Source: Kiritimatiellia bacterium
GTDB lineage: Bacteria; Verrucomicrobiota; Kiritimatiellia; JAAZAB01
DNA length: 64,000 nt
Assembly: GCA_040767085.1 (NCBI GenBank)
Contig: JAXGPF010000005.1
Span: 288,001 to 352,000 of the forward strand
Direction of reading: 5' to 3'
A program made the translations under genes and the position numbers. How positions within the stretch are numbered: position 1 is the first letter of the stretch; each line of letters begins with the position of its first letter. The notes beneath the pieces are model-generated. The model made no database searches and was not told the DNA's origin. It saw only the letters and a list, made by a program, of their open reading frames with translations. Of this stretch, positions 1 through 64,000 are shown piece after piece.

Positions 1-603
1 ATTGACCGCCTCGAAGGGCGCGCCCGCGCGGTCGCCGCCGAAATGCAGTTCGCGGGCGATCAACTCCTTGCCGACGCCGCTTTCGCCGACAATCAGAACC
101 GTCGCGCGGGTGGAAGCCACCGCCCGCACCCGGTCGAGCACCGCCCGCATCCCGTCGGAAGCAAAGACCAGCGGGCGCGCCCCCTGCCGTTCCGACAGGG
201 CCGCCTGCAGCCGCCCGACTTCCGCGCGCAGCCGGACAGTTTCGCCCGCGCGCGCTACCTTGGCCTGCAAGTCCGCCAGGTCCAGCGGCTTCAGGATGTA
301 GTCATACGCGCCGGCTTGCAGGGCGGCAACCGCGGTGGCGACCGTGCCGTAGGCTGTCATCAACAGGACCGGCAGCGCCGGCAGACGCCGGCGGATGCGT
401 TCCAGCACCTCCAGTCCGCTGATATCCGGCAGGCGGACATCCGAAAGGACCAGATCAAACTCCCCCCGCTCCAACTCGGCCAGGCCGGCGGCGCCGGCGG
501 GGGCGGCGACCACCCGATGCCCGGCCGACTCCAGCGCATCCACCACCGAGCGCCGGCCGTCGGGATCGTCCTCGATGACCAGGATGTTTAAAGCGGTTTG
601 CAT
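1..603 (-). CDS. Sigma-54-dependent (NtrC-family) response regulator, 3' end outside the window
   Basis: Manual minus-strand translation from ATG at 603 gives MQTALNILVIEDDPDGRRSVVDALESAGH (receiver domain) and later VASTRATVLIVGESGVGKELIARELH (Walker A of sigma-54 activators). It is absent from the ORF track because it has no stop inside the window. Confidence 0.9.
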   Translation of the reverse strand, partial: MQTALNILVIEDDPDGRRSVVDALESAGHRVVAAPAGAAGLAELERGEFDLVLSDVRLPDISGLEVLERIRRRLPALPVLLMTAYGTVATAVAALQAGAYDYILKPLDLADLQAKVARAGETVRLRAEVGRLQAALSERQGARPLVFASDGMRAVLDRVRAVASTRATVLIVGESGVGKELIARELHFGGDRAGAPFEAVN

Positions 604-663
604 TGCCTTGGCAATTGTGCTATATGTTGTTTAAATTTAACAGAACGCGGGGAAAAAGCCAAG

Positions 664-1992
664 ATGTTGTTCCACTACCGCAAAATCGGACGCCGCGATT
701 TCATCGCCCTTTCCGCCGGCGCCGCGGCCGCCTGGTGCGCCGGCTGCGCCACCAATCCCGTCACCGGCCGCAAACAATTAATGCTGCTGTCGGAAGACGG
801 TGAAATTGACATTGACCGCCAGAACGCGCCGCACCAGTTTTCCGCCGATTACGGCGCCAGCCAGCAGCCCGGCCTGAACGAATACCTCGCGCAAATCTGC
901 AAAGACCTGGCCGCGCATTCCCACCGGCCGCTCCGCCCTTACGCCTGCCGGGGCGTCAACGCCACTTACGTCAACGCCTACACCTTTCCGGCCGGCTCCA
1001 TGGCCGTCACCCGCGGCATGCTGCTGGCCATGGGCAGCGAGGCCGAACTGGCGGCCGTCCTGGGCCATGAGATCGGCCATGTCTGTTCCCGCCACACGGG
1101 CAGCAATCTCACCCGCAGCATGCTGACCGGGATGGTGATGTCGGGCGTCAACGCCTACGTGCAGATCCAGCATGAGGAATACGCCAACATCGCCGCCGGC
1201 GTCGGCATGGTGGCCGGCGGCGCGTGGCTGGCGCGCTACAGCCGGGCGGACGAGCGCCAGGCGGACGCCTTGGGGCTGGAATACATGACGCGTGCGGGCT
1301 ATAATCCCTCAGGCTGCATCGCCCTGATGGATATCCTGCGGAAAATGTCCAAAAACGAGCCCGGCTTGATCGAGTTGATGTTCGCCACCCATCCCATGAG
1401 CGAAGAACGCTACCAGACCGCGGTCCAGGCCGTGGAAACCAAGTACCGCCAGATGCGTTCATTACCGGACCACCGCGAACGCTACCTCGACATGACCGCG
1501 CCCATCCGGGCGCAAAAGGAAGCCATCCAGTTAATGCAAAAAGGCGACCAGGCCCTGGCCGCCGGCAAGCCCGCCCGGGCCGCGCCGCAACTGGAGGCCG
1601 CCCTGCGCCTGGCGCCGGACGATTACACCGCCCTGTTGCTGCTCGCCAAATGCCGCCTGGCCCAGGACCGCGCCGGCGAAGCCCGGCGCCTGGCGGAGTC
1701 CGCCCGGCAGGTTTACCCGGCCGAAGCCCAGGCCTGGCACATCGCCGGCCTGGCCTGCCTGGCCGGCCGCCATTACGCCGATGCCTTGAACAATTTCAAC
1801 CGCTATAATGCCATCCTGCCCGGCAATCCGCTGAACGTTTTTTTCCGCGGATTTGCCTTGGAAAACCTCCAGCGCAAACCCGAAGCGGCCCGCTGTTACA
1901 TGGAATTCCTCCAGGACACACGGGAAGGCGACCAGGCGCAGCACGCCTACCGGCGCCTGGTGGAATGGGGATACCTCCAGCCGGCCGTTTAG
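664..1992 (+). CDS. M48-family zinc metalloprotease with TPR repeats (BepA/YfgC-like), probable Tat lipoprotein
   Basis: HEIGH motif, YSRADERQAD and THP motifs, C-terminal TPR-like helices. The N-terminus RRDFIALS...CAGC fits a twin-arginine signal plus lipobox. Start placed at ATG 664. Confidence 0.88.
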   Translation: MLFHYRKIGRRDFIALSAGAAAAWCAGCATNPVTGRKQLMLLSEDGEIDIDRQNAPHQFSADYGASQQPGLNEYLAQICKDLAAHSHRPLRPYACRGVNATYVNAYTFPAGSMAVTRGMLLAMGSEAELAAVLGHEIGHVCSRHTGSNLTRSMLTGMVMSGVNAYVQIQHEEYANIAAGVGMVAGGAWLARYSRADERQADALGLEYMTRAGYNPSGCIALMDILRKMSKNEPGLIELMFATHPMSEERYQTAVQAVETKYRQMRSLPDHRERYLDMTAPIRAQKEAIQLMQKGDQALAAGKPARAAPQLEAALRLAPDDYTALLLLAKCRLAQDRAGEARRLAESARQVYPAEAQAWHIAGLACLAGRHYADALNNFNRYNAILPGNPLNVFFRGFALENLQRKPEAARCYMEFLQDTREGDQAQHAYRRLVEWGYLQPAV

Positions 1993-1994
1993 GG

Positions 1995-3447
1995 TGTCGG
2001 GGGAAAAGCAAAAGCGGAATGCTGGAGCGAGCAAAAGCGGAAAGGGAGTGGAAAGGCTGGGATCGGGAATAAGAGGAGTGGAAGGTGCTGGTACGGATAT
2101 GGTTGCGAAGGAGAGGGGCAAGGATGTGACGCCCCCTAGGGGGCGCGCGCCCGTGGAGCGAGCAAAAGCGGAATGCGGTCTATAATGACCGCATGAAAAA
2201 ACAAATAGGATCCCGGTTGGGCTTGGCACATGTTCATGACGTGCTCAAGCAGGTGTGTGAAGGAACGATGACCATCGAGCAGGCTTGTGAATCCTTGGGG
2301 ATGGGCAAGACCAGGCTCTACGAGTTGCGTAGTAGCTATCTAAAGGCACGCGCAGCGGGCAAAGATGCTGTTTGGCGGCCAGGCATATCCGGTGGCAATC
2401 ATGCGGCGCCATGGGATGAAAACGTTGTGAGTTTCCTGAAGGCCGCCATCCGCAATGGTTACAACTATGCATTTGCGGCCAGCGAGGTGGATCGTCAATA
2501 CGGCATTACACTGGCTCGCTCCCAAGTCCGTCATTGGGCGATACGCGAAGGAATTTGCCCGACCCCAAAACCACCTCGTCTTCCTGTTCACCTGAGGCGC
2601 TGGCAACGCCAAGCCGTTGGTGAACTTTGGCAGATGGATGCCACCCCGGATCATTGGTTTGGCCGTGAGGAGCCGGCTTATCCACTGCTGGACATGCTCG
2701 ACGACTGCAGTCGTATGCAAGTGGGATGTGCCATCTACCGCCGCGAGAATATACCCGCCTACCTGCATTTCTTGCACAACGCATTCATGGAGCATGGGTT
2801 GCCTCTGCAAATCTATGTAGATCAAGCAGGGATATTCACGGCGCACAAGGAAGACAACGTGACCTGCATCGAGCAACGCCTGATGTTCTACGACGTGTCG
2901 TTCATCGTTGCCAATACCCCTGAAGCAAAGGGCAAGGTCGAACGGATCCACCAAGTCTGGCAAGATCGGTTGCCGCCATACTTTGCCCATAACGGTCTGT
3001 CCACATCTTCCGAATTAGAAGAGGTAAACCGGCACATTTACGCGCTGCGTGATCATCGGAACCGGCGTGAGCGCCATCGTGAACTGGGCATGACGCCACA
3101 GACGGCTTGGGACAATGCCATCGCACAGGGTCGAAACAAGCTGCGCCCCGTCCCCAAGGACCCTTGGTGGAACTACGTCTGGTCTCTATGGCATCCCGTC
3201 ACGATCGCCGTGGGCGGTCGCGTCCAATTCCGACAAGGCTCTTTCCCTACTCGGGGTAGCCTTGGCACCAGGGCCATTGTATGTGAACATCTGGACGGAA
3301 CCGTCTCGATCATCAAGGAGCGGCCAGACAAGCTCAAACGCCCCGTCGTTCTGTTCACCAACCGGCCTCACTAACCAGACTGATTGTATGCGTTTCTTTT
3401 CCGCTTTTGCTCGCTCCAATAATTCCGCTTTTGAAAACTCCACGACA
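1995..3447 (+). mobile_element. IS1202-family-like (formerly ISNCY) insertion sequence, 1453 bp, with 16-bp target duplication
   Basis: Ends TGTCGGGGGAAAAGCAAAAGCGGAAT and ATTCCGCTTTTGAAAACTCCACGACA. Direct repeat AGCCGGCCGTTTAGGG at 1979-1994 and 3448-3463. Repeated CAAAAGCGGAA boxes near both ends. Confidence 0.88.
2193..3374 (+). CDS. DDE transposase (integrase-core, IS481/IS1202-like)
   Basis: N-terminal HTH; GELWQMDATPDHW, LDDCSR, PLQIYVDQAGIF and PEAKGKVERIHQVWQDRL motifs. Confidence 0.92.
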   Translation: MKKQIGSRLGLAHVHDVLKQVCEGTMTIEQACESLGMGKTRLYELRSSYLKARAAGKDAVWRPGISGGNHAAPWDENVVSFLKAAIRNGYNYAFAASEVDRQYGITLARSQVRHWAIREGICPTPKPPRLPVHLRRWQRQAVGELWQMDATPDHWFGREEPAYPLLDMLDDCSRMQVGCAIYRRENIPAYLHFLHNAFMEHGLPLQIYVDQAGIFTAHKEDNVTCIEQRLMFYDVSFIVANTPEAKGKVERIHQVWQDRLPPYFAHNGLSTSSELEEVNRHIYALRDHRNRRERHRELGMTPQTAWDNAIAQGRNKLRPVPKDPWWNYVWSLWHPVTIAVGGRVQFRQGSFPTRGSLGTRAIVCEHLDGTVSIIKERPDKLKRPVVLFTNRPH

Positions 3448-3463
3448 AGCCGGCCGTTTAGGG

Positions 3464-3491
3464 TTGACTTATTTGTCGCTCCGATTAGTAT
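3464..3491 (+). promoter_or_regulatory. Putative sigma70 promoter of gnd
   Basis: TTGACT-N16-TAGTAT about 50 bp upstream of the gnd ATG, immediately after the IS right target duplication. Confidence 0.4.
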
Positions 3492-3538
3492 GTATTTTTC
3501 GCTTTTTGGCAGAATAACCACGACAGGAGAAAATCAAA

Positions 3539-4990
3539 ATGCAACAAGCTGACATCGGTCTGATCGGTTTGGCGGTGATGGGCGAAAACCTGGTGTTGAA
3601 CATGGAAAGCAAGGGGTTTACCGTCGCCGTGTTCAACCGGACGGTCTCCAAGGTGGACAACTTCGTCAAGGGCCGCGCCCAGGGCAAAAAAATCATCGGC
3701 TGCCACAGTGCCCAGGAACTCGTGGCCAGCCTGAAAAGCCCGCGCAAAATCATGATCATGGTCAAGGCCGGCGCGGCCGTGGATGCCACCATTGAGCAAT
3801 TCATCCCGCTGCTATCCAAGGGCGATATCATCATTGACGGCGGCAACAGCCATTTCCCGGACACCATCCGCCGTTGCAAGGCGCTGGAGGGCAAAGGCTT
3901 GCTGTTTATCGGCACCGGCGTTTCCGGCGGCGAAGAAGGCGCCCTGCTGGGACCCAGCATGATGCCCGGCGGCAGCCCGGCCGCCTGGCCGCATGTCAAA
4001 GACATCTTCCAGTCCATCTGCGCCAAGACGGACAAAGGCGAGTCCTGCTGCGACTGGGTCGGCGAAAACGGCGCCGGGCATTTCGTCAAGATGGTGCATA
4101 ACGGCATTGAATACGGCGACATGCAGTTGATCTGCGAGACTTACCAGATGATGCGCGACGGCCTGCGGATGAGCAACCAGGAGATGCACCAGGTCTTCGC
4201 CGAATGGAACCAAGGCGAACTCGATTCCTACCTCATTGAAATCACCCGCGATATTCTCAATTACCGGGATGAAAACGGCGAGGAAGTCCTCGACAAGATT
4301 CTCGACACCGCCGGCCAGAAAGGCACGGGCAAGTGGACCGCGATGGCGGCGCTGGATGCCGGCATGCCCCTGACGCTGATCGGCGAGGCGGTGTTCGCCC
4401 GCTGCCTCTCGGCCCTCAAGGAAGAACGCGTGATCGCCGCGCGGGCCATCAAGGGCCAGGCGGCGGAATTCAAGGGCGACCGCGCTCAGATGATCGCCGA
4501 CTTGAAGCAGGCGCTTTACGCCGCGAAAATCATTTCCTACGCCCAGGGCTACCAGCTCATGCGCGCCGCGGCCGCGGAATACGGCTGGAAACTCAACAAC
4601 GGCGGCATTGCGCTGATGTGGCGCGGCGGCTGCATTATCCGCTCGGCCTTCCTCGGCAAGATCAAGGAAGCCTTCGACCGCAATCCCGACCTGGCGAACC
4701 TGCTGCTCGATCCGTTCTTCCGGAACGTCGTGGAACAGGCCCAGCCGGCCTGGCGCCGCGTCGTGGCGGCGTCCGTCAACCAGGGCATCCCCATGCCCGC
4801 CATCAGCGCCGCCCTGGCGTTTTTTGACGGCTACCGCTGCGCGCGCCTGCCCGCCAACCTGCTGCAGGCGCAACGCGACTATTTCGGCGCGCATACCTAC
4901 GAGCGCGTGGACAAGCCCCGCGGCGAATTCTTCCACACCAACTGGACGGGGCGCGGCGGCACGACGGCAGCCTCCACGTACATCGCCTGA
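3539..4990 (+). CDS. gnd: 6-phosphogluconate dehydrogenase, NADP-dependent, decarboxylating
   Basis: IGLIGLAVMGENL, GHFVKMVHNGIEYGDMQLI and QAQRDYFGAHTY signature motifs. Confidence 0.97.
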   Translation: MQQADIGLIGLAVMGENLVLNMESKGFTVAVFNRTVSKVDNFVKGRAQGKKIIGCHSAQELVASLKSPRKIMIMVKAGAAVDATIEQFIPLLSKGDIIIDGGNSHFPDTIRRCKALEGKGLLFIGTGVSGGEEGALLGPSMMPGGSPAAWPHVKDIFQSICAKTDKGESCCDWVGENGAGHFVKMVHNGIEYGDMQLICETYQMMRDGLRMSNQEMHQVFAEWNQGELDSYLIEITRDILNYRDENGEEVLDKILDTAGQKGTGKWTAMAALDAGMPLTLIGEAVFARCLSALKEERVIAARAIKGQAAEFKGDRAQMIADLKQALYAAKIISYAQGYQLMRAAAAEYGWKLNNGGIALMWRGGCIIRSAFLGKIKEAFDRNPDLANLLLDPFFRNVVEQAQPAWRRVVAASVNQGIPMPAISAALAFFDGYRCARLPANLLQAQRDYFGAHTYERVDKPRGEFFHTNWTGRGGTTAASTYIA

Positions 4991-5002
4991 GCCTGCCGCG
5001 CC

Positions 5003-5899
5003 ATGCGTCATTATACCAAATCCGACCTGGAAAATTTCCAGCCGCGGCATGCTTCATTCGTGGGGATAGACTCCGACGGCTGCGTCTTCCCCACCATGGA
5101 AATCAAGCAGAAGCAATGCTTCCACAAGTTGATTGTCGCGCATTGGAGCCTGGAAAAGATTGAAAAATACGTCCGCGAGACCGCGGAATTCGTCAATCTC
5201 TACTCCCGGCACCGGGGGCAGAACCGGTTTCCCTGCCTGCTGCTGACCATGGAATTGCTGCGGGAACGCCCGGAAGTATCGGCGGCGGGCGCGATCCTGC
5301 CCGACTTTGCATCCCTGAAAAAGTTCATCGATTCCGGCGTCCCGCTGAGCAATGGCGAATTGGAAAAAGCCGCCGCCGCCACCCGCGATCCCGGCCTGGC
5401 GCGCGTGTTGGCCTGGAGCCTGGCCGTCAACGCCGAGATAGCGCGCACGGTCAAAAACGTGGCGCCATTTCCCTGGGCGCGCGAGAGCCTGGAAAAAATC
5501 CGGGGGCATTCCGACGCCATCTGCGTTTCCCAGACTCCCACCGAGGCCCTCGTGCGCGAATGGGATGAAAACGGCCTGCTGGAATACGCCGCCATCATCG
5601 CCGGCCAGGAACTGGGCACCAAGGCCGAGCACCTGCAAATGGCGGCCGGCGGGCGTTACCCGCCGGACAAGGTGCTCATGATCGGCGACGCCCCTGGCGA
5701 TTACCGCGCGGCGCGGGCTGTGCAGGCTTGCTTCTACCCGATCAATCCCGGCGGCGAAGCGGCGTCATGGCAGCGGTTTTACAACGAAGCTTACGCCAAA
5801 TTTCTGGCCGGCGAGTACCTTGGCGCATACGCCGACCGGCTGATCGCCGAATTCGAACGGCTGCTGCCGGACACGCCTCCTTGGCAGAAAAAACACTGA
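5003..5899 (+). CDS. HAD-superfamily hydrolase
   Basis: GIDSDGCV (motif I), SQT, LMIGDAPGD (motif IV). Confidence 0.85.
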   Translation: MRHYTKSDLENFQPRHASFVGIDSDGCVFPTMEIKQKQCFHKLIVAHWSLEKIEKYVRETAEFVNLYSRHRGQNRFPCLLLTMELLRERPEVSAAGAILPDFASLKKFIDSGVPLSNGELEKAAAATRDPGLARVLAWSLAVNAEIARTVKNVAPFPWARESLEKIRGHSDAICVSQTPTEALVREWDENGLLEYAAIIAGQELGTKAEHLQMAAGGRYPPDKVLMIGDAPGDYRAARAVQACFYPINPGGEAASWQRFYNEAYAKFLAGEYLGAYADRLIAEFERLLPDTPPWQKKH

Positions 5900-6001
5900 A
5901 CACCGAACGCCTTTGACCAGATTACAACCTCAAACAACCGTTGAACCTGCTTCGACCGCTGGCAACCCCGAACACGGAAACACTCTATAAGGAATATCAT
6001 A

Positions 6002-6991
6002 ATGCAATATCCCGGATTGATTGACTTGCAGATTAACGGCCATCGCGGCGTGCATTTTTCGGCGCCGGACCTGACCCTGGAAAAAATCCGCCAGGCCACC
6101 CGCGAACTGGCGGCCGCCGGCACCGTGGCTTACTGCCCGACCGTCGTCACCTGCGCGATTGAAACCTACCGGCATAATTTGCCGCTCTTCGCCCAGGCCA
6201 TACGCGACCCGGAAATCGGGCCGCACATCCTCGGCCTGCATCTGGAAGGGCCGTTCATCTCGCCCCTGGAAGGCGCGCGCGGCGCTCACCCGCCGGAACA
6301 TATCCGCCAGCCGGACTTCAAACTGTTCCAGCAGTTCCAGGAATGGTCCGGCAATAATATCGCCATCCTCACCGTCGCTCCGGAAGTGCCGGGCGTCAAC
6401 GAGCTGATCCGGCAGGTGGCCGCGGCCGGCGTCACCGTCTCCATGGGCCATCAATTAGCCGACGACGACGCGCTGGAAGCGGCCGTCCGCGCCGGCGCCA
6501 GGGCCTGCACGCACCTCGGCAACGGCCTGCCCAACAGCATCAACCGGCACCAGAACCCGCTCTGGTGGCTGCTGGCCTGCGACGATGTCTGGGGCATGTG
6601 CATTACCGACGGCCATCATCTGCCGGAAGATTTCATCCGGGTGGCCTTGCGCGCCAAGACCCTGCGCCGGTTCGCCGTCGTAAGCGATGCCACCGACCTG
6701 GCCGGCCAGTCGCCGGGCACTTACGACTTCCAGGGGCACGCCGTGGTGCTGGAGCCCAACGGCCGCATCGGTTTTGCCGGCACGCCCTACCTCGCCGGCT
6801 CTTCCGCCACCATGCTCCAATGCATGAACCACCTGGCATCCCTGAACGTCCTGTCGGAAGCCGAATTGTGGCAGGTGGGCTTCGATAATCCGCTGCAATT
6901 GCTGGGCCGCGATCCCCGGGCCTTCGCCGCCCGCCTCCCGGAACGCAAGGTTTGGTTCCGCAACGGCCGGTTCGAGACTGTGGGCAGTTAA
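6002..6991 (+). CDS. nagA: N-acetylglucosamine-6-phosphate deacetylase-like amidohydrolase
   Basis: PGLIDLQING, GLHLEGPFIS...GAH, THLGNG, DGHHL, SDA and LAGS motifs. Confidence 0.82.
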   Translation: MQYPGLIDLQINGHRGVHFSAPDLTLEKIRQATRELAAAGTVAYCPTVVTCAIETYRHNLPLFAQAIRDPEIGPHILGLHLEGPFISPLEGARGAHPPEHIRQPDFKLFQQFQEWSGNNIAILTVAPEVPGVNELIRQVAAAGVTVSMGHQLADDDALEAAVRAGARACTHLGNGLPNSINRHQNPLWWLLACDDVWGMCITDGHHLPEDFIRVALRAKTLRRFAVVSDATDLAGQSPGTYDFQGHAVVLEPNGRIGFAGTPYLAGSSATMLQCMNHLASLNVLSEAELWQVGFDNPLQLLGRDPRAFAARLPERKVWFRNGRFETVGS

Positions 6992-8193
6992 TCCCGCCCA
7001 GGCTTTGCCGCGGGCGGATCGAGCACTTCCTCTACCCAGGGCAGCCCGCGCCGGGTCATCTGTTCCAGGAACGGATCGGGATCGAATTGCTCGACGTTGA
7101 ACACGCCCTGCCCGCGCCAGACGCCGGTCAGCATCAGCATGCCGCCGATCATGGCGGGGACGCCGGTGGTGTAGGAAATGGCCTGGGCCTGCGCCTCGCG
7201 GTAGCACGCGGCATGGTCGCAGATGTTGTATATGTAAACCCTTTTGGGCCGGCCATCCCGCACGCCTTCGATCAGGCAGCCGATATTGGTCTTACCGCGG
7301 TAATGCTCCGCCAGCGACGTCGGCTCCGGCAGCACCGCCTTCAGGAATTTCAGCGGCACGATTGGCTTGCCGTCATACATGACCGGATCAATGCGGGTCA
7401 GGCCGACATTCTGCAGCACGCGCAGATGCGTCAGGTATTCCCCGCTGAAAGTCATCCAGAACCGGATGCGCCGCAGGCCGGGCAGATGGCGGACCAGCGA
7501 CTCCAGCTCCTCGTGGTAGAGCAAATACATCTCGCGGGGGCCGATCCCGGGGAAATCGAAAGACCGGTGCACCGACAACGGCTCGACTTCGCGCCACTGC
7601 CCGTTCTCCCAGAACTTGCCGCGCTGGGTAATCTCGCGGATATTGATCTCGGGATTGAAGTTGGTGGCGAATGGCCGGCCGTGTTCTCCGGCATTGCAGT
7701 CCATGATGTCCACGCTGTGAATTTCATCAAAGTGGTGCTTCAGGGCGTAGGCGCAGAAGACATTCGTCGCGCCGGGATCGAAGCCGCAGCCCAGCAGCGC
7801 CATGATCCCGCGCTCGCGGAAGCGCTCGTGGTAATTCCACTGCCATTGGTAGCAGAACCGGGCTTCGTCCGGCGGCTCGTAATTGGCGGTATCCAGGTAA
7901 TCCACGCCGGTTGCCAGGCACGCCTCCATGATGGACAAATCCTGGTAAGGCAGGGCGAGGTTCATGACCAGCCGCGGACGGTGGGTTTGAATCAAAGCCG
8001 CGACTTCCGCCGGGTTGTCGGCGTCCACCCGGGCAATGTCGATCGGACGCGGCAGGCGGTCGCGGATGCGTTCGCACTTGTCCAGCGTCCGGCTGGCCAG
8101 GCAGATTTCCGCGAAAACTTCCGGCGCCATGGCGCACTTGTACGCCGCCACGCCGCCGACGCCGCCGGCGCCAATGATCAGTACTTTATGCAT
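6988..8193 (-). CDS. Saccharopine dehydrogenase family protein (carboxynorspermidine/carboxyspermidine dehydrogenase-like)
   Basis: IIGAGGVG, YLDTANYEP, GCGFDPG, FATNFNPEINIRE and QAISYTTGVPA motifs. Confidence 0.88.
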   Translation of the reverse strand: MHKVLIIGAGGVGGVAAYKCAMAPEVFAEICLASRTLDKCERIRDRLPRPIDIARVDADNPAEVAALIQTHRPRLVMNLALPYQDLSIMEACLATGVDYLDTANYEPPDEARFCYQWQWNYHERFRERGIMALLGCGFDPGATNVFCAYALKHHFDEIHSVDIMDCNAGEHGRPFATNFNPEINIREITQRGKFWENGQWREVEPLSVHRSFDFPGIGPREMYLLYHEELESLVRHLPGLRRIRFWMTFSGEYLTHLRVLQNVGLTRIDPVMYDGKPIVPLKFLKAVLPEPTSLAEHYRGKTNIGCLIEGVRDGRPKRVYIYNICDHAACYREAQAQAISYTTGVPAMIGGMLMLTGVWRGQGVFNVEQFDPDPFLEQMTRRGLPWVEEVLDPPAAKPGRD

Positions 8194-8205
8194 GCCGCCC
8201 CATTA

Positions 8206-9237
8206 TTAAAACTCAATCATAGCCTTGATCACGCCGTCACGGTAACCGGACACCAATTCGAACGCCTCCGCCGTGCGCGGCATGGGAAAGCGGTGCGTGA
8301 CCATGAAATCCACGTCCAGCAAGCCGGCGGCCATCAATTTCAGGGTGTCGTCCGCACAGCCGCATTGACGCCGGACATTCAGCACGCGCACTTCCGCCCG
8401 GCGCGCCTGGTCAATGACCAGTCCCATGCGCTCGGTTTCCGGAATCCCGATCAACATCAAACGGCCGCCGGGCCGCATCAAGGCCACGGCCTGGTCCAAC
8501 GCCGCCTGCTGGCCGCAGCATTCGAAAACCGCGTCCAGCCCGCCCGGCGCCGCGGCCCGGATGCGTTCCACCAGATCAGCCTCCGGCGCACCGGACCAGT
8601 CCGCCCCGGCCGCGCGCGCCGCGCGCGCCCGGTAATCCAGCGGATCCGCGGCATATACCTCCGCCGCGCCCAGCAGCCGGACGCATCGGAGGACGCTCAG
8701 GCCGATCGGGCCGCAGCCCAGGATGCCCGCCCGCGCGCCTTTCAGCGGCAGCGCGCCGCGCGCGGCATAAAGCCCAATCGCCAGCGGTTCCGACAAAGCC
8801 CCCTGCGCCGGCGACATGCCCTCGGCCAGCCGCAGGCAACAATGCGCCGGCATCACCAGCCGCTCGGCAAGGCAACCCTCAGCCTGGCCGGGGCAACCCA
8901 GGAACTTCAAGTTGCGGCAGGTATGCGGCCGGCCGGCCTGGCATTGGTCGCAGGTTCCGCAAGGCATCGCCGGGTCCACCGCCACGCGGTCGCCCGGACG
9001 CAGATGCCGCACCGCCGGGCCAGCCTGTTCGACCACACCCGCGCACTCGTGGCCCAGGGTGAAGGGATAGCGCACTACCTGGCTGCCGATGCGGCCGGTG
9101 TTGTAGTAATGCACATCGGACCCGCATACGCCCACGGCGGAAATACGCAGCAGAACATCCTCCGGCCGTCGCAACTGCGGCTCAGGCGCGTCGCAAATTT
9201 CCAACCGGCGCAAAGCCGTCAATCGCACCGCCTGCAT
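8206..9237 (-). CDS. Zinc-dependent alcohol/polyol dehydrogenase (sorbitol/threonine dehydrogenase-like)
   Basis: GVCGSDVH, LGHECAG, CxxCxxC...C structural zinc site, GCGPIG. Start placed at MQAVRL (9237). Confidence 0.9.
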   Translation of the reverse strand: MQAVRLTALRRLEICDAPEPQLRRPEDVLLRISAVGVCGSDVHYYNTGRIGSQVVRYPFTLGHECAGVVEQAGPAVRHLRPGDRVAVDPAMPCGTCDQCQAGRPHTCRNLKFLGCPGQAEGCLAERLVMPAHCCLRLAEGMSPAQGALSEPLAIGLYAARGALPLKGARAGILGCGPIGLSVLRCVRLLGAAEVYAADPLDYRARAARAAGADWSGAPEADLVERIRAAAPGGLDAVFECCGQQAALDQAVALMRPGGRLMLIGIPETERMGLVIDQARRAEVRVLNVRRQCGCADDTLKLMAAGLLDVDFMVTHRFPMPRTAEAFELVSGYRDGVIKAMIEF

Positions 9238-9370
9238 AAAACACCTCGCCTCAATCCCAACCGTTCGCCCGCCATCCCGCGCCGGCCGCCGCACAGCGCG
9301 CGTTCCATCCAATCGCCAATCCGGTTTTAAGTTTGCCATGTTTTCCCGCCGAAAGCAAGCCGGGGTTGGC

Positions 9371-9399
9371 TTGACGGAAACCGCTCCGCGGTCTATCAT
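9371..9399 (+). promoter_or_regulatory. Putative sigma70 promoter
   Basis: TTGACG-N17-TATCAT upstream of the DJ-1/PfpI gene. Confidence 0.5.
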
Positions 9400-9451
9400 G
9401 CCGCTGTATTAAATCCGGCGCTGAATAATCATCCCATAGGAGCATCCGCAC

Positions 9452-9994
9452 ATGAAACCCGGGCAACTGCTGAAAAACCGATCGGTATTGATGATTCTGG
9501 CGCCCAAAGGCTTCCAGGATGACGAGTTCGGCATACCTTGCGATCTGCTCGATCAACTGGGGGCAGCCATCACCATTGCCAGCACACGCAAGGGCGCATT
9601 GCACGGCATTGCGGGTAAAACGACCATCGCCCATGGCACCGTCGATACGTACGCGGCGGAGGATTTCGATGCCCTGCTGTTTATCGGCGGGCCGGGCGCG
9701 GATATCTTTTACCATAACACCGCCGCCCACCGGCTGGCGCAAGCCGCCTTGGCCGGGGAACGCATCAAGGTTCTGGGGGCCATCTGCATCGCGCCGGTGA
9801 CCCTGGCCAACGCCGGCGTGCTGCGCGGCAGGCGCGCCACGGCTTTCCCCGACGTGCAGGGATTGCTGGCCGCCCAGGGCGCCATCCTGGAAACACACTC
9901 GCCGGTCGTGCAGGACGGCAAAATCATCACCGCCGCGGGCCCGCATGCGGCATCGGAATTCGCGCATCAAATCGTCAACGCGCTGTTGCCGTAA
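9452..9994 (+). CDS. DJ-1/PfpI family protein
   Basis: GFQDDEF, LFIGGPG, GAICIAP (catalytic Cys), VVQDGKIITAAGP. Confidence 0.92.
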   Translation: MKPGQLLKNRSVLMILAPKGFQDDEFGIPCDLLDQLGAAITIASTRKGALHGIAGKTTIAHGTVDTYAAEDFDALLFIGGPGADIFYHNTAAHRLAQAALAGERIKVLGAICIAPVTLANAGVLRGRRATAFPDVQGLLAAQGAILETHSPVVQDGKIITAAGPHAASEFAHQIVNALLP

Positions 9995-10143
9995 GCTCCA
10001 GCGGCGGCCGCCCTGCCAAAATTTGAATACGTTGGAACGGTTCCGAAGGTAGGGCGCGCAGTCCCTTGCGCGCCGTTCCGGAAAACCAGAGGCGGCCAAG
10101 GCGCGGGCCGCGCTGGCGGGCCTGGCCGATCCGCCAAAACCGG

Positions 10144-11367
10144 CTAAAACCGCAACTGGGCCCGCGCCAGGCGCCGGCCAAACTCTTCGATCACGCGATT
10201 ATCGTCGCCATCGCCCGCGGATTCGAAGGTGGCGGAAAAGCGCAGGTACGGGCCGGCGTCATCCCAGGGCACGGTGGAGATAAGGTGTTCGCGAATGAGG
10301 TGCTGCGAAGCTTCTTCGGCGGTATGCCAATCGCAGCCGCCCGCGCCGCGGGGCGCGGGCACGTACAGGTAAAACGTGCCGCCGGGCATGCGGGCGTCAA
10401 AGCCGGCGGCTTGCAGGCGCCGCACCATTTTCACCAGCCGGCGCTGGTAATGCCGGCAGATGCGGTCGGCCAGGGCGCGGTCGGCAATGCCGGCGCAGGC
10501 GGCCAGTTGAATGGCTTTGAACTGGCCGGAATCCATATTATCCTTGACCTCGGCGTAGGCCTGCACGGCGCGGGCCGCGCCGGCGACGAAGCCCAGGCGC
10601 CAGCCGGTCATGTTGTAGCTCTTGCTCATGGAATGCAGTTCCACGGCCGTTTCCTTGCCGCCCGGCCGGCTGAGGATGGAAAGCGGCGCGCGGTTGTAAA
10701 CCAGCGTGGCATACGCCGCATCCTGGACAATCAAGATGTTATTCGCGCGGGCGAAGGCGATCAGCCGGTCGAAAAACTCCGGGGTGGCCGCCGCGCCGGT
10801 GGGATTATTCGGGTAATTGACATAAAACAGCTTGGCGCGGCGCGCCATCTCGCCGTCAATCGCATCCAGGTCGGGCAGGAATCCGTTTTTTTCCAGCAGC
10901 GGCACCTTGACAACCGTGCCGCCCAGGTAACGCGTGTGCGTGCCCAGCACCGGATAGCCGGGGACGGTAACCAGCGCCACATCGCCGGGATTGACAAAAC
11001 ACAGCGGCAGCATGGCCAGCGCCGGCTTCGAGCCGATGCTGTGGACGATTTCCGTTTCCGGGTCCAGGTCCGCCACACCAAAAAAATCGCGCATGTAACG
11101 CGCCGCCGCCGCCTTGAACTCGCGGATGCCGTTGTCGGCATAACCGCGGTTGGCCGGGTCGTCCACCGCCTTCTTCAAGGCGCGCCGGATCGGCGCCGGC
11201 GCCATGCGGTCCGGCTCGCCCACGCCGAAATCGAGCAATTCCATCTCCGGGTGGGCCTGGCGGGCGGCGGCCTTGGCGCGCTTGATTTTTTCAAACTTGT
11301 AAATCTCGTTCGCAAGGCCGAAGGCGACCCCGCCGATGCGTTCCGCGAAAAGCTGCTGTAAATTCAT
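10144..11367 (-). CDS. dapL: LL-diaminopimelate aminotransferase (class I/II PLP enzyme)
   Basis: YKFEKIKRAK, NYPNNPTG, QDAAY, HSMSKSYNMTGWR motifs. Start at MNLQQLFAERIGG. Confidence 0.85.
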   Translation of the reverse strand: MNLQQLFAERIGGVAFGLANEIYKFEKIKRAKAAARQAHPEMELLDFGVGEPDRMAPAPIRRALKKAVDDPANRGYADNGIREFKAAAARYMRDFFGVADLDPETEIVHSIGSKPALAMLPLCFVNPGDVALVTVPGYPVLGTHTRYLGGTVVKVPLLEKNGFLPDLDAIDGEMARRAKLFYVNYPNNPTGAAATPEFFDRLIAFARANNILIVQDAAYATLVYNRAPLSILSRPGGKETAVELHSMSKSYNMTGWRLGFVAGAARAVQAYAEVKDNMDSGQFKAIQLAACAGIADRALADRICRHYQRRLVKMVRRLQAAGFDARMPGGTFYLYVPAPRGAGGCDWHTAEEASQHLIREHLISTVPWDDAGPYLRFSATFESAGDGDDNRVIEEFGRRLARAQLRF

Positions 11368-11387
11368 AATTACTCCGTTGCGTCCGA

Positions 11388-11918
11388 TCAATCCCCCTCG
11401 AAAGCCAGCGCCGCCCGCACCGGATAACCGGCCAGTTTGTCCCGGCCGTGCAAATCCGGCAATTCCACCAGGAATTCCACCCCCGCGACTTTGCCGCCCA
11501 GCTTTTCCAGCAGGCGGACGGCGGCGGCGGCCGTGCCGCCGGTGGCCAGCAGATCGTCCACCAGCAAAACGCTATCGCCCGGCCGCAGGGCATCAATGTG
11601 CACGGTCAAGGTGGCGGAACCGTATTCCAGGTCGTAGGATTCCTCGATCGTTTTATACGGCAGCTTGCCTTTTTTGCGGATGGGAATGAACCCCGCGTTC
11701 AACTCCAGCGCCGCCGCGCCGCCCAGGATGAAACCGCGGGCGTCAATCGCCGCCACGTACTTTACTTGCCGGCCGCGGTGCGGCTCGACCAGCACCGACA
11801 CCGCCTGACGCAACAGCCGGGCATCGGCCAGCACGGGGGTGATATCGCGGAAAATAATGCCCGGCTTGGGGAAATCCGGGATACTGCGCATTGCCGCCTT
11901 GAGGTTGGTGCAATCCAT
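11388..11918 (-). CDS. apt: Adenine phosphoribosyltransferase
   Basis: IPDFPKPGIIFRDIT, IRKKGKLP, YDLEYG, VDDLLATGGT. Confidence 0.96.
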   Translation of the reverse strand: MDCTNLKAAMRSIPDFPKPGIIFRDITPVLADARLLRQAVSVLVEPHRGRQVKYVAAIDARGFILGGAAALELNAGFIPIRKKGKLPYKTIEESYDLEYGSATLTVHIDALRPGDSVLLVDDLLATGGTAAAAVRLLEKLGGKVAGVEFLVELPDLHGRDKLAGYPVRAALAFEGD

Positions 11919-11986
11919 GGTCGCTCCTATGTCCTCTGAATGGTATTATTGAACGCGGCGGATGGTAAAACAACACCCGCCGATTA

Positions 11987-12733
11987 TCAAGCGGTTTTTT
12001 TCCGCTCCAGCAGTAAATTGCACACCTGGCAGGCCGCCCACAGGCCGAACATCCCCGTGATGAACGGCAGGCTGCCGAGCGTGCGGCGCGGCCGGCCGCG
12101 GTCAAAGGTTTCCAATTCCCCGTCCATCCCCGCCGGCGGCGGCGACCGCCAGGCCGGTTCCTCGGAATAAACGCACCAGACGCCGGAAACCACGCCGCGC
12201 TGCCTGAGTTTTTTTCGCACGAACCGGGCCAGGGGGCAATACCGGGTGGCGGAAATATCCGCCAGGCGGATATGCTGCGGATGACGGCGGCTGGCGGCGC
12301 CCATACTGGAGACCACGGGCAACCCGGCCTGCACGGCCGCGGCCAGCAGCGTCACCTTGGGCGTCAGGCTGTCAATGGCATCCACCACCGCGTCCCAGCC
12401 GCCGGCCAGCAGCGCCTGCACGTTGGACTGATCCACGAAAACATTTTGCGCGTCCACGGCGCAGCGCGGGTTGATCTCCAGGACGCGTTCACGGGCGACA
12501 TCGGACTTGGGACGCCCCAGGGTGGATTCCAGCGCGTAAAGCTGGCGGTTGAAATTGCTGGGGCGGATGACATCGCAATCCACCAGGCGCATGGCCCCCA
12601 CCCCGGCGCGCGCCAGCGCCTCGACCGCGTACGAGCCCACCGCGCCCAGGCCGAACACCGCCACCCGCGACTGCCGCAACCGTTCCAGCGCCGGCGCGCC
12701 CAGCAGTTGTTCAATCCGGCGGAAGCGTTCCAT
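11987..12733 (-). CDS. tcdA: tRNA threonylcarbamoyladenosine dehydratase (ThiF family)
   Basis: GLGAVGSYAVEALARAGVG, SNFNRQL, DAIDS, SSMGA, CPLARFVRKKLR, VYSEE. Start at MERFRR (12733). Confidence 0.88.
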   Translation of the reverse strand: MERFRRIEQLLGAPALERLRQSRVAVFGLGAVGSYAVEALARAGVGAMRLVDCDVIRPSNFNRQLYALESTLGRPKSDVARERVLEINPRCAVDAQNVFVDQSNVQALLAGGWDAVVDAIDSLTPKVTLLAAAVQAGLPVVSSMGAASRRHPQHIRLADISATRYCPLARFVRKKLRQRGVVSGVWCVYSEEPAWRSPPPAGMDGELETFDRGRPRRTLGSLPFITGMFGLWAACQVCNLLLERKKTA

Positions 12734-12770
12734 AAACCAAACCGAAGTTTGCGGTGTTGGTGAGAGCGAG

Positions 12771-12847
12771 TGGTGCGCCTGGCGGGGGTTGAACCCACAA
12801 CCTTCGGCTCCGGAGGCCGACACTCTATCCAATTGAGCTACAGGCGC
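12771..12847 (-). tRNA. tRNA-Arg (CCG)
   Basis: Minus strand GCGCCTGTAGCTCAATTGGATAGAGTGTCGGCCTCCGGAGCCGAAGGTTGTGGGTTCAACCCCCGCCAGGCGCACCA folds as a cloverleaf with anticodon CCG and an encoded CCA. Confidence 0.96.
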
Positions 12848-13056
12848 GCAAACAGGTAACAGTCAGGAAAACAGCATAGCCAACTTGACTGCACTTGGCA
12901 AGCATGATTGCAGGAGGCGCGCATTTTTGAGGATGCGCCACGCCGTGGCGCTACTACATGGCGGAGTCCTCGCTACTGTAGTAGCCGAACGGCGTTCGGC
13001 TCCGGTTTGCTCCACATCCCGCTTCGCCGGACTACGGATTGCGCCACGCCGCGGCG

Positions 13057-14040
13057 TCACTCCGGCCGGCTGGCGCCGGCCAGTTGCCGCACGTAATCGC
13101 CCACGCCGTCTTCCAGTTCGGTAAACGCCGCTTGATACCCGGCGGCGCGCAGTTTGTCCATCTCGGCCTGGGTATGGTACTGGTACTTGCCGCGCAAGGC
13201 CGGCGGCATGTCAATGTATTCAATCCGGCAGGGCTGGCCGAGCGCGGCAAACACCGCCCGCGCCAGGTCGTTCCAGGTGCGCGCCTTGCCGGTGCCGCAG
13301 TTATACAATCCGCCCGCCGCCGGGCAGTCGTGGAAAAACATGGTTGCAGCCACGGCATCGCGCACGTAAATAAAATCACGGGTCTGCTCGCCATCCCGGA
13401 ACTCGGGCTTGTGCGAACGAAACAGGCGCATCACGCCGCCGGCCTGGATTTGCCCGAAAGCCTTGTGCACCACGGAGCGCATCTCGCCCTTATGCGCTTC
13501 GCCCGGGCCGTAAACGTTAAAGTACTTCAACCCGGCAATCCGGTCAAACAGCCGGCCGCGCAAGGCCCACAAGTCGAACATCTGCTTGGAATAGCCGTAC
13601 ATGTTTAAAGGGCGCAGGCGGGGCGTCTGGGCGTCGGCGTCGGAATAGCCCAGCGCGCCATCGCCGTAAGTGGCCGCGCTGGAGGCATAGACGAACCGCT
13701 TGCCAGCGGCCAGGCACCACTCGCATAATTCGCGGGTATAGCGGTAATTGTTGTCCGCCAGATAATCGGCGTCTTTTTCCGTTGTAGCGCTGCACGCCCC
13801 GAGATGGAAGACGGTGGCGGTGTCCGCGGCCCAGGGCGTCCGCCCCTCCCGCAGCAGCCGGCGGAACTCGTGCTTGTCAAGATAATCCTCGAAGGCCAGG
13901 CCGGCCAGGTTGCGCCATTTATCATCCTGGCCGAGATGGTCCACCACGAGGATGCCGGTTTCGCCGCGGGCATTGAGCGCCGCTACCAGGTTGCTCCCGA
14001 TAAAACCCGCGCCGCCGGTGACAATGAATTTTATGGCCAT
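13057..14040 (-). CDS. rfaD: ADP-L-glycero-D-manno-heptose 6-epimerase
   Basis: VTGGAGFIGSN, HLGACSATTE, YASSAATYG, PLNMYGYSK, YFNVYGPGEAHKGEMRS. Confidence 0.95.
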   Translation of the reverse strand: MAIKFIVTGGAGFIGSNLVAALNARGETGILVVDHLGQDDKWRNLAGLAFEDYLDKHEFRRLLREGRTPWAADTATVFHLGACSATTEKDADYLADNNYRYTRELCEWCLAAGKRFVYASSAATYGDGALGYSDADAQTPRLRPLNMYGYSKQMFDLWALRGRLFDRIAGLKYFNVYGPGEAHKGEMRSVVHKAFGQIQAGGVMRLFRSHKPEFRDGEQTRDFIYVRDAVAATMFFHDCPAAGGLYNCGTGKARTWNDLARAVFAALGQPCRIEYIDMPPALRGKYQYHTQAEMDKLRAAGYQAAFTELEDGVGDYVRQLAGASRPE

Positions 14041-14043
14041 GGT

Positions 14044-14523
14044 TCAATTCTCCCGCATGCGTTCGATCATCCGCGTGGAGGACAAACCCTCCACCAGCGG
14101 CGCCAGCACCACCCGCCCGCCATGCTGCTCCACCCATTCGCGCCCGCTGACGTAATGCGCCCAGTCCGCCCCTTTGACCAGCACGTCGGGGGTAACGGCC
14201 CGGATCAGGTCCGCCGGCTCATCTTCGCCGAAGACCATGACGTAATCCACGCATTCCAGCGCCGCCAGCACCAGCGTCCGCTGCGCCGCGGGATTGACCG
14301 GCCGCGCCGGGCCCTTGAGCCGGCGCACGGATTCATCGGAATTCACGCCCACCAGCAAGGCATCGCCCTGCCGGCGGGCGAATTCCAGGTAGGACACATG
14401 CCCGGCATGCAGGAGATCGAAGCAGCCGTTGGTAAAGACCAGGGTTCGCCCCGCGGCGCGCAACTGTTCGCGCGCGCACTGCATGTCCGGCAAATTCATC
14501 AGCTTGGATGACGCGGTACGCAT
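14044..14523 (-). CDS. rfaE2: D-glycero-beta-D-manno-heptose 1-phosphate adenylyltransferase
   Basis: VFTNGCFDLLHAGHV, NSDESVRRLKG, PDVLVKGADW; adjacent to rfaD. Confidence 0.92.
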   Translation of the reverse strand: MRTASSKLMNLPDMQCAREQLRAAGRTLVFTNGCFDLLHAGHVSYLEFARRQGDALLVGVNSDESVRRLKGPARPVNPAAQRTLVLAALECVDYVMVFGEDEPADLIRAVTPDVLVKGADWAHYVSGREWVEQHGGRVVLAPLVEGLSSTRMIERMREN

Positions 14524-14616
14524 GAGTGCAGTGTATGCGAATCCCCGCCGCCGCGCAAGCCCGAAGCGCGGAATCCGGCGCGGAAGGCAGTCAGGCAAAA
14601 TCATGGCCCGCGGCGA

Positions 14617-15813
14617 TCAACCCGCGGCGACCTGCTCGGCGGCGGCGTGGATGCGCTTGATCATATCCTCCACCCGCTCCTCCTTCCAATCCGGATGCAG
14701 ATGAATGAAAATCGTGCGCCGGAGCAGGTCCAGCGTGCGCGGGCAGCAGCTGTCGGAATAATCCGCCCGCAAGCCCTGGTTCTGCGGGAAATTGAACGGA
14801 TTCATGGCCGGATGGTGCATGATGCGTTTTTCGCGCAAGGGTTGCCAGTTAGTATAGACGTGCTTGCCGTGGTCAATCCCGATGTAGCCGGCCTTGACCA
14901 GTGCCTTGAATTTGCGCACTTGCTCTTCACGGTCAAACTGGTAGGAAACCACCACGCCGCAATCGCCATCCGGGTCGTTGCTGGCGGTTAAGCGCAAACC
15001 GTTGGCGCCATTGGTCGCCTGTTCGATCCGCCGCCGGATGCGGCGCAAGTCGGCGATAATGCCGTCCAGACGCCGCCGCTGCACACGGGCCAAGGCCCCC
15101 GTGACCTCATCGGCGCGGTACTGCTGCGCGACGAAAACCGGCTCGGTCAATTCGCCCGCCATGGGCCGGAACGCCGTCCCGGAATCATGGTAAATGAGCG
15201 CGCGCTCGTACAGCCGGCGGTCGCTGGTCACCAGCGCGCCGCCTTCGCCGCCGGCGGAAATGATTTTGAAATAGTTGAAGCTGAAGGCGCCGGCATCACC
15301 CCAACTGCCCGTGCGTTTCCCATGATACATCCCGCCGACCATCTGGCAGGAATCCTCTATCACCTTTACCCCGCGCGCCCGGGCGATGCGGATGATCGCC
15401 TCCAGGTTTGCCGGCCGCCCCAACATGTGCACCGGGATGACCGCCTTGACCCGGGGCGTGATTTTGCGCTCGAAATCCGCCGGGTCCAGCGCCATGGTTT
15501 CATCCACTTCGGCCAGCACCGGAATGGCGCCGACCGTCAGCACCGCCGTGGCGGTGGCCATCCAGGTATAGGCCGGCACAATCACCTCGTCGCCGGGGCC
15601 GATTTCCAGCCCGGCCATGGCGCACACCAGCGCCGCCGTGCCGCCGCCGGTCATCAGCACGGCGTACTTCGTCCCGATCATTTCCGCCCATTCCCGCTCG
15701 AATTGCACGACTTCCTGGTGGTGGCCTGTCGCCGGATCGCCGACCCGGAACCACTTCTTGCTGAGAATGACCTTGCTGACCTCGTCGATTTCTTCCTGTC
15801 CTGCGCGATACAT
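14617..15813 (-). CDS. DegT/DnrJ/EryC1/StrS family PLP aminotransferase
   Basis: GGTAAL, GDEVIVPAYTW, IEDSCQ, FSFNYFKIISAGGEGG. Start at MYRAGQEE. Confidence 0.9.
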   Translation of the reverse strand: MYRAGQEEIDEVSKVILSKKWFRVGDPATGHHQEVVQFEREWAEMIGTKYAVLMTGGGTAALVCAMAGLEIGPGDEVIVPAYTWMATATAVLTVGAIPVLAEVDETMALDPADFERKITPRVKAVIPVHMLGRPANLEAIIRIARARGVKVIEDSCQMVGGMYHGKRTGSWGDAGAFSFNYFKIISAGGEGGALVTSDRRLYERALIYHDSGTAFRPMAGELTEPVFVAQQYRADEVTGALARVQRRRLDGIIADLRRIRRRIEQATNGANGLRLTASNDPDGDCGVVVSYQFDREEQVRKFKALVKAGYIGIDHGKHVYTNWQPLREKRIMHHPAMNPFNFPQNQGLRADYSDSCCPRTLDLLRRTIFIHLHPDWKEERVEDMIKRIHAAAEQVAAG

Positions 15814-15871
15814 GGTTCCTTGCCTTTCCGGATGTTGATGTTGTGACTGCACTGACAGATTTAAATATTTA

Positions 15872-16897
15872 TCATTCCGCCAGCCGCGCGCTACCGCGCG
15901 CGCGGAAAACCGTCGGGGTAATTTCGAGTCCGCGCCGCGGCCGTCTCTCCTGGATATCATCCAGCAAAATGGCCGCCGCCCGCCGGGCGAATTGGTCAAG
16001 TTGAATGTCCACCGCGGCCAGCGCCGGCACCAGGTATTCATCCTGGCTGAGCCCGTCAATGCCGACCAGGCTGAGATCGTCCGGGATGCGCAGGCCGCAT
16101 TCTGACGCGGCGCGGTACACGCCCAACATGGCGCCGCACGGCGCGAAGATGGCGTCCGGCCGCTCAGCAGCGTTCTGCAAAATTTTCAAGGCCTGGCAAT
16201 AGCCCTCCGCTGGAAATGCGGCCAGACCAAAATGTAACCGGGCGGGCGGCTGCCGGCCGGCCGCCGCGTACGCCTGCCGGCACCCGTTGACTATCTGGGA
16301 GGCGAAGGCCATGGGCCGCGCCGGGCTGGGCGCGCCTGTCAAGGCGGCCAGACGGCGGTGCCCGGCGGCCAGCAGACGACCGGCAGCCTCCCGAACCCCG
16401 GATTGATAATCGGGCGCCAGGCAGAACCCCGGCGCGCCGGCCGGCAACACCTCATCCAGAACCACGGTCGGCAATGCGCCAAAGCCGGCTGTCAGCCCGG
16501 AGCCCGCAAAACCGCAGCGTGTGATCACGCCGTCAACTTCCGCGGGATTGATCGCCGGGGCCAGGCCGCCCTGATTGACGCCCAGCAGGCGCATTCCAAA
16601 ACCCCGTTCGCGCAAGGCGCGCTCGACGGCGGCGGCCAATTCCATGGAAAACGGATACGTGGTCAACGCGCTGGAATCCTTGGTTAAAAAGGCAACCAGG
16701 AAATTCAAATCAGGCTGATGGGCGGCGGCGCGGCGCAGATTGCGCGCCCCGGCATGCGGCTGGTAATTTAACGACCGCGCCAGCTGCAGGATGCGGTCCC
16801 GGGTGGCGGGACGAACGCCCGGAACGCGGTTCAGCGCTTTGGAAACCGTCGCCGCCGAAGTCCCGGCCTGCCGGGCAATATCCACGATCGTCAACAT
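15872..16897 (-). CDS. LacI-family transcriptional regulator
   Basis: TIVDIARQAGTSAATVSKALN HTH, YQPHAGAR hinge, IPDDLSLVGID. Confidence 0.93.
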   Translation of the reverse strand: MLTIVDIARQAGTSAATVSKALNRVPGVRPATRDRILQLARSLNYQPHAGARNLRRAAAHQPDLNFLVAFLTKDSSALTTYPFSMELAAAVERALRERGFGMRLLGVNQGGLAPAINPAEVDGVITRCGFAGSGLTAGFGALPTVVLDEVLPAGAPGFCLAPDYQSGVREAAGRLLAAGHRRLAALTGAPSPARPMAFASQIVNGCRQAYAAAGRQPPARLHFGLAAFPAEGYCQALKILQNAAERPDAIFAPCGAMLGVYRAASECGLRIPDDLSLVGIDGLSQDEYLVPALAAVDIQLDQFARRAAAILLDDIQERRPRRGLEITPTVFRARGSARLAE

Positions 16898-16930
16898 GCC
16901 GATCACCTGAAATCTTTTGCCTGCCTCAAC

Positions 16931-16991
16931 GTAAACGCTTTCGAAATCGTTTGCATAAAACCACGTTTACGGGGAGAATGCAAGCGTTTTC
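16931..16991. promoter_or_regulatory. Cluster of LacI-type operator-like sites
   Basis: GTAAACGCTTTC, GAAATCGTTTGC, AACCACGTTTAC and GCAAGCGTTTTC (central CG flanked by A/T runs) directly upstream of the LacI gene. Confidence 0.45.
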
Positions 16992-17015
16992 TTTCACGGG
17001 GTTGGCTTGATCAAG

Positions 17016-17174
17016 CAGGGCTGCGTCATGCTCCCGCGCCTTGCGCGCCGCTCCGGATCAGAAGCGGCCAAGGGACCCAGGCTTTGCCAAGGCTATGCCC
17101 GGCGAAGTCCGGCTTTGCCGGACTCAGCCGGGCAAGCCGGCCGAACCGTTTTTGCCGAGCATGACGCAGCCCTG
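17016..17174. repeat. REP/MITE-like element with 18-bp perfect terminal inverted repeat
   Basis: CAGGGCTGCGTCATGCTC (17016-17033) and GAGCATGACGCAGCCCTG (17157-17174). The core AGCATGACGCAG recurs near 56388 and 57946. Confidence 0.55.
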
Positions 17175-17308
17175 GCTGATCCAGCAAGGTGGCCACGGTG
17201 TGAAATCCAGCATTGCCGCTGTCGCCGCTGGCGTGAAAGTGACGATTTTGCTGCAATACCCTTTGCTTCGCGTTCCTTGCGCTCTTTTGTGGTGAATTCC
17301 AAACGGGT

Positions 17309-19072
17309 TTATTTCAACCGCATGGTCCCCCAAGCCTGGACATCGTTCATCAGTTCCTGGCCTTCCCGACCTTTCCAGTAAACCCGGTGCTGCTCGCCGT
17401 AAGGCGTGTAATCCGGCGGGATCCGCTCCCACCAATTCCGGCCGGCGCGGTTGACGGCGGATTTGGCAGCCGCAATGGGAGCGGACGGCTGGAGCACGCA
17501 CACGTTGAATTTGAACACATCGCCCGGCCGCAAACCTGATTTTGGGTTATCCGCGCGCCGGAGCAGCATGCCGAGCGGCAGGGCCAGCATGATGTTGTAA
17601 CCGCGGGCAGTCGGCCGCACCGTGTGCCGGAACAACATCCCGGGCATCTTGCTTTCGTTGGGCATCCAGACATTGCCGAGCGCGTCCAGCGAGATTTCAA
17701 ACGACTCGCGCGTGTAATTGATGCGGGGCAAGTCCACCCGGGCGGCAAACAGGAACCGGACGGCATCGCAATTCTGCATGGACATCAATCCCCGCCAGCC
17801 GACCCGGGTGGGGCTTTCCACTTCCGCCAGGATGTAAAGCAGTCCGTCCGCATGCATGGCGCGCAAGGTATAGGCGCAATGCCCATGCCGGAATGCGGCG
17901 GGGAAACGCGTGCGCGATGTGTCGTAATGAGTATCCTGCGAGATTTTCAAAACCGGGATGTTTTTCCACGCTCCGGCGCCGGGATCGGCGTCAACCGTCG
18001 CCGGTTCGCCTTGGCGGACGATGTAATCAATCTGCGGCTTGCGCGCGCCGGCGCCCGGTTTCGCAATCTTGGCGGGACCGGGACGGCGTTTGCCCAAGCT
18101 CGCGCCATGCCGGCGCATCCATTGGCCGATCTCTTGCAGACGCCGGACTTCCTCGGGCCGCAGACTGCCGTCGGGGCGCGGCCCGACATTCAACAGAAAA
18201 TTGCCGCCCATACCGGTGATTTTCTCGAGCATTTGAATCAATTGGGCCGCCGGCCGGAAGTCGGCGGTCAATTCGTGCCGGCAATAGCCCCAGGATTGGC
18301 CGGTCATGGTATGGCAGGATTCCCATGGAATTGGCCGGCCTTCAAAAGTCGGCGGCGCGGATGGAATGATCTGCTCGGGCGTAATGAAGTCCGGGGGACA
18401 TCCGACCAGGCGGTTGTTGATCAGGATGTCGGGCTGCAATTTGCGGAGTTCACGGCCGATGGATGCGCCGTCAATGACCGGGTCGCGCCCATCAAACCAC
18501 AGGAGATCAATCTGGCCATAATTGGTCAAAAGCTCGCGCAATTGGCCGAGCATGTAAGCCTCATACTTTTTCCGGTCGGGCCGGCGGGCGTTTGGTTCCA
18601 GGCGCACCAGCGGGAAATCCGGCGGGAACGGATAATTGGGATGATGCCAGTCTTTGATCGAATGATACAGACCGACGCGCAGGCCTTCGGCGCGGCAGGC
18701 GTCCACGTATTCCCGCACCAGGTCGCGCCGGGCGCCGGAATGCATGGTCGTGTATTTGGTCAACCGGGAATCGAACAGGCAAAAGCCGTCATGATGCTTG
18801 GTGGTCAGCACCATGTAACGCATGCCGGCCCCGCGCGCCAGGCGCGCCCATTGCCGGGCCGCGCCCGGGCGCGGCTTGAACAGGGGCGCAAGTTTTTCAT
18901 ACTCCCGGATTTTGACGCGTTCCTTAAACATAATCCACTCGCCGCGCGCCGGGATGGCATACAGGCCGAAATGGATGAACATGCCGAATTGCGCTTCCTG
19001 CCACCACTTGATCCGCGCCGCATGGTCTGGGGGTTGGTTTTTGTTTTGCATGATTGCTTTTTCCCTGTTCAT
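17309..19072 (-). CDS. Alpha-L-fucosidase (GH29) with C-terminal CBM9-like domain
   Basis: WWQEAQFGMFIHFG, VLTTKHHDGF, LWFDG, INNR, NFLLNVGP. The C-terminal beta-rich domain call is tentative. Confidence 0.88.
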   Translation of the reverse strand: MNREKAIMQNKNQPPDHAARIKWWQEAQFGMFIHFGLYAIPARGEWIMFKERVKIREYEKLAPLFKPRPGAARQWARLARGAGMRYMVLTTKHHDGFCLFDSRLTKYTTMHSGARRDLVREYVDACRAEGLRVGLYHSIKDWHHPNYPFPPDFPLVRLEPNARRPDRKKYEAYMLGQLRELLTNYGQIDLLWFDGRDPVIDGASIGRELRKLQPDILINNRLVGCPPDFITPEQIIPSAPPTFEGRPIPWESCHTMTGQSWGYCRHELTADFRPAAQLIQMLEKITGMGGNFLLNVGPRPDGSLRPEEVRRLQEIGQWMRRHGASLGKRRPGPAKIAKPGAGARKPQIDYIVRQGEPATVDADPGAGAWKNIPVLKISQDTHYDTSRTRFPAAFRHGHCAYTLRAMHADGLLYILAEVESPTRVGWRGLMSMQNCDAVRFLFAARVDLPRINYTRESFEISLDALGNVWMPNESKMPGMLFRHTVRPTARGYNIMLALPLGMLLRRADNPKSGLRPGDVFKFNVCVLQPSAPIAAAKSAVNRAGRNWWERIPPDYTPYGEQHRVYWKGREGQELMNDVQAWGTMRLK

Positions 19073-19184
19073 CCTGATTTGCTTTCAGCGGGATGCGGCA
19101 TACTGCCCTCATCACGGATTCAGGTAAATACCAGGCGATATCCCAGTTTCCGCAAATGCGCGCGCCCGGGGGACGCGGGCAGGT

Positions 19185-19856
19185 TCACTGGGCATTTGCG
19201 CGCGCCGCGTCCAGCAGCGGGCGCAGCGCGGCGAAAACCAGCTCGGCCAGGACTTGGTTGCCGGCGGCCGTAAGATGCACGCCGTCGTCAAACGTGAAAT
19301 GATTTTGCGGGAATCCGGGCATCCGGCGCCGCAGTTCGCGGTCCAAATCCACCAGGGGCAGCCCCCAGCGCGCGGCGAAAACGCGGGTTGCCTCGCGGTA
19401 GCGCTCCAGCAGCGCTGACGCCCCGCCGGTATTCCGGAAATAGGGATGGCCGCAATAACAATGCTGCTCTTCGATCAGCGGCGGAAACGTAATGACGATG
19501 GTTTGGGTTTGCGACGGCAGGCGGGCTTTGAAATCGGCGAGATGTCCGTCAAACTCCTCCAGCGACACCCGCCGCTCGGGGCGGTTGGGATCATTGTTGT
19601 TGCCGCCGAATTCCAGCAGCACGAAATCCGGGTCATGCGCCAGCACGTCGCGGTCAAAGCGCTGCATGGCCTCGCGGGCGGAATTCCCGCCCCGGCCGGC
19701 ATTCACCACCTTCCACGCGACGGCGGGAAACGCCTCCGCCAGCATCGCCTCCAGGCGCTTCAACCAGCGCTGGCCGGCCTCCGGCATGCGCGCCGTTGCC
19801 TCGGTGATCGAGTCGCCGAAGCCCACGATTGTGAGGGATAGTTGACCGGGGTTCAT
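19185..19856 (-). CDS. SGNH/GDSL hydrolase
   Basis: FGDSIT, NAGRGG, EFGGNN, DGVH blocks. Confidence 0.92.
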   Translation of the reverse strand: MNPGQLSLTIVGFGDSITEATARMPEAGQRWLKRLEAMLAEAFPAVAWKVVNAGRGGNSAREAMQRFDRDVLAHDPDFVLLEFGGNNNDPNRPERRVSLEEFDGHLADFKARLPSQTQTIVITFPPLIEEQHCYCGHPYFRNTGGASALLERYREATRVFAARWGLPLVDLDRELRRRMPGFPQNHFTFDDGVHLTAAGNQVLAELVFAALRPLLDAARANAQ

Positions 19857-19875
19857 CCTAAATCCGGCATTTAGG

Positions 19876-20547
19876 TTAATGCTGCTTGCCGCCCAGATCG
19901 CACAGCAGGCAATGCCGGCAATCCAGGTGTTCCGGCGGCTCGAAGGTCTTCCCGGCGCGGGCCGCCGCTCGGATTTGGAGTTGATTCATCAGGGCCATCA
20001 GGAAGCCCAGCGTGATGAAACCGCCGGGCGGCAGCACGGCCAGCAGCACGCCCGGTGTGCCGAGGGAGTGGCCCATGAGCGTGCCGCTGCCGATGATTTC
20101 ACGGATGGCGGCAATCACAATCAAGGCCAGGGTGAAACCGATTCCCATGCCCAGGCCGTCCGCCGCCGACATGACCACGTTGTTTTTGGAGGCAAACGCT
20201 TCCGCCCGGCCCAGGATGATGCAGTTGACGACAATCAGCGGGATGAAAATACCGAGACTTTTATGCAAGTCATGCAGGAAGGCGTTCATCAGCAAATCCA
20301 CCACGGTCACAAACGTGGCAATGATGACGATGTAACACGGAATGCGCACCTTGGCCGGCACCAGGTTGCGCACGGCGGCAATTGCCATGTTGGAGCAGAC
20401 CAGCACAAACGTGGCAGCCAAGCCCATGCCCAGGCCGTTTTCCACGGAAGTCGTCACCGCCAAAGTCGGACACATACCCAGCATCAGGCGGAAAACCGGG
20501 TTTTCCTGCCACAAGCCCTTCAGCAATTCCATGCGGTATTGGTTCAT
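19876..20547 (-). CDS. rnfE: Rnf electron transport complex subunit E
   Basis: ENPVFRLMLGMCPTLAVT, FIPLIVVNCIILGRAEAFA. Confidence 0.95.
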   Translation of the reverse strand: MNQYRMELLKGLWQENPVFRLMLGMCPTLAVTTSVENGLGMGLAATFVLVCSNMAIAAVRNLVPAKVRIPCYIVIIATFVTVVDLLMNAFLHDLHKSLGIFIPLIVVNCIILGRAEAFASKNNVVMSAADGLGMGIGFTLALIVIAAIREIIGSGTLMGHSLGTPGVLLAVLPPGGFITLGFLMALMNQLQIRAAARAGKTFEPPEHLDCRHCLLCDLGGKQH

Positions 20548-21146
20548 TGCGGCGCCTCTCCATCCGACGCTTGCCGCGCGGCACCGATTTGATCCTTGTG
20601 CCGCCGATACACTGCCAGTCCGCTATTCAAAGCCGCCACTACGGCCCGCGGCGAGATGGTGGCGCCGGTGATGGCGGCGATATCGCCGCCATCCTTGGCC
20701 ACGGCCCACTTGGTGGCGGCAATGCCGCGGTTCTTGAACTGATCGGTAAAACCGGGCTCCGCGATCCTGGCGCCCAAACCGGGTGTCTCCAGTTGTTCAA
20801 TGATTTCCACGCCGCGCACCGTGTCATCCGCCCCCACCCCGGCCATGATGCGGATAGCGCCGCTGTAGCCCTGGTCGGAGGCCGCCTCAAAGGCCGCGCC
20901 GGCAAAGGCTCCCTTCAGCCGCGCCACGTAAAAAGTCCATTCGCAGCCGCCGTCCTGAATCACGCAGGTATCGGCCATGGGATCGTTGTCGTATTCCGGC
21001 AAGACCTGGCGCATGGCGTCAAGTTTTTCCGCGCGCCGGGACTGGGCGATCGGTTCGCGGGTGACGCTGTTGGACAGCGCCAGCAAACCGCCGGCCAACG
21101 CGCTGATCAGGGTCAGCACGCCCGCCATTTTCAACAGCTCTTTCAT
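20544..21146 (-). CDS. rnfG: Rnf subunit G (FMN-binding)
   Basis: GYSG, ETPGLG, ITGATISP flavinylation motif. Start at MKELLK. Confidence 0.93.
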   Translation of the reverse strand: MKELLKMAGVLTLISALAGGLLALSNSVTREPIAQSRRAEKLDAMRQVLPEYDNDPMADTCVIQDGGCEWTFYVARLKGAFAGAAFEAASDQGYSGAIRIMAGVGADDTVRGVEIIEQLETPGLGARIAEPGFTDQFKNRGIAATKWAVAKDGGDIAAITGATISPRAVVAALNSGLAVYRRHKDQIGAARQASDGEAPQ

Positions 21147-22150
21147 GTTTTTTTCTTCCCAAACACCCGCGGCCGGGTGGCGCGATTCAGAAGCGGCGTG
21201 AAGGCGTTCATGATAACGATCGCGAAGCTCACACCTTCGGGGTAGCCGCCCCACTTGCGGATGATGACGGTTAAAACTCCGCAACCGATGCCGAAAATCA
21301 GCATGCCCGGGTGCGTCACCGGCGTGGTGACCATGTCCGTGGCCATGAAAATGGCGCCCAGCAGCAATCCGCCGGAAAGCAGATGGAACAGCGGGTTCAG
21401 GTTATGCGCCGGATCCACGGCCCACAGCACGCCGCTGAACGCCGCCACGGTGAACAGGTAAGTGACGGGAATATGCCAGGTAATGCAGCGGCGCCGCCAG
21501 AGATACAGTCCGCCCAGCAGCAGCGCCAGCCCGGAAACTTCGCCGATGCAGCCATTGCGGGCGCCCATAAAGAACTGCAAGGCGGTGGCGCCGTCAAATG
21601 CGAACGGCAAATCGCCGCCGGCGCCCAGCGTGGTTTTCAGCAAGCCCAGCGGCGTGGCGGAGGTGACCGACTCAACCCCGGCGGCCGGGGCGGGAATCCG
21701 CCATTCCGACCAGGTGGTCATGGCCACGGGAAATGAAATCAACAGCACAATCCGTCCGATCAGAGCCGGGTTGAAGGGATTATACCCCAGCCCCCCGAAA
21801 ACCTGCTTGGCCACGATAATCGCCGCCAGCGAGCCGACCACCGCCATCCAGGTCGGCAGGCCCGGCGGCAGGTTGAAAGCCAGCAGCAATCCCGTGACCA
21901 CGGCGCTCAGGTCGCCGATTCCCAGATCGCGTCCCATGAGTTTACGGGCGCCCGCCTCCGCGGCCACACAGGTCGCCACGCAGGCCAGCACCAGCCGGAT
22001 GGCATCCCAGCCGAAAAATCTGACTGACGCCGCCAGCGCCGGTGCCAGCGCGACAATCACGGTCAACATGATGCGGCGCACGGAATCACCGGAATGCGCA
22101 TGCGGCGAGGAGCTGACGATCCATTCAGGCTGTTGATTGTCTTCAGTCAT
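21143..22150 (-). CDS. rnfD: Rnf subunit D
   Basis: SSSPH, KQVFGGLGYNPFNPAL, TSATPL, FMATDMVTTP, YPEGVSFA. Confidence 0.95.
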   Translation of the reverse strand: MTEDNQQPEWIVSSSPHAHSGDSVRRIMLTVIVALAPALAASVRFFGWDAIRLVLACVATCVAAEAGARKLMGRDLGIGDLSAVVTGLLLAFNLPPGLPTWMAVVGSLAAIIVAKQVFGGLGYNPFNPALIGRIVLLISFPVAMTTWSEWRIPAPAAGVESVTSATPLGLLKTTLGAGGDLPFAFDGATALQFFMGARNGCIGEVSGLALLLGGLYLWRRRCITWHIPVTYLFTVAAFSGVLWAVDPAHNLNPLFHLLSGGLLLGAIFMATDMVTTPVTHPGMLIFGIGCGVLTVIIRKWGGYPEGVSFAIVIMNAFTPLLNRATRPRVFGKKKT

Positions 22151-22185
22151 ACAGAACAAATTCCAAAACTCACATGTCAGATGAT

Positions 22186-22255
22186 TTAAGGTGTTATTAG
22201 GGTGTTAGGGTTTTAAGGTGTTAGGGTTTTAGGGTTTTAATGTGTTAGGGTGTTA
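22186..22255 (+). repeat. Degenerate 8-bp tandem repeat (TTAGGGTG/TTAGGGTT/TTAAGGTG), 8 units
   Basis: Directly visible in the rnfC-rnfD intergenic gap. Confidence 0.9.
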
Positions 22256-22281
22256 CGCCGGGACAAATTTCAAAACTAACA

Positions 22282-22346
22282 TTCAGGAGTCAGAATACTG
22301 GCTGCTGTCTCCTGAACACTGCTTTCAAAAGCCGGCTTTTGAAAGC
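22282..22346. repeat. Hairpin plus 26-bp perfect palindrome in the rnfC-rnfD gap
   Basis: TTCAGGAG...CTCCTGAA (22282-22316) and GCTTTCAAAAGCCGGCTTTTGAAAGC (22321-22346). Confidence 0.8.
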
Positions 22347-22359
22347 GACTTAAAACGCA

Positions 22360-23712
22360 TCACTTCTTGGCTGCTTCCCGGGCGCGGCGGCGCGCGGCAA
22401 CTTCCGCTTTGCCGAGACGCAGTTGCTGCACCAGGGGGCGATGCGCCGGACACTCAAACGCGCAAGCCCCGCATTCGATGCAATCCAGCACATTCCCGTC
22501 TTCCGCGGCGCTGAAATTCCCGGTTTCCACCAATTCGCTCAATTCACAGGGCATCAGGCCCATGGGGCACGCCGCCACGCAGCGGCCGCAACTGATGCAG
22601 GGCATGGCCGTAAACTGCGCTACCTGGGCGCTGGTCAGGAACAGCAGGCCGGAAGTGGTCTTGGTCATGGCCGACTCCAGGCTGGCTTGCGCCAGGCCCA
22701 TCATCGGTCCCCCGCAAATCACCTTGCCGGGCGCATCCTGCAAGCCGCCGCAGAATTCCGCCAGGCCGGCCAGGGTGGCGCCGATGGGCGCGAGCACATT
22801 CTGCGGATCGCGCAAAGGCCGGCCGGTAACCGTCACCAGCCGATGCGTCAGCGGCGCGCCTTCGGTTACGGCCGCGCAGATGGCCGCGCAGGTGCCGGCG
22901 TTTTCCACCAGGCATCCCACGTCCATCGGCAGGCCGCCGGAAGGCACTTCGCGGCCGGTCACGGCATAAATCTGCTGCTTTTCAGCGCCCTGCGGGTAAT
23001 ATGTGGGCAGCACCACCACCTGCGCGGTCGCGGGCGCCGACTGCATGGCTTTTTCCATGCCGCGGATGGCATCCGGTTTATTATCCTCGATGGCGACGGC
23101 GATGCGTTTGACGCCCAGGATGCCGGCTATGATTTCCACGCCCGCCCAGACGCGTTCCGGCTGTTCGAGCATGAGGCGGTAATCGGCGGTGAGATACGGC
23201 TCGCACTCAGCGCCGTTGACGATCAACGTGTCAATCACGCGCCCGGACGGCGGCGAAAGCTTCACATGCGTCGGGAAGCCCGCGCCGCCCATGCCGACAA
23301 TCCCGGCGGCCGCGATGCGTTCCTTGAGGTGCTTGGGGTCCAGTCTCCGCCAATCCGGCATGGGCGCCAGGCTGGAATCGGCGCCGCCTGCCGGGTCGGT
23401 CTCAATGACGACGGTCATGACCGGCTTGCCGGCCAAACCCGGGATATCTTCCAGCGCCTTAACCGTCCCCGCCGCCGGGGCATGCACCGCGGCGGAGACG
23501 AAGCCATTGGCGGCGCCGATGGCCTGACCCTGCAAGACGGCATCGCCCTTCTTAACCAGCGGCTTGGCGGGCGCGCCCAGGTGCTGGGCCATGGCGACAT
23601 ACAACACCGGCGGCAGCGGCATGGGCCGCACCGGCTTGTCGGCGGTCAAGTTCTTAAAATAACCGGGATGCACTCCGCCCCGCGGGCGGAACGGCGCCTG
23701 GATTACGCGCAT
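22360..23712 (-). CDS. rnfC: Rnf subunit C
   Basis: GGVHP, QHLGAP, GMGGAGFPTHVK, NGAECEPYLTAD, two CxxCxxCxxxCP motifs. Confidence 0.96.
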   Translation of the reverse strand: MRVIQAPFRPRGGVHPGYFKNLTADKPVRPMPLPPVLYVAMAQHLGAPAKPLVKKGDAVLQGQAIGAANGFVSAAVHAPAAGTVKALEDIPGLAGKPVMTVVIETDPAGGADSSLAPMPDWRRLDPKHLKERIAAAGIVGMGGAGFPTHVKLSPPSGRVIDTLIVNGAECEPYLTADYRLMLEQPERVWAGVEIIAGILGVKRIAVAIEDNKPDAIRGMEKAMQSAPATAQVVVLPTYYPQGAEKQQIYAVTGREVPSGGLPMDVGCLVENAGTCAAICAAVTEGAPLTHRLVTVTGRPLRDPQNVLAPIGATLAGLAEFCGGLQDAPGKVICGGPMMGLAQASLESAMTKTTSGLLFLTSAQVAQFTAMPCISCGRCVAACPMGLMPCELSELVETGNFSAAEDGNVLDCIECGACAFECPAHRPLVQQLRLGKAEVAARRRAREAAKK

Positions 23713-24527
23713 ACCGACGCCTCCTCCCGGCGGCCGGAGCGCCGCACAATGATTTTCTGGGGGCACTTGGCCGCCACCGCCGGATCGGCCAGCGGCTTGG
23801 CATAATCCATCACCGCCAGCGCGCCTTCCATTTTCAAGGATTCCGGCGCAGCCCTGGCGCACAAGGTGCAACCGATGCACCCCACCGCGCAGACTTTGCG
23901 CACCGCCGGGCCGCGGTCTTTATTGCGGCACAACACGTGAAACTCGGCGCTCTCCGGCACCAGCCGGATCAATTGCCGCGGGCAAGCCGCGATGCATTTG
24001 CCGCAGCCGATGCACAACTCGGGGTGCACCACCGCCAGACCGTTGCCGGTAATCTCGATGGCATTGACCGGGCAGACCCGAGCGCAGGAGCCCAATCCCA
24101 GGCAGCCATAGGCGCAGGCCTTGTCGCCGCCGGCCACCAGCACGGCCGCCGCGCAATCCGCTACGCCATTGTAAGCAAATTTACGGCGCGCTTCCTTCTG
24201 GCCGCCGTGGCACAGAACAATGGCCACCTGGCGCTCGCGCAATTCCGCCTTGACGCCCAAAAAAGCGGCAATAGCTTCCGCGACGGCGTTGCCGCCCGGC
24301 GCGCACAGGTTGGGAGGCGCTTTTTGGGCGACTATCGCCCGGGCGTAATCGGCGCAGCCGGCAAAACCGCAGGCCCCGCAATTCACCCCCGGCAACAGGC
24401 CGAGCACCGCTTCCACCCGCGGGTCTTCTTTCACACCGAAATAGTGCGAAACCAGGCCGAGGGCGGCGCCGCAAAAAATCCCCAGCCCGCCCAGCACCAT
24501 GACCGCGTTAATAATCTCACCATGCAT
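23703..24527 (-). CDS. rnfB: Rnf subunit B (polyferredoxin)
   Basis: LPGVNCGACGFAGC and multiple ferredoxin motifs. Confidence 0.94.
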   Translation of the reverse strand: MHGEIINAVMVLGGLGIFCGAALGLVSHYFGVKEDPRVEAVLGLLPGVNCGACGFAGCADYARAIVAQKAPPNLCAPGGNAVAEAIAAFLGVKAELRERQVAIVLCHGGQKEARRKFAYNGVADCAAAVLVAGGDKACAYGCLGLGSCARVCPVNAIEITGNGLAVVHPELCIGCGKCIAACPRQLIRLVPESAEFHVLCRNKDRGPAVRKVCAVGCIGCTLCARAAPESLKMEGALAVMDYAKPLADPAVAAKCPQKIIVRRSGRREEASVCA

Positions 24528-24528
24528 A

Positions 24529-25125
24529 TCACATCTTGATCAAGGCCGCAAACCCCATGAAGGCCAGGCTCAACAGCCCGGCGGTCACCAGCGCCAGCGC
24601 CGGACCGCGGAAGGCCTTGGGCGGCTGCGCCCGCTCGATTTTTTCGCGCAAGCCGGTAAAAATCAACAGCGCCAGGGAAAATCCGACCGCCGCACCGAAG
24701 CCAAACACCACGGCTTCCATGAAATTGTATTGCTTCTGGATATTAAGCACGGCCACGCCCAGCACGGCGCAATTAGTGGTGATCAAGGGCAGGAAAATCC
24801 CCAGGGCTTGGTAAAGCTGGAGACTGAATTTCCGGAGAAAAATCTCCACCACCTGCACAAACGCCGCAATCACCAGGATAAACACGATCGTCTGCAGGTA
24901 GGTCAGGTCGACGCCGAACAGCCCCTGCGGCTCCAGCAGGAAACGCGAAACCGACCAGGTCACCGCCGAGCCGCAGGTCATCACAAAAATTACCGCGGCC
25001 GCCATGCCCAGCGCGGTCGGAATATTTTTCGAGACCCCCAGGAACGGACAAATTCCCAGGAAACGGGTCAGCACAAAATTATTTACCAGCACCGCGCTCA
25101 GAATCAAGAGAATATATTTTTCCAT
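24529..25125 (-). CDS. rnfA: Rnf subunit A
   Basis: NNFVLTRFLGICPFLGVS, FLPLITTNCAVLG. Start at MEKYIL. Confidence 0.95.
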   Translation of the reverse strand: MEKYILLILSAVLVNNFVLTRFLGICPFLGVSKNIPTALGMAAAVIFVMTCGSAVTWSVSRFLLEPQGLFGVDLTYLQTIVFILVIAAFVQVVEIFLRKFSLQLYQALGIFLPLITTNCAVLGVAVLNIQKQYNFMEAVVFGFGAAVGFSLALLIFTGLREKIERAQPPKAFRGPALALVTAGLLSLAFMGFAALIKM

Positions 25126-25297
25126 GGCTTGTCTGCCGGGAAACAAATGCAGCCTGGCTGATTCAAAAAACAAACCACGCCAGTATAGATGATCCCGGAG
25201 GAATTGCAATAAAATTAAGCAGCCTTTTCGAGACGTTCCCGGGATGGAATTTGGATTGCATCCCGCACCCGGTTGCGGCACAATCCAAGCTTAACCC

Positions 25298-26935
25298 ATG
25301 CGACCTAAACTCCATCTTCCCGCCCTGCTGGCGGCCCTGCTGGCCGTCGGACCGTTGTACTTGTGCGGCACGTTCAACCACGATCTCTGGCGGCCGGCGG
25401 AAGCCCGGGAGGCGGGCATTGCCTGGCAAATGCTGGAAAACGGCGATTGGACCGCCACCTATCTGAACGAAGATCTGTTCCTGGAAAAGCCTCCGCTTTA
25501 TACATGGGCCATCGCGGTTGGCCTGAAAATTTTCGGCCGCCAGGACTGGGCGGTGCGGCTGCCCGCTTTTTTATTCACCCTCGGCACGTTGGCGCTGGTG
25601 TTTTGCCTGGCGCGCATCCGGCTTTCTTCCCTGGGAGCGCAGGGCGCGCTGGCCAGCCTGGCCACCATGGCCTTGTTCCTGGAAGTCAACCATGGCGCTA
25701 TGATTGACAACGGCCTGATGTTTTTTGTCACCCTGGCCATGCTGGCATTTTACCGGCTGCAAGCCGGCGCGGCCCGGCCGCGCGCCTGGGCCGCGCTCTT
25801 TTACGCCGCGCTGGCCCTGGCCTTCCTGACCAAGGGCGGCATCGGCCCGGCGCTCGTACTGGCGGCGGCCGGCGGCTACACGGCGGCGGGCCGCCTTCGC
25901 GGCATCTGGCGCTGGGCGCATCCGCTGCCGGGCGCCGCCATTCTGCTGGTCTTGATCGGCGGCTGGCTGGCGGCGCTCTGGCGCCAGGGTGGCGCGGAAT
26001 ATTTTCACGTTTTTTTCATCCGCAACAACCTGGACCGGCTGCTGGGGCGGTATGGCCCGACGGGCGCCTGGCATTATTATATCCCTTATGTTTTCAGCAG
26101 CGCCCTGCCCTGGACCCTTCTGCTGCCCGCCGGCATCTGGCGCATCCGGCAGGAATTGCGGCAGCCGGCGGCGCCGCGGGAAGCACGGGATTACTGGCGG
26201 TTCATGGCGTGGTGGTGCGGGGCGTTTTTTGCGATGCTCAGCCTGGCGGGCGGCAAGGATCATCAGTACCTTCTGCCCCTGCTGCCGCCTCTGGCCATCG
26301 CCGGCGGCGCTTGGATCGAACACACCGTCAACAGCCGCGGCATACCGCGCTGGACCATGGTGTTGACCTGGATTTTCACCGCCGGATCGGCCGGGCTCGC
26401 GCTGGCCATGCCCTGGCTGCCCTGGCTGCTCGACGCCCGGCATACCGGCCGCATGGTGTTCGCCGCGCTTTGGACACTGCTGCCGGCGGCCGCCGGTCTG
26501 CTGGCAACGCGCGCGCTCGCGCGCCGGAATTGGCGGGGTTACTGGCGGGCGCTGGCCGTGCTGGCCGCGATCAGCGGGTTCACGCTGGGATTATTCGTGG
26601 AACCGGCGCTGGATCGCGTCAAATCCATCCGCCCCTTAAGCGCGGCACTGCAGGATAACCTGCCGCCGGACGCCGAATTATGGGGGTACGACCTGGATGA
26701 AAACACCGTGGGCGCGCTGGTCTTTTACGGGCATCGCCACCGCCGGCTGGCGGGACTGGGCGACCACCTGCGGCTCCTGGAAGCCGGCCGACCGCAGCGG
26801 ATGCTGCTGATGTCGCGCCAGCCCGGGCGGCAGCCGGATGTCGCGCGGCTGCTGGACACCGGCGACTGGCAAATCCAACTCCACTTCGCCGCCGGCGACC
26901 GCTGGTTCTGGCTGATGGCGCCGCGTGCGGACTGA
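25298..26935 (+). CDS. ArnT/PMT-like (GT-C fold) membrane glycosyltransferase
   Basis: [32 protein letters not shown] and many transmembrane segments. Confidence 0.88.
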
Positions 26936-26965
26936 CGCCGCACGCGGCATAAGTCGGCGCGGATT

Positions 26966-29086
26966 TTACCGCTTTTCGCCCTGCTTCTCGTCCGTCAGGC
27001 CCTTTTCCTGCATGGCGGCCCGGCGGCTCAGGCGGACGCGGCCGCGCTCGTCAATGCCGATGCATTTCACCCACATCTGGTCGCCCAGCTTGCAGATATC
27101 CTCGACCTTGCCCACCCGGAAGTCGGCCAACTCGCTGATATGCACCAGGCCGTCCTTGCCCGGGAAGATTTCCACGAAGGCGCCGAACTCCTTGATACCG
27201 GTGACCGTCCCGTTGTAAATCACGCCTTCCTCCGCTTCAGCGGTGATCAGGCTGACTTCGCGCAGCGCCATGTCCATGGATTCGCCGTCGGTGCTGAAAA
27301 TGTGGACTGTGCCGTCATCGTCAATGTCAATCTGCGTGCCGGTGACGTCGGTGATGCGGCGGATGTTTTTGCCGCCGGGACCGATCAGCAGGCCGATTTT
27401 CTCCGGATCGATCTTGACCACCTGCACGCGCGGAGCGTAGGGGGACAGTTCGGGGCGCGGGGCGGCAAGGACTGAGTCCATGAAATCGAGAATTCTCAGG
27501 CGCGCCGCATGCGCCCGCTCGAATGCGCCTTCAACCAAATTCCACGGCAGGCTGCGGAGCTTCAGGTCCACCTGGAACCCGGTGATGCCATTGCGGGTGC
27601 CGGCCACCTTGAAATCCATGTCGCCGCAATGATCCTCGTCGCCGAGAATATCGGTCACCAGCATGGCCCGGCGGTCGTCGGTGAACAAACCGATGGAAAT
27701 TCCCGCCACGGGCCGCAGCAGCGGCACGCCGGCATCCATCAACGCCAGGGAACCGACGCAGACACTGGCCATGGAAGTCGAGCCGTTGGACCCCATGATT
27801 TCCGAAACCAGCCGCACGGTGTAAGGATACTCCTTGGGCATCATCTGCTCCAGCGAGCGCTCCGCCAGGTTGCCGTGGCCGATTTCGCGGCGGCCGGTCG
27901 AGCCCAGCCGGCCGACCTCGCCGACGCTGTAAGGCGGGAAATTGTAATGCACCATGAACGCCTTTTCATCCGGACCGCCCGTGATGGCGTCCATCGACTG
28001 GGCGTCGGACTTGCTGCCGAGGGTCACGATGCCCAGGGCCTGGGTTTCGCCGCGGGCGAAAAGCGCCGAGCCGTGCGTGCGGGGAATCAAGCTTACATCC
28101 GCGTTCAACGGCCGCAGTTCGTCGAGCGCGCGCCCGTCAATGCGCCGCTGGTTTTCCAGCACGTTGCGGCGCACGGTTTCAATTTCCAGCCGGTCGCAGG
28201 TCTCGCGGAACTGCTCGGCGGTCATCTCCGGGAAACGCGCCTGCATGGCAGTCTGCAAGGCGGCGCGGATTTCGCCCGTCCGCGTCCGGCGTTCCAGTTT
28301 GCCGGGGATCAGCAGGGCCGCTTCCAGTTCCTTGCCGCAGATTTCGCGCGCCGCCGGCAGCAGGACTTCATCCTGCGGGAGGTCCGCTACGACCTTGTCC
28401 GGCAGTCCCAGTTTGCGGCGCAATTCCAGTTGCAGGTCCACCAGCGCGCGGCAGGCGGCATGGCCGAAACGCATGGCGGCCACCATGTCGGCCTCGGAAA
28501 TCTCCTTGGCATCCCCTTCAATCATGATCGGGTTGTCGCGGTCGCCGACGTAAATCAGGTCCAGATCGCTGGCAGCGCGTTCCTCATTGGTGGGATTCAA
28601 AATGAATTTGCCATCCACGCGGCCGACGCGCACGGCGCCGATCGGGCCGTAAAACGGCAGGTCGGAAATCACCAGGGCGGCGCTGGCTGCCAGGATGCTG
28701 AGGATGTCGCCGTCATTCTTGCCGTCCGCCGACAGCAGCATATTGTTGATTTGAACATCGTTGTGATAGCCCTCCTGGAACAGGGGGCGGATGGGCCGGT
28801 CCGTGAAACGGGCCGTCAGGATTTCCTTTTCCGACGGGCGCGCTTCGCGCTTGAAAAACCCGCCCGGGAAGGCGCCCGCGGCGTAAAATTTTTCGCGGTA
28901 CTCGACCTGCAGGGGGAAATAATCAATGCCTTCGCGGGGAGTTTCCGTGGCCGTGACGGCGGAAAAGACAACAGTTTCACCGAGTTGGACGGTGGCGGCG
29001 CCGCGCGCCTGGCGGGCGAGCAGCCCGGTTTCGATACGGATGGTCTGGCTGCCTAACTGGGTTTCTACAGCGGTTGTGTTTTTCAT
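26966..29086 (-). CDS. pnp: Polyribonucleotide nucleotidyltransferase
   Basis: [39 protein letters not shown] and S1 domains. Confidence 0.98.
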
Positions 29087-29337
29087 ACTTGTTCTGCGTT
29101 TCCTTGTGTGTTTTTTTGTTTTGTTTTTTTGAAAGGTTGAAAGACGGGGCGGACCGGGCCCGGCGCCATGTTCCCGCCGGCCCGGCGGCCGGCATTACAG
29201 AAGATATGCGGCGCCGGCGCCTCGCAGCAAGGCCAGACTGGATGGATTTTTATCCGGATCGCCCAAACGGCGCCAGATCTTCGGTCAGGCAGGGACGCGG
29301 GTCCGGGCGCGAAGGAGAGCGGCGCCGGCATGGATGA

Positions 29338-29601
29338 CTAATGCCGCAAGTTCAGCCGCTTGATCAGGGACTGGTAACGGGTCTCGTCCTTGCGCTTGAG
29401 GTAATCCAGCAGGCGCCGGCGGGCATTCACCAGCTTGATTAAACCGTACCGGGAACTATGGTCGGCGGTATGCGCTTTGAGGTGTTCGGTCAAGCGGTTG
29501 ATGCGCATCGTCAGCAATGCCGACTGGACATCGGGCGATCCGCTGTCCTTTTCATGCAACTGAAATTGCTTGCTGAACTGCTCTTTGGTCACTTCTTCCA
29601 T
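29338..29601 (-). CDS. rpsO: 30S ribosomal protein S15
   Basis: [31 protein letters not shown]. The true start is the ATG at 29601, not the ORF-track start. Confidence 0.96.
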
Positions 29602-29707
29602 GCAAACGTCCTTCTCGTGCTGATAGTGTTTTTTAAGCCTGATTTGTTTTGTTGGCGTGCATTCTAGAAAAAACCCGCGCCCATGTAAAGCAATAAATTT
29701 ACGCAGA

Positions 29708-30664
29708 TTATCTCCCGCCGGCGCGGAACCAGGCTCGGACCTTGTCGATATCGCGGACAATCTGGCCGCGCAATTGCGCCGGGGAATCGAAACGCCGTTC
29801 CGGACGCAAGCGGCGGAGAAAACACACCTCCATTTCGAGGCCATAGATATCCTCCCCAAAATCGAGGATATGCGTCTCCACCAGCAAGGGCGGAGCCGCC
29901 GCATCCGCGCCGGCCGGGACCATGGTCGGGCGCCGGCCGACATTGGCCACCCCGCGCAGCCGCCGGCAACCCAGCAGCACCCGCACGGCATACACCCCCG
30001 GCGGCGGCAGGACCTCGTCGGCTGTGGCCAGGTTGGCGGTCGGTGTGCCCAGGCGGCGGCCGCCCAGGCCGCGGCCGGCGGCCACGGTTCCGAACAGGCT
30101 GAAAGGCCGGCCCAGCATGACGGCGGCGGACGCCAGGCGGCCGTCAGCCAGGGCGCGCCGGATGCGCGTGCTGGACACCGGCGCGCCCTGGCGGCAAAGC
30201 GGGGGCACGACCATCGCGCGGAATCCGTGCCGGGCCGCCAGCGTCCGCAGCAATGCCGGCCCCCCGCCGCCGTCGCGGCCGAAAGTCCAATTGCTGCCCG
30301 CGCAGACCGCGGCCAGGCGGGGCGCGGCGGACGCCAGTTCGGCAATGAATGTTTCCGGCGCGCATGCGGCCAGCGCGGTGTTAAACGGCAGCGCGATGCA
30401 CCCATCCATGCCCATGGCCGCGAAGAGGCGCAACTTGTGCGGGAGCCCGGTGAGCAGCAGCGGCGCGGATTCCGGAGCCAGCACCTTCAGGGGATGCGTA
30501 TTGAAAGTCAAGACCCAGGCCGCGCCGCCCAAGCGGCGCGCCGCGGCCGCGGCCCGGCGCAGAATCGCCTGATGCCCCAGATGCACGCCGTCAAAAAATC
30601 CGGCGGCCAGGACCACCGGCCGGCGTTGCGGCTGCAAAACATCCAACTGCCGGCTGAATTTCAT
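29708..30664 (-). CDS. ribF: Bifunctional riboflavin kinase/FAD synthetase
   Basis: [33 protein letters not shown]. Confidence 0.95.
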
Positions 30665-30674
30665 GAATCAGCGT

Positions 30675-31415
30675 TTACCCGGAAAGCGGCACGCGCGGAG
30701 ACGGCACGATCAAACGGATCAGGTCCGCGCGCGCCAGGTTTAAAATGTCCCCCAACGGCGCAGCTTCGCTCAGCTTGAAAGCGCCGCTGGCGAGCCGGCG
30801 CAACTGCTCCAGATACGCGCCGCATCCCAGCGCCTCGCCCAGGTCGGCGCAGAGCGTGCGCACGTAACAGCCTTTGCTGCAGCGGACGCGAAACGCCCCG
30901 GATGGCGGCTGAAAATCCAGAAGCGTGAATTCGTATACGCGCACCAGCCGGGGCTGCCGCTCGACCACCTGCCCTTTGCGGGCCAGCCGGTACAGGGGCA
31001 CGCCGTTCTTTTTCAGCGCCGAAACCATCGGCGGCAGTTGCATCAGGTCGCCCGTCAAGCCGGCCATGGCGCGTTCCACATCGGCGCGCGCCACCGCGCT
31101 GCAATCCCGTTCCTGCACCACCTGCCCATCGCCATCCTGGGTATCGGTGGCGATGCCCAGGCGGACCACGCCTTCGTAAATCTTGTCTTCCGCCATCAGG
31201 CGGTCGGCCAGCTTGGTGGCGCGGCCGAGCATGATCACCAGTAACCCGGTAGCCTGGGGATCGAGCGTGCCGGCGTGGCCGACTTTCGGGGCGCCGAAAC
31301 GGCGGCGGATGCGGTCCACCACGTCATGGGACGTCATGCCGGCGGGTTTATCCACCAACAGGATGCCGTCCGGCAGGGCGCCAAAAGGCGCGGTATGGCG
31401 CGATCCCTGTTTCAT
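30675..31415 (-). CDS. truB: tRNA pseudouridine(55) synthase
   Basis: [31 protein letters not shown]. Confidence 0.96.
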
Positions 31416-31822
31416 CCGGTTCCGGCCTGCCCTGCCGCGGGCTCCGCCGCCGGATGATCCAGCAACTCCGGCTGCGCGCGCTCCATTGCGGCGATCAAAG
31501 TCAAAACCCGATCGCCTTCGGCGATGGACTCGTCCAACTCGAATTCCAGACGCGGGGTGTACTTGATGGTGATATCGCGGTTGATGCGCTGCTGAATTTC
31601 GAAGCGATGCTGGCCGAGCAGGGCCAGCATGCGCGCCTGTTCCCCGGCCGGCGCGCGGATGGAAACCAGCACCCGGGCCTGGCGCAGGTTGCGGCTGGTG
31701 ATGACGCGGGTAATGGACACCGCCGCCAGGTCGAAGGCCTGCTCGTGCATCACGCGGAAAAGAGAATCCCCGATTTCGCGCTTCAACAACTCGTTTACCC
31801 TGGTCAAGCGGTCCACGTGCAT
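31412..31822 (-). CDS. rbfA: Ribosome-binding factor A
   Basis: [26 protein letters not shown]; lies between infB and truB. Confidence 0.93.
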
Positions 31823-31835
31823 GTCATCCCCGCCC

Positions 31836-33944
31836 TCAAAGTTTGGCCGCAATTTTTTCGATTTCGAAAAATTCCAGCACATCCCCCGACTCGAACTCGG
31901 AGTAATTGTCGAGACGCACGCCGCATTCCTGTCCTTCGCGCACCTCGCCGACTTCGTCCTGGAAGCGCTTGAGCGTGATCACCGCGCCCTCGTAAAGCAG
32001 GTCCCCGTTGCGCTTGACCCGCACCTTGGAACGGGCGCGCACGCGGCCGCTGACCACCAGGCAGCCGGCGATTTTGCCGGTCTTGGTGATGGGAAACACC
32101 TGGCGCACCTCGGCGCGGCCCAGGGTTTTCTCCCACAATTCCGGCGCCAACAGCCCGGTCATGGCTTCGCGGATTTCATCGGCGATGGTGTAAATAATGC
32201 TGTATAAGCGGATTTCCACGCCTTCACGCTTGGCGGCGCGCACCACTTCCTCCGACTTGCCGACATTGAAGCCGATGATGATCGCGTCCGAGGCGCTGGC
32301 CAGCAGGACGTCATTCTCAGTGATGCCGCCCACGCCGGTGAGGATGATGTTAATGTGGACTTTTTCGCTCTGGATTTCCGACAACACCTGCTGGATCGCT
32401 TCCAACGAACCGCGGGTATCGCATTTCAGCACCAGTTTCAATTCCAGGCGCCGGCTGGCTTCCATGCGCTCGAAGAGGTTTTCCAGCGAGGTTTTGCGCG
32501 CCGGGGCCGCCAACTGCGCGTCGCGCTGGTCCATGGCGCGCTGCTCGGCCAGGTGCCGCGCGGCGCGTTCATTCGGATACACCTTGAAAAATTCGCCGGC
32601 GGGCGGAATGGCGCTCAACCCCATACACTTGACCGGCGTGGAGGGCAGCGCCTGACGGACCTTAACCCCGTGGTCGTTGACCAACGCCTTCACCCGGCCC
32701 CAGCAGCATCCGCACACCACCATATCCCCCAGGCGCAACGTGCCGCGCGTGACGATGAGGTGGGCCGTCGGCCCCATGCCGGTTTCCATCTGGGCTTCCA
32801 CCACGTAGCCTTCCGCGCGCGGCTTGGGATTGGCCTTCAACTCCAGGACTTCCGCCTGCAGCAGCAGCATTTCCAGCAAGTGGTCAATACCCGCGCCGGT
32901 TTGCGCGCTGACCTCGCAGCAGATCAGTTCGCCGCCCCATTCCTCGGGGGTCAGCCCGGCGGACTGCAACTGGCGGCGCACCTGGTCGGGATTGGCGGCG
33001 GGCAGGTCAACCTTATTGATCGCCACCATCAGGGTCGTGCCGGCGGCCTGGGCATGCTTGATCGCCTCTTCCGTTTGCGGCATCACGCCATCGTCCGCGG
33101 CGATGATAATGACGGCAATATCCGTCAGGTTGGCGCCGCGGGCGCGCATGGCGGTAAAGGCCGCGTGCCCCGGGGTATCGAGGAAAGTGATCAAATGGCC
33201 CTTGTGTTCAACCGTGTAGGCGCCGATATGCTGGGTGATGCCGCCGGCCTCGTTCCGGGCCACGGCGGTTTTGCGGATACGGTCCAGCAAGGAGGTTTTA
33301 CCGTGGTCAATATGCCCCATGAAGGTCACCACCGGCGGGCGGGGCGCCAAGTCTTCGGGGCGGTCTTCCACGGATTCCTCATCCGGCGCCGCCGGCGATG
33401 GATGCGCTTCGGCCTTGCGCTCGTGCTCCAGGGTCAGACCATGTTTTTCCGCCACCTGCTGGGCGGTCTTGATGTCCAGTTTTTCGTTAATGGACGCCAA
33501 AACGTTCATCATCATCAATTCGGCAATCAACTGGTTGGGCTTCATGCCGAGCAAACCGGCGAAATCCCGGACCACGATCGGACCGCGCACCGTCACCACG
33601 CGCCCGTTGCGGGCCGGTTGAGCCGGCGGAGTGGGCGGAGCCGCGGGAGGTACGGGCGGCGCAGGCGGCGGCGGGCTTATCCGTTCGGACGGCGGCCGCT
33701 TGGCTGGCGGCGGTTCTTGCCGCGGCGGGCTGTCCGGCGCGGCGGCGACCGGTTTGGCTGGCGGCGGCGCGGGCGCCTTCGGGGGCGCCGCCGGCGGCGG
33801 CGGCGTGGCGGCGCGCAATTTCTCCGCCACGTCGTCCGCGATGGCGCTCATGTGATTCTTGACATCCAGTCCATCCGCACGCAGCCGCTCCAGCAAGTCC
33901 TTGCTGGTAACATTCAATTCCCTGGCTAATTCAAAAACCCGCAT
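31836..33944 (-). CDS. infB: Translation initiation factor IF-2
   Basis: RPPVVTFMGHIDHGKTSLLD, DTPGHAAF, NKVD. Confidence 0.98.
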   Translation of the reverse strand: MRVFELARELNVTSKDLLERLRADGLDVKNHMSAIADDVAEKLRAATPPPPAAPPKAPAPPPAKPVAAAPDSPPRQEPPPAKRPPSERISPPPPAPPVPPAAPPTPPAQPARNGRVVTVRGPIVVRDFAGLLGMKPNQLIAELMMMNVLASINEKLDIKTAQQVAEKHGLTLEHERKAEAHPSPAAPDEESVEDRPEDLAPRPPVVTFMGHIDHGKTSLLDRIRKTAVARNEAGGITQHIGAYTVEHKGHLITFLDTPGHAAFTAMRARGANLTDIAVIIIAADDGVMPQTEEAIKHAQAAGTTLMVAINKVDLPAANPDQVRRQLQSAGLTPEEWGGELICCEVSAQTGAGIDHLLEMLLLQAEVLELKANPKPRAEGYVVEAQMETGMGPTAHLIVTRGTLRLGDMVVCGCCWGRVKALVNDHGVKVRQALPSTPVKCMGLSAIPPAGEFFKVYPNERAARHLAEQRAMDQRDAQLAAPARKTSLENLFERMEASRRLELKLVLKCDTRGSLEAIQQVLSEIQSEKVHINIILTGVGGITENDVLLASASDAIIIGFNVGKSEEVVRAAKREGVEIRLYSIIYTIADEIREAMTGLLAPELWEKTLGRAEVRQVFPITKTGKIAGCLVVSGRVRARSKVRVKRNGDLLYEGAVITLKRFQDEVGEVREGQECGVRLDNYSEFESGDVLEFFEIEKIAAKL

Positions 33945-33949
33945 AAACT

Positions 33950-35218
33950 TTATTCCTTGTCTGCCGCAGGCGGCGTCCGGGCGGCGGCGGCCGCAGCCTT
34001 CACGGCCTCGGCTGTGGCTCGGTCAAAACCGGCCATTTCCTCCAAATCGCCGACATCGGCCGCCACAATGCCGTCCACGGTCAAAAATCCGGCATGCACC
34101 AGCTTGTCGGCCTGCGCCCGATCAAGGCCCGGCACCCCGGCCAAGGTGTCAATGGCCATCAAAACCTTCTCTTCGAAGCTGATGTCGTCCTTATCACGCT
34201 GGATATCCACCATCCAGCCGAGTAGTTTTGACGTCAAACGCGCGTTTTGACCGCGCTTGCCGATCGCCAGCGATAACTGATCGGTATCCGTCACCACCGT
34301 CACGCGATGCTCCCGTTCATCCACGATGATCTTGTTCAGCTTGGCCGGGTTCAAGGCGTTGGTGACATAGGTCTTGATATCCGGACTCCAGCGCACGATG
34401 TCAATTTTTTCTCCCAGCAGTTCGCGGACGATGTTTTTCACGCGCATGCCGCGCATCCCGACGCAAGCGCCGACGGGATCAACCTTCTCGTCGCGGCTGG
34501 AGACGGCGATCTTCGTGCGGAAACCGGCTTCGCGGGCAATTCCCTCGATTTTGACGGTGCCGTCTCCGATTTCAGAGATTTCGAGTTCAAACAACCGGCG
34601 CACGAAATCCGGATGGCTGCGCGATAAGGTGACCTGGTAGCCGCTGACATGCTCCTGCACGCTCAAAACGTAGGCGCGGATGCGGTCGCCCACCTGGTAT
34701 TCCTCCGTCGCCACCTTCTCCCGCGCCGGCATGATAGCTTCCACCCGGCCCAAATCCACGATCACATCGCCGCGTTCCAGGCGCACGATGGTGCCGCTGA
34801 CGACATCGCCCAGGCGGTCCTTGTACTCCTTGAGCACAATTTCCTTCTCCGCCTGGCGGATTTTCTGGACAATGGCATGCTTGGCCGTCTGCGCGGCAAT
34901 GCGCCCGAAATCGCGCGCCGACATTTCCACGTCAACCAGATCGCCCAGTTGGGCGTCGGGTTTGATTTTCCGGGCTTCCGAGAGGCTGATCTCGACATTG
35001 CGGGCTTGCACCCGGTCCACGACTTCCATTTTGGCGAAGGCCTTGATGGCCAAGGTCTTTTCGTCTATTTTAATCCGCAAATCACGGGTCGGACCGGCGG
35101 CGCTTTTACGCGATGCTGAAAGCAGGGCCGCTTCCACCATCTGGATCAGCGCCATGCGGTCAATGCCGCGTTCACGCTCCATGCTCTCAATCACCGCGCG
35201 CAATTCAGTGGTGCTCAT
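33950..35218 (-). CDS. nusA: Transcription termination factor NusA
   Basis: FGRIAAQTAK, DPVGACVGMRG, AIGKRGQNARL. Confidence 0.97.
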   Translation of the reverse strand: MSTTELRAVIESMERERGIDRMALIQMVEAALLSASRKSAAGPTRDLRIKIDEKTLAIKAFAKMEVVDRVQARNVEISLSEARKIKPDAQLGDLVDVEMSARDFGRIAAQTAKHAIVQKIRQAEKEIVLKEYKDRLGDVVSGTIVRLERGDVIVDLGRVEAIMPAREKVATEEYQVGDRIRAYVLSVQEHVSGYQVTLSRSHPDFVRRLFELEISEIGDGTVKIEGIAREAGFRTKIAVSSRDEKVDPVGACVGMRGMRVKNIVRELLGEKIDIVRWSPDIKTYVTNALNPAKLNKIIVDEREHRVTVVTDTDQLSLAIGKRGQNARLTSKLLGWMVDIQRDKDDISFEEKVLMAIDTLAGVPGLDRAQADKLVHAGFLTVDGIVAADVGDLEEMAGFDRATAEAVKAAAAAARTPPAADKE

Positions 35219-35256
35219 AACGTATTTGCCTTATCATCGTCGAAATTCGAATACTC

Positions 35257-35285
35257 AAACTATCGCCGGATACACGCAAAGTCAA
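35257..35285 (-). promoter_or_regulatory. Putative sigma70 promoter of the nusA operon
   Basis: Minus strand TTGACT-N17-TAGTTT. Confidence 0.4.
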
Positions 35286-35391
35286 GGAATTTCATACGAA
35301 ATAATTGCTTGACGCCCCCCGAAGGCGTTTTTAATAATAGCTGTTACGCCAATTACTCCGCGCCGCCGGCAAACGGAAATCCTGCATCGCC

Positions 35392-35772
35392 ATGACCGCC
35401 TGCAAACAAAAAAAGGACAGCGCCGACCTGCGGCTCCAGATCGTTTTCCTGGAGGCCGTCCGGCGCCGCTGCCCGGACGATATCCCCGCCATCAAGGCGC
35501 TGGCGGAGCTTTACACTGAAAACGGACAGCATACCGAAGGATTGGACCTGGACCTGGAACTGTCCCGCGTATGCCCGGCTGAGCCCCTGGTCTGGTACAA
35601 CCTGGCCTGCAGCCATGCCGTTTTAGGCCAGAAAGACGAAGCGCTGCGCGCCCTGACACAGGCGGTGGACTTGGGCTACCGGGACTTTTCCTGGATGCGA
35701 CGGGACCAGGACCTGGAATCACTCCGCAGCGACCGCCGGTTCCGCGATTTGCTGCAAAGACGCGACGCCTGA
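35392..35772 (+). CDS. Small TPR-repeat protein
   Basis: VWYNLACSHAVLG...ALRALTQAVDLGY...DQDLESLR, a typical terminal TPR motif. Confidence 0.85.
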   Translation: MTACKQKKDSADLRLQIVFLEAVRRRCPDDIPAIKALAELYTENGQHTEGLDLDLELSRVCPAEPLVWYNLACSHAVLGQKDEALRALTQAVDLGYRDFSWMRRDQDLESLRSDRRFRDLLQRRDA

Positions 35773-35809
35773 GACGGCTGGCCCGCGCATGCGGCGGCCG
35801 CGCAGCGGC

Positions 35810-36625
35810 TCAAGCCGGCGGCGCGGCCGCGGCGGCCGGCGCGGGGGCGGTTTTGGCCGGCGGCTGGCCCGCCGGCTCGGCCACCACGCGGAAGCCCAGG
35901 TTAATGTAGCGGTAATCCGGCTCGTAGGAACTCTGGCGGTCCAACCGCATGAACATCGGGATGTAATCGGACCACGACCCGCCCTTGAGAATCCGGCTGT
36001 GCTCGCCTTCCTTGTCGGCCGTCCATTCCCACACGTTGCCGCCAGTGCCATAAAGCCGCCACTCATTGACCCCGCTCTTGCGCACCGGCGCCGACACCTG
36101 GAATTTATCCGGCCGCTCGACCTTTGAGCCCACCGCCTGGTTTTCCATGCCAAAATAATTCCAGCCGGCGGGCGGCGGCCATTCGGATCCCCAGGGATAT
36201 TCCAATTCCCGTCCGCACGCGGCGAAAGTCATCCATTCCTGTTCCGTCGGCAGGCGGAACTTGAATTTTTGACCGTCAACTTCGCCATAATTTTTCGTCA
36301 GCCAGCCGCAAAAAGCCGCAGCATCCTTCCAGGAAACGTTCACGACCGGCTGATTGTCCGCGTTCAATCTCCGGCCGTCATGTTCACCGCTGTCATGTTG
36401 CGGCTTAAACTTGCGGTACTGGCGGTTGGTGACTTCGTACTTGCCCACCAGTAATTGCATCGGCTGCACCAGGACCAGCCGCAATTGCAGGTCGCCGTCC
36501 AGTTGCAAGGTCAAATCGCCGGGCTGGGGCTTATCTTCAAACCCCATCCAGGCGCAGCCGGCGCCGGCCATCAACCCGGCGCCCACCAGCGCCGACTTCA
36601 ATATTCCCAGCTTGCAGCAGCGCAT
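35810..36625 (-). CDS. FGE-sulfatase (SUMF1/EgtB/PvdO) domain protein, probable lipoprotein
   Basis: KYEVTN, PVVNVSWKDAAAFC, RLPTEQEW, GNVWEW, GFRVV; lipobox-like GAGC. Confidence 0.9.
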   Translation of the reverse strand: MRCCKLGILKSALVGAGLMAGAGCAWMGFEDKPQPGDLTLQLDGDLQLRLVLVQPMQLLVGKYEVTNRQYRKFKPQHDSGEHDGRRLNADNQPVVNVSWKDAAAFCGWLTKNYGEVDGQKFKFRLPTEQEWMTFAACGRELEYPWGSEWPPPAGWNYFGMENQAVGSKVERPDKFQVSAPVRKSGVNEWRLYGTGGNVWEWTADKEGEHSRILKGGSWSDYIPMFMRLDRQSSYEPDYRYINLGFRVVAEPAGQPPAKTAPAPAAAAAPPA

Positions 36626-36671
36626 ATTAACCTCCTGGTATGCGGATTAGGGACGCGCCGGCGCAGACGGA

Positions 36672-37304
36672 TCAGACGTCCTGAATTTGAATGCGCATCG
36701 TGGCGTTTTTCAAGGCTTCGACATTGCCGGCCTGATCCTGCGGCTTGATGCCGAAGGAAAGCGCTTCGAGCAGTTGCGCCATGCCGGCCTGAAAAGTTTC
36801 GGCATCGTTGCGCACTACCTGCATCAGCATCGCGCTTTCCGGCAGCATTAACTGCGTTTTCAGGTGATCCTGCTGCGACATGATGACAAAAGGTTTCTTG
36901 CAGTTCGGGCAGCGGCCCCGCTTGTTGACATCCGTATCCCGCAGCCAGAGTTTCTGTCCGCAGGAAGGGCAGCTGATCTTGAAATCCACTTCGCCCTTAT
37001 CGCGCAGGAAAAACACCCCGAACGGCGTCCGGAGTTCATCCGGCAGGGCGCGATAAATCGCTTTGATTTTATCCAGCGAAAGCACGTCCAGGAATCGCAC
37101 CACCAGCGCTACGGCATCCGCCTGGCTGATCAATTCGTCAAAGGTCGGATCCTGGGCCGGATCACCGGCAAAAATCTGAAATTGCACCCGGTGGTCGCCG
37201 ATGGCCGCTTCCGCATTCAAATCCGGGAGCCCGGTCAGAACGAAATCCTCCGCCAGGTCCCGATAAATCGAAAGCACCAACACATTCAGTTTATTGCCGG
37301 CCAT
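36672..37304 (-). CDS. Hypothetical protein with zinc ribbon, possibly a degenerate small-GTPase fold
   Basis: CPSC...CPNC zinc ribbon; the surrounding pattern resembles Ras-like GTPases but lacks a P-loop. Confidence 0.6.
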   Translation of the reverse strand: MAGNKLNVLVLSIYRDLAEDFVLTGLPDLNAEAAIGDHRVQFQIFAGDPAQDPTFDELISQADAVALVVRFLDVLSLDKIKAIYRALPDELRTPFGVFFLRDKGEVDFKISCPSCGQKLWLRDTDVNKRGRCPNCKKPFVIMSQQDHLKTQLMLPESAMLMQVVRNDAETFQAGMAQLLEALSFGIKPQDQAGNVEALKNATMRIQIQDV

Positions 37305-37539
37305 GTCTGCTCGCTCCCATTATACTTTTCAAAAAAACGCCGCCTGCCAAACCAGGCTTAACGCGGTCCGAATGCCATGCTATCGCCGCAACTGATAAAG
37401 GTAAGTCATTGCCGGAAAATATTCAAGCAAAAATACCAGCAAAAATACCAGTCGGCAGACGCCAAGGAATATATTTGCTTTTACCGCCCTTTTGGCATAT
37501 ACATGGGCGGTATGACATCCAAAGGAGGGTGTAACATCC

Positions 37540-38484
<945 letters not shown>

Positions 38485-38509
38485 ACGTCAACCAAGGAGG
38501 AGGGCCGCC

Positions 38510-38899
38510 ATGTTTTTACGGTATGTTTTACCTGACGGCACGCAGCAGGAATACAAGTTGGCGCAAAAATCCATTTCGATCGGACGCGCCGCCGAAGCCG
38601 ACATCACCATACCCGACAAGCTGGCCTCGCGCCTGCATTGCGGCATTTCATTCTGGGATGACTCCTACTTCCTCCGCGATTTCAAATCCCGCAACGGCAC
38701 GTTCGTCAACGACAAGCCTATCGAAGTCTGCCGGATCAAAACCGGCGACCGCATCCGCGTCGGCGACACCGTCATCAACGTGGAAAGCGATGGCAAGGGC
38801 GCGGAAACCGTTCTGATCGAGCTGAAAGACGCCATGGCCAAGGGCAAGGGCTACCACACCATCCTGCACGAGATCATTAACGAAGACAGCCAGCAATGA
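38510..38899 (+). CDS. FHA-domain protein
   Basis: IGR, SRLHC, D.KSRNGTFVN, GDRIRVG. Confidence 0.92.
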   Translation: MFLRYVLPDGTQQEYKLAQKSISIGRAAEADITIPDKLASRLHCGISFWDDSYFLRDFKSRNGTFVNDKPIEVCRIKTGDRIRVGDTVINVESDGKGAETVLIELKDAMAKGKGYHTILHEIINEDSQQ

Positions 38900-39052
38900 T
38901 CCGGGCCGGTGCTCGCGCCGCGGAGCCCTCCGGGGCTCCAATCCGCCTGTCCGTGCTGGCAACGCCATCCGCTGGCTGGCAGCCGGCCCGTGACAACCGG
39001 ACGCCGCTGGATTGAGGGATCAGAAGCGTTCCCGCCGGGCGTCCGTGATCGC

Positions 39053-40252
39053 TTATGTGCCGTGCTGGGAATCCTCGTCGATGTAATGCACAGGGATATC
39101 GCGGCGCATGTCAGCCAACAAGCAGGCCAGCATGCCGTCGCAGGTAAGCTGGCCAATGACGGCATCGTCGGCCAGGTGCAAGGCATATTCGTTGCACCAG
39201 GCGGCACGAGCCGCGCTGAACCCGGTCGCGGCCGCATCGAACGGGGTCATAATCAGAAGGCGGCCCGCATCCAGAGCGCGGTGTATGCGCGAAGTGAAAT
39301 GTGCGGGCAACCCACGCGCCAGAATCCAGACCATGGGAATGCCGCCGGCCAGGCAGGCATCGAAGACATCCCGTTCCATAGGCGAGAGGAATCCCGAAAT
39401 CACGCATCCCGGCCGTTTGGGCCATTTCGTAGGGGCGAAAGATTTTTCGCCCGTGCATGGGGCGAATGTTTTTTCGCCCAAAAAAGATTTTTCGCCCGTG
39501 TATGGGGCGAATGTTTTTTCGCCCGCGCATGGGGCGAATGTTTTTTCGCCCGCGCATGGGGCGAAAGATTTTTCGCCCGTACGGGATGCAAGAAATGCGG
39601 TCAGAGGAAGGTTGAGCAGCCCCCGATTGCCCATGAAGAAACGCGGCGCGCCATAGCGCAGGGTGTCCCAATGCGTGGGATTGTCCCGGATGTAATGCCG
39701 GATGTTGTCCAAAGCCCGCCCGTCCCGCACGATGATGTCGTAGTAGTTGCGTTGCCAGGGGGAATTGCCGCCCAGGAATTTGGTCACCCCAATTTTGAAG
39801 CCGCGGACAATGGAACCCAATGTGCGGGATGTCCCGCGAGGACGGCCATCCGGCGCGCCGAGAGTAGGGGCGAAAGATTTTTCACCCGCGCATAGGGCGA
39901 ATGTTTTTTCGCCCAAAAAAGATTTTTCGCCCGCGCATGATTTTCCGCCGAGATCATCGCCGGACACCATGATGATTCCATGCAAATGATCCGGCATGAC
40001 GATCCATTCGTCCAGGGCCGCCTGCGGGAAATGGCCGGGTATCGCCCGCCAGCAAGCATCTGCTGCGCGGCCCGCATCGTTCAATGCCATGCGGCCGTTA
40101 ACCACCGTGCCGAATAATGGGCGGCGGTCGGCAACGCACAGCGTCACGAAATACACCCCGCCCGCCGCATAGTCGTGCCCGCACAGCCGGATCGAATGGC
40201 GATGGTGAGCCGTCGGGTCGTACCCGGATTGCTTGGCCTGGGATGCCGCCAT
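39053..40252 (-). CDS. REP-associated tyrosine (Y1/HUH) transposase with C-terminal DprA/SMF (SLOG)-like domain
   Basis: RHSIRL..HDY...GVYFVTLC, IVMPDHLHGII (HUH), WQRNYYD...IRHYIRDNP (Y1). C-terminal GNRGLL..PLTAFLASR/VISGFLSPMER/LARG pattern. GGAGGAG ribosome-binding site before ATG 40252. Confidence 0.82.
   Translation of the reverse strand: MAASQAKQSGYDPTAHHRHSIRLCGHDYAAGGVYFVTLCVADRRPLFGTVVNGRMALNDAGRAADACWRAIPGHFPQAALDEWIVMPDHLHGIIMVSGDDLGGKSCAGEKSFLGEKTFALCAGEKSFAPTLGAPDGRPRGTSRTLGSIVRGFKIGVTKFLGGNSPWQRNYYDIIVRDGRALDNIRHYIRDNPTHWDTLRYGAPRFFMGNRGLLNLPLTAFLASRTGEKSFAPCAGEKTFAPCAGEKTFAPYTGEKSFLGEKTFAPCTGEKSFAPTKWPKRPGCVISGFLSPMERDVFDACLAGGIPMVWILARGLPAHFTSRIHRALDAGRLLIMTPFDAAATGFSAARAAWCNEYALHLADDAVIGQLTCDGMLACLLADMRRDIPVHYIDEDSQHGT
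39429..39582 (+). repeat. GTAG-type REP tandem cluster (27-bp units) inside the transposase CDS
   Basis: Five full and one partial copy of GGGCGAA(AGA/TGT)TTTTTCGCCC, starting with GTAG and ending with GTAC. Confidence 0.88.
39864..39932 (+). repeat. Second REP cluster inside the transposase CDS
   Basis: GTAGGGGCGAAAGATTTTTCACCC followed by one full and one partial unit. Confidence 0.85.
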
Positions 40253-40363
40253 ACTCCTCCTCGCTGCCGTTGCGGCCCATTCTTTACTTGATGTTGTAGT
40301 TAATGATGGAAACGAGTTCCTCGCCAGTGAGATTATATTGCTTGGCGAGAACTCGGTCAATCC

Positions 40364-40462
40364 CGCCGATTCACCGCCCCCCGCGTGGGGGGCGACGAGG
40401 AAATACAGAAGGACTAAACCAATGAGCAAGTTTCAATCCACGCCCCCCGCGTGGGGGGCGAC
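40364..40462 (-). CRISPR. Orphan type I-C-like mini-array (two repeats, one 33-bp spacer)
   Basis: Full repeat GTCGCCCCCCACGCGGGGGGCGTGGATTGAAAC (minus strand, 40430-40462), spacer 40397-40429, and a degenerate terminal repeat sharing 22 bp (40375-40396). Confidence 0.8.
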
Positions 40463-40672
40463 AGCGGCAGACGGGCTATGCATGGTTGCTACGTGTCGAC
40501 GCCGCCGTGAAAAGTCCTTTTCGCGCCGGTTTGAAAAGTGCGTTTTTAGGCCACGGGACGGAAGAACATGCCCGCCAATACGGAACGAAGATTGAAGTAG
40601 AGGGATTTTTCAAATCGGCGGAATAAGAGTCATTTCAAAACGGCGTTCACAGCATAGTTTGCGGTGATTGCG

Positions 40673-43334
40673 GGGACCATCCCCACGGGCGTGGGGAAAA
40701 CTGTAGACATCCACACGCGCACTGCGGACGGGAGGGACCATCCCCACGGGCGTGGGGAAAACCGCCGGCGCCGTGCCAAAGCCGACCTCCTGGCGGGACC
40801 ATCCCCACGGGCGTGGGGAAAACTTCCGCTGCACCCGCCGCAATAGCGGAATATGCGGACCATCCCCACGGGCGTGGGGAAAACGACGACGCATCAAAGT
40901 CGGATACCAGATATATGGGGACCATCCCCACGGGCGTGGGGAAAACAAAATCCGCCGGGTTGAGACCGGGCAAGCATCCGCCATTGGGGAAAACGCGCGC
41001 AGGCAATCAAGTGGCAATACATCGATACTCCCCACGGGCGTGGGGAAAACCGTTGCAATCGGCCCATCCCTTGGGGAAAACTGGCTTGGGCCCGTCGCAT
41101 AATACCTGATTATGGGACCATCCCCACGGGCGTGGGGAAAACAGCGGTTCCGCCGTCGGACCATCCCCACGGGCGTGGGGAAAACGCCGAACTGGCGAGT
41201 GATAGATCGCAGAGGGACCATCCCCACGGGCGTGGGGAAAACGCCCGACCGGCGCGAGCGTTTTAACGCCGCCGGACCATCCCCACGGTCAATTGCCGGC
41301 GGCAATCTGGCGGGCTATTCCCCACGGGCGTGGGGAAAACAGCACCTGGCCGATCACCCGATCCGGGCGTGCCGGATGGGACCATCCCCACGGGCGTGGG
41401 GAAAACGGCGAGGAAATTACGAATGGGACAGGGCGTGGGGAAAACATTACCACTAAACCAACGGTGATTATATCCACGGGACCATCCCCACGGGCGTGGG
41501 GAAAACTAAATATGCCCGGCAATTTCCGCAGGCGGGGGAAACTCCATTGGGCGCCATCCCCACGGGCGTGGGGAAAACCCAACATTAAGCTCGGGTTTCA
41601 TGGCTGGCGGACCATCCCCACGGGCGTGGGGAAAACGTGGGTTGCATTGTTATCTCCTGGTTGCTGCGGGACGGGCGTGGGGAAAACTGCGGCATGGTTC
41701 AGGGGACTATCCCCACGGGCGTGGGGAAAACTCGCGTTCGCACGGCGTCGGCGCCATCCCCACGGGCGTGGGGAAAACAACGTCCGCGCCATTTTCCATC
41801 CCCACGGGCGTGGGGAAAACCGGCATTTAAATCTGCGAATCCCCACGGGCGTGGGGAAAACCGTGCGAGACGCTTCTCGCCACGGACCATCCCCACGGGC
41901 GTGGGGAAAACAATGCGGAATGAGACCCCCTTGCCGCGTCGGGAGGCCACGGGACGGACGGGCGTGGGGAAACAGTCATCGCCCGCCAACCATCCCCACG
42001 GGCGGGGGAAAACGATAGATTGAAGTGATGGGACCATCCCCACGGGCGTGGGGAAAACCCGATAAATCCGATTTCAACCATCCCCACGGCGTGGGGAAAA
42101 CGATGGGCGGGCGGATAATTCGTTAATCAGGTGGACCATCCCCACGGGCGTGGGGAAAACGACCATTTTTCCAGTCGATTCCCCACGGGCGGGAAAACGG
42201 AATCCCCACGGGCGTGGGGAAAACAACGGCGTCCCCACGGGCGTGGGGAAAACCAGCATAGATCCTGGGGAAAACGTCTGGACCATCCCCACGGGCGTGG
42301 GGAAAACGCGACATTCCCCACGGGCGTGGGGAAAACGAAATGGCACGCTGACCATTTCGGGGAAAACTGTCTTCGGGGGGACCATCCCCACGGGCGTGGG
42401 GAAAACTGTAGGGCTGGGGCATCCAACGGTGGGTTTTCGGACCATCCCCACGGGCGTGGGGAAAACTCGCCATTTGCCGGACGGGATCGGGGACCATCCC
42501 CACGGGCGTGGGGAAAACCGCAGTCATCAAGACCGGACCATCCCCACGGGCGTGGGGAAAACCATTACGGATGGCGGATAATTCGGCGCCGGGGAAAACC
42601 ATATATACTTAATCGTAGGGCGACGGGAAGAGACAGAGACGCCGCATGATCCCATCCCCACGGGCGTGGGGAAAACGCCGATCGCGGCAAGAAAAACGGA
42701 CATTGCCGACCATCCCCACGGGCCTGGGGAAAACAATACAAACGATGCAGCCACGGACCATCCCCACGGGGAAAACGACGGGCGTGGGGAAAACTTTACC
42801 GTCGATAAAGCACATCAGTCATGAGACGGCGGACCATCCCCACGGGCGTGGGGAAAACACCATAAATTTCCCGCCACATGGAATCATCGGACCATCCCCA
42901 CGGGCGTGGGGGAAAACATGACGGAAAGCACCGAAACTCCTGAACCATCCCCACGGGCGTGGGGGAAAACGTTCCGGGTTGAGGGCGATTCCATAACTCC
43001 CGACGGACCATCCCCACGGGCGTGGGGAAAAACATGGTGGCGGCGCGGCCGCGGCGGTGGGACCATCCCCACGGGCGTGGGGAAAACCGGTAACGCCATC
43101 CGGCGGCCGCGTGGGAAACGGGGACCATCCCCACGGGCGTGAAAACGACCGTAATCAGGCAGCTCACCGGACCATCCCCACGGGCGGGGGAAAACTGCCC
43201 GGGGAGAAGAAGATCACGGCAGAACGGGCAGACGGCATACCTGGGGGACCATCCCCACGGGCGTGGGGAACACCAGACGCCCCGCGCCCGGCCGCGCTTC
43301 AGGCACGGACCATCCCCACGGGCGTGGGGAAAAC
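40673..43334 (-). CRISPR. Type I-E CRISPR array, about 55 full or fragmentary repeats, irregular in the middle
   Basis: Repeat GTTTTCCCCACGCCCGTGGGGATGGTCC(S) on the minus strand; 61-bp period at both ends; adjacent to I-E cas genes. Counted by eye. Confidence 0.96.
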
Positions 43335-43399
43335 ACCAAGATATAGGTGTCACTGCTCAAAAGATACCCAAGCCTTTGTGCAGATTCAAGATTGATTTG
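43335..43399 (-). promoter_or_regulatory. CRISPR leader with putative promoter
   Basis: AT-richer 65-bp gap before the first repeat; minus strand TTGAAT-N17-TATCTT at 43389-43361. Confidence 0.55.
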
Positions 43400-44185
43400 T
43401 CAAAGAACCGGATTGAGATGATATGGCGCAGGAGGCAAAACCGGCAGCGGCGCCCTATACCCATCGAAAGATCGTTTTAAAATAACACGTGATAACAGTA
43501 AAAGCGCGCGAACGTCGGCGGCGTTATATTTGAGCAATCGCGCAAGATTTGTTTTTTCATCCGGCATCGCCATATGGCGATGCCACAAGCAGGCGGCTTC
43601 CGCACCATCGCCATCTTCATCCGGCGCGCGCTTGATACCTAATTCATGCTCAATCTTCTTCAATCCACCGACATAACCATAAACGCGAATTTCATGCATC
43701 AGATCAATGTGTGGTGGCGAACACTTTAGTCCGAAGAATTGCGCTATCACCGGCCAGTCAAAACGCATGCCATTAAAAGTTACCAATACTTCAATTTTAC
43801 GTAATATTACGAGAAATTCGGATAAATTCATCCCCCGTATGAATTGCGACATCTGACCGGCTTGCCACAATCCAATCACAGTTAAATCGTCATTAACACC
43901 AAGCCCAGTGGTTTCGATGTCCATAAAAGCCACTCCGGCGGCAAAGTCCGGCCATATTCGCATGCGGTGACCGGGCGGTAGCCTTTTGATAAAATAGTCC
44001 GCCACTCTTCCCGACAAAGCCGCTATTAATTCCGGCATTTGTTCAGTCAAATCCGCCGCCTTACGCGGCGAAAGGACATGTCCGGCAAGCGGCAGACAAT
44101 CCCACGTCAGACATCCTGCTTGCCATAGGCGGCGCTCCGCCGCAGCGGAAATTCCCCGGAAACAACACAGGCTGCGCGTGAGCAT
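43400..44185 (-). CDS. RNase H-fold DEDDy 3'-5' exonuclease (YprB/RNase_H_2-like) with N-terminal HhH-like segment
   Basis: AFMDIETTGL, VTFNGMRFDWP, HIDL, GGLKKIE, YNAADV motifs; TGATG overlap with the cas2 stop. Confidence 0.87.
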   Translation of the reverse strand: MLTRSLCCFRGISAAAERRLWQAGCLTWDCLPLAGHVLSPRKAADLTEQMPELIAALSGRVADYFIKRLPPGHRMRIWPDFAAGVAFMDIETTGLGVNDDLTVIGLWQAGQMSQFIRGMNLSEFLVILRKIEVLVTFNGMRFDWPVIAQFFGLKCSPPHIDLMHEIRVYGYVGGLKKIEHELGIKRAPDEDGDGAEAACLWHRHMAMPDEKTNLARLLKYNAADVRALLLLSRVILKRSFDGYRAPLPVLPPAPYHLNPVL

Positions 44186-44487
44186 CACTCGGTCTCCAGT
44201 TTTTCCGAATCAGCCCACGCTTCAGCCAGTAATTGGAGCCCAGACAATCGCACTTGCCGGCGCGGCGTGTCGCCAAAACATTCAATGCTAAAACCTTGAG
44301 AGGTCCGCTCCGTACCGATGACCAGCATGCCTAGTCCAGGGGCATTCCGGCGAATATATTCCAAAGTTTTGGATCGAGTGCGAGTATTGACACTGCCAAC
44401 AAACACATTTGGCCGGGGCTCAATGAACCAACGTTTAAGCATGCCCCGGATAGCCGGCGGAGTTTCGTTAGTTAGAATAACGGTCAT
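44185..44487 (-). CDS. cas2: Type I-E Cas2
   Basis: PPAIRGMLKRWFIEPRPNVFVG...QGF; 100 aa; follows cas1. Confidence 0.94.
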   Translation of the reverse strand: MTVILTNETPPAIRGMLKRWFIEPRPNVFVGSVNTRTRSKTLEYIRRNAPGLGMLVIGTERTSQGFSIECFGDTPRRQVRLSGLQLLAEAWADSEKLETE

Positions 44488-45323
44488 GCATCCTCAAAGA
44501 GGTTTTCAATGTCTTTCGGCATGCGTTGCAGAAGGCGGCGATCCTCGATATGGAATTTCAACCGTGTAATCACGTCGTCTTCTGTCGCATCCGGTTTCAG
44601 GCCGATGGTTTCGAAAGCCGCCGGCAAGGTAGTTTCCGGCTTATAAATATCGGCAATATCCAGAGCAAATGCCCGCATGGAATTGGTGTGAATGAATCCC
44701 AGCGCCGGCAAATACCCCAGAGCATAAACCACTGAAGTCGTCAGCGCATAAAGCGCGGCATTAGCGGCGGAAACCGCGCGGTTGATGTTGTCGGCCAATT
44801 CCCAATTATTCGGGTTGTAATTGCGGCCTTTCCAAGTCACACCATATCGAACACCTAAATCAGCGTAAAGCGCCTTAACACGGCGACCTTCCATCCCACG
44901 CAATTCTTTTATGGCGATACTTGAGACATCCACACCTGCGAAACGCAGACTGAACATGCGGCGCGCGACAATATCCCGCTTGCTTTTTGACACAGCGAGT
45001 TCCGCCTGACGCCGGGCACGCTCGTTGTCATGAGTTGGCGCAACGCCATGCGCATAAAAATGCGTTCCTTCTGTACCTACCCAACATACGGTTGTGTTGC
45101 ATTCAGAACAGGCCTTTATAGCGGCATGGGTTACAGTAGTTCCCGGACCGAGCAACACCACGCTGAGCGAAGCCACCGGTAAGCGGAACACCGTGCGATC
45201 GGCGCCGATCCATTTCACGCTGGAGTCATCAACTTCAATGCGGCCATGTTCCAGGTAGATCGGCGTCCAGCATTCACGTACCGGAGGAAGTGTTTCCAAC
45301 GGCGGGCGCTCAAACACCGGCAT
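44484..45323 (-). CDS. cas1: Type I-E Cas1
   Basis: LLGPGTTVTHAA, LRGMEGRRV, LGFIHT, DIADIYK. Confidence 0.96.
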   Translation of the reverse strand: MPVFERPPLETLPPVRECWTPIYLEHGRIEVDDSSVKWIGADRTVFRLPVASLSVVLLGPGTTVTHAAIKACSECNTTVCWVGTEGTHFYAHGVAPTHDNERARRQAELAVSKSKRDIVARRMFSLRFAGVDVSSIAIKELRGMEGRRVKALYADLGVRYGVTWKGRNYNPNNWELADNINRAVSAANAALYALTTSVVYALGYLPALGFIHTNSMRAFALDIADIYKPETTLPAAFETIGLKPDATEDDVITRLKFHIEDRRLLQRMPKDIENLFEDA

Positions 45324-45326
45324 GTG

Positions 45327-46013
45327 TCATCCTTCCTGACGCGTGGCGGCTATTTTGCGAATCCGGCGCGGATTGAATTCGCGTGTCGCAAAATTTAACG
45401 GCGAATCCATTAATGTGTCCGTGCCATCGCTAAACGACGTCGCGTCTTCAATCCGCGTGAATTCGGTAAGATTGTGCCCGGCCAAGTCTAATGCCGCCAT
45501 GGCATCCTCGATGGAAGCCGCCACATTGCCGTGCACAATCGGCGAGGCTGGGATGCAGTTTTTGCGCCCGAACCAGACACCCCAACGCGGGTTGCGTAAT
45601 GCCCCGGCAATTTCCTCCAACACTTCTCGTGGCCCGGCCAGGATGACGCCAAACCTGGCATCGAGTAGGTATTGACGACGCGATATGACCGCATCCTTTT
45701 TAATTTTATTTTCGGCGCTGCGGGTACCGCTAACCGTATGAAAGTCATCCAACCGCCTGATTTCCAGCGGCGGACGGGAACCGTCAGGCTGACGCCGGAT
45801 TTCCAGTATTGTCATGCGCAAGGATTCCATGCGCGTCAAACTATTTCGCTCAGCATCGGTTCCTTTTGCTAGACCTTGCGCGGCGCAAATCATGCCGAGC
45901 AGTGCGCTGCGCGTCGGGTGTAAAGCCGTGGTGCGCCGCTGGAATCGGCTGGCGAAGCCAAAGCTCATCAGCGGCGCATCCAGCATGAGCGCGAGATAAG
46001 ATTGTTCAGACAT
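45327..46013 (-). CDS. cas5e: Type I-E Cas5 (CasD)
   Basis: LDAPLMSFG..SRF..R.T..HPTRSALLGMICAAQG, DFHTV, YLLDARF, FGRKNCIP. Confidence 0.94.
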   Translation of the reverse strand: MSEQSYLALMLDAPLMSFGFASRFQRRTTALHPTRSALLGMICAAQGLAKGTDAERNSLTRMESLRMTILEIRRQPDGSRPPLEIRRLDDFHTVSGTRSAENKIKKDAVISRRQYLLDARFGVILAGPREVLEEIAGALRNPRWGVWFGRKNCIPASPIVHGNVAASIEDAMAALDLAGHNLTEFTRIEDATSFSDGTDTLMDSPLNFATREFNPRRIRKIAATRQEG

Positions 46014-47157
46014 GTTTTAAAATCTCTCCGCAAAATTCATCCAATGATCTAACGAGCTTGGCAACTTCCGTGACTGAATCGTTCAATAGTCTATCGGACA
46101 AGGCAACTTCCGCGACTGTTTTGATCCCCCAAGTGTTTTTTAATGCTTTGTGATGTTTTGTTAACTCCGTAATGGATTCATCCACAAACCCGTTTTTTGA
46201 CCTAACCGGTTTCTCGAAGGCATTAACGAGCTGTATCGGCTGACCATGATCCTTGACAATCCCCAGCACATACACTGGCCGCGTGTTTGCATTCATGGAA
46301 TTCTTCCGTGCGCCAGGCACGGCCTGCAATGTTGCGCGGATAAAAGCGTCCACCACTTGCTTGTGTGCTTCCGGGGAAAGCGCTCCGAGATGATCGGCAT
46401 CTGTCAAAAGATCAAGATTAAGAGCAGCGTAGCGGTAATAGCAGGCGGAGTTGAATTCCGCCGTGCCCATATTAGCAGCGCCAGCGTCATCCCCTTTTTG
46501 TTTTTCATCCTCCACTGCCGTCCAGAAATCAAGATCATTGTCTGATTTATGTGTGGAAAGAGCGTGACTGAACATTCCGGCGCCTTCCAACGTCACATCG
46601 CTAGCGTTGGCTACCATACGTCCAAAAATAGCTATGTCGGCAGCGTCTTTTGGGATGCCTTTCCCAAGCGCCTTAATGGCAGCATCTTTCAACAACTTTG
46701 CATCAATACCGGACTTGTCCTGCCGCGCCTTGTGAACCCCCCCGGCTATGATTTTTATTTCTTCCGGTGAAAAATAAAGTAATGTGCTCGTTTGCTCCTG
46801 TTCCGCAGATGACTCTACATCCGCCGGTTTTTTCCCTTTCTTAGCTTTTGGCAGTTCTTTTGCCAAAAATAGATGAAGTACCTCTTCCGCGGTCTTACGT
46901 GCTTCCGACTGATCCCATCCGTACTGACCGACCAACGCCTTTGTTAAATCGTCGGCAGCCTTTCGTGTACGACTTCCCTTGAATGCGGTGTTATTGATTT
47001 CTCGCGCCATCTCCCGGATGGCGCGTTTCTGGCATTGGCTGGAGATGCGGGCACGGGTGCATCCGCCAAAGATGGCGGTTTTGGGCGCATTGACATCATC
47101 ACGGTTGAGGCATGACACGGGGAACGACTGGAGAATATGGAGTTCGATTAATTTCAT
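46006..47157 (-). CDS. cas7e: Type I-E Cas7 (CasC/Cse4)
   Basis: IELHILQSFPVSCLNRDD..APKT..FGG..RARISSQ, DIAIFGRMVA, HALSTH, YYRYA. Confidence 0.96.
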   Translation of the reverse strand: MKLIELHILQSFPVSCLNRDDVNAPKTAIFGGCTRARISSQCQKRAIREMAREINNTAFKGSRTRKAADDLTKALVGQYGWDQSEARKTAEEVLHLFLAKELPKAKKGKKPADVESSAEQEQTSTLLYFSPEEIKIIAGGVHKARQDKSGIDAKLLKDAAIKALGKGIPKDAADIAIFGRMVANASDVTLEGAGMFSHALSTHKSDNDLDFWTAVEDEKQKGDDAGAANMGTAEFNSACYYRYAALNLDLLTDADHLGALSPEAHKQVVDAFIRATLQAVPGARKNSMNANTRPVYVLGIVKDHGQPIQLVNAFEKPVRSKNGFVDESITELTKHHKALKNTWGIKTVAEVALSDRLLNDSVTEVAKLVRSLDEFCGEILKHV

Positions 47158-47218
47158 GTTTTTATCCTCTTGCTTAGTTTGTTTTCACGAAGTTTCCCGG
47201 CAAAGATACAAAACGTTT

Positions 47219-48127
47219 TTATGGATGCAGGCCTCCTTTCGGAATTATTTCCGGCAAGCAGGTGTGGCGGCTCAACTTGTTACGCAACACCTCGTGAAGT
47301 CTCGGTTTATCGCGGGCATACAATGAAACCAGCTTTTTTTCAGCCTGCTGATAGAGTTTTTTCTTTTCCATCATGCCGATTTGATAATCGAGGTTATCCT
47401 CCATGCCCCAATATTCGATGTATAAGTCAAATTCCGGCAGGTAATAATCAGGACGGATGGCATAACCCTTGATTATGCGAAAGCGGTTGTCGTAGCGAAA
47501 AACGATGCCCAACGCCGCGAGTTCCTCGGCAATAATGCGCTCGCCATCGGACTGCACCACCGTGCCATTGCCAGCTTGAATTGTTTTATTCAATTCCACC
47601 TGGGTTTCCCAATTTCGGCGCTTAAGGAAGACTTCATCGAAGCAAATGTCACAATATGTGCGCTGAAAAGCCTTTTGCGACCGCGCATATTCATCGGCCG
47701 CAACCGGTCTGTCACACCGCCCACACTTATGCACGACGCCTTGTTCAGCGATCCGCACGGCTTCGCGGATGGTCTTGCCGGCGGCGATAACGGAGCGCTT
47801 TACATAGTCCTTTTCGGTCGGATTTTGTTGGAGGTCACATAAATCCGGCAAGGCGGATTGGGCCGCTACTCCAAATGCGCCCAACGCCTTAGCGGCATAC
47901 TGTCGCACTTGCGGGTGCTGGTCTGCCAGCAATGGACGCAGCAAGTCCACCGACACCGCGGAGTCCACAATCCCCGCAAGCTTACCAACGGCAGAGGCGG
48001 CCAGACGGCGTACCAAGGGCGACTCCGACCGCGTAAAACCGGCCAATTCGGGCAGGACATCGGCGCCGGCGCTTTCACCAAGCGCAGCGGCACGGGCGGC
48101 AAGTCGTCTTTCATTGGCAATATTCAT
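47219..48127 (-). CDS. HEAT-repeat + Cys4 + PD-(D/E)XK nuclease-like protein inserted in the cas operon
   Basis: PBS-lyase/HEAT repeats (PLVRRLAASAVGKL, PQVRQYAAKALG), CGRC...CDIC, and VQSDGERIIA...RPDYYLPEFDLYIEYWGM. Confidence 0.78.
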   Translation of the reverse strand: MNIANERRLAARAAALGESAGADVLPELAGFTRSESPLVRRLAASAVGKLAGIVDSAVSVDLLRPLLADQHPQVRQYAAKALGAFGVAAQSALPDLCDLQQNPTEKDYVKRSVIAAGKTIREAVRIAEQGVVHKCGRCDRPVAADEYARSQKAFQRTYCDICFDEVFLKRRNWETQVELNKTIQAGNGTVVQSDGERIIAEELAALGIVFRYDNRFRIIKGYAIRPDYYLPEFDLYIEYWGMEDNLDYQIGMMEKKKLYQQAEKKLVSLYARDKPRLHEVLRNKLSRHTCLPEIIPKGGLHP

Positions 48128-48181
48128 AGAGAATATCCACACGACTTTTTACGCGTCTCGGATGACGCTACATCGCGTCGT

Positions 48182-48796
48182 TCAGGCAGACGGAACGATG
48201 GCCAGCAAGCCAAAGCCAAACCCCTTGGCAGAACCGATTCCCCGAAGGAAGGCGGCTTGAAAAGCTGCCGGATCTACTACTGTCAAAACACCATCATACT
48301 CCACGGCATGGTGGAAGCCTGAATTCTTGCGTTTTTCAATTTGAAACCATTCACGCCCTTGCGGAATAATGCACAAGTTTTCCTCATTAACCGCGAAACC
48401 GGACTGCGCGGCCTTGCGCTTGATCCAGTCGGTCTGCTCCTGCGTAGTTCGTAATGGCAAACGTTTACGGCTGACGTTGTCGCGCTTGGTGGGATTGGCG
48501 CGCAGTTGGAAGCGATATTGCCGGTGCTTAAAAAAAGACTGTGGGATTTCACGGGTCTGCCAGGCATCAGCTATGGCGGGCCATCCGTCGGGGCGGACTG
48601 GCGGCCGCGGAGATACAATCAGAAGCCTAAATACTTGATCGCGCGTCCGGTGTTCAAGCCGTGTGAGAAAGTCACGCGGTTCGCCGGCACGATCAGGAAA
48701 AGCAGCCCAGACAAGCTGATGCCAGTCATATACATCGCGGATTTTCAACCGGGCGGCGGTTTCACAATCGAGGAATGCCTGAGTCAGAAATTTCAT
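48182..48796 (-). CDS. cas6e: Type I-E Cas6 (CasE/Cse3)
   Basis: YDWHQLVWAAFP, FQLRANPTK, glycine-rich loop GIGSAKGFGFGLL. Confidence 0.95.
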   Translation of the reverse strand: MKFLTQAFLDCETAARLKIRDVYDWHQLVWAAFPDRAGEPRDFLTRLEHRTRDQVFRLLIVSPRPPVRPDGWPAIADAWQTREIPQSFFKHRQYRFQLRANPTKRDNVSRKRLPLRTTQEQTDWIKRKAAQSGFAVNEENLCIIPQGREWFQIEKRKNSGFHHAVEYDGVLTVVDPAAFQAAFLRGIGSAKGFGFGLLAIVPSA

Positions 48797-49323
48797 AATT
48801 TCGCCTCGGTTGCGGGGGTGGTTTCTTCGGAATCCATCAAGTTGGCCGCAACGCCATCATCCGGCTCAGCGGCACCCCAAAACGACTTAGCCCAAGCGAC
48901 TTGGACATGATCACCCCACCAGAGCAAGTCGGACAGAAGTTGAGTATAATTGACATGCATACCTTTGGCGTGCGCGGCGCGGACAACAGGTACAATCCGT
49001 TCGGGAATTTCATTGAAATCGCAGCTTAAAAGACGTTTTAAGCGACCCTCGAATGAATTATGTTCGCCTTTTAGTTGAGCTAATGTGTCCCCCAGATTTC
49101 CGGCGGAACAAGCCAACTCCGGCGCCATGGCCCAAAGCGCGGCAACCACCTCATACCGCCGGTCGCCGATGGCGTCCTTGAAAGCGCCCAATATAGGCCA
49201 GGCATTGGGACGGCGGGCTTCGCTGAGTGCGCCACGCAAATTGGCAAGCGCGCCGCGATCTTCCTTGTAACGTTGCAGGGAATGAACAAAGGCAACTGCT
49301 AGCGGATGTATCCTTGGGCTCAT
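48793..49323 (-). CDS. cse2: Type I-E Cas11 (CasB/Cse2)
   Basis: DRGALANLR, RLKRLL, VNYTQLLSDLLWW, WAKSFW; follows cse1. Confidence 0.9.
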   Translation of the reverse strand: MSPRIHPLAVAFVHSLQRYKEDRGALANLRGALSEARRPNAWPILGAFKDAIGDRRYEVVAALWAMAPELACSAGNLGDTLAQLKGEHNSFEGRLKRLLSCDFNEIPERIVPVVRAAHAKGMHVNYTQLLSDLLWWGDHVQVAWAKSFWGAAEPDDGVAANLMDSEETTPATEAKL

Positions 49324-50882
49324 GTTTCCTCCTCTTCGACGACGGATTGATTTTCATTGTTTTCGAGCGGCTTGAACAACACTTTCAGCCCCTCACAATA
49401 CGCCCTCATTTGGCGCGGGGTGTCATGCGGGCAGGCTAGTTCGTAGGCATCCCGGGCGGCGCGTGCTAATGCCCGTCCCCATTCTGTGCCGTGCCAGTGT
49501 TCCTTGCCGGAATTATCGGGGTCAAGCAACGCGGGGTTTTTTACTATAACCAGTAACAGTGGCACCTGTTGTTCAATGGCGGTCCAGTAGTGTGCGGCGG
49601 CTTTTTGTTTTATTAGCCCGCCACGCAAGCGTGATTCAGGCCGGCGCAAATCATCTTTAATGGCGGCATGATAATCGGCAACCGCGAAATTGATTTTTTT
49701 GCCCCAGGATTCGGCCTGCGCCACGCCCTGCTGATAAAGTTGCCGGCCGGCATCGGCAAACATTTGCATGGGTACATGTAAAACCGATTCGATGACATCA
49801 ATTATATTAGTGGTTTTTCTAGGCTCATGAACGACCGCGCCGGCAAAAACATCGATGTCAAGATCATCTTCAATATTTTGTAGGACTAATGGTCCGCCCA
49901 GATGATTATTTTGATCATATTTTCGGACAGTTATAACATGCAACTCGCGCCATAACGCCTTGGCGACAGATCCCTCTAATTGCCGTCGTTCGTCATCCCG
50001 GTAAGCGGATTGGTAAATCGTAGCCATTGGATCACGCCAACCGCTATTCGCAAATGAAGGATAATCCAAGGCGCCACCCCAGATCATGGAACGACTGTCC
50101 TGCAAATGCACCGCTCGCGATATTGGCACAAGACGCCCGACATATGTTTTAACTGCATTATCAACGGCCGGATGATCGCCGGGCCCATCGGGCATTAATT
50201 CCCAAACGGGATACCCCCACGCTTGCTTCAGCATGGATACTTGATCTTTATTGATCAAATTCATCCAGATGGAATCCAACAATGAAGTGCGATTTAAAAT
50301 CATCGTGTGAACCATCTTGCCCGCCAAACCAGGCGATGCCGCGTTCCCCGCTTTTTTTGTCCGAACGCCCTTCCACATGCATTCTGAAAGCAGCCCGCCC
50401 GATGAAAACAACTGAAACACCAGCAACATGAGCGCTAATTGCGCAGGCATAAATTCACGCAATTCACCGCCGGCATTGTCAAAAAGCGTCGGCGCGGCCC
50501 CAGTTGCCAATGCGGAATCAAGCTTACTCAACGAAATCAACTTGGTTTCATCCCTGGTGGCGGTGTTACTAACATTGGCCACCTGCAAAAACCGCTGGCC
50601 GTCACCGAAAAGTTCAAAGGCGTGTTTCCATTTGGCGAGATAATCGGCGGCGGCTTGGGGAAGTCTTTTTCGGCAACTCTGCCACTCTTCGCGGTCTTTG
50701 GGGCCATCCAACGCGGCTTGGGCAATGCAGATCAGCAGACGCATGAGCGCAATGCGCTCATGCGGACGCACGGCCAGGTCGCGGATATTTTCGCCATGTT
50801 GAAACACATCCAGCAGGCTGACTTTGCCTGCATGGCCATCATCCCAAACCACCGGAATCCATTTATCAATCGTAAGATTCAT
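49320..50882 (-). CDS. cse1: Type I-E Cas8e (CasA/Cse1)
   Basis: MNLTIDKWIPV, ALMRLL, FELF...RFLQ, ALWR; 520 aa; follows cas3. Confidence 0.92.
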   Translation of the reverse strand: MNLTIDKWIPVVWDDGHAGKVSLLDVFQHGENIRDLAVRPHERIALMRLLICIAQAALDGPKDREEWQSCRKRLPQAAADYLAKWKHAFELFGDGQRFLQVANVSNTATRDETKLISLSKLDSALATGAAPTLFDNAGGELREFMPAQLALMLLVFQLFSSGGLLSECMWKGVRTKKAGNAASPGLAGKMVHTMILNRTSLLDSIWMNLINKDQVSMLKQAWGYPVWELMPDGPGDHPAVDNAVKTYVGRLVPISRAVHLQDSRSMIWGGALDYPSFANSGWRDPMATIYQSAYRDDERRQLEGSVAKALWRELHVITVRKYDQNNHLGGPLVLQNIEDDLDIDVFAGAVVHEPRKTTNIIDVIESVLHVPMQMFADAGRQLYQQGVAQAESWGKKINFAVADYHAAIKDDLRRPESRLRGGLIKQKAAAHYWTAIEQQVPLLLVIVKNPALLDPDNSGKEHWHGTEWGRALARAARDAYELACPHDTPRQMRAYCEGLKVLFKPLENNENQSVVEEEET

Positions 50883-53472
50883 CGTCTTCCTCCTCCATAT
50901 TACGCCCTACCGCGCCGGCGCCAGCCGACCATTTTGGAATAACCACACCCAAGTCATCCCGATAGGTCAAGCCGGATGCTTCACCAGTCGCCAAGCTTAA
51001 AAGTTTTTCGCCATCCAATTTACAGGCCACCATACCATGCCCATGCGTATATTCCCTCAGCCAGTCCGGCACTCGCTGGTGACGAGCTTCCACACACCAG
51101 CACGGCACATTCACCAGGTTGCGATGAATGCTCCGGGCGACGTCCAGACTGAATTTTCCGGTTTTAATTTCGCATTTCTCGCCATTTAGCAGTGTAAAGC
51201 GTGCACCGGTTCTGCCATCCCATGCAAAGATTTTACAGACAAGCAAAACTGCAACCGACGGGCATGAATTCCACCGGGTTTGAACACCTTCTTTATCATC
51301 AAACGCAATTAGCCAAGGATTACCAATGGAAATAGCGGCATTATGCAGTTCTTTACACCGTTCATCCAGTTTTACGCCCAGACTGCGCCAAGCCACCGGC
51401 TCATCATCCGATGGATCGGCATAAGTCGCCTCCAGCAGCGGGCGAATGTCGGCGGGCAAGTTAATTTCGGAATATTTCCGCCATAAATCAAATGTCCGCA
51501 ACAGCACATACGGCGCATATACCTTCGCGCTTTTCCCGAAGGCGGCTTTGATGGCGGCTATATCCGCGGAGCGAAGAGCGGCGGCGGCCAACGCCGGTGA
51601 GGCAATCCACGCCTCCGGCACGTTACAACCGGGGGGACGCGGACGTGGGTGCCGCCAGAGCCGGCCAATGCGCTGGAGCAACATATCCGTGGGGGCCAGA
51701 TCGGTGATCAATAAATCGGCGTCTATATCCACGCTTTGCTCGGCCACCTGTGTGGACACAAGCACGCAGCCTCCGGTTGGCCGGCTGGATTGTTCCTTGC
51801 CCAGCCGTTCCAGCCAGTCTTCTTCCAGTTGCGCGCGCCGGAACTGCGGGAAACGGGCATGCAGCAAGGCAATCTCCGGACCGCCAGCCTGGTTTTGACC
51901 AAGCAAGCGGCGATAAGTTTCCTGGGCATCGTTTACGGTATTGCGGATCCAGAGGACACATGCGCCGCACTTGGCGCGTTCAAGGCAGGACGCTTCTAAT
52001 GCCGCTTGGGGGATGAATCGAAGATGCACCTTCTTTGGTGCATCCGGCGGCACCGGACACCGCACCAGTCCGCCATTGCGGACCGCTGAAATCAATGGAT
52101 AATCCGCGGAGCGCGCCGACACAGTTTTCTCCAGCCCCAGCAATTTTTCCCGCCGGACGGCGGTGAGCGTGGCGGAAAGGATTATGACCGTGGCGCCTAA
52201 TTCACGCAGACGGGTCACAAGCTGATCAATCAACGTTCCGGTGTAAAGATCATAGGAATGGATTTCGTCAAGAATGACAACCTTGCCAGCCAAGCCATAT
52301 TGACGTACGAAAAAATGTTTGGCCGCCACAACCCCAAGCAAGGCCTGATCCACCGTGCCGACGCCGAACGGCGCCAATAGAGCTCGACGCGGCGAAGCAA
52401 ACCAATCGCGGATAGTATAACTTTTCCGATCGGAATTATCGCCGGTAAACTCCGCGCCATTGACGATTTCAGAATCATCCAACAACCATGAATTTCCATG
52501 CGTCAGCCGGACGCCAGCGCCTGGAATGATCCGATCAATAAAATCCGCCACCCGTTTATGAATCCGGTTGCTGGTGACCTGGGTCGGCAGGGCAAAATAA
52601 ATACCCGTGGCCTGGCCTGTGGCAAGTAAATTATAAGCGGCTATCAGCGCGGCTTCCGTTTTGCCGCAGCCCATGGCAGCTTCGATGATATAAACACCAG
52701 GATAACTGACAAGTTCAGAAAATACTTTCTGCATGGCATTAGGCAAAAACGGCGGGAACATGTCAGTAAATATTTTCCCCGCCAAACACGATACGGGCTG
52801 AAATCCAATCCGCTTAAGCTGGGACTCTCCCCGCGCGCGAATGGCGGCGGCATCCAAAATCAAGTCCGGCGGAAATGATGCTTCATCGGACGCCAGCCAA
52901 TCGGCCACAACAATCAGACCGGCATTAAACCATAACTCGCCACAATCGAACTTCACCGGCACATCTGGCAATGGCCCAAATACCTTCAACAATTCATCCA
53001 TCAGGCGGCGGCGTTCCTCCGTCCAAGATTCACCACCGTCGCAAAGCTGATTGATACGATCGCCTTTCAACCTGCCATGATGGGCGCCGACAATCGCTGC
53101 CCAGAAACGCAAGTCATTTTTCACCAAGACATCTTGGAGCGTCTTTTGACTGATTTTGGCATGATCGTCGATCAAGCCCGCAACATCGGCAATGCTTAAA
53201 CCATGCTTTTTCCGCCACATCTGACATTTCACCTGAAATCCCGGCGACACTTTTCCGACATCGTGTAATGCGGCAAGCACAATACCGTTGTGCATTTTTA
53301 ACAAATCGCGCAGCCACACCGGATGTTGCGCGGTTAACAACCCGGCGATAATACCGGCGGTGCGGCAATGCTGCGAAACGGAAATGCCCGGCAATTCATC
53401 CGGCGTTGTCTTGGCCCAGCATTCCGTATATTTGATGTCGTTTCCCATCTCTAAATCGCACCCCCCCCCCAT
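50866..53472 (-). CDS. cas3: Cas3 HD nuclease-helicase
   Basis: LHDVGK, AHHG, VADWLAS, GCGKTEAAL, DEIH, SAT, QRIGRLWRH. The start is ATG 53472 (TAATG overlap) or ATG 53448. Confidence 0.96.
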   Translation of the reverse strand: MGGGCDLEMGNDIKYTECWAKTTPDELPGISVSQHCRTAGIIAGLLTAQHPVWLRDLLKMHNGIVLAALHDVGKVSPGFQVKCQMWRKKHGLSIADVAGLIDDHAKISQKTLQDVLVKNDLRFWAAIVGAHHGRLKGDRINQLCDGGESWTEERRRLMDELLKVFGPLPDVPVKFDCGELWFNAGLIVVADWLASDEASFPPDLILDAAAIRARGESQLKRIGFQPVSCLAGKIFTDMFPPFLPNAMQKVFSELVSYPGVYIIEAAMGCGKTEAALIAAYNLLATGQATGIYFALPTQVTSNRIHKRVADFIDRIIPGAGVRLTHGNSWLLDDSEIVNGAEFTGDNSDRKSYTIRDWFASPRRALLAPFGVGTVDQALLGVVAAKHFFVRQYGLAGKVVILDEIHSYDLYTGTLIDQLVTRLRELGATVIILSATLTAVRREKLLGLEKTVSARSADYPLISAVRNGGLVRCPVPPDAPKKVHLRFIPQAALEASCLERAKCGACVLWIRNTVNDAQETYRRLLGQNQAGGPEIALLHARFPQFRRAQLEEDWLERLGKEQSSRPTGGCVLVSTQVAEQSVDIDADLLITDLAPTDMLLQRIGRLWRHPRPRPPGCNVPEAWIASPALAAAALRSADIAAIKAAFGKSAKVYAPYVLLRTFDLWRKYSEINLPADIRPLLEATYADPSDDEPVAWRSLGVKLDERCKELHNAAISIGNPWLIAFDDKEGVQTRWNSCPSVAVLLVCKIFAWDGRTGARFTLLNGEKCEIKTGKFSLDVARSIHRNLVNVPCWCVEARHQRVPDWLREYTHGHGMVACKLDGEKLLSLATGEASGLTYRDDLGVVIPKWSAGAGAVGRNMEEEDDESYD

Positions 53473-54665
53473 TACACCCGCCGGGCGCCGTGTTTTTCCA
53501 GAATATTCGTAATCTTCCCGAGATCGGCGGCGTTTTTGACGTGGCGGCCGGCAATCAACACAAGATCCCAGATGCGCCCGTTGGGTGTCAGCACCCGCCG
53601 GGACGAGCCGGGCTCCTGGTTGGAATGCGCGGCGTAATATTTGCGGATGTCGTCATGCAACGCCTTTTCCAGGCTCGGCACAATTAGCCGCAATTCCAAC
53701 AGCCGGATCAGGAACGCCTCGGCGGATACGCCGAACCGGTGCTTGATCCGATACAGTAACTCCGGCGTCCATTCGCCCGGGCGCAACCCCAACTGACGCA
53801 CCGTCGCGCATACCGCCGATTCGGGCATGAGGAACAATCCCGCAAACCGCCGGGCCGCCCGCGCTGCCGTAAACAACTTGCCGCGCCGGTCTTTGCCGAC
53901 TTGCGGCCGCGGCAGATGCCGATAATAGGCCGGCGCATGCATATAAAGCCGTCCCAATTCGTAGGCCAACAGGTACAACTGGCGTTCAGCGTTCAGCTTG
54001 ACATCATCCAGGAAGATAAAAGCATTGGCATTTTTTATGTCATGGCAACTGATGCTCTCCACGCCGGGCGGCAGCCGGCAGAAAATCACCCGTAATCCGG
54101 CATTCTCGAACAATTCGAGATAATCGAAGATCACGGCGTCGCTGATGCCCAACAGACGCCGGACCTGCCCGCAAAGCCGCTGCAAACCCTCTTCCGTGCG
54201 GTCAGCCGCCAGCACCAACGGCAATTCGGCGGATTTGACGGCGTGGCTCATGTCTTCCAGCGCCAAAAAAGCGTCCGCCAGCTCGCTGGCCATCCCGCAC
54301 AATTGATGCGGCAAACCGGCCAGTTCACGGCGGGTGCGGGCGGGTAAGGCGCAGGGACCATGCCAGAGTGGTTTTTCCGCAGCCACCATGTACGGTACGC
54401 CGGCTTCACGGGCAACCATGGCGTCCAAACCGCCAACAGGTCCATCCGCCGGCGGAGTAAAGAAAACATCCACCGGTTCGTCCAGGATTCGGGGAAGGGC
54501 GTGCAAAACACGGGCGCCAGGCAGATTGCGCCCTTTTTCGATGCAATTCAAAGGCCCTGGCCGCATGCCCAGCCGCGCCGCCAACTCGGCCTGACTGAGA
54601 TGAGCGCGCAGGCGAACCGCGCGGATATTGGCGCCAACATGCTTTAACGAAGAATCTTTTGGCAT
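53472..54665 (-). CDS. XRE-family HTH regulator fused to an ImmA/IrrE (M78)-like domain with degenerate active site
   Basis: VGANIRAVRLRAHLSQAELAARLG...IEKGRNLP HTH; NAERQLYLLAYELGRL in place of the RFTLAHELGH motif; FAGLFLMP; RFGVSAEA. Alternative starts at 54674/54677. Confidence 0.85.
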   Translation of the reverse strand: MPKDSSLKHVGANIRAVRLRAHLSQAELAARLGMRPGPLNCIEKGRNLPGARVLHALPRILDEPVDVFFTPPADGPVGGLDAMVAREAGVPYMVAAEKPLWHGPCALPARTRRELAGLPHQLCGMASELADAFLALEDMSHAVKSAELPLVLAADRTEEGLQRLCGQVRRLLGISDAVIFDYLELFENAGLRVIFCRLPPGVESISCHDIKNANAFIFLDDVKLNAERQLYLLAYELGRLYMHAPAYYRHLPRPQVGKDRRGKLFTAARAARRFAGLFLMPESAVCATVRQLGLRPGEWTPELLYRIKHRFGVSAEAFLIRLLELRLIVPSLEKALHDDIRKYYAAHSNQEPGSSRRVLTPNGRIWDLVLIAGRHVKNAADLGKITNILEKHGARRV

Positions 54666-54689
54666 GCCGAACATCATGCATGTTTTTAT

Positions 54690-56223
54690 GTTTCCTCACC
54701 AGAATTTGTGGGTGATTACCGGTTCGGGCAATTGCCCAAGGGTATGATATAGCGCCATTTCCGCGCCATGAAAAGTTCTGAAGCCATAAGATCGTTTGGT
54801 AACCACTCGAGCTTTATTGTTCAAGCCCTCGGTTGCGCCAGTAAAAACCTCGTTTCTGGCTCTGATCCAGTTCAAAAGCAGCTCCTCGTGTTTAGCAATG
54901 GTTTTAGCCGCCTTAATGATTGGCGCAATGCGGCTACGACAGGCGCGCTTGACCCATGCCTGGAGATAATTACGCGCCCAGGTTGGGCTGTGATAGCTCC
55001 AAAAATGCTGAAAGCTTTCCTTGAACAAATAGGCGCGGCCGGTTTGCAGTCTTGTGCCCAATATCCGATCAAGCATTTCGCGAGCTTTGCCGCGCACGCG
55101 GGTTTTGCGGCGCAGCAAGGTCCAGCGCATTTTCTTGAGTTTTTGCTTGGCCGCCGGACGCGCTGTCATCGCCGCCATATCCCGGCGCCGGACCTCGTCC
55201 ACGGCGGCATTCAAGGTTTGCACGACATGGAAGCGGTCAATCATGTGGCAACCGTGGCTGAGGCTCGCAGCAATGACTTTCAGATAAGGTCGCCACATAT
55301 CGCTACATATATGTCGAATGCCGGCCAGCACGGGTTTTCCCAAAGATTGCAACCCTTTACGCAGCGCGGCCGCCCGGCGGGTTTGGCCGACCCAGAGCAA
55401 TCGGCGGCATTGCGCATCAATCTGATAGATCAAGGTCAGATAGTTCTTGCTCTTTTTACCGTTGCCTACGTGGAGTTCATCAACACCAATCGCCGTTATA
55501 TTGGCCAATTCCCGGTGCGCCAAGCCCCATTCCACCATCCACTCGACCGACCGATAAACCGCCTGCCAACTGACTTTGAAAATCAGCGCCGTCTCTTTCC
55601 AGGACAACCTCCGCGCCCAGTTCCCCAAAAAAAGCATCAGCGCCTTGCTGTAGGGTCGTTTGCCATCGCTCCAAGGCAGCGCTTCCACCACCACGCCATG
55701 TTCGGGGCAATTTACCCGGCGCGGACTATAATGCAAAAAAGCCGGCACATTCAAAATGGGCACAAACGCCCATATCCGTTCAGGCAGAGTGTCGTATGTC
55801 GCCAGCGGTCGCCCGCAACGCGAGCAGCATGCCGCGCGTTGGCGATGCGGACGAATGCTTATATCCACTTTCCATTGGCCGCGACGATCCAAAACCATAC
55901 AAGTTTCCTGATAAATAAAACGTTTCAAAGGTTGCAAACGATTCAAAATTGTTTTAAGTTTCACCTTGGGCTGGTCCTCCTTTTTTTGTGTTCACCCATT
56001 GCATACGCAATGGATTACGGAAAGGCCAGCCTATTTTTTTGCCGCCGCTTTATCTCCGTTCCGCCATCGCGCCAATCAGGAGTTATTAATCAGGCTGCTG
56101 CGGGGCCGCCAAACGCCCAAAGCGGCAGGCTGTTAATAACTCCACCATCTTTTGGCGCCATTGCTTGGAGAACTTCTTAAACTTTAAAACCTGTTTTTTA
56201 CCCACAAATTCTGGTTAGGAGCC
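54690..56223 (-). mobile_element. ISL3-family insertion sequence, 1534 bp, with 8-bp target duplication
   Basis: Inverted ends GGCTCCTAACCAGAATTTGTGGGT and GTTTCCTCACCAGAATTTGTGGGT; GTTTTTAT duplicated at 54682-54689 and 56224-56231. Confidence 0.92.
54696..55964 (-). CDS. ISL3-family transposase
   Basis: CSRC...RRVNCPEHG zinc finger, IGVDE, CSDMWRPY, DRFHV, EGLNNKA...RSYGFR. Confidence 0.95.
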   Translation of the reverse strand: MKLKTILNRLQPLKRFIYQETCMVLDRRGQWKVDISIRPHRQRAACCSRCGRPLATYDTLPERIWAFVPILNVPAFLHYSPRRVNCPEHGVVVEALPWSDGKRPYSKALMLFLGNWARRLSWKETALIFKVSWQAVYRSVEWMVEWGLAHRELANITAIGVDELHVGNGKKSKNYLTLIYQIDAQCRRLLWVGQTRRAAALRKGLQSLGKPVLAGIRHICSDMWRPYLKVIAASLSHGCHMIDRFHVVQTLNAAVDEVRRRDMAAMTARPAAKQKLKKMRWTLLRRKTRVRGKAREMLDRILGTRLQTGRAYLFKESFQHFWSYHSPTWARNYLQAWVKRACRSRIAPIIKAAKTIAKHEELLLNWIRARNEVFTGATEGLNNKARVVTKRSYGFRTFHGAEMALYHTLGQLPEPVITHKFW

Positions 56224-56654
56224 GTTTTTATTAATATGTCAAATTTTTTTTGCAATATATTTCATGTATTTACAAAGCTGTATCATGCTTGCGGCTCACG
56301 AGACATTCGCCCTCCAGTTGGGGGCAAAGGTGTAGGTTTTTTGGAGGGCGAGCGTCCACGCGAGCCGTCAGCCCTGGCGGAACGTCAAGCATGACGCAGT
56401 CCTGCATGTATTTCCCGAATTTTGTTTTTCCTGAATTTTGCACGCGCTATGATTGCTTTAAATCATTTCTAAACCAATATTCGTGCAAAATTCAGGTTTT
56501 TAATACTTGACAGTGATGATACTGCTGGTAGATTAAATATGCTTCTTCGCGAAGCTTCGCAACGAGGCGGAAGTGATACTGCGCTTCCCGCGCACATGCA
56601 ACATATCGCCATGCCGCCCGATTACATAATGCGCTTTCGCGCGATTGACAACGC

Positions 56655-57158
56655 ATGGAGGAACTGATGGATTGGTTTGCATTTGCCAAGGACGCTATTT
56701 TTGCCGCTTTAATCATCGGAGCAGCTTTCCTGACCGGAGGTATGCTCAGCCATCAACTCAACCGCCTGCACAGCGCCGACCGGATGCCGGCCATGATGTT
56801 TCGGCCGCTTAAATTCGTTGTGCGCTACGGTCTTATGCTGATTACATCCCTGCTGGTCCTGGGCGCATTTAACGTGGATATTGGCAATTTCTGGAATTTC
56901 ATCTCCGCAGTGCTGGGATTGATAGCCATCGGTTTCGTAGCCGTATGGAGCTTGCTGAGCAATCTGTCATCGGCTTTTCTGCTGATGACATTCAAACCGT
57001 TTAAAATCGGCGACAAACTTGAGCTGCCGGGCGATGGTATTGCCGGCCAGGTGACGAATATGAATCTCATGTTCACCGTCATCCGGGACGACAACGGACA
57101 CGACAACCACGTACCCAACAACATATTTTTCCAAAAGCCATCGCGCAAATTAAGGTGA
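56655..57158 (+). CDS. Short MscS-family mechanosensitive channel protein
   Basis: Three hydrophobic segments; KPFKIGDKLE...GQV...FT.I......VPNN. Confidence 0.85.
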   Translation: MEELMDWFAFAKDAIFAALIIGAAFLTGGMLSHQLNRLHSADRMPAMMFRPLKFVVRYGLMLITSLLVLGAFNVDIGNFWNFISAVLGLIAIGFVAVWSLLSNLSSAFLLMTFKPFKIGDKLELPGDGIAGQVTNMNLMFTVIRDDNGHDNHVPNNIFFQKPSRKLR

Positions 57159-57188
57159 TGACCGCAACCTCCACCCCGGTAGGATGTT

Positions 57189-57554
57189 ATGGCCAAGCGA
57201 TTTAAACCGCGCGCTTTGTTTATTACGCTGGTCCTGGGCTACGCCATCATTGCCGCGCTGAGCATGTGGCTTCTGGGCAACCGCGCGGACGAAGCCATGC
57301 TGCACCTGGTGCTCTTCGGCATCCTGCCGATATTGCTTGCGGCCTGGACGATAGATGCCATTCACAGCGGGGAAATATGGCGCCAGGGCCCGAAATCCTT
57401 GACTGCTTCCCTGACGTCCAACACCCGGCGGATCACCCGCCGTGATCATCCCCTGTCATTCTGGTCGGCCATCGCCATAACCTGGGCCCTGTCAGCCGCT
57501 ATGATCGTATTCGTCATCCTGGGAATAATCACACGGTTGCGTTTGACGCCATGA
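57189..57554 (+). CDS. Hypothetical membrane protein
   Basis: AGGA ribosome-binding site, three hydrophobic segments, no recognised motif. Confidence 0.6.
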   Translation: MAKRFKPRALFITLVLGYAIIAALSMWLLGNRADEAMLHLVLFGILPILLAAWTIDAIHSGEIWRQGPKSLTASLTSNTRRITRRDHPLSFWSAIAITWALSAAMIVFVILGIITRLRLTP

Positions 57555-58045
57555 GCGTTGCGCCACGCAGCGGCGCGCTGCAGATGGAAGCCGGAATGCG
57601 CCGATCCGCGGGCTTGACGGGCAGCCTGGCGGCAAATCTAAATCCGTGAAAAACCACTTGCAGGACGCCCCGGCGTCGGCGGGCATAAACGTACAAGGCG
57701 GCCGGCGGCCACAACCAAAGATTGCAGGCCGCCCCGCCCTCCGATGTGGCGGCACGGCTGTGTCATTCTCGGGAAAGACGGCCATTCGACCGGGCTCATG
57801 GCAGGCTTGGCAGGGATCAAGCCGATGGCCTGACAAGCGCCTTTATCCCGCTTCGCGGGCTCGCTCTACCATTTTGGCCATATCTGCCTGTGGCGGGGCG
57901 AACCGCCAGCCTGCCAAGGCGCGGGCAGGTCCCGGGTGATCCGCAAGCATGACGCAGCCGTGTAAAACGCGGTAACTGCCCTGTGATTTTTCTTGTTTTT
58001 TGGGGCAGTTGCCGTATTTTAAGCCAATCACCGTCACAAACATGC

Positions 58046-59155
58046 ATGGATGACAATGCCACAGAATTTTTCCGCGAATTGCACGAAAGTGTGGCGCAAT
58101 TCGGTTCCGCGCCGGCTTTCGCCGACATGCCGCGGCGCACGCTGGCGGAGAAGGGCATGGCCGGCCCGACCGCCGCGCATGTCATCGAGGAAGTGCATGT
58201 GCCGCGCCACCTCGCCGGGCTGACTTTCACCACCGGCACTTCCGCGTTCCAGAATATCGTCGGCATCACGGCCGCGGAATTACCGTTGAAACAGCAGGCC
58301 GCCGGCCGCGTGCTCGCCCGCGCCGGCCTAGGCGCCGGCGAACGCCTGCTGGTATGTTACCCGCCGTTGATCAATGTTTTCACGAAACAAGCGCTGACCG
58401 ACGCCGGCATCAACTGGTATTTCCTGACGCGCTCCAGCCGCGATGCATTCCTCGACGCGCTGTACCATGAACACCCCGCGGCCATCATGGGCGAGTCCGC
58501 ATTTATCCGGACAGCCCTGGAGGATGCCGCCAGGCTGGGCGTCGCCGAAGCACTGCCCCGGGTGAAAAGCATTATGACCGCCGGCACGCCCATGGACCCC
58601 GGCCTGCCCCCCCTGGCGCGCGAACTCCTGGGCGCAGCGGTTTACGATGTTTACGGCTGCCAGGAATTCGGCTGGCTGACCGTCAACGGCGAGCCGGTGC
58701 GCGACGACCTGAGCCTGATCCCCTCGCCGCTTGGGCCGGAATTCCGCGAATGCGTCGTCGGCGGCCTGCCGACGGGCGACAGTTTCCCCGTCACGGATAA
58801 CACCCACATGCTCAGCGCCACCGGCCGCATCATAACCTACCGCCGGCGGCGCACCCGGCCGGATTATGAAGTAGTAGTGCTGGCCGCGCCGAAGGTTGCA
58901 TTGGAAACCCTGGAGCGCACCGCGCGCACAATTCTGCGCATCAAGGGCCGCGTGGTAAAAATCCATCCGCGCCCCGATTGTGAAGGCGAACGGACATTGC
59001 TATGGCTGAAACCCGCCGGCGCGGGACTCGACCAGCCGCCGGACATCACCATTGCCGGCCCTGATAAAACCGCGTATTTCGACGCCATGGTGCAGGCTCA
59101 GGTTGATTACCAAACCGCCGGCGCCAGGGATCCCGTCTGGACGAAAAAAAATTAG
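58046..59155 (+). CDS. Divergent phenylacetate-CoA ligase/ANL adenylating enzyme-like protein
   Basis: LTFTTGTSAFQ (P-loop-like), TAGTP, YDVYGCQEFG, LPTGD motifs. Confidence 0.7.
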   Translation: MDDNATEFFRELHESVAQFGSAPAFADMPRRTLAEKGMAGPTAAHVIEEVHVPRHLAGLTFTTGTSAFQNIVGITAAELPLKQQAAGRVLARAGLGAGERLLVCYPPLINVFTKQALTDAGINWYFLTRSSRDAFLDALYHEHPAAIMGESAFIRTALEDAARLGVAEALPRVKSIMTAGTPMDPGLPPLARELLGAAVYDVYGCQEFGWLTVNGEPVRDDLSLIPSPLGPEFRECVVGGLPTGDSFPVTDNTHMLSATGRIITYRRRRTRPDYEVVVLAAPKVALETLERTARTILRIKGRVVKIHPRPDCEGERTLLWLKPAGAGLDQPPDITIAGPDKTAYFDAMVQAQVDYQTAGARDPVWTKKN

Positions 59156-59321
59156 GACGGCTGGAATCCGGATTGCGCCACATCCCGCTTCGTCAGACCA
59201 CGCAGGACAAGCAATGGCGCACTGCCGTCCGGAGCTTGTTTTGGCAGAATATTTCCGTCATGCTTTGAACGAGAATGCTGCTTGACATCCTGCCGGCGAT
59301 GTTGTGAAATACCCTAAAGCC

Positions 59322-60629
59322 ATGAACCAGGCGCCCAAAACTTATCTCAGTTTTTTGGATCGCCTCCGCATCCGGCGCCGCGGCCTGCGCCGGGACGAGA
59401 ACGGGCAAGTGCTGCTCCTGACGGCGCTGATGGCGATGACCCTGATCGCCTTTGTCGCCGCCATCCTCCCCACCGGCCAGATTGTCACCGCCAAAATCCA
59501 GGCGCAGAATGCCGCCGACGCCGCCGCCATGACCGCCATGACCTGGATGGCGCGCGGGTCCAATTTCCTGCAGGGCACCAACGGCTTCCACTGGGATGTC
59601 AACGGCATCATGGTAGTGGTGATTGAAGGCATCACGTATTATTACATCGCCAAAATGCTGGAGGACCTGGAAGTCCCGATTGTCGGCTGGATCAAGATGA
59701 TCGTGGACTGGTTCGAAGGCATGGATAAAATCGGCTCCGCCTCCACCGCGCGTTTCTGGATTTCCGAATCCATCATCGGCAGCCAGGTGCTGGCGGCCGA
59801 GGCTACCCCCATGATCGCCTTCGCGCATGCCAGCGCCATTGCCAGGAAGAACGGCGCGGACGTTTTCGACGCCGCCTACTTCGCCGATTTGCGGCAGCAG
59901 GTACCCGGCCTGCCGGCCGGCCTGACTGCCAGCGCGTTCGACGAGGGCAACAAGGCCATGCGCGAGTGGATGGCGGAAGGCGAATTTTCCGAAGGCCTGC
60001 TGAACTGGCTGCGCGACCGCGGCGTCAACCTGGAATGGGGCATCGGCTGCCTGCTGAACTGGATCATTCCCGAGCCGCACGGCGAAATTCCGGCCGACAA
60101 GTTCAAACCCTACGCCTGGACGGTCAACCCCAGCCTCAACCCCAAGGAGTCGCTGGAACTTTACGAAGAAGCCAAGGCGCCCGCGGAATATTTCCCCGGC
60201 AACCCGCTCTACACCGAAGTGTTCTGGCCGTTCACCCTCTGCCTGGTCTTCCTGAAATTTGTCCACTGGCGCGACAATTATTACAAATCCAAGAACATTG
60301 ACGTGCCGATCACGTTCATGACCTACAAGGCACCCGCCAAATCCTTCATGCTGAACGATCTGCTGTTGACCGGGGCGCAGCGCGCCCAGGGCCAGTCGCT
60401 GGCGCCTTACACCTACGCCTTCGGCAGCGCCAAGCTGACCGGCGACCAGCTTTACCTGGGCGGCCAGGATTTCACGATCTATTTCTCCATCCCGATTTTC
60501 GCGTTCCCCATCTGGCCGTTTCCGCTGGTGCGGCTGTTCACCGGGGGTTACAAGGGGAGTTTCCGGGCCGAGATGACGCCCGTCAAGGTGCTGAACGTCA
60601 ACGGCGCCGAATTCATGGTGCAGCACTGA
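59322..60629 (+). CDS. TadG-like pilus assembly protein
   Basis: RRDENGQ prepilin-like site, transmembrane helix, QAQNAADAAAMTA Tad motif. Confidence 0.82.
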   Translation: MNQAPKTYLSFLDRLRIRRRGLRRDENGQVLLLTALMAMTLIAFVAAILPTGQIVTAKIQAQNAADAAAMTAMTWMARGSNFLQGTNGFHWDVNGIMVVVIEGITYYYIAKMLEDLEVPIVGWIKMIVDWFEGMDKIGSASTARFWISESIIGSQVLAAEATPMIAFAHASAIARKNGADVFDAAYFADLRQQVPGLPAGLTASAFDEGNKAMREWMAEGEFSEGLLNWLRDRGVNLEWGIGCLLNWIIPEPHGEIPADKFKPYAWTVNPSLNPKESLELYEEAKAPAEYFPGNPLYTEVFWPFTLCLVFLKFVHWRDNYYKSKNIDVPITFMTYKAPAKSFMLNDLLLTGAQRAQGQSLAPYTYAFGSAKLTGDQLYLGGQDFTIYFSIPIFAFPIWPFPLVRLFTGGYKGSFRAEMTPVKVLNVNGAEFMVQH

Positions 60630-60726
60630 CGGCCAAGGCGGGCGCAAGCCCGCAACCCAAATCGAAATTGGCATCGGCCTGGATCCTGATTTCGACAGCG
60701 ATTTTGATTATATTTTGCTAACCGCT

Positions 60727-61467
60727 ATGAAGCCTGACCAGTCAAACTCAGCCGCCGGCGGTGACCGCGGCGCCGGCGCGCCCGTGCGGCCATGTCGCGC
60801 GCCGTTCGCTCTGGGCACAAGCGGACAGGCCGTGCTGGAAACGGCGCTGATGCTCCCGGTCTTCGTGCTGATGCTGATCGGCATCATGGAATTCGGCGTG
60901 CGTTCCTACAACCAGGGCCGCGCCGCCATGGCGGCGCGGCATGGCGCCTGGCTGGGCGTGCATGACCGGTACGACAAGATCGAAACGGAAGTGAAGAAAT
61001 TTTTCGCCGCAGACGCCGAGGTCAAGATCGAGAAGGCCAAGGAGGACCTCGACCTGGATTATCACAACGCGGCCATTGATTACGCCCTGTTCGCCTACAC
61101 CACCGGTTACACGTCCCACTCGCTCAAGAAAAACGTGAAAGTGTCGTTGACTTACAGCCGCGGCAAAATGCCCTACGCGCCGCCGGGGCCCTCTGACGGA
61201 CTGGAGTTCCTCTGGGGCAAAGTCTCCAACTTCACCGTCACCGCCGCGCGCGGCGATACCGACACCTGGGAGCAAGTGGACTTCATGACCATGTGCTGGT
61301 TTTTCCTGGCGTCCGGCGTCTGGCTGGATGTCCTGCTCAACCTGGGGATCGATCTCATTATTGATGGCATTTTCGAGCAGTTCGGCGAAATCGGCAAAAT
61401 CTTCTCATCCGTCGTTTACGAGATCATCCTGCGCCTGACCAATATTCCCGCCTTGAAATGCGATTGA
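60727..61467 (+). CDS. TadE/TadF-like pseudopilin
   Basis: SGQAVLETALMLPVFVLMLIGIMEFG...AARHGA TadE signature. Confidence 0.87.
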   Translation: MKPDQSNSAAGGDRGAGAPVRPCRAPFALGTSGQAVLETALMLPVFVLMLIGIMEFGVRSYNQGRAAMAARHGAWLGVHDRYDKIETEVKKFFAADAEVKIEKAKEDLDLDYHNAAIDYALFAYTTGYTSHSLKKNVKVSLTYSRGKMPYAPPGPSDGLEFLWGKVSNFTVTAARGDTDTWEQVDFMTMCWFFLASGVWLDVLLNLGIDLIIDGIFEQFGEIGKIFSSVVYEIILRLTNIPALKCD

Positions 61468-61506
61468 GCGCCGGCCCGCGCGCTGGCGGGAACTCGAGCG
61501 CGTTGG

Positions 61507-63180
61507 TCATGGCTGGACGGTTGGCGCAGGCGCGGTATTCAGTCCGGCGCGCGCGGCGGCGGCCGCCTGGGGGCGGGCGGAGAGCAGGTTTTGCACGACG
61601 GCGCATTGCGCGCGGGCGCGCCCGGCCAGTTCATCGTATGGCTCGGCCAGCTCCACCACCTGCCTGAAAGATTCCAGGGCTTCCGCGTAGAGATTCTGCT
61701 CCTTCAGCACATAACCGCGCTGGAAGGCTTGCCGGGCATAGTTCCTGATCCGGCGGCGCAGTTGTTCGCGTTCCGGGGAGGGCGCGGTTTGGCCGTCGAG
61801 AAAATCCAGGACGATGGCATTGTCCAGAATTGCCCGCCCGGCAGCCGCGGCCGCGAACAGCCGTCCGGCTTCCTCGGCGGCCGCCAGTTCCGCCTGCCCG
61901 CCGGCCAGGCGGCCGGCAAATGCGGCGCGTTGCGGCAAGAGCCGCGCGCGCAAGTTATCCAACGCCTGCTGCAGGTCTTGCTGAACGGAGGGAAACTGGC
62001 GCAACGCCGCGGATGCCAGGAGCGTGCTGCCGGCGGAGATGGCGGCGGCATAACGGTTGGAAGCGGCGGCAGCGGACTGGACGAGCATGACCTGCTCCAC
62101 TAGGCGGCTGCGGTCCTGGACTTCGCGCAGCAGGCGCGGGTCCGCATCCGCCTGGGCCATGATGCGCTGCAAACCGGCCAAGGCGGCCGGGTACTCCCGC
62201 CGCTGGAGACAGTCGTCCGCCTGGCGGAAATCATGGCGCCAGCCAACCTGGCGCCGCGCCGCCTCGAGGAATTCCACGCGGTTGCCGTCATCGGGGATGA
62301 CAATGGTTTCGAGGATTTTCACGGCGGCTTCCCACTCGCCGCGGCCGGCCAGGGCTTGGGCCTGTTGAAACTGCTGCATGCCATCGAGAATGCGCCGGAA
62401 GAATTTGACGTCATCGTTGCCGGGCGCCACAATCTCCATGTCCTGCAAGGCGGCGCGGGCGCCGGCCGTGTTGCCCAGGCGCAGGCATTCCTCGCCACGC
62501 TGCAACAGTTCGGGCAGCGCCCGGGTGCGGACCAGCCCCAGGTAACTGCCGGCGCGCACGTCGTTGGGATTATCGGCGAGGGCCGCGTTGAACAACCGGG
62601 CGGCGCCGACGTAATCGTTGCGTTCGTACAGCGCCCGCTCGCCCTGGTTGATCAGACTGCCGGCCTGGTCGAGCTGGGCCTGCTGCTGCGTGGAAACCAC
62701 CGGCAGGGCCACGGGCGGAAGGCTGTCCGGCACGGCCGGCAACGCGTCGGACGGAGTCGCCGGCGGCGGCGGCGCCGGCGCGGACCGGCGGGCGGCCAGC
62801 CAGGCCGCGAGCGCCAGGACCAGCAATCCCAGCAAAACCGCCGGTAGGAGCGTCGGACGGCGGCGCGGCGGCGCGGCGGCGCCGTCAAACTCGCTAACGG
62901 CGAGGGTATAATCGGCAATGGTAAATTCCTGGCCGGCGGCCAGCGGGCAGGCCCGGCTGCCGATCCGCTTGCCGGCGATATAGACTCCGTTAATGCTGCC
63001 GGCATCGCGGATGGTTAACCCGCGGCTATCCAGGTGCAGCCGGGCGTGGAGGGATGACACCTGGGGCGATTCCAGCGTTACATTACAATCGGGCGCGCGC
63101 CCGATGGTACAGGGCTGCGCCTGCGGCGTCAATTCCGCGATCCGCACGGCGCCGCTTTTGTCTTTAATGGTTAATTTCAT
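61507..63180 (-). CDS. FHA-domain membrane protein with C-terminal TPR-like helices
   Basis: IGRAPDC...VSSLHA...DAGSINGVYI FHA domain, one transmembrane segment, Pro-rich linker, helical repeats. Confidence 0.85.
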   Translation of the reverse strand: MKLTIKDKSGAVRIAELTPQAQPCTIGRAPDCNVTLESPQVSSLHARLHLDSRGLTIRDAGSINGVYIAGKRIGSRACPLAAGQEFTIADYTLAVSEFDGAAAPPRRRPTLLPAVLLGLLVLALAAWLAARRSAPAPPPPATPSDALPAVPDSLPPVALPVVSTQQQAQLDQAGSLINQGERALYERNDYVGAARLFNAALADNPNDVRAGSYLGLVRTRALPELLQRGEECLRLGNTAGARAALQDMEIVAPGNDDVKFFRRILDGMQQFQQAQALAGRGEWEAAVKILETIVIPDDGNRVEFLEAARRQVGWRHDFRQADDCLQRREYPAALAGLQRIMAQADADPRLLREVQDRSRLVEQVMLVQSAAAASNRYAAAISAGSTLLASAALRQFPSVQQDLQQALDNLRARLLPQRAAFAGRLAGGQAELAAAEEAGRLFAAAAAGRAILDNAIVLDFLDGQTAPSPEREQLRRRIRNYARQAFQRGYVLKEQNLYAEALESFRQVVELAEPYDELAGRARAQCAVVQNLLSARPQAAAAARAGLNTAPAPTVQP

Positions 63181-63192
63181 AATGCCTGCCTG

Positions 63193-64000
63193 TTACCCGT
63201 TGCCGCCGGGCGCCGGCAGGGCGACGGCGGCCTTCCATCGGCCCAGCGCGTAGCGATAGGGCTGTGAATCCTGGTTCGGATACAGTTTCATGATATTATC
63301 GGCGGCGCGCATGGCCTCATCGCGCGCGCGCAACGCCAGGGACTGCTCCAGCGCCACCTGCAACTCGCGCAGCTTGGTCTTGCGGAACCGGTTGATCAGC
63401 ATCAGGCTGTCCAGCGCCTGCGTGTACTCCGGCGGGCGCGGGTCGAGCTGGCGCAGGCCGGCCAGCACGGAGAGAAATTGCCGCACGGCGCGCGGATAAT
63501 TGCCGATATTCACATCCCGGGCGGCCATCAACTGCTGGCCGAATTCCAGCGCCTGGCGGGCGGCCGCCGGTGAATCCAGCGGTACGAGTTCGGCCATGGT
63601 TTTCCGGACTTGCAGCCGGCCGATCTGCGACCCGGAGATTTTAACGCTCTGCAGCACCGGCTCCAGCAAGGCGGCGCGGGCGCCGGGATCGGCGCCCCAC
63701 GCATTCAAAAGGACAAAATACTCGTCCGCATCGTGGCAGACACAGGCGCCCGCCACGGCATGTCCGTCCAGCAAGCCGGTAAAGCGCATGGCCGCCCGGC
63801 CGTCAATCTCGCCGGGGGTATTGGTGATGACCACGAAGGCAGGGTAAATATCCGTCAGGTACTGCACGAAATTCAAAAACGCATCATTAATCCCGCCAAA
63901 GAGGGCGATGGGGTCAATATTGACCCCGGCATAGAGGGCGGCATCGTCCCCCGGCGCTTCGTATTGGGCGAAGGTTTCGCTGGAGAAGGCCGGGGCGGCC
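63193..64000 (-). CDS. Hypothetical protein, 5' end outside the window
   Basis: The frame of ORF 63193-63876 stays open to the window edge; its stop lies 12 bp before the FHA gene start; helical C-terminus. Confidence 0.65.
   Translation of the reverse strand, partial: AAPAFSSETFAQYEAPGDDAALYAGVNIDPIALFGGINDAFLNFVQYLTDIYPAFVVITNTPGEIDGRAAMRFTGLLDGHAVAGACVCHDADEYFVLLNAWGADPGARAALLEPVLQSVKISGSQIGRLQVRKTMAELVPLDSPAAARQALEFGQQLMAARDVNIGNYPRAVRQFLSVLAGLRQLDPRPPEYTQALDSLMLINRFRKTKLRELQVALEQSLALRARDEAMRAADNIMKLYPNQDSQPYRYALGRWKAAVALPAPGGNG

Follow-up and report, generated by a model that had tools for sequence, protein, structure and literature searches.

A complete type I-E CRISPR-Cas operon with three additional genes that circulate separately among type I loci

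The window, the whole stretch of 64,000 nucleotides that we analyzed, contains a run of genes that all lie on the minus strand in the order XRE-M78, cas3, cse1, cse2, cas6e, HEAT/Cys4/nuclease, cas7, cas5, cas1, cas2, and exonuclease, followed on the same strand by a leader and a CRISPR array (all coordinates are in window numbering). The operon belongs to an uncultured PVC-group bacterium from sludge, whose close relatives are recorded as Verrucomicrobiota, Kiritimatiellia, or Lentisphaerae. Its eight cas genes encode Cas3, with HD nuclease and SF2 helicase domains (868 aa; 50866..53472; Pfam Cas3_HD 6.5e-24, Cas3-like_C_2 4.6e-35; NCBIfam cas3_core 3.7e-56); the large subunit Cse1/Cas8e (520 aa; 49320..50882; CRISPR_Cse1 4.6e-61; TIGR02547 1.9e-41, above cut-off); the small subunit Cse2/Cas11e (176 aa; 48793..49323; CRISPR_Cse2 3.9e-16; TIGR02548, above cut-off); Cas6e (204 aa; 48182..48796; CRISPR_assoc 1.6e-42; TIGR01907 1.4e-38); Cas7e (383 aa; 46006..47157; Cas_CT1975 2.2e-97; TIGR01869 1.2e-80); Cas5e (228 aa; 45327..46013; Cas_Cas5d 2e-37; TIGR01868 2.2e-36); Cas1e (279 aa; 44484..45323; TIGR03638 cas1_ECOLI 3.4e-92, above cut-off); and Cas2e (100 aa; 44185..44487; Cas_Cas2CT1978 4.6e-22; TIGR01873 1.7e-20). 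All eight passed the Pfam gathering scores, and seven passed the NCBIfam I-E equivalog cut-offs; the exception was Cas3, which scored 314.9 bits against the full-length I-E equivalog with its cut-off of 569 bits and was above cut-off for cas3_core and cas3_HD. The placement of cas6e ahead of cas7 was found in every related locus examined, including L094-L102. Only two true intergenic gaps, of 54 and 61 nt, occur within the operon, and both flank the HEAT gene; at all other junctions the genes overlap or are separated by 3 nt or less. The preliminary description had reported a co-oriented I-E operon with three embedded noncanonical genes, and had noted that the regulator overlaps cas3 as TAATG and cas2 overlaps the exonuclease as TGATG; the operon is real, the genes are intact, and both stop/start overlaps are present in the sequence. 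The cas genes, the HEAT gene, and the exonuclease gene showed no differences from contigs of runs from four studies. The leader of about 65 nt, read from the sequence, extends from the exonuclease stop to the first repeat (43335..43399), and a consensus scan of it gave no promoter-like site. The array (40674..43334) consists of an I-E-type palindromic repeat with a 28-nt core and a variable 29th base. With Cas3, a Cse1-Cse2-Cas6e-Cas7-Cas5 Cascade, Cas1-Cas2, leader, and array, the type I-E CRISPR-Cas system of this locus is complete.

The first of the additional genes (53472..54677, minus strand) encodes a 401-aa protein with an XRE-type HTH and an M78 (ImmA/IrrE)-like domain. The Pfam matches to HTH_3/HTH_31 and Peptidase_M78 were all above cut-off (36.8 bits versus 22 for M78), and PADLOC gave matches to RmrA (3.5e-19) and capP (1e-7); RmrA is described as the antitoxin of RosmerTA (PMC10440598). 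At the position of the HExxH zinc site the protein reads YELGR, neither His is conserved, and HExxH was found in 0 of 31 sequences. The earlier label of IrrE* was apt for the M78-like domain; however, because the zinc-binding HExxH is missing, an IrrE-like protease mechanism is doubtful. With the zinc site lost, the M78-like domain would probably serve in signal sensing or partner binding rather than as a protease. Of the 401 genomes, 25 contained homologs, at 27 loci in all, and these flanked cas3 at nine of the loci (five I-E and four I-C), a proportion that was nine of 13 for homologs of at least 42% identity; further cases were seen in L005, L010, and L013, and at 16 of the 27 loci there was no cas gene within 1.5 kb. 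We propose that the XRE-M78 protein may bind DNA and regulate the cas operon.

Between cas6e and cas7 lies a gene (47219..48127, minus strand) for a protein of 302 aa, counted from the ATG at 48127, with the longest ORF opening at GTG 48142. It combines HEAT repeats (Pfam HEAT_2), a Cys4 zinc ribbon, and a Vsr-like PD-(D/E)xK nuclease. The PADLOC model PDLC01150, HEAT_CxxC_PD-DEXK, matched it with E=3.1e-125 over profile positions 1-286 of 288; because this match is full-length, the protein belongs to a family already catalogued in PADLOC-DB v2 (2023), and the suggestion that the variant was undescribed is too strong for this gene. The four cysteines to which the Cys4 label referred (C135, C138, C159, and C162) were invariant in all 24 aligned homologs, as were the acidic residues E196, D227, and E238 in the homolog alignment. 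The AF2 models had pLDDT values of 84 and 85, and structural comparison by VIA-align gave Z values of 8.7 for the catalytic domain of the homing endonuclease I-Bth0305I, 8.2 for Vsr, and 7.9 for DUF559; the modeled fold is Vsr-like.

The HEAT-nuclease was present in 61 of 401 phylum genomes, with up to four copies per genome, and in none of 14 control genomes. Among the best 30 loci in the phylum sample it was adjacent to cas genes in 15, and all the cas-adjacent copies were in type I systems: at three sites in I-E (between cas6e and cas7, between cse1 and cse2, or ahead of cas3), at two in I-C (between cas7 and cas4, or ahead of cas3), and also in I-G. The proteins from these I-E, I-C, and I-G loci were 58-83% identical to that of the window, and across cas loci the HEAT-nuclease was as conserved as Cas1, with, for example, 79-81% identity where Cas7 had 52-72%. 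The remaining copies, about half, adjoined housekeeping genes (polA at three loci, cinA-recA, lon, a carB-like gene, a tRNA synthetase gene, and others), and six of 15 genomes with such non-cas copies, at 93-98% completeness, had no Cas3 match at E<=1e-10. Two I-E loci, L097 and L100, contained decayed remnants of the gene. The remnants, the non-cas copies, and the carriers lacking Cas3 together indicate that the HEAT-nuclease is dispensable for I-E function, and it may contribute nothing to CRISPR. The proposal that it is an extra Cascade partner is unlikely in view of its varied sites and subtypes, the half of its copies outside cas loci, and the Cas3-less carriers.

We considered whether the HEAT-nuclease might be a selfish gene of the homing or mobile endonuclease type that lodges between conserved genes and has no part in CRISPR immunity. 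The I-Bth0305I match, the multiple copies per genome, the highly conserved nature of its non-cas neighbors, its occupation of the only intergenic gaps in the operon, the decayed copies, and the Cas3-less carriers are all consistent with such a gene, as are a tree of 59 sequences, on which the gene must have changed between cas and non-cas surroundings 15 times or more, and near-identical pairs whose contexts differ, among them L071, in an I-C locus, and L072, in a non-cas one. We nevertheless regard this explanation as unlikely. Half of the copies are in cas loci, although cas loci make up well under 1% of the genome; the gene occupies six different cas positions in three subtypes, unlike site-specific homing; the entire protein, including the HEAT domain, is strongly conserved; and a search of 2.9 million viral contigs gave no full-length copy, the 13 matches all being partial and limited to the nuclease domain. 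Moreover, the homing-enzyme match is unspecific, since at Z values of 8-9 it was tied with Vsr, DUF559, and RAP domains. Less likely still is a stand-alone innate defense gene in which the HEAT repeats would be the sensor and the nuclease the effector, and which would simply neighbor CRISPR-Cas, as genes in a defense island do, and share its regulation. Matches of the nuclease domain to the PADLOC defense candidates PDC-S69 (1.2e-15) and PDC-S68 (1.8e-09), the non-cas copy at L020 that adjoins a mad3/LmuB-like ATPase gene, and the RmrA-like XRE-M78 gene directly ahead of the HEAT-nuclease in L010 and L105 would fit such a role; however, the non-cas neighbors are mostly housekeeping genes, a PADLOC scan beside 11 non-cas loci gave no matches at 10 of them, and within cas operons the gene lies amid translationally coupled genes, not alongside them. 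We favor instead a DNA endonuclease gene that is nomadic and strongly conserved and that would have been captured repeatedly by Cas3-containing type I loci while remaining independent of them. In the operon described here its product would most likely be an auxiliary enzyme for cutting DNA or processing ends, expressed together with Cas3 and Cascade, and the HEAT domain could be a protein-docking surface, two assignments that we make only tentatively; it would not be a stoichiometric subunit of Cascade.

The gene that follows cas2 (43400..44185, minus strand; ATG at 44185) encodes a 261-aa MrfB/YprB-like DEDDy 3'-5' exonuclease (Pfam RNase_H_2 PF13482, 1e-27) that bears an additional N-terminal region of about 85 aa. 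Its closest solved structure was MrfB (PDB 8un9, E=7.7e-12), and the match to the PADLOC model for cas-associated DEDDh proteins was marginal (6.8e-4). The five residues behind the DEDDy label (D89, E91, D143, Y220, and D224) were invariant in 31 of 31 sequences, and the enzyme appears to be active. The gene lay directly 3' of cas2e in nine of 43 I-E (Cas7e-positive) genomes. Apart from this genome, the nine include seven among the 30 phylum loci examined, where it followed cas1e-cas2e, and G356, at a contig end; two of 80 metagenome loci had the same arrangement. No I-E cas1 or cas2 lay near the relatives at the other 22 phylum loci and 78 metagenome loci.

In other subtypes Cas4 trims the prespacers, and E. 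coli uses DnaQ-type exonucleases of the host for this step. A precedent for exonuclease-assisted acquisition is provided by Cas2/DEDDh, described as fused "trimmer-integrases" (PMC10284694); there the DEDDh domain is fused to Cas2, whereas here a separate DEDDy gene presumably acts in trans. The exonuclease is probably a prespacer trimmer of this kind, which, translationally coupled to Cas2, would shorten the 3' overhangs on prespacers bound to Cas1-Cas2. It seems to us quite improbable that it is instead an ordinary MrfB-like repair enzyme, placed after cas2 by chance and without a role in acquisition. Most of its relatives are indeed unlinked to cas genes, and the characterized family member, MrfB, functions in DNA repair, where it is described as degrading DNA in the 3'-5' direction as an exonuclease (PMC12458937). 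The position after cas2e, however, recurs among exonucleases only 33-83% identical to that of the window, and in most related loci the two genes overlap or are separated by 3 nt or less; there is no adjoining MrfA-type helicase gene here and no Pfam TPR match; and among the loci examined the cas-linked enzyme was confined to Cas4-less I-E loci, with no match in six HEAT-bearing I-C and I-G loci, all of which contain cas4. Prespacer trimming in trans thus remains our preferred role for the exonuclease, and the earlier descriptions of it as an adaptation helper and of the XRE-M78 protein as a regulatory module are reasonable as predicted roles.

Proximity to cas genes held for homologs of all three proteins (15 of the best 30 loci for the HEAT-nuclease, 9 of 43 I-E genomes for the exonuclease, and 9 of 27 loci for XRE-M78), and each recurs beside type I cas genes far above the expectation for random placement. 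They did not behave as the single acquired unit that had been suggested: all three occurred together in just two of 43 I-E genomes, this one, G000, and its congener G320. The HEAT-nuclease and the exonuclease co-occurred in seven of the nine exonuclease-bearing I-E genomes, but these seven are close kin, with Cas1 71-92% identical to that of the window, and the co-occurrences are therefore not independent. Partial sets were found in G326 and G053, with the exonuclease and no HEAT-nuclease; in G349, with the HEAT-nuclease and no exonuclease match genome-wide; and in G023, with XRE as the only one of the three. In G358 the I-E contig ends inside cas7, so that the cas2 end is unread, and a lone exonuclease match on another contig had no cas neighbors. 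A single coherent, obligate I-E sub-variant, its regulator, extra effector, and trimmer all cooperating with Cascade, would agree with the tight, co-oriented packing of the three genes here and in G320 and with the seven shared occurrences, but is highly improbable given the rarity of the full trio, the partial sets, the relatedness of the seven genomes, and a HEAT gene that shifts position within I-E and occurs also in I-C and I-G. We conclude that the three genes are independent modules, each circulating by itself through the type I loci found in this bacterial class, and, since each recurs alone in related CRISPR loci, that the locus should be read as a known I-E system with modular variation and not as a new kind of system. 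As an overall reading we propose, with moderate confidence, a complete I-E system with three separately acquired add-ons, whose biochemical roles we infer from gene identities, conservation of catalytic residues, and recurrence and position in related loci.

Both ends of the locus have further features. Spacing within the array was highly irregular, with 60-62 nt in only five of the 21 spacings among 22 exact 28-nt cores, and the first 9 nt of the repeat occurred 48 times versus 29 times for the last 13 nt. The array was regular solely at the trailer end, where the last five cores (40674-40946) were 61-62 nt apart; elsewhere it contained truncated repeats and short spacers. This irregularity, as assembled, is probably an assembly artifact. 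At the other end, the XRE start is preceded, at a distance of about 8 nt, by an ISL3-family insertion sequence of about 1.54 kb (about 54685..56227, minus strand; transposase ORF 54696-55964, Pfam DDE_Tnp_ISL3 E=1.1e-60). Its ends form imperfect inverted repeats of about 24 nt, and it has an 8-bp direct target duplication, ATAAAAAC. In G320 (L104), a genome of the same genus, the sequences on either side of the insertion site are directly joined. The element is outside the CRISPR system and stands between the operon and the DNA that ancestrally lay upstream; because it has cut XRE-M78 off from that DNA, the original control may be altered here. At least 22 full-length copies of the element, at 100% identity, are present in its own genome.

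The preliminary description had presented this region as one co-oriented run of genes, and the ORF table bore this out. Eleven ORFs lie on the minus strand from 54677 down to 43400, in the order XRE-M78 regulator (54677 to 53472), cas3, cse1, cse2, cas6e, HEAT-nuclease gene (48127 to 47219), cas7, cas5, cas1, cas2 and exonuclease gene (44185 to 43400), and a short leader separates the last of them from a CRISPR array. The products of cas3, cse1, cse2, cas6e, cas7e, cas5e, cas1e and cas2e each scored above the curated cut-offs in Pfam and NCBIfam. Cas3 contained the Pfam domains Cas3_HD, DEAD and Cas3-like_C_2 and exceeded the cut-offs of the NCBIfam models cas3_core and cas3_HD; Cse1, Cse2, Cas7e, Cas5e and Cas6e each exceeded the gathering score in Pfam and the I-E equivalog cut-off in NCBIfam; and Cas1e and Cas2e matched NCBIfam TIGR03638 (3.4e-92) and TIGR01873 (1.7e-20), respectively. 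No match to Cas4 was found among the 11 operon proteins with either library. Of the three non-canonical ORFs, one encodes a protein of 401 aa in which an XRE-type HTH is combined with a Peptidase_M78 (ImmA/IrrE) domain, another a HEAT-repeat protein of 302 aa, and the third a protein of approximately 261 aa matching Pfam RNase_H_2 (PF13482). The stop/start overlaps reported earlier, TAATG between the regulator gene and cas3 and TGATG between cas2 and the exonuclease gene, are present in the sequence, and the operon junctions either overlap or are separated by 3 nt or less, with the exception of gaps of 54 and 61 nt on either side of the HEAT gene. As these are the only larger gaps in the operon, the HEAT gene resembles an inserted cassette. 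A scan for promoter and terminator consensus sequences from 43200 to 55000 yielded fewer sites than were found in shuffled sequences and was thus uninformative.

Type I-E has been studied more thoroughly than any other CRISPR system, and the operon shares with the canonical I-E loci of E. coli K-12 and Thermus thermophilus the same eight cas families without cas4, a palindromic 29-nt repeat and, where the array is regular, 61-nt units. It differs from them in its gene order, cas3-cse1-cse2-cas6e-cas7-cas5-cas1-cas2, in which cas6e precedes cas7, in its three extra genes, and in the presence of an IS element at its 5' end; the placement of cas6e before cas7 occurs in actinobacterial I-E loci. 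The genome (4.08 Mb in 28 contigs, 95% complete) belongs to an uncultured PVC-group bacterium, and MAGs with near-identical proteins carry the labels Lentisphaerae, Kiritimatiellia or Verrucomicrobiota. The cas genes, the HEAT gene and the exonuclease gene were matched without a single difference by metagenome contigs from the runs of four studies (public sludge, landfill and anaerobic digester samples), and therefore are not assembly errors.

The preliminary description had gone on to interpret the three added genes as parts of a candidate I-E variant. Among the 43 Cas7e-positive (I-E) genomes in our sample of 401 genomes from the phylum, the exonuclease gene followed cas2 in nine, the HEAT gene was in the locus in nine (two of them with decayed copies), both were present together in seven, and the regulator gene was located at cas3 in four. 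All three were found in only two of the 43, the genome studied here and that of a congener, and as the loci in which they co-occur are close relatives, the overlap largely reflects shared ancestry. The added genes are real, and each has a known conceptual counterpart, but they do not form one unit. We concluded that the modules are separable and that the operon represents a modular variant rather than an I-E subtype of its own; these additions leave the definition of a CRISPR system unchanged.

The exonuclease matched PF13482 with an E-value of 1e-27 and a score of 97.6 bits, relative to a cut-off of 22. Residues D89, E91, D143, Y220 and D224 were invariant in 31 of 31 aligned sequences, and the third motif, Y220-x3-D224, makes it a DEDDy enzyme by sequence. 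The best solved relative of its catalytic domain was MrfB (YprB) of Bacillus subtilis (PDB 8un9, E=7.7e-12, profile positions 83 to 237), and relatives carry the JGI label 'YprB with RNaseH-like and TPR domain'. No TPR family was detected in the window protein with Pfam or NCBIfam; it belongs to the same Pfam family as MrfB but has a different N-terminus, and, unlike MrfB, it has no adjacent gene for an MrfA/YprA helicase, its neighbors being cas2 and the CRISPR leader. MrfB/YprB is described, in PMC12458937, as a 3'-5' DNA exonuclease acting in a repair pathway. A different identity, that of the CRISPR-associated DEDDh exonuclease (PADLOC model PDLC01247) found in Cas2/DEDDh, was rejected, since the match to that model was marginal (E=6.8e-4, 43 of 139 positions, 63 to 105) and the third motif is of the tyrosine type.

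Genes of this exonuclease family occurred in 37 of the 401 genomes and were cas-linked in only a subset of them. The exonuclease gene directly followed cas1e-cas2e in eight of the 30 loci examined, including our own, and cas2e in two of 80 metagenome loci; in one further genome (G356) it lay after cas2e at a contig end. At most cas-linked loci the cas2 stop codon and the exonuclease start codon overlapped or were nearly in contact, and the encoded exonucleases were 33 to 83% identical to that of the window. No match to the exonuclease was found in the six HEAT-bearing I-C and I-G loci, where cas4 is present. In E. coli, the host exonucleases DnaQ and ExoT trim prespacers, and in systems without Cas4 the making and trimming of prespacers has so far been credited either to exonucleases of the host or to Cas2/DEDDh, a rare fusion. 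That fusion, from a Megasphaera-type I-E system, carries out prespacer trimming and PAM removal, according to Wang et al. (2023; PMC10284694), where stand-alone DEDDh exonucleases are also described as widespread ancillary components. Like the fusion, the window exonuclease is of the 3'-5' type and is linked genetically to Cas2 in a subtype that has no Cas4, and its expected task would be the same as that of Cas2/DEDDh and of E. coli DnaQ and ExoT, the trimming of prespacer 3' overhangs. It differs from the fusion in being a separate polypeptide of the PF13482 family, of the DEDDy type, and with an extra N-terminal region of approximately 85 aa. By analogy, it probably trims prespacers in trans, using another exonuclease family than Cas2/DEDDh does. 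Prediction of a complex between Cas2 and the exonuclease gave a score of 0.00, which is no verdict for or against contact. Literature searches for YprB-type exonucleases in connection with CRISPR returned one unrelated mention only. An MrfB-like exonuclease of another family, fixed behind cas2 across a clade, would be a natural 'in trans' counterpart of Cas2/DEDDh.

The operon had been put forward as a candidate undescribed variant, but for the HEAT gene 'undescribed' is too strong: its product matched the PADLOC-DB model PDLC01150, HEAT_CxxC_PD-DEXK, with E=3.1e-125 from end to end (residues 6 to 292 on profile positions 1 to 286 of 288) and has the same three-part architecture, so that the family is already catalogued among known and candidate defense-related proteins. 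The PADLOC-DB entry consists of a name only, and our literature searches found no paper on a HEAT-CxxC-nuclease in cas loci or on its function, with the reservation that the CRISPR gene-neighborhood (PNAS 2018) and 2020 classification papers may well list the gene. In an alignment of 24 homologs that were 33 to 90% identical, the two CxxC pairs of the zinc ribbon (C135, C138, C159 and C162) were invariant in all 24, as they were in 29 of 29 sequences, and E196, D213, R225-P226-D227, D234 and E238 were also invariant. In AlphaFold2 models of the full-length protein (pLDDT 84) and of its C-terminal 174 residues (pLDDT 85), a HEAT solenoid (residues 3 to 129) is followed by a zinc ribbon that includes a long helix and then by an alpha/beta domain.

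Searches with the full-length protein, both by sequence (PDB profiles) and with Foldseek, returned only HEAT and alphaRep repeat proteins; in the PDB profile search none of the solved nucleases matched the sequence significantly, and Foldseek found no match to the C-terminal domain at E<=1e-3. When this domain was compared with 48,161 chains by VIA-align, the top matches were a RAP-domain protein and the catalytic domain of the homing endonuclease I-Bth0305I (3r3p), with Z of 8.7, followed by Vsr (1cw0; 8.2), a DUF559 protein (3hrl; 7.9), VRR-NUC (7.9) and TnsA (7.0), with Bax1 and Hjc also among the matches. For 3r3p, 1cw0 and 3hrl, 88 to 97 residues were aligned with an rmsd of 3.0 to 3.3, all within the C-terminal 110 residues. 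As these Z values are tied and mid-range, they back the fold class and no particular enzyme. The window protein has in common with the Vsr/DUF559/I-Bth0305I/RAP branch of PD-(D/E)xK enzymes both the fold and the E...D...E constellation; it differs from that branch in having no lysine at the canonical ExK position (motif IEYWG) and in the Cys4 ribbon and HEAT domain that precede the nuclease domain. The model thus supports a predicted PD-(D/E)xK-type, Vsr-like nuclease domain at the C-terminus, in which E196, D227 and E238 are invariant. In the ESM Atlas, the C-terminal part matched unnamed clusters (0.93) and DUF559 (0.89), which we regard as a lead only.

The distribution of the HEAT-nuclease bears on the question of what it does. 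The HEAT_CxxC_PD-DEXK model matched in 61 of the 401 phylum genomes, each with one to four copies, and in none of 14 control genomes. In 33 loci from a species-representative collection, the neighbors were compared by tblastn with the proteins of the window and by PADLOC and Pfam scans. Eight of these were in I-E operons, five in I-C operons (including that of the cultured Geothermobacter hydrogeniphilus HR-1) and one in an I-G locus, while 11 had no cas neighbor, seven were too short to judge, and one was a distant match to the nuclease part only; that is, 14 of the 25 evaluable loci were cas-adjacent. The best 30 loci of the phylum sample, a set which overlaps the species representatives, were divided evenly, 15 cas-adjacent and 15 not. 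Across subtypes the copies were 58 to 83% identical to that of the window.

The proposal that the HEAT gene encodes a Cascade partner is unlikely in light of these comparisons, since the gene has no fixed position in I-E operons, where it occurs between cas6e and cas7 (as in the window), between cse1 and cse2, or upstream of cas3, since it also occurs in I-C operons (in the cas7/cas4 interval or upstream of cas3) and I-G loci (beside cas4-cas1 or cas3), and since it is absent from the loci of 34 of the 43 I-E genomes. As it adjoins cas4 in the I-C and I-G loci, it cannot replace Cas4, and a role as Cas4 substitute was ruled out. A Rosmer-like toxin-antitoxin pair formed with the XRE-M78 protein was considered but set aside; the two genes are adjacent in only two loci (L010 and L105), and at most loci either one occurs without the other.

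Copies of the HEAT gene away from cas genes adjoined housekeeping genes, among them those for lon, a UvrD-like helicase and a tRNA synthetase. In three genomes of two families the gene was directly downstream of polA, which encodes DNA polymerase I (loci L064, L065 and L067, at approximately 1500 to 2390 in each), and in one genome it was directly upstream of cinA-recA (L027, 9956 to 13380); these neighborhoods hint at a role of the stand-alone form in DNA replication or repair. Among 15 genomes whose best copy is not cas-adjacent, six had no match to the Cas3 core at E<=1e-10. Two I-E loci contained only decayed fragments (L097, 4306 to 4770; L100, 4284 to 4667), located at the usual sites in the cas6e/cas7 and cse1/cse2 intervals with the cas genes intact, showing that the HEAT gene can degenerate where it stands without loss of its cas neighbors. 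In a maximum-likelihood tree of 59 distinct sequences the contexts were interleaved, and a minimum of 15 switches from cas to non-cas locations or back is required. Conservation was nevertheless about that of Cas1; for example, copies were 79 to 81% identical to the window copy where Cas7 was 52 to 72% and Cse1 48 to 55% identical. We read the gene as that of a mobile, strongly constrained predicted endonuclease, drawn to Cas3-containing loci far beyond chance, that is not a subunit of Cascade and does not depend on CRISPR. In one locus with a non-cas copy (L016), 4 kb separate that copy from a gene at 5178 to 5978 which matched the model of cas-associated DEDDh exonucleases (5.4e-28), with no cas genes detected in the interval between the two.

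Since the HEAT-nuclease is found in three Cas3-based subtypes but also next to polA and recA and in genomes lacking Cas3, it lends itself well to asking whether such a 'CRISPR-linked' gene is a true helper, a hitch-hiker or a defense gene in its own right. One speculative possibility, which we consider rather unlikely, is that it is a subtype-independent accessory nuclease of Cas3-based immunity that would be paired with the MrfB-like trimmer in prespacer production. Its conserved HEAT surface would then bind something that interference of the I-E, I-C and I-G types has in common, either Cas3 or the ssDNA and R-loop products of Cas3, and the nuclease would act on the DNA that Cas3 has nicked or unwound, producing double-strand breaks or fragments of prespacer size and so coupling interference with primed adaptation. 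With the trimmer that is coupled to cas2, it could make up a self-contained prespacer production line operating without Cas4 or host nucleases.

The Peptidase_M78 domain of the regulator scored 36.8 bits relative to the Pfam cut-off of 22 (residues 191 to 326 on profile positions 2 to 122 of 123). At the position which, from the M78 consensus and the Pfam alignment range, we take to be that of HExxH, the sequence is YELGR, and neither histidine was present in any of 31 aligned homologs; a protease mechanism of the ImmA, IrrE or CapP type is therefore doubtful on sequence grounds. The nearest PADLOC families were the RmrA models (3.5e-19), with a further match to capP (1e-7), RmrA being, as PMC10440598 describes it, the HTH and ImmA protease antitoxin of RosmerTA. 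With RmrA, ImmR/ImmA and CapH/CapP the regulator shares an N-terminal XRE-type HTH and a domain of the ImmA/IrrE (M78) fold, here fused in one protein; it differs from them in having no HExxH zinc site and no obvious toxin partner, and in having cas3 as its conserved neighbor. The next gene is cas3 or, in L010 and L105, the HEAT-nuclease gene, and no toxin gene was identified beside the homologs.

Homologs of the regulator occurred in 25 of the 401 genomes, all from one class, at 27 loci. Within 1.5 kb there was an I-E-type cas3 at five of these, an I-C cas3 at four (with the HEAT gene between in one), cas4 at one, only a weak cas1-like match at one (L107), and no cas gene at 16. The same arrangement was found in three more I-C loci (L005, L010 and L013). 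Literature searches for XRE/ImmA-like genes upstream of cas3 returned none. We read the regulator as a transcription factor of the cas operon with a sensor domain, and the occurrence of such XRE/M78-like proteins, lacking the zinc site, beside cas3 suggests an unexplored switch for type I loci. In the window, an ISL3-family element (54685 to 56227; transposase E=1e-60) lies in the same orientation as the operon, approximately 8 nt upstream of the regulator start codon, so that in this genome the native promoter/operator has been displaced. The element is bounded by an 8-bp target duplication, and in the same-genus genome (G320) it is absent and the flanks are contiguous. At least 22 identical full-length copies are present in our genome, reflecting an IS burst, and the fact that so many identical 1.5-kb copies were resolved suggests a long-read assembly.

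Taken against what is already known, namely a conceptual counterpart for each added gene and the HEAT-nuclease model in a public library, what is new is the clade of MrfB-type, cas2-coupled exonucleases and the documented behavior of the HEAT-nuclease, functionally unstudied as far as literature searches reach, across three subtypes and beyond CRISPR. Earlier description is possible; as the CRISPR gene-neighborhood and classification papers may list these families, we do not claim that they are absent from print.

The array (40674 to 43334, minus strand) contains 22 exact repeat cores and 48 copies of the first 9 nt of the repeat. Its repeat type and the 61- to 62-nt units at its trailer end match I-E; most of the assembled array is irregular, with units ranging from 18 to 139 nt, only the last five cores at the trailer end evenly spaced, and, away from that end, truncated repeats and spacers as short as approximately 10 nt. 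Repeat-bearing contigs of approximately 86 to 91 nt from four public metagenome runs had 27 to 33 nt between repeats, mostly unlike those of the window. The irregular array probably arose when reads from strains differing in their spacers were merged into one consensus, with only the old trailer end, common to the strains, escaping collapse; if its irregularity is such an artefact of strain variability, the array would be diversifying in nature. None of three patterns taken from spacers had a match in viral contigs, and hence neither a target nor a PAM was derived. The 29th base of the repeat, following the 28-nt core, varies among the exact cores (C in 12, G in eight and A in two). In the I-E system of E. 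coli it is the PAM that supplies the final base of the repeat, and by analogy it may do so in the window array as well.

No Rfam family, the CRISPR-DR families included, reached its gathering score between 38000 and 57000. Just past the trailer end of the array are clusters of short hairpin repeats with GC stems, which resemble REP elements and have no Rfam match. Two of the clusters, at 39432 to 39580 and 39864 to 39939, consist of tandem palindromic units of 27 nt, and a pair of identical hairpins of 22 nt each is located at 40375 to 40396 and 40441 to 40462, at a distance of 66 nt.

Follow-up and report, generated by a model that had tools for sequence, protein, structure and literature searches.

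We found that the gene between cas2 and the leader of a type I-E CRISPR-Cas locus in a Kiritimatiellia bacterium encodes a stand-alone predicted exonuclease of the PF13482 (RNase_H_2) family, and that the protein is probably a dedicated, unfused trimmer of prespacer 3′ ends for Cas1-Cas2 in type I-E adaptation. The window referred to below is the whole 64,000-nt stretch of DNA that was analysed. In E. coli, prespacers are trimmed by the host exonucleases DnaQ and ExoT. Type I-E systems are without Cas4, and exonucleases assist Cas1-Cas2 in trimming (PMC10284694). That paper describes both Cas2/DEDDh fusions and ancillary DEDDh genes that stand alone, the latter with reference to Makarova et al. 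(2020). Examples are a Megasphaera NM10-related Cas2/DEDDh "trimmer-integrase" (Wang et al., 2023; PMC10284694) and S. thermophilus Cas2-DnaQ (Drabavicius, 2018, as referenced in PMC10284694). CRISPR-associated 3′-5′ exonucleases are therefore a known kind of protein, and what appears to be new here is the PF13482 family as a separate protein after cas2.

The gene belongs to a complete I-E operon (Table 1). All eight Cas proteins (cas3, cse1, cse2, cas7, cas5, cas6e, cas1e, and cas2e products) matched NCBIfam models at E ≤ 9e-15, and seven of them exceeded the cut-off of their own I-E model, including Cas1e (308.5 vs. 215.6) and Cas2e (73 vs. 33.15); Cas3 passed the cas3_core and cas3_HD cut-offs only. 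The listed ORF for the exonuclease gene runs from 43400 to 44188 with a GTG start. Since all 42 aligned relatives begin (ML...) at the next codon, an ATG at 44185-44183, the start was placed there, giving 261 aa. The initial annotation had described this ATG as overlapping the cas2 stop, the gene as unfused to cas2, and its end as lying 65 bp ahead of the first repeat, and all three features were confirmed. The cas2 TGA (44187-44185) and the ATG have one base in common in the minus-strand junction GAGTGATGCTC, the two genes are separate, and 43335-43399 lies between the exonuclease stop codon (43402-43400) and repeat 1. Among 12 complete cas2-adjacent loci, the start overlaps the cas2 stop in nine, and the remaining three have gaps of 0, 5, and 13 nt; a partial copy in genome G356 shows the same overlap. 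The arrangement is not due to chance, as it recurs in 12 other loci.

Table 1. Features of the type I-E locus and its exonuclease gene, in window coordinates.
Feature	Position	Strand	Basis
Type I-E CRISPR array, 41 repeat cores	40674..43334	-	Sequence
Leader stretch, 65 bp, exonuclease stop to repeat 1	43335..43399	-	Sequence
Conserved leader motif TCTTTGACAA, including exonuclease stop TGA, 72 bp upstream of repeat 1	43397..43406	-	Leader alignment, 10 loci
Stand-alone PF13482 (MrfB/YprB-like, PolB-exo-like) gene for a predicted DEDDy 3′-5′ exonuclease, 261 aa	43400..44185, including stop codon	-	Pfam, invariant residues, AF2 model
cas2/exonuclease junction: GGAG (44197-44194), 8 nt, ATG (44185-44183)	44183..44197	-	Sequence
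cas2, type I-E, 100 aa, unfused	44185..44487	-	PF09707 E 4.6e-22; TIGR01873 equivalog E 1.7e-20
cas1, type I-E, 279 aa	44484..45323	-	TIGR03638 cas1_ECOLI E 3.4e-92, 308.5 bits (cut-off 215.6)
Rest of I-E operon	45327..53472	-	Pfam, NCBIfam
cas5	45327-46013	-	Pfam/NCBIfam
cas7	46006-47157	-	Pfam/NCBIfam
HEAT_CxxC_PD-DEXK accessory gene, 307 aa	47219-48142	-	PADLOC PDLC01150 E 3e-125
cas6e	48182-48796	-	Pfam/NCBIfam
cse2	48793-49323	-	Pfam/NCBIfam
cse1	49320-50882	-	Pfam/NCBIfam
cas3	50866-53472	-	Pfam/NCBIfam

Downstream of the gene, the first full repeat (GTTTTCCCCACGCCCGTGGGGATGGTCC) occupies 43334-43307. The equivalent gap between stop codon and repeat is 48-91 bp in nine related loci and 188 bp in one. 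A form of the conserved leader motif, TCTTTGA[AC]AA, also occurs 57-69 bp upstream of repeat 1 in four of six sister loci that carry no exonuclease gene; it holds the cas2 stop codon in L204 and L207 and lies within the 3′ end of cas2 in L206. A sigma-70 scan of the leader returned no minus-strand promoter, and TTGACA is present inside the conserved motif. The array has a 61-bp period with a 28-nt repeat in its regular part and in relatives, which is I-E-type. This regular part consists of four to five leader-distal units, each a 28-nt repeat with a 33-34-nt spacer, and in this assembly the units nearer the leader are scrambled. Short-read contigs from three runs contain regular repeat-spacer-repeat pieces with other spacers, and array bins without short-read contig cover were left out as evidence.

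The protein matches Pfam PF13482 over residues 87-233 (E 1e-27, 97.6 bits against a cut-off of 22), and a profile of 43 relatives found MrfB (structure 8un9) as the best match among solved structures (E 8.9e-13). Both results bear out the YprB/RNase_H_2-like family originally proposed, MrfB (YprB) being the nearest solved relative. The motifs noted at the outset are intact (DIETTG at residues 89-94, FNGMRFD at 137-143, and YNAADV at 220-225), and none of the residues D89, E91, D143, Y220, and D224 varies among the 43 aligned family members or among the 12 cas2-adjacent ones. Motif III is thus Y-x3-D (Y220-N-A-A-D224), as the DEDDy assignment of the initial annotation requires. The H-x4-D form of motif III is not present, PF00929 gave no match at E ≤ 0.01, and the PADLOC model of CAS-associated DEDDh proteins (PDLC01247) matched residues 121-169 only (E 6.7e-4, 18.3 bits). 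In the AF2 model (pLDDT 94.3), the predicted fold of residues 80-248 matches the proofreading domains of family B DNA polymerases (RNase H-like/PolB-exonuclease-like), with Z of 14-16, 145-160 residues aligned, and rmsd of 2.4-4.3; Foldseek gave E 1.2e-4 against a family B polymerase exonuclease domain. The 85-residue helical N-terminal domain is specific to the protein's own family, and an Atlas search with residues 1-86 returned only fragments of that family.

By analogy with MrfB, the window protein is presumably a Mg-dependent 3′-5′ DNA exonuclease. MrfB acts in mitomycin-C repair in B. subtilis and is a Mg/Mn-dependent 3′-5′ exonuclease with very little activity on RNA 3′ ends, as described in PMC11194089. 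The two proteins have PF13482 and the DEDD carboxylates in common, but MrfB has a His where the window clade has Tyr220 (HNxxD vs. YNxxD), and its authors call it DEDDh (PMC11194089). MrfB also has a TPR domain and a helicase partner, MrfA (PMC11194089). The MrfAB repair pair of the B. subtilis type is marked by a C-terminal TPR domain and the MZB-domain helicase MrfA (YprA), whereas the 261-aa window protein gave no Pfam match to TPR, and neither an MrfA-type helicase nor an MZB domain (PF09369) was found in the window genome (95% complete). The context of MrfB is repair and that of the window exonuclease is CRISPR. The family B polymerase proofreading domain (DEDDy), the best structural match, has the same Y-x3-D motif III, but the window exonuclease stands alone without a polymerase domain; PF13482/COG3359 has been placed beside PolB exonuclease clusters in the classification given in PMC3985635. 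Cas4, too, is encoded beside cas1/cas2 and serves the adaptation module as an accessory nuclease. It cuts endonucleolytically at the PAM, and as a PD-(D/E)xK enzyme it is unrelated in fold and chemistry to the window protein, a predicted exonuclease. PF01930 (Cas4) matched neither this protein nor anything else in the same 95% complete genome.

The initial annotation had called for a search for a cas2-linked clade of RNase_H_2 proteins and had allowed that the closest homologs might lack any cas association. In a tree of 176 family rows, the window protein falls in a 13-leaf clade (SH-aLRT 100) in which 12 of 13 leaves lie directly after a I-E cas2; all 12 cas2-adjacent rows are inside it, and the closest homologs are cas-associated. 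The cas label requires two changes on this tree, and none of 500 shuffles needed so few. The partial G356 copy after cas2 is a 13th cas2-adjacent copy, outside the 176-row count. The lone clade member without cas linkage (G358) adjoins a Methyltransf_4 gene. The cas2-adjacent clade is under purifying selection: dN/dS for the exonuclease is 0.12 (window vs. G320) and 0.20 (G350 vs. G323), and that for cas2 is 0.10-0.20. Identity among the exonucleases of these loci falls to 33%, with the position after cas2 kept. On metagenome contigs, at least two more cas-linked family loci (L082 and L083) were seen in a context listing whose relatives were all at most 42% identical, without the 38 relatives of 49-83% identity among the listed matches of the protein search.

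A survey of 401 genomes sampled from the phylum placed this clade among its sister loci. I-E Cas1 was found at E ≤ 1e-40 in 41 genomes, and the content of the slot after cas2 was resolved for 37 of the 41 loci, the other four being unresolved. A PF13482 exonuclease follows cas2 in nine of the 41. In three (G294, G363, and G252), a stand-alone DEDDh gene (PF00929) lies between cas2 and the array, the G294 gene matching the PADLOC CAS-associated DEDDh model at E 4.4e-24. Four have a Cas2-DEDDh (PF00929) fusion, and 21 (21/37 resolved) have no exonuclease gene after cas2. Three exonuclease arrangements, namely the PF13482 gene, the free DEDDh gene, and the Cas2-DEDDh fusion, therefore fill one slot. 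The nine PF13482 carriers are exactly the nine loci whose Cas1 is at least 71% identical to that of the window. They are kin, under five family codes, so that much of the recurrence is accounted for by a single ancestral insertion passed on together with the locus. The arrays of exonuclease-less I-E loci have the same 61-bp period as exonuclease-linked arrays, so that spacer length is set without the enzyme, which may be dispensable.

Because its gene occupies the same slot as a known spacer-trimming exonuclease in relatives, the window exonuclease most likely serves to bring freshly captured DNA down to size. It would be co-translated with Cas2 as an accessory nuclease of the I-E adaptation module and, on DNA fragments bound by the Cas1-Cas2 integrase, would shorten the single-stranded 3′ overhangs. 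The footprint of the integrase would halt this digestion and so leave ends of the right length, and the trimmed fragments would be inserted as 33-bp spacers at the leader-proximal repeat. Its substrate would then be Cas1-Cas2-bound prespacers, and physical contact with the integrase may be expected. A complex prediction with two Cas1, two Cas2, and exonuclease residues 1-240 (12-row alignments, no controls) scored 0.00 and gave no answer on such contact. Through its PF13482 DEDDy domain, the protein would do in trans the job that falls to the DEDDh domain in Cas2-DEDDh trimmer-integrases and to the host enzymes DnaQ/ExoT in E. coli. Like the DEDDh domain, it is a DEDD/RNase H-like 3′-5′ exonuclease, by prediction, on the 3′ side of a I-E cas2, with the same expected job of trimming prespacer 3′ overhangs, and the fusions occur in the same phylum (four genomes). 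Unlike it, the window exonuclease is a separate polypeptide, with PF13482 and Y-x3-D instead of PF00929 and H-x4-D, and it has the 85-residue helical N-terminal domain of its own family. The stand-alone DEDDh proteins (PDLC01247) are similar in arrangement, being encoded by unfused genes in CRISPR-Cas loci and, in G294, G363, and G252, in the identical slot; they differ in Pfam family and fifth catalytic residue, and the window protein is ~70 residues longer.

A stronger form of this proposal is that the exonuclease is an obligate, docking "in-trans trimmer-integrase" subunit of a distinct I-E adaptation variant, having evolved together with the Cas1-Cas2 of its lineage (the loci in which Cas1 identity to the window is 71% or more) and engaging the integrase or prespacer via PolB-type DEDDy chemistry and the N-terminal helical domain. 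We regard this as a tentative possibility, on balance doubtful. If true, it would represent a third independent recruitment of a 3′-5′ exonuclease to the cas2-leader junction in one phylum, beside fused and free DEDDh, and would mean that selection in I-E systems repeatedly favours a dedicated trimmer, as opposed to optional use of host enzymes.

Several observations count against a dedicated trimmer: 21 of the 37 resolved I-E loci are without an exonuclease after cas2 and keep the 61-bp array period, G358 is not cas-linked, the carriers are kin, the wider family is without a CRISPR link, and the one characterised PF13482-family member acts in DNA repair. The window genome has no second PF13482 copy, and this one may have a housekeeping role.

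It is conceivable, though unlikely, that the enzyme acts at another adaptation step, either producing or cleaning up prespacer precursors from Cas3 products (primed adaptation) or removing 3′ flaps or processing gaps during repair of the duplicated repeat after integration. The clade linkage and the coupling to cas2 implicate the adaptation module without singling out one step. MrfB can degrade ssDNA and also dsDNA, whether linear or nicked (PMC11194089), and the gene lies right beside the leader, the site at which integration intermediates form. However, the other occupants of the slot are DEDDh genes and Cas2-DEDDh fusions, prespacer trimming is the role of the studied Cas2/DEDDh fusion as reported in PMC10284694, and no data favour post-integration repair.

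A second alternative, on which the wider family bears, is a passenger with no CRISPR role: a single ancestral insertion would have brought an exonuclease of general DNA repair or end processing, like other family members, into the cas2-leader interval, and the gene would since have travelled with the cas operon and been expressed along with it. The family is broad, with 6692 representatives at E ≤ 0.001 and a member in 36 of the 401 phylum genomes. No Cas domain was found by Pfam in 147 immediate neighbours at 75 non-clade family loci, and tblastn with cas1/cas2 gave no match at non-clade loci; a few of those 147 are genes for DNA repair or replication (UvrC twice, UvrA, OGG, a UvrD-PDDEXK protein, and PolD small subunit three times). 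One clade member (G358) is not cas-linked, a single insertion would be enough for the related carriers, and the exonuclease gene is the only PF13482 gene of the window genome, so that a housekeeping role is possible. Nevertheless, we consider such a passenger quite improbable. The position is kept across Cas1 divergence to 71% and exonuclease divergence to 33% identity, the start/stop overlap is kept, and dN/dS is 0.12-0.20. Two other exonuclease arrangements in the identical slot of sister loci are hard to square with hitch-hiking, and G323 and G185 each have a second, distant, non-cas PF13482 paralog, as expected if the cas-linked copy has specialised. Equally improbable is an aid to interference that extends Cas3 nicks or degrades target 3′ ends as an extra effector nuclease: the gene shares its operon with Cascade and Cas3 and its product is a predicted DNA 3′-5′ exonuclease, but its coupling is to cas2, on the adaptation side of the operon, and not to cas3. 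Cas3 already provides nuclease and helicase functions, and DEDDh domains in the equivalent slot are fused to Cas2, so that the function is tied to Cas2.

Some further features of the family and the genome were recorded. Two ordinary RNase_T-family genes lie elsewhere in the window genome. Among the best 150 of the 6692 family representatives, none has a Cas2-sized N-terminal extension, the largest offset being 48 residues. Two longer proteins related to the window Cas2 were found, neither with PF13482, which is weak as evidence. Near non-clade family members, the repeats at L087 are a REP-like tandem element, and at L136 a genuine array with cas6 is 2.8 kb off, beyond a nitroreductase gene and a BrnT/antitoxin pair; we took both cases to be coincidence. 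Weaker k-mer repeats were flagged near four other non-clade loci (L019, L036, L060, and L072).

We found no paper linking PF13482/COG3359 to CRISPR in a literature search of main texts; supplementary CRISPR-gene catalogues, outside that search, may list the family. The portion of PMC3985635 that treats PF13482/COG3359 gives no CRISPR link, and DEDD or RNase H-like exonucleases are absent from the main text of the "CRISPR-linked genes" preprint (10.1101/270033).

Size-trimming in Cas4-less systems such as type I-E is understood mainly via the host exonucleases of E. coli and one Cas2-DEDDh fusion. As a dedicated prespacer trimmer, the window exonuclease would be a natural example of recruitment from a different exonuclease family, in which the trimmer is a protein of its own, tightly co-expressed with Cas2 and kept throughout a lineage. 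With one slot that has three fillings or is empty within one phylum, these loci are a ready-made comparative system, which could show whether dedicated trimmers raise acquisition efficiency or the fidelity of PAM and orientation, and how a free trimmer finds the integrase. PF13482 would be added to the catalogue of CRISPR ancillary families, and the short form of this family, which is largely uncharacterised, would gain its first functional context outside MrfAB repair.

The exonuclease gene closes a complete type I-E operon on the minus strand, and its position agrees with the initial annotation, which had its ATG overlapping the cas2 stop and its end 65 bp short of the first repeat. At the junction, which reads GGAG-ACCGAGTG-ATG on the minus strand, the A of the ATG is common to the cas2 stop TGA, and this ATG was taken as the start of a 261-aa protein because all relatives begin with ML. 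The gene has the GC content of the cas genes and is the sole PF13482 gene in the window genome (95% complete), which carries two ordinary RNase_T genes elsewhere and in which neither Cas4 nor an MrfA-type helicase was found. Metagenomes from landfills, sludge and digesters also contain the stretch. One metatranscriptome library yielded a 269-nt contig identical to part of the gene; as such libraries can include DNA, it is no more than a weak hint of expression.

Positions of the operon genes and adjacent features in the window
Feature	Position	Strand	Remark
HTH_3/Peptidase_M78 gene	53472-54677	-	directly upstream of cas3
cas3	50866-53472	-	
cse1	49320-50882	-	
cse2	48793-49323	-	
cas6e	48182-48796	-	
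HEAT_CxxC_PD-DEXK accessory gene	47219-48142	-	between cas6e and cas7
cas7	46006-47157	-	
cas5	45327-46013	-	
cas1	44484-45323	-	
cas2	44185-44487	-	
Exonuclease ORF	43400-44188	-	immediately after cas2
Exonuclease start codon	44185-44183	-	ATG
Exonuclease stop codon	43402-43400	-	
Metatranscriptome contig match	43779-44047		269 nt, within exonuclease gene
Leader motif TCTTTGACAA	43397-43406		72 bp upstream of repeat 1
First full repeat	43334-43307		
CRISPR array	40674-43334		
Hairpin-forming repeat units and 22-nt palindromes	39429-39939 and 40375-40462		downstream of array trailer

By Pfam, the protein belongs to PF13482 (RNase_H_2; E 1e-27) and has no other match at E<=0.01, PF00929 included; the motifs initially read as intact (DIETTG, FNGMRFD and YNAADV) were all found. 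A profile of 43 relatives identified Bacillus subtilis MrfB (formerly YprB; 8un9) at E 8.9e-13, with other DEDD enzymes far behind. MrfB is described as a Mg- or Mn-dependent 3′-5′ exonuclease that barely attacks an RNA 3′ end (PMC11194089). Motif III is HNxxD in MrfB vs. YNxxD in the window protein and all 43 aligned relatives, and the window group is therefore DEDDy, as are the proofreading domains of family B polymerases. In the AF2 model (pLDDT 94.3, pTM 0.91), residues 80-248 superpose best on the exonuclease domains of these polymerases (Z 14-16 over 145-160 residues, rmsd 2.4-4.3; Foldseek E 1.2e-4), and residues 1-79 form a helical domain whose matches are fragments of the same PF13482 family only. 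PF13482/COG3359 has been placed adjoining the PolB exonuclease clusters and termed uncharacterised, presumably 3′-5′ exonucleolytic (Majorek et al., 2014, PMC3985635). Out of 1.84 billion, the family counts 6692 representatives at E<=0.001, 1839 at E<=1e-10 and 761 at E<=1e-30. The PADLOC model for CAS-associated DEDDh exonucleases gave the window protein just 18 bits; judged by this score and the absence of PF00929, it is not the DEDDh type known from CRISPR loci.

Genomic context was compared in 80 loci of GTDB species genomes (the best 80 of 386 relatives), at least 80 metagenome loci (none above 42% identity among the matches listed), 401 genomes of the window's phylum (36 with a match at E<=1e-10) and longer stretches around the best matches. 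Cas linkage was labelled by tblastn of the window's own Cas proteins (I-E queries) against 203 loci. I-E cas1 and cas2 lay directly upstream of the homolog in 12 distinct loci, namely the window, genomes G320, G350, G323, G062, G326, G185 (also L002) and G053, two MAGs both labelled Lentisphaeria (L003, L005) and two metagenome contigs (L082, L083), and an I-E array lay downstream wherever the contig continued. For a quick IQ-TREE phylogeny, the 203 loci yielded 191 distinct proteins, and 176 rows remained once 15 had been left out: 12 were fused forms of more than 420 aa, the other three were fragments, and none was cas-linked by tblastn. All 12 cas-adjacent rows fell within one 13-leaf clade (SH-aLRT 100), so that the cas2-linked clade envisaged by the initial annotation does emerge; the cas label changed twice on the tree, a value as low as this occurring in 0 of 500 shuffles. 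The thirteenth leaf, from genome G358, adjoins a Methyltransf_4 gene on a 13.8-kb contig without cas genes. Among the immediate neighbors at the other 75 GTDB loci, none of 147 proteins had a Cas domain by Pfam, and the remaining loci were judged by tblastn and a k-mer repeat check only. Repeats near two loci outside the clade were found to be irrelevant. Besides the cas-linked copy, G323 and G185 each possess a second, distant, non-cas paralog.

The strongest new evidence is a survey of the slot between cas2 and the array, for which the DNA 3′ of cas2 was classified in the 41 of 401 phylum genomes with I-E Cas1 at E<=1e-40.

Content of the slot 3′ of type I-E cas2 in the phylum
Class	Loci	Genomes
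PF13482 exonuclease after cas2	9/41	G000, G320, G323, G350, G062, G326, G185, G053, G356
Stand-alone PF00929 RNase_T gene after cas2	3/41	G294, G363 (189 aa each); G252
Cas2-PF00929 fusion, 288-293 aa	4/41	G374, G047, G086, G275
Empty slot, array 41-195 bp after cas2	21/41	
Outside the 37 classified	4/41	G105, G042, G107, G119

A 3′-5′ exonuclease therefore stands at the 3′ side of cas2 in 16 of the 37 classified loci, in three non-orthologous ways, counts that describe lineages and not independent events because the genomes are kin, with carriers from five family codes. The loci with the PF13482 gene coincide with those whose Cas1 is at least 71% identical to that of the window, nine in each case (in G356 the contig stops 132 nt into the gene), and at the next-nearest Cas1 loci (59-66% identity) the array directly follows cas2. 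The stand-alone gene of G294 matches the PADLOC CAS-associated DEDDh model (E 4.4e-24), and the loci listed for the classic Cas2-DEDDh fusions and the free 189-aa DEDDh genes are L230, L231, L233, L234, L209 and L215. In G252 (L214 1894-2781), cas2 and the PF00929 exonuclease share one frame with a single TGA between them, which could represent a split fusion or read-through. Outside the classified loci, G105 has an NA37-like ORF after cas2 and its array was not found, G042 is at a contig end, and in G107 cas2 was not found by tblastn. The G119 contig (L232, G119:C35:1-594) ends in a Cas2 ORF that continues into a chorismate-synthase-like segment, and this end is most likely chimeric.

In 9 of the 12 cas2-adjacent loci, the start of the exonuclease gene and the cas2 stop overlap: four share 1 nt, four have the ATGCTGA/GTGCTGA form and one shares 20 nt. 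The other three have gaps of 0, 5, and 13 nt. Repeat 1 follows the exonuclease stop at a distance of 48-91 bp in nine loci; in one further locus this distance is 188 bp. No substitution occurs at D89, E91, D143, Y220, or D224 in any of the 12 members. The dN/dS of the exonuclease was 0.12 for the window and G320 and 0.20 for G350 and G323, with values for the same pairs of 0.20 and 0.10 in cas2, and 0.06 in cas1. The leader motif TCTTTGACAA, which includes the exonuclease stop codon, is conserved across the exonuclease-linked loci. In four of six exonuclease-less sister loci (L204, L205, L206, L207), TCTTTGA[AC]AA is found 57-69 bp upstream of repeat 1, where it includes the cas2 stop (L204, L207) or lies in the cas2 3′ end (L206). 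The gene thus fits exactly between cas2 and a short leader that is conserved, and by motif position its end occupies the place held elsewhere by the end of cas2. The motif includes TTGACA, around which a simple sigma-70 scan found no full promoter; it may serve as a -35 box or as an integration signal.

Because the array period is 61 bp (28-nt repeat and 33-nt spacer) in loci with and without the exonuclease alike, spacer length is not determined by the enzyme; a trimmer halted by the integrase footprint would fit this, and a helper that is dispensable would fit it equally well. In the assembly, the window array is garbled over its leader-proximal three quarters: spacers range from 1 to 96 nt, some repeats are truncated or partial, and repeats carry indels of single bases. 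Its 4-5 units farthest from the leader are regular, as are the arrays of relatives. Short-read contigs from three runs contain regular 85-91-nt repeat-spacer-repeat pieces whose spacers are absent from the window; the garbling therefore probably arose when one consensus was built from a population with differing leader-end arrays, and such differences suggest that spacer acquisition is ongoing. One contig in each of runs X2 and X4 comprises repeat 1 and 12 nt of leader (to window position 43346) followed by 255 nt unlike the window; these contigs may come from a strain variant, or from a further array that shares the repeat but has a different leader. On the trailer side, the hairpin-forming cluster is of the GGGGCGAAAGATTTTTCGCCC type, with four copies of a 76-nt family (families D9 and D17 are listed for the region); together with two identical 22-nt palindromes 66 nt apart, these units look like REP elements.

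Another feature of the operon is the 307-aa product of the gene between cas6e and cas7, with HEAT repeats, CxxC pairs and a C-terminal PD-(D/E)xK-like region (PADLOC HEAT_CxxC_PD-DEXK, E 3e-125). Going by these domains, it is a second nuclease-type accessory gene. It occurs in seven exonuclease-linked loci, one of them degenerate. Across the phylum it was found in 61 of the 401 genomes, many of which lack the exonuclease or an I-E Cas1; the 14 control genomes had no copy. The 401-aa HTH_3/Peptidase_M78 (IrrE-like) protein encoded upstream of cas3 resembles the PADLOC RmrA and CapP models; a possible role is regulation of the cas operon in response to damage or phage.

CRISPR-associated 3′-5′ exonucleases are an already known kind, because stand-alone DEDDh exonucleases have been reported as widespread CRISPR ancillary genes and Cas2/DEDDh fusions exist in type I-E (Wang et al., 2023, PMC10284694). 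We found no literature connecting CRISPR loci with PF13482, COG3359, YprB or MrfB-like proteins; Makarova et al. (2020) or the supplements of the Shmakov preprint may list the family. It is unlikely that the exonuclease serves some other step of adaptation, and we consider it very improbable that it acts in interference or that it is a passenger repair enzyme. By analogy with the DEDDh enzymes, it is reasonably probable that the Cas2-coupled exonuclease trims prespacers bound by Cas1-Cas2. Translational coupling, as suggested by the sequence overlap, would co-produce Cas2 and the exonuclease, and Cas1-Cas2 would hold fragments with 3′ overhangs, a mode of binding established for the E. coli I-E system and a Cas2/DEDDh system (PMC10284694). 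Given the activity of MrfB and the slot equivalence with DEDDh, the exonuclease would then chew the overhangs 3′-5′ until blocked by Cas1, and the trimmed 33-bp prespacer would integrate beside the short leader.
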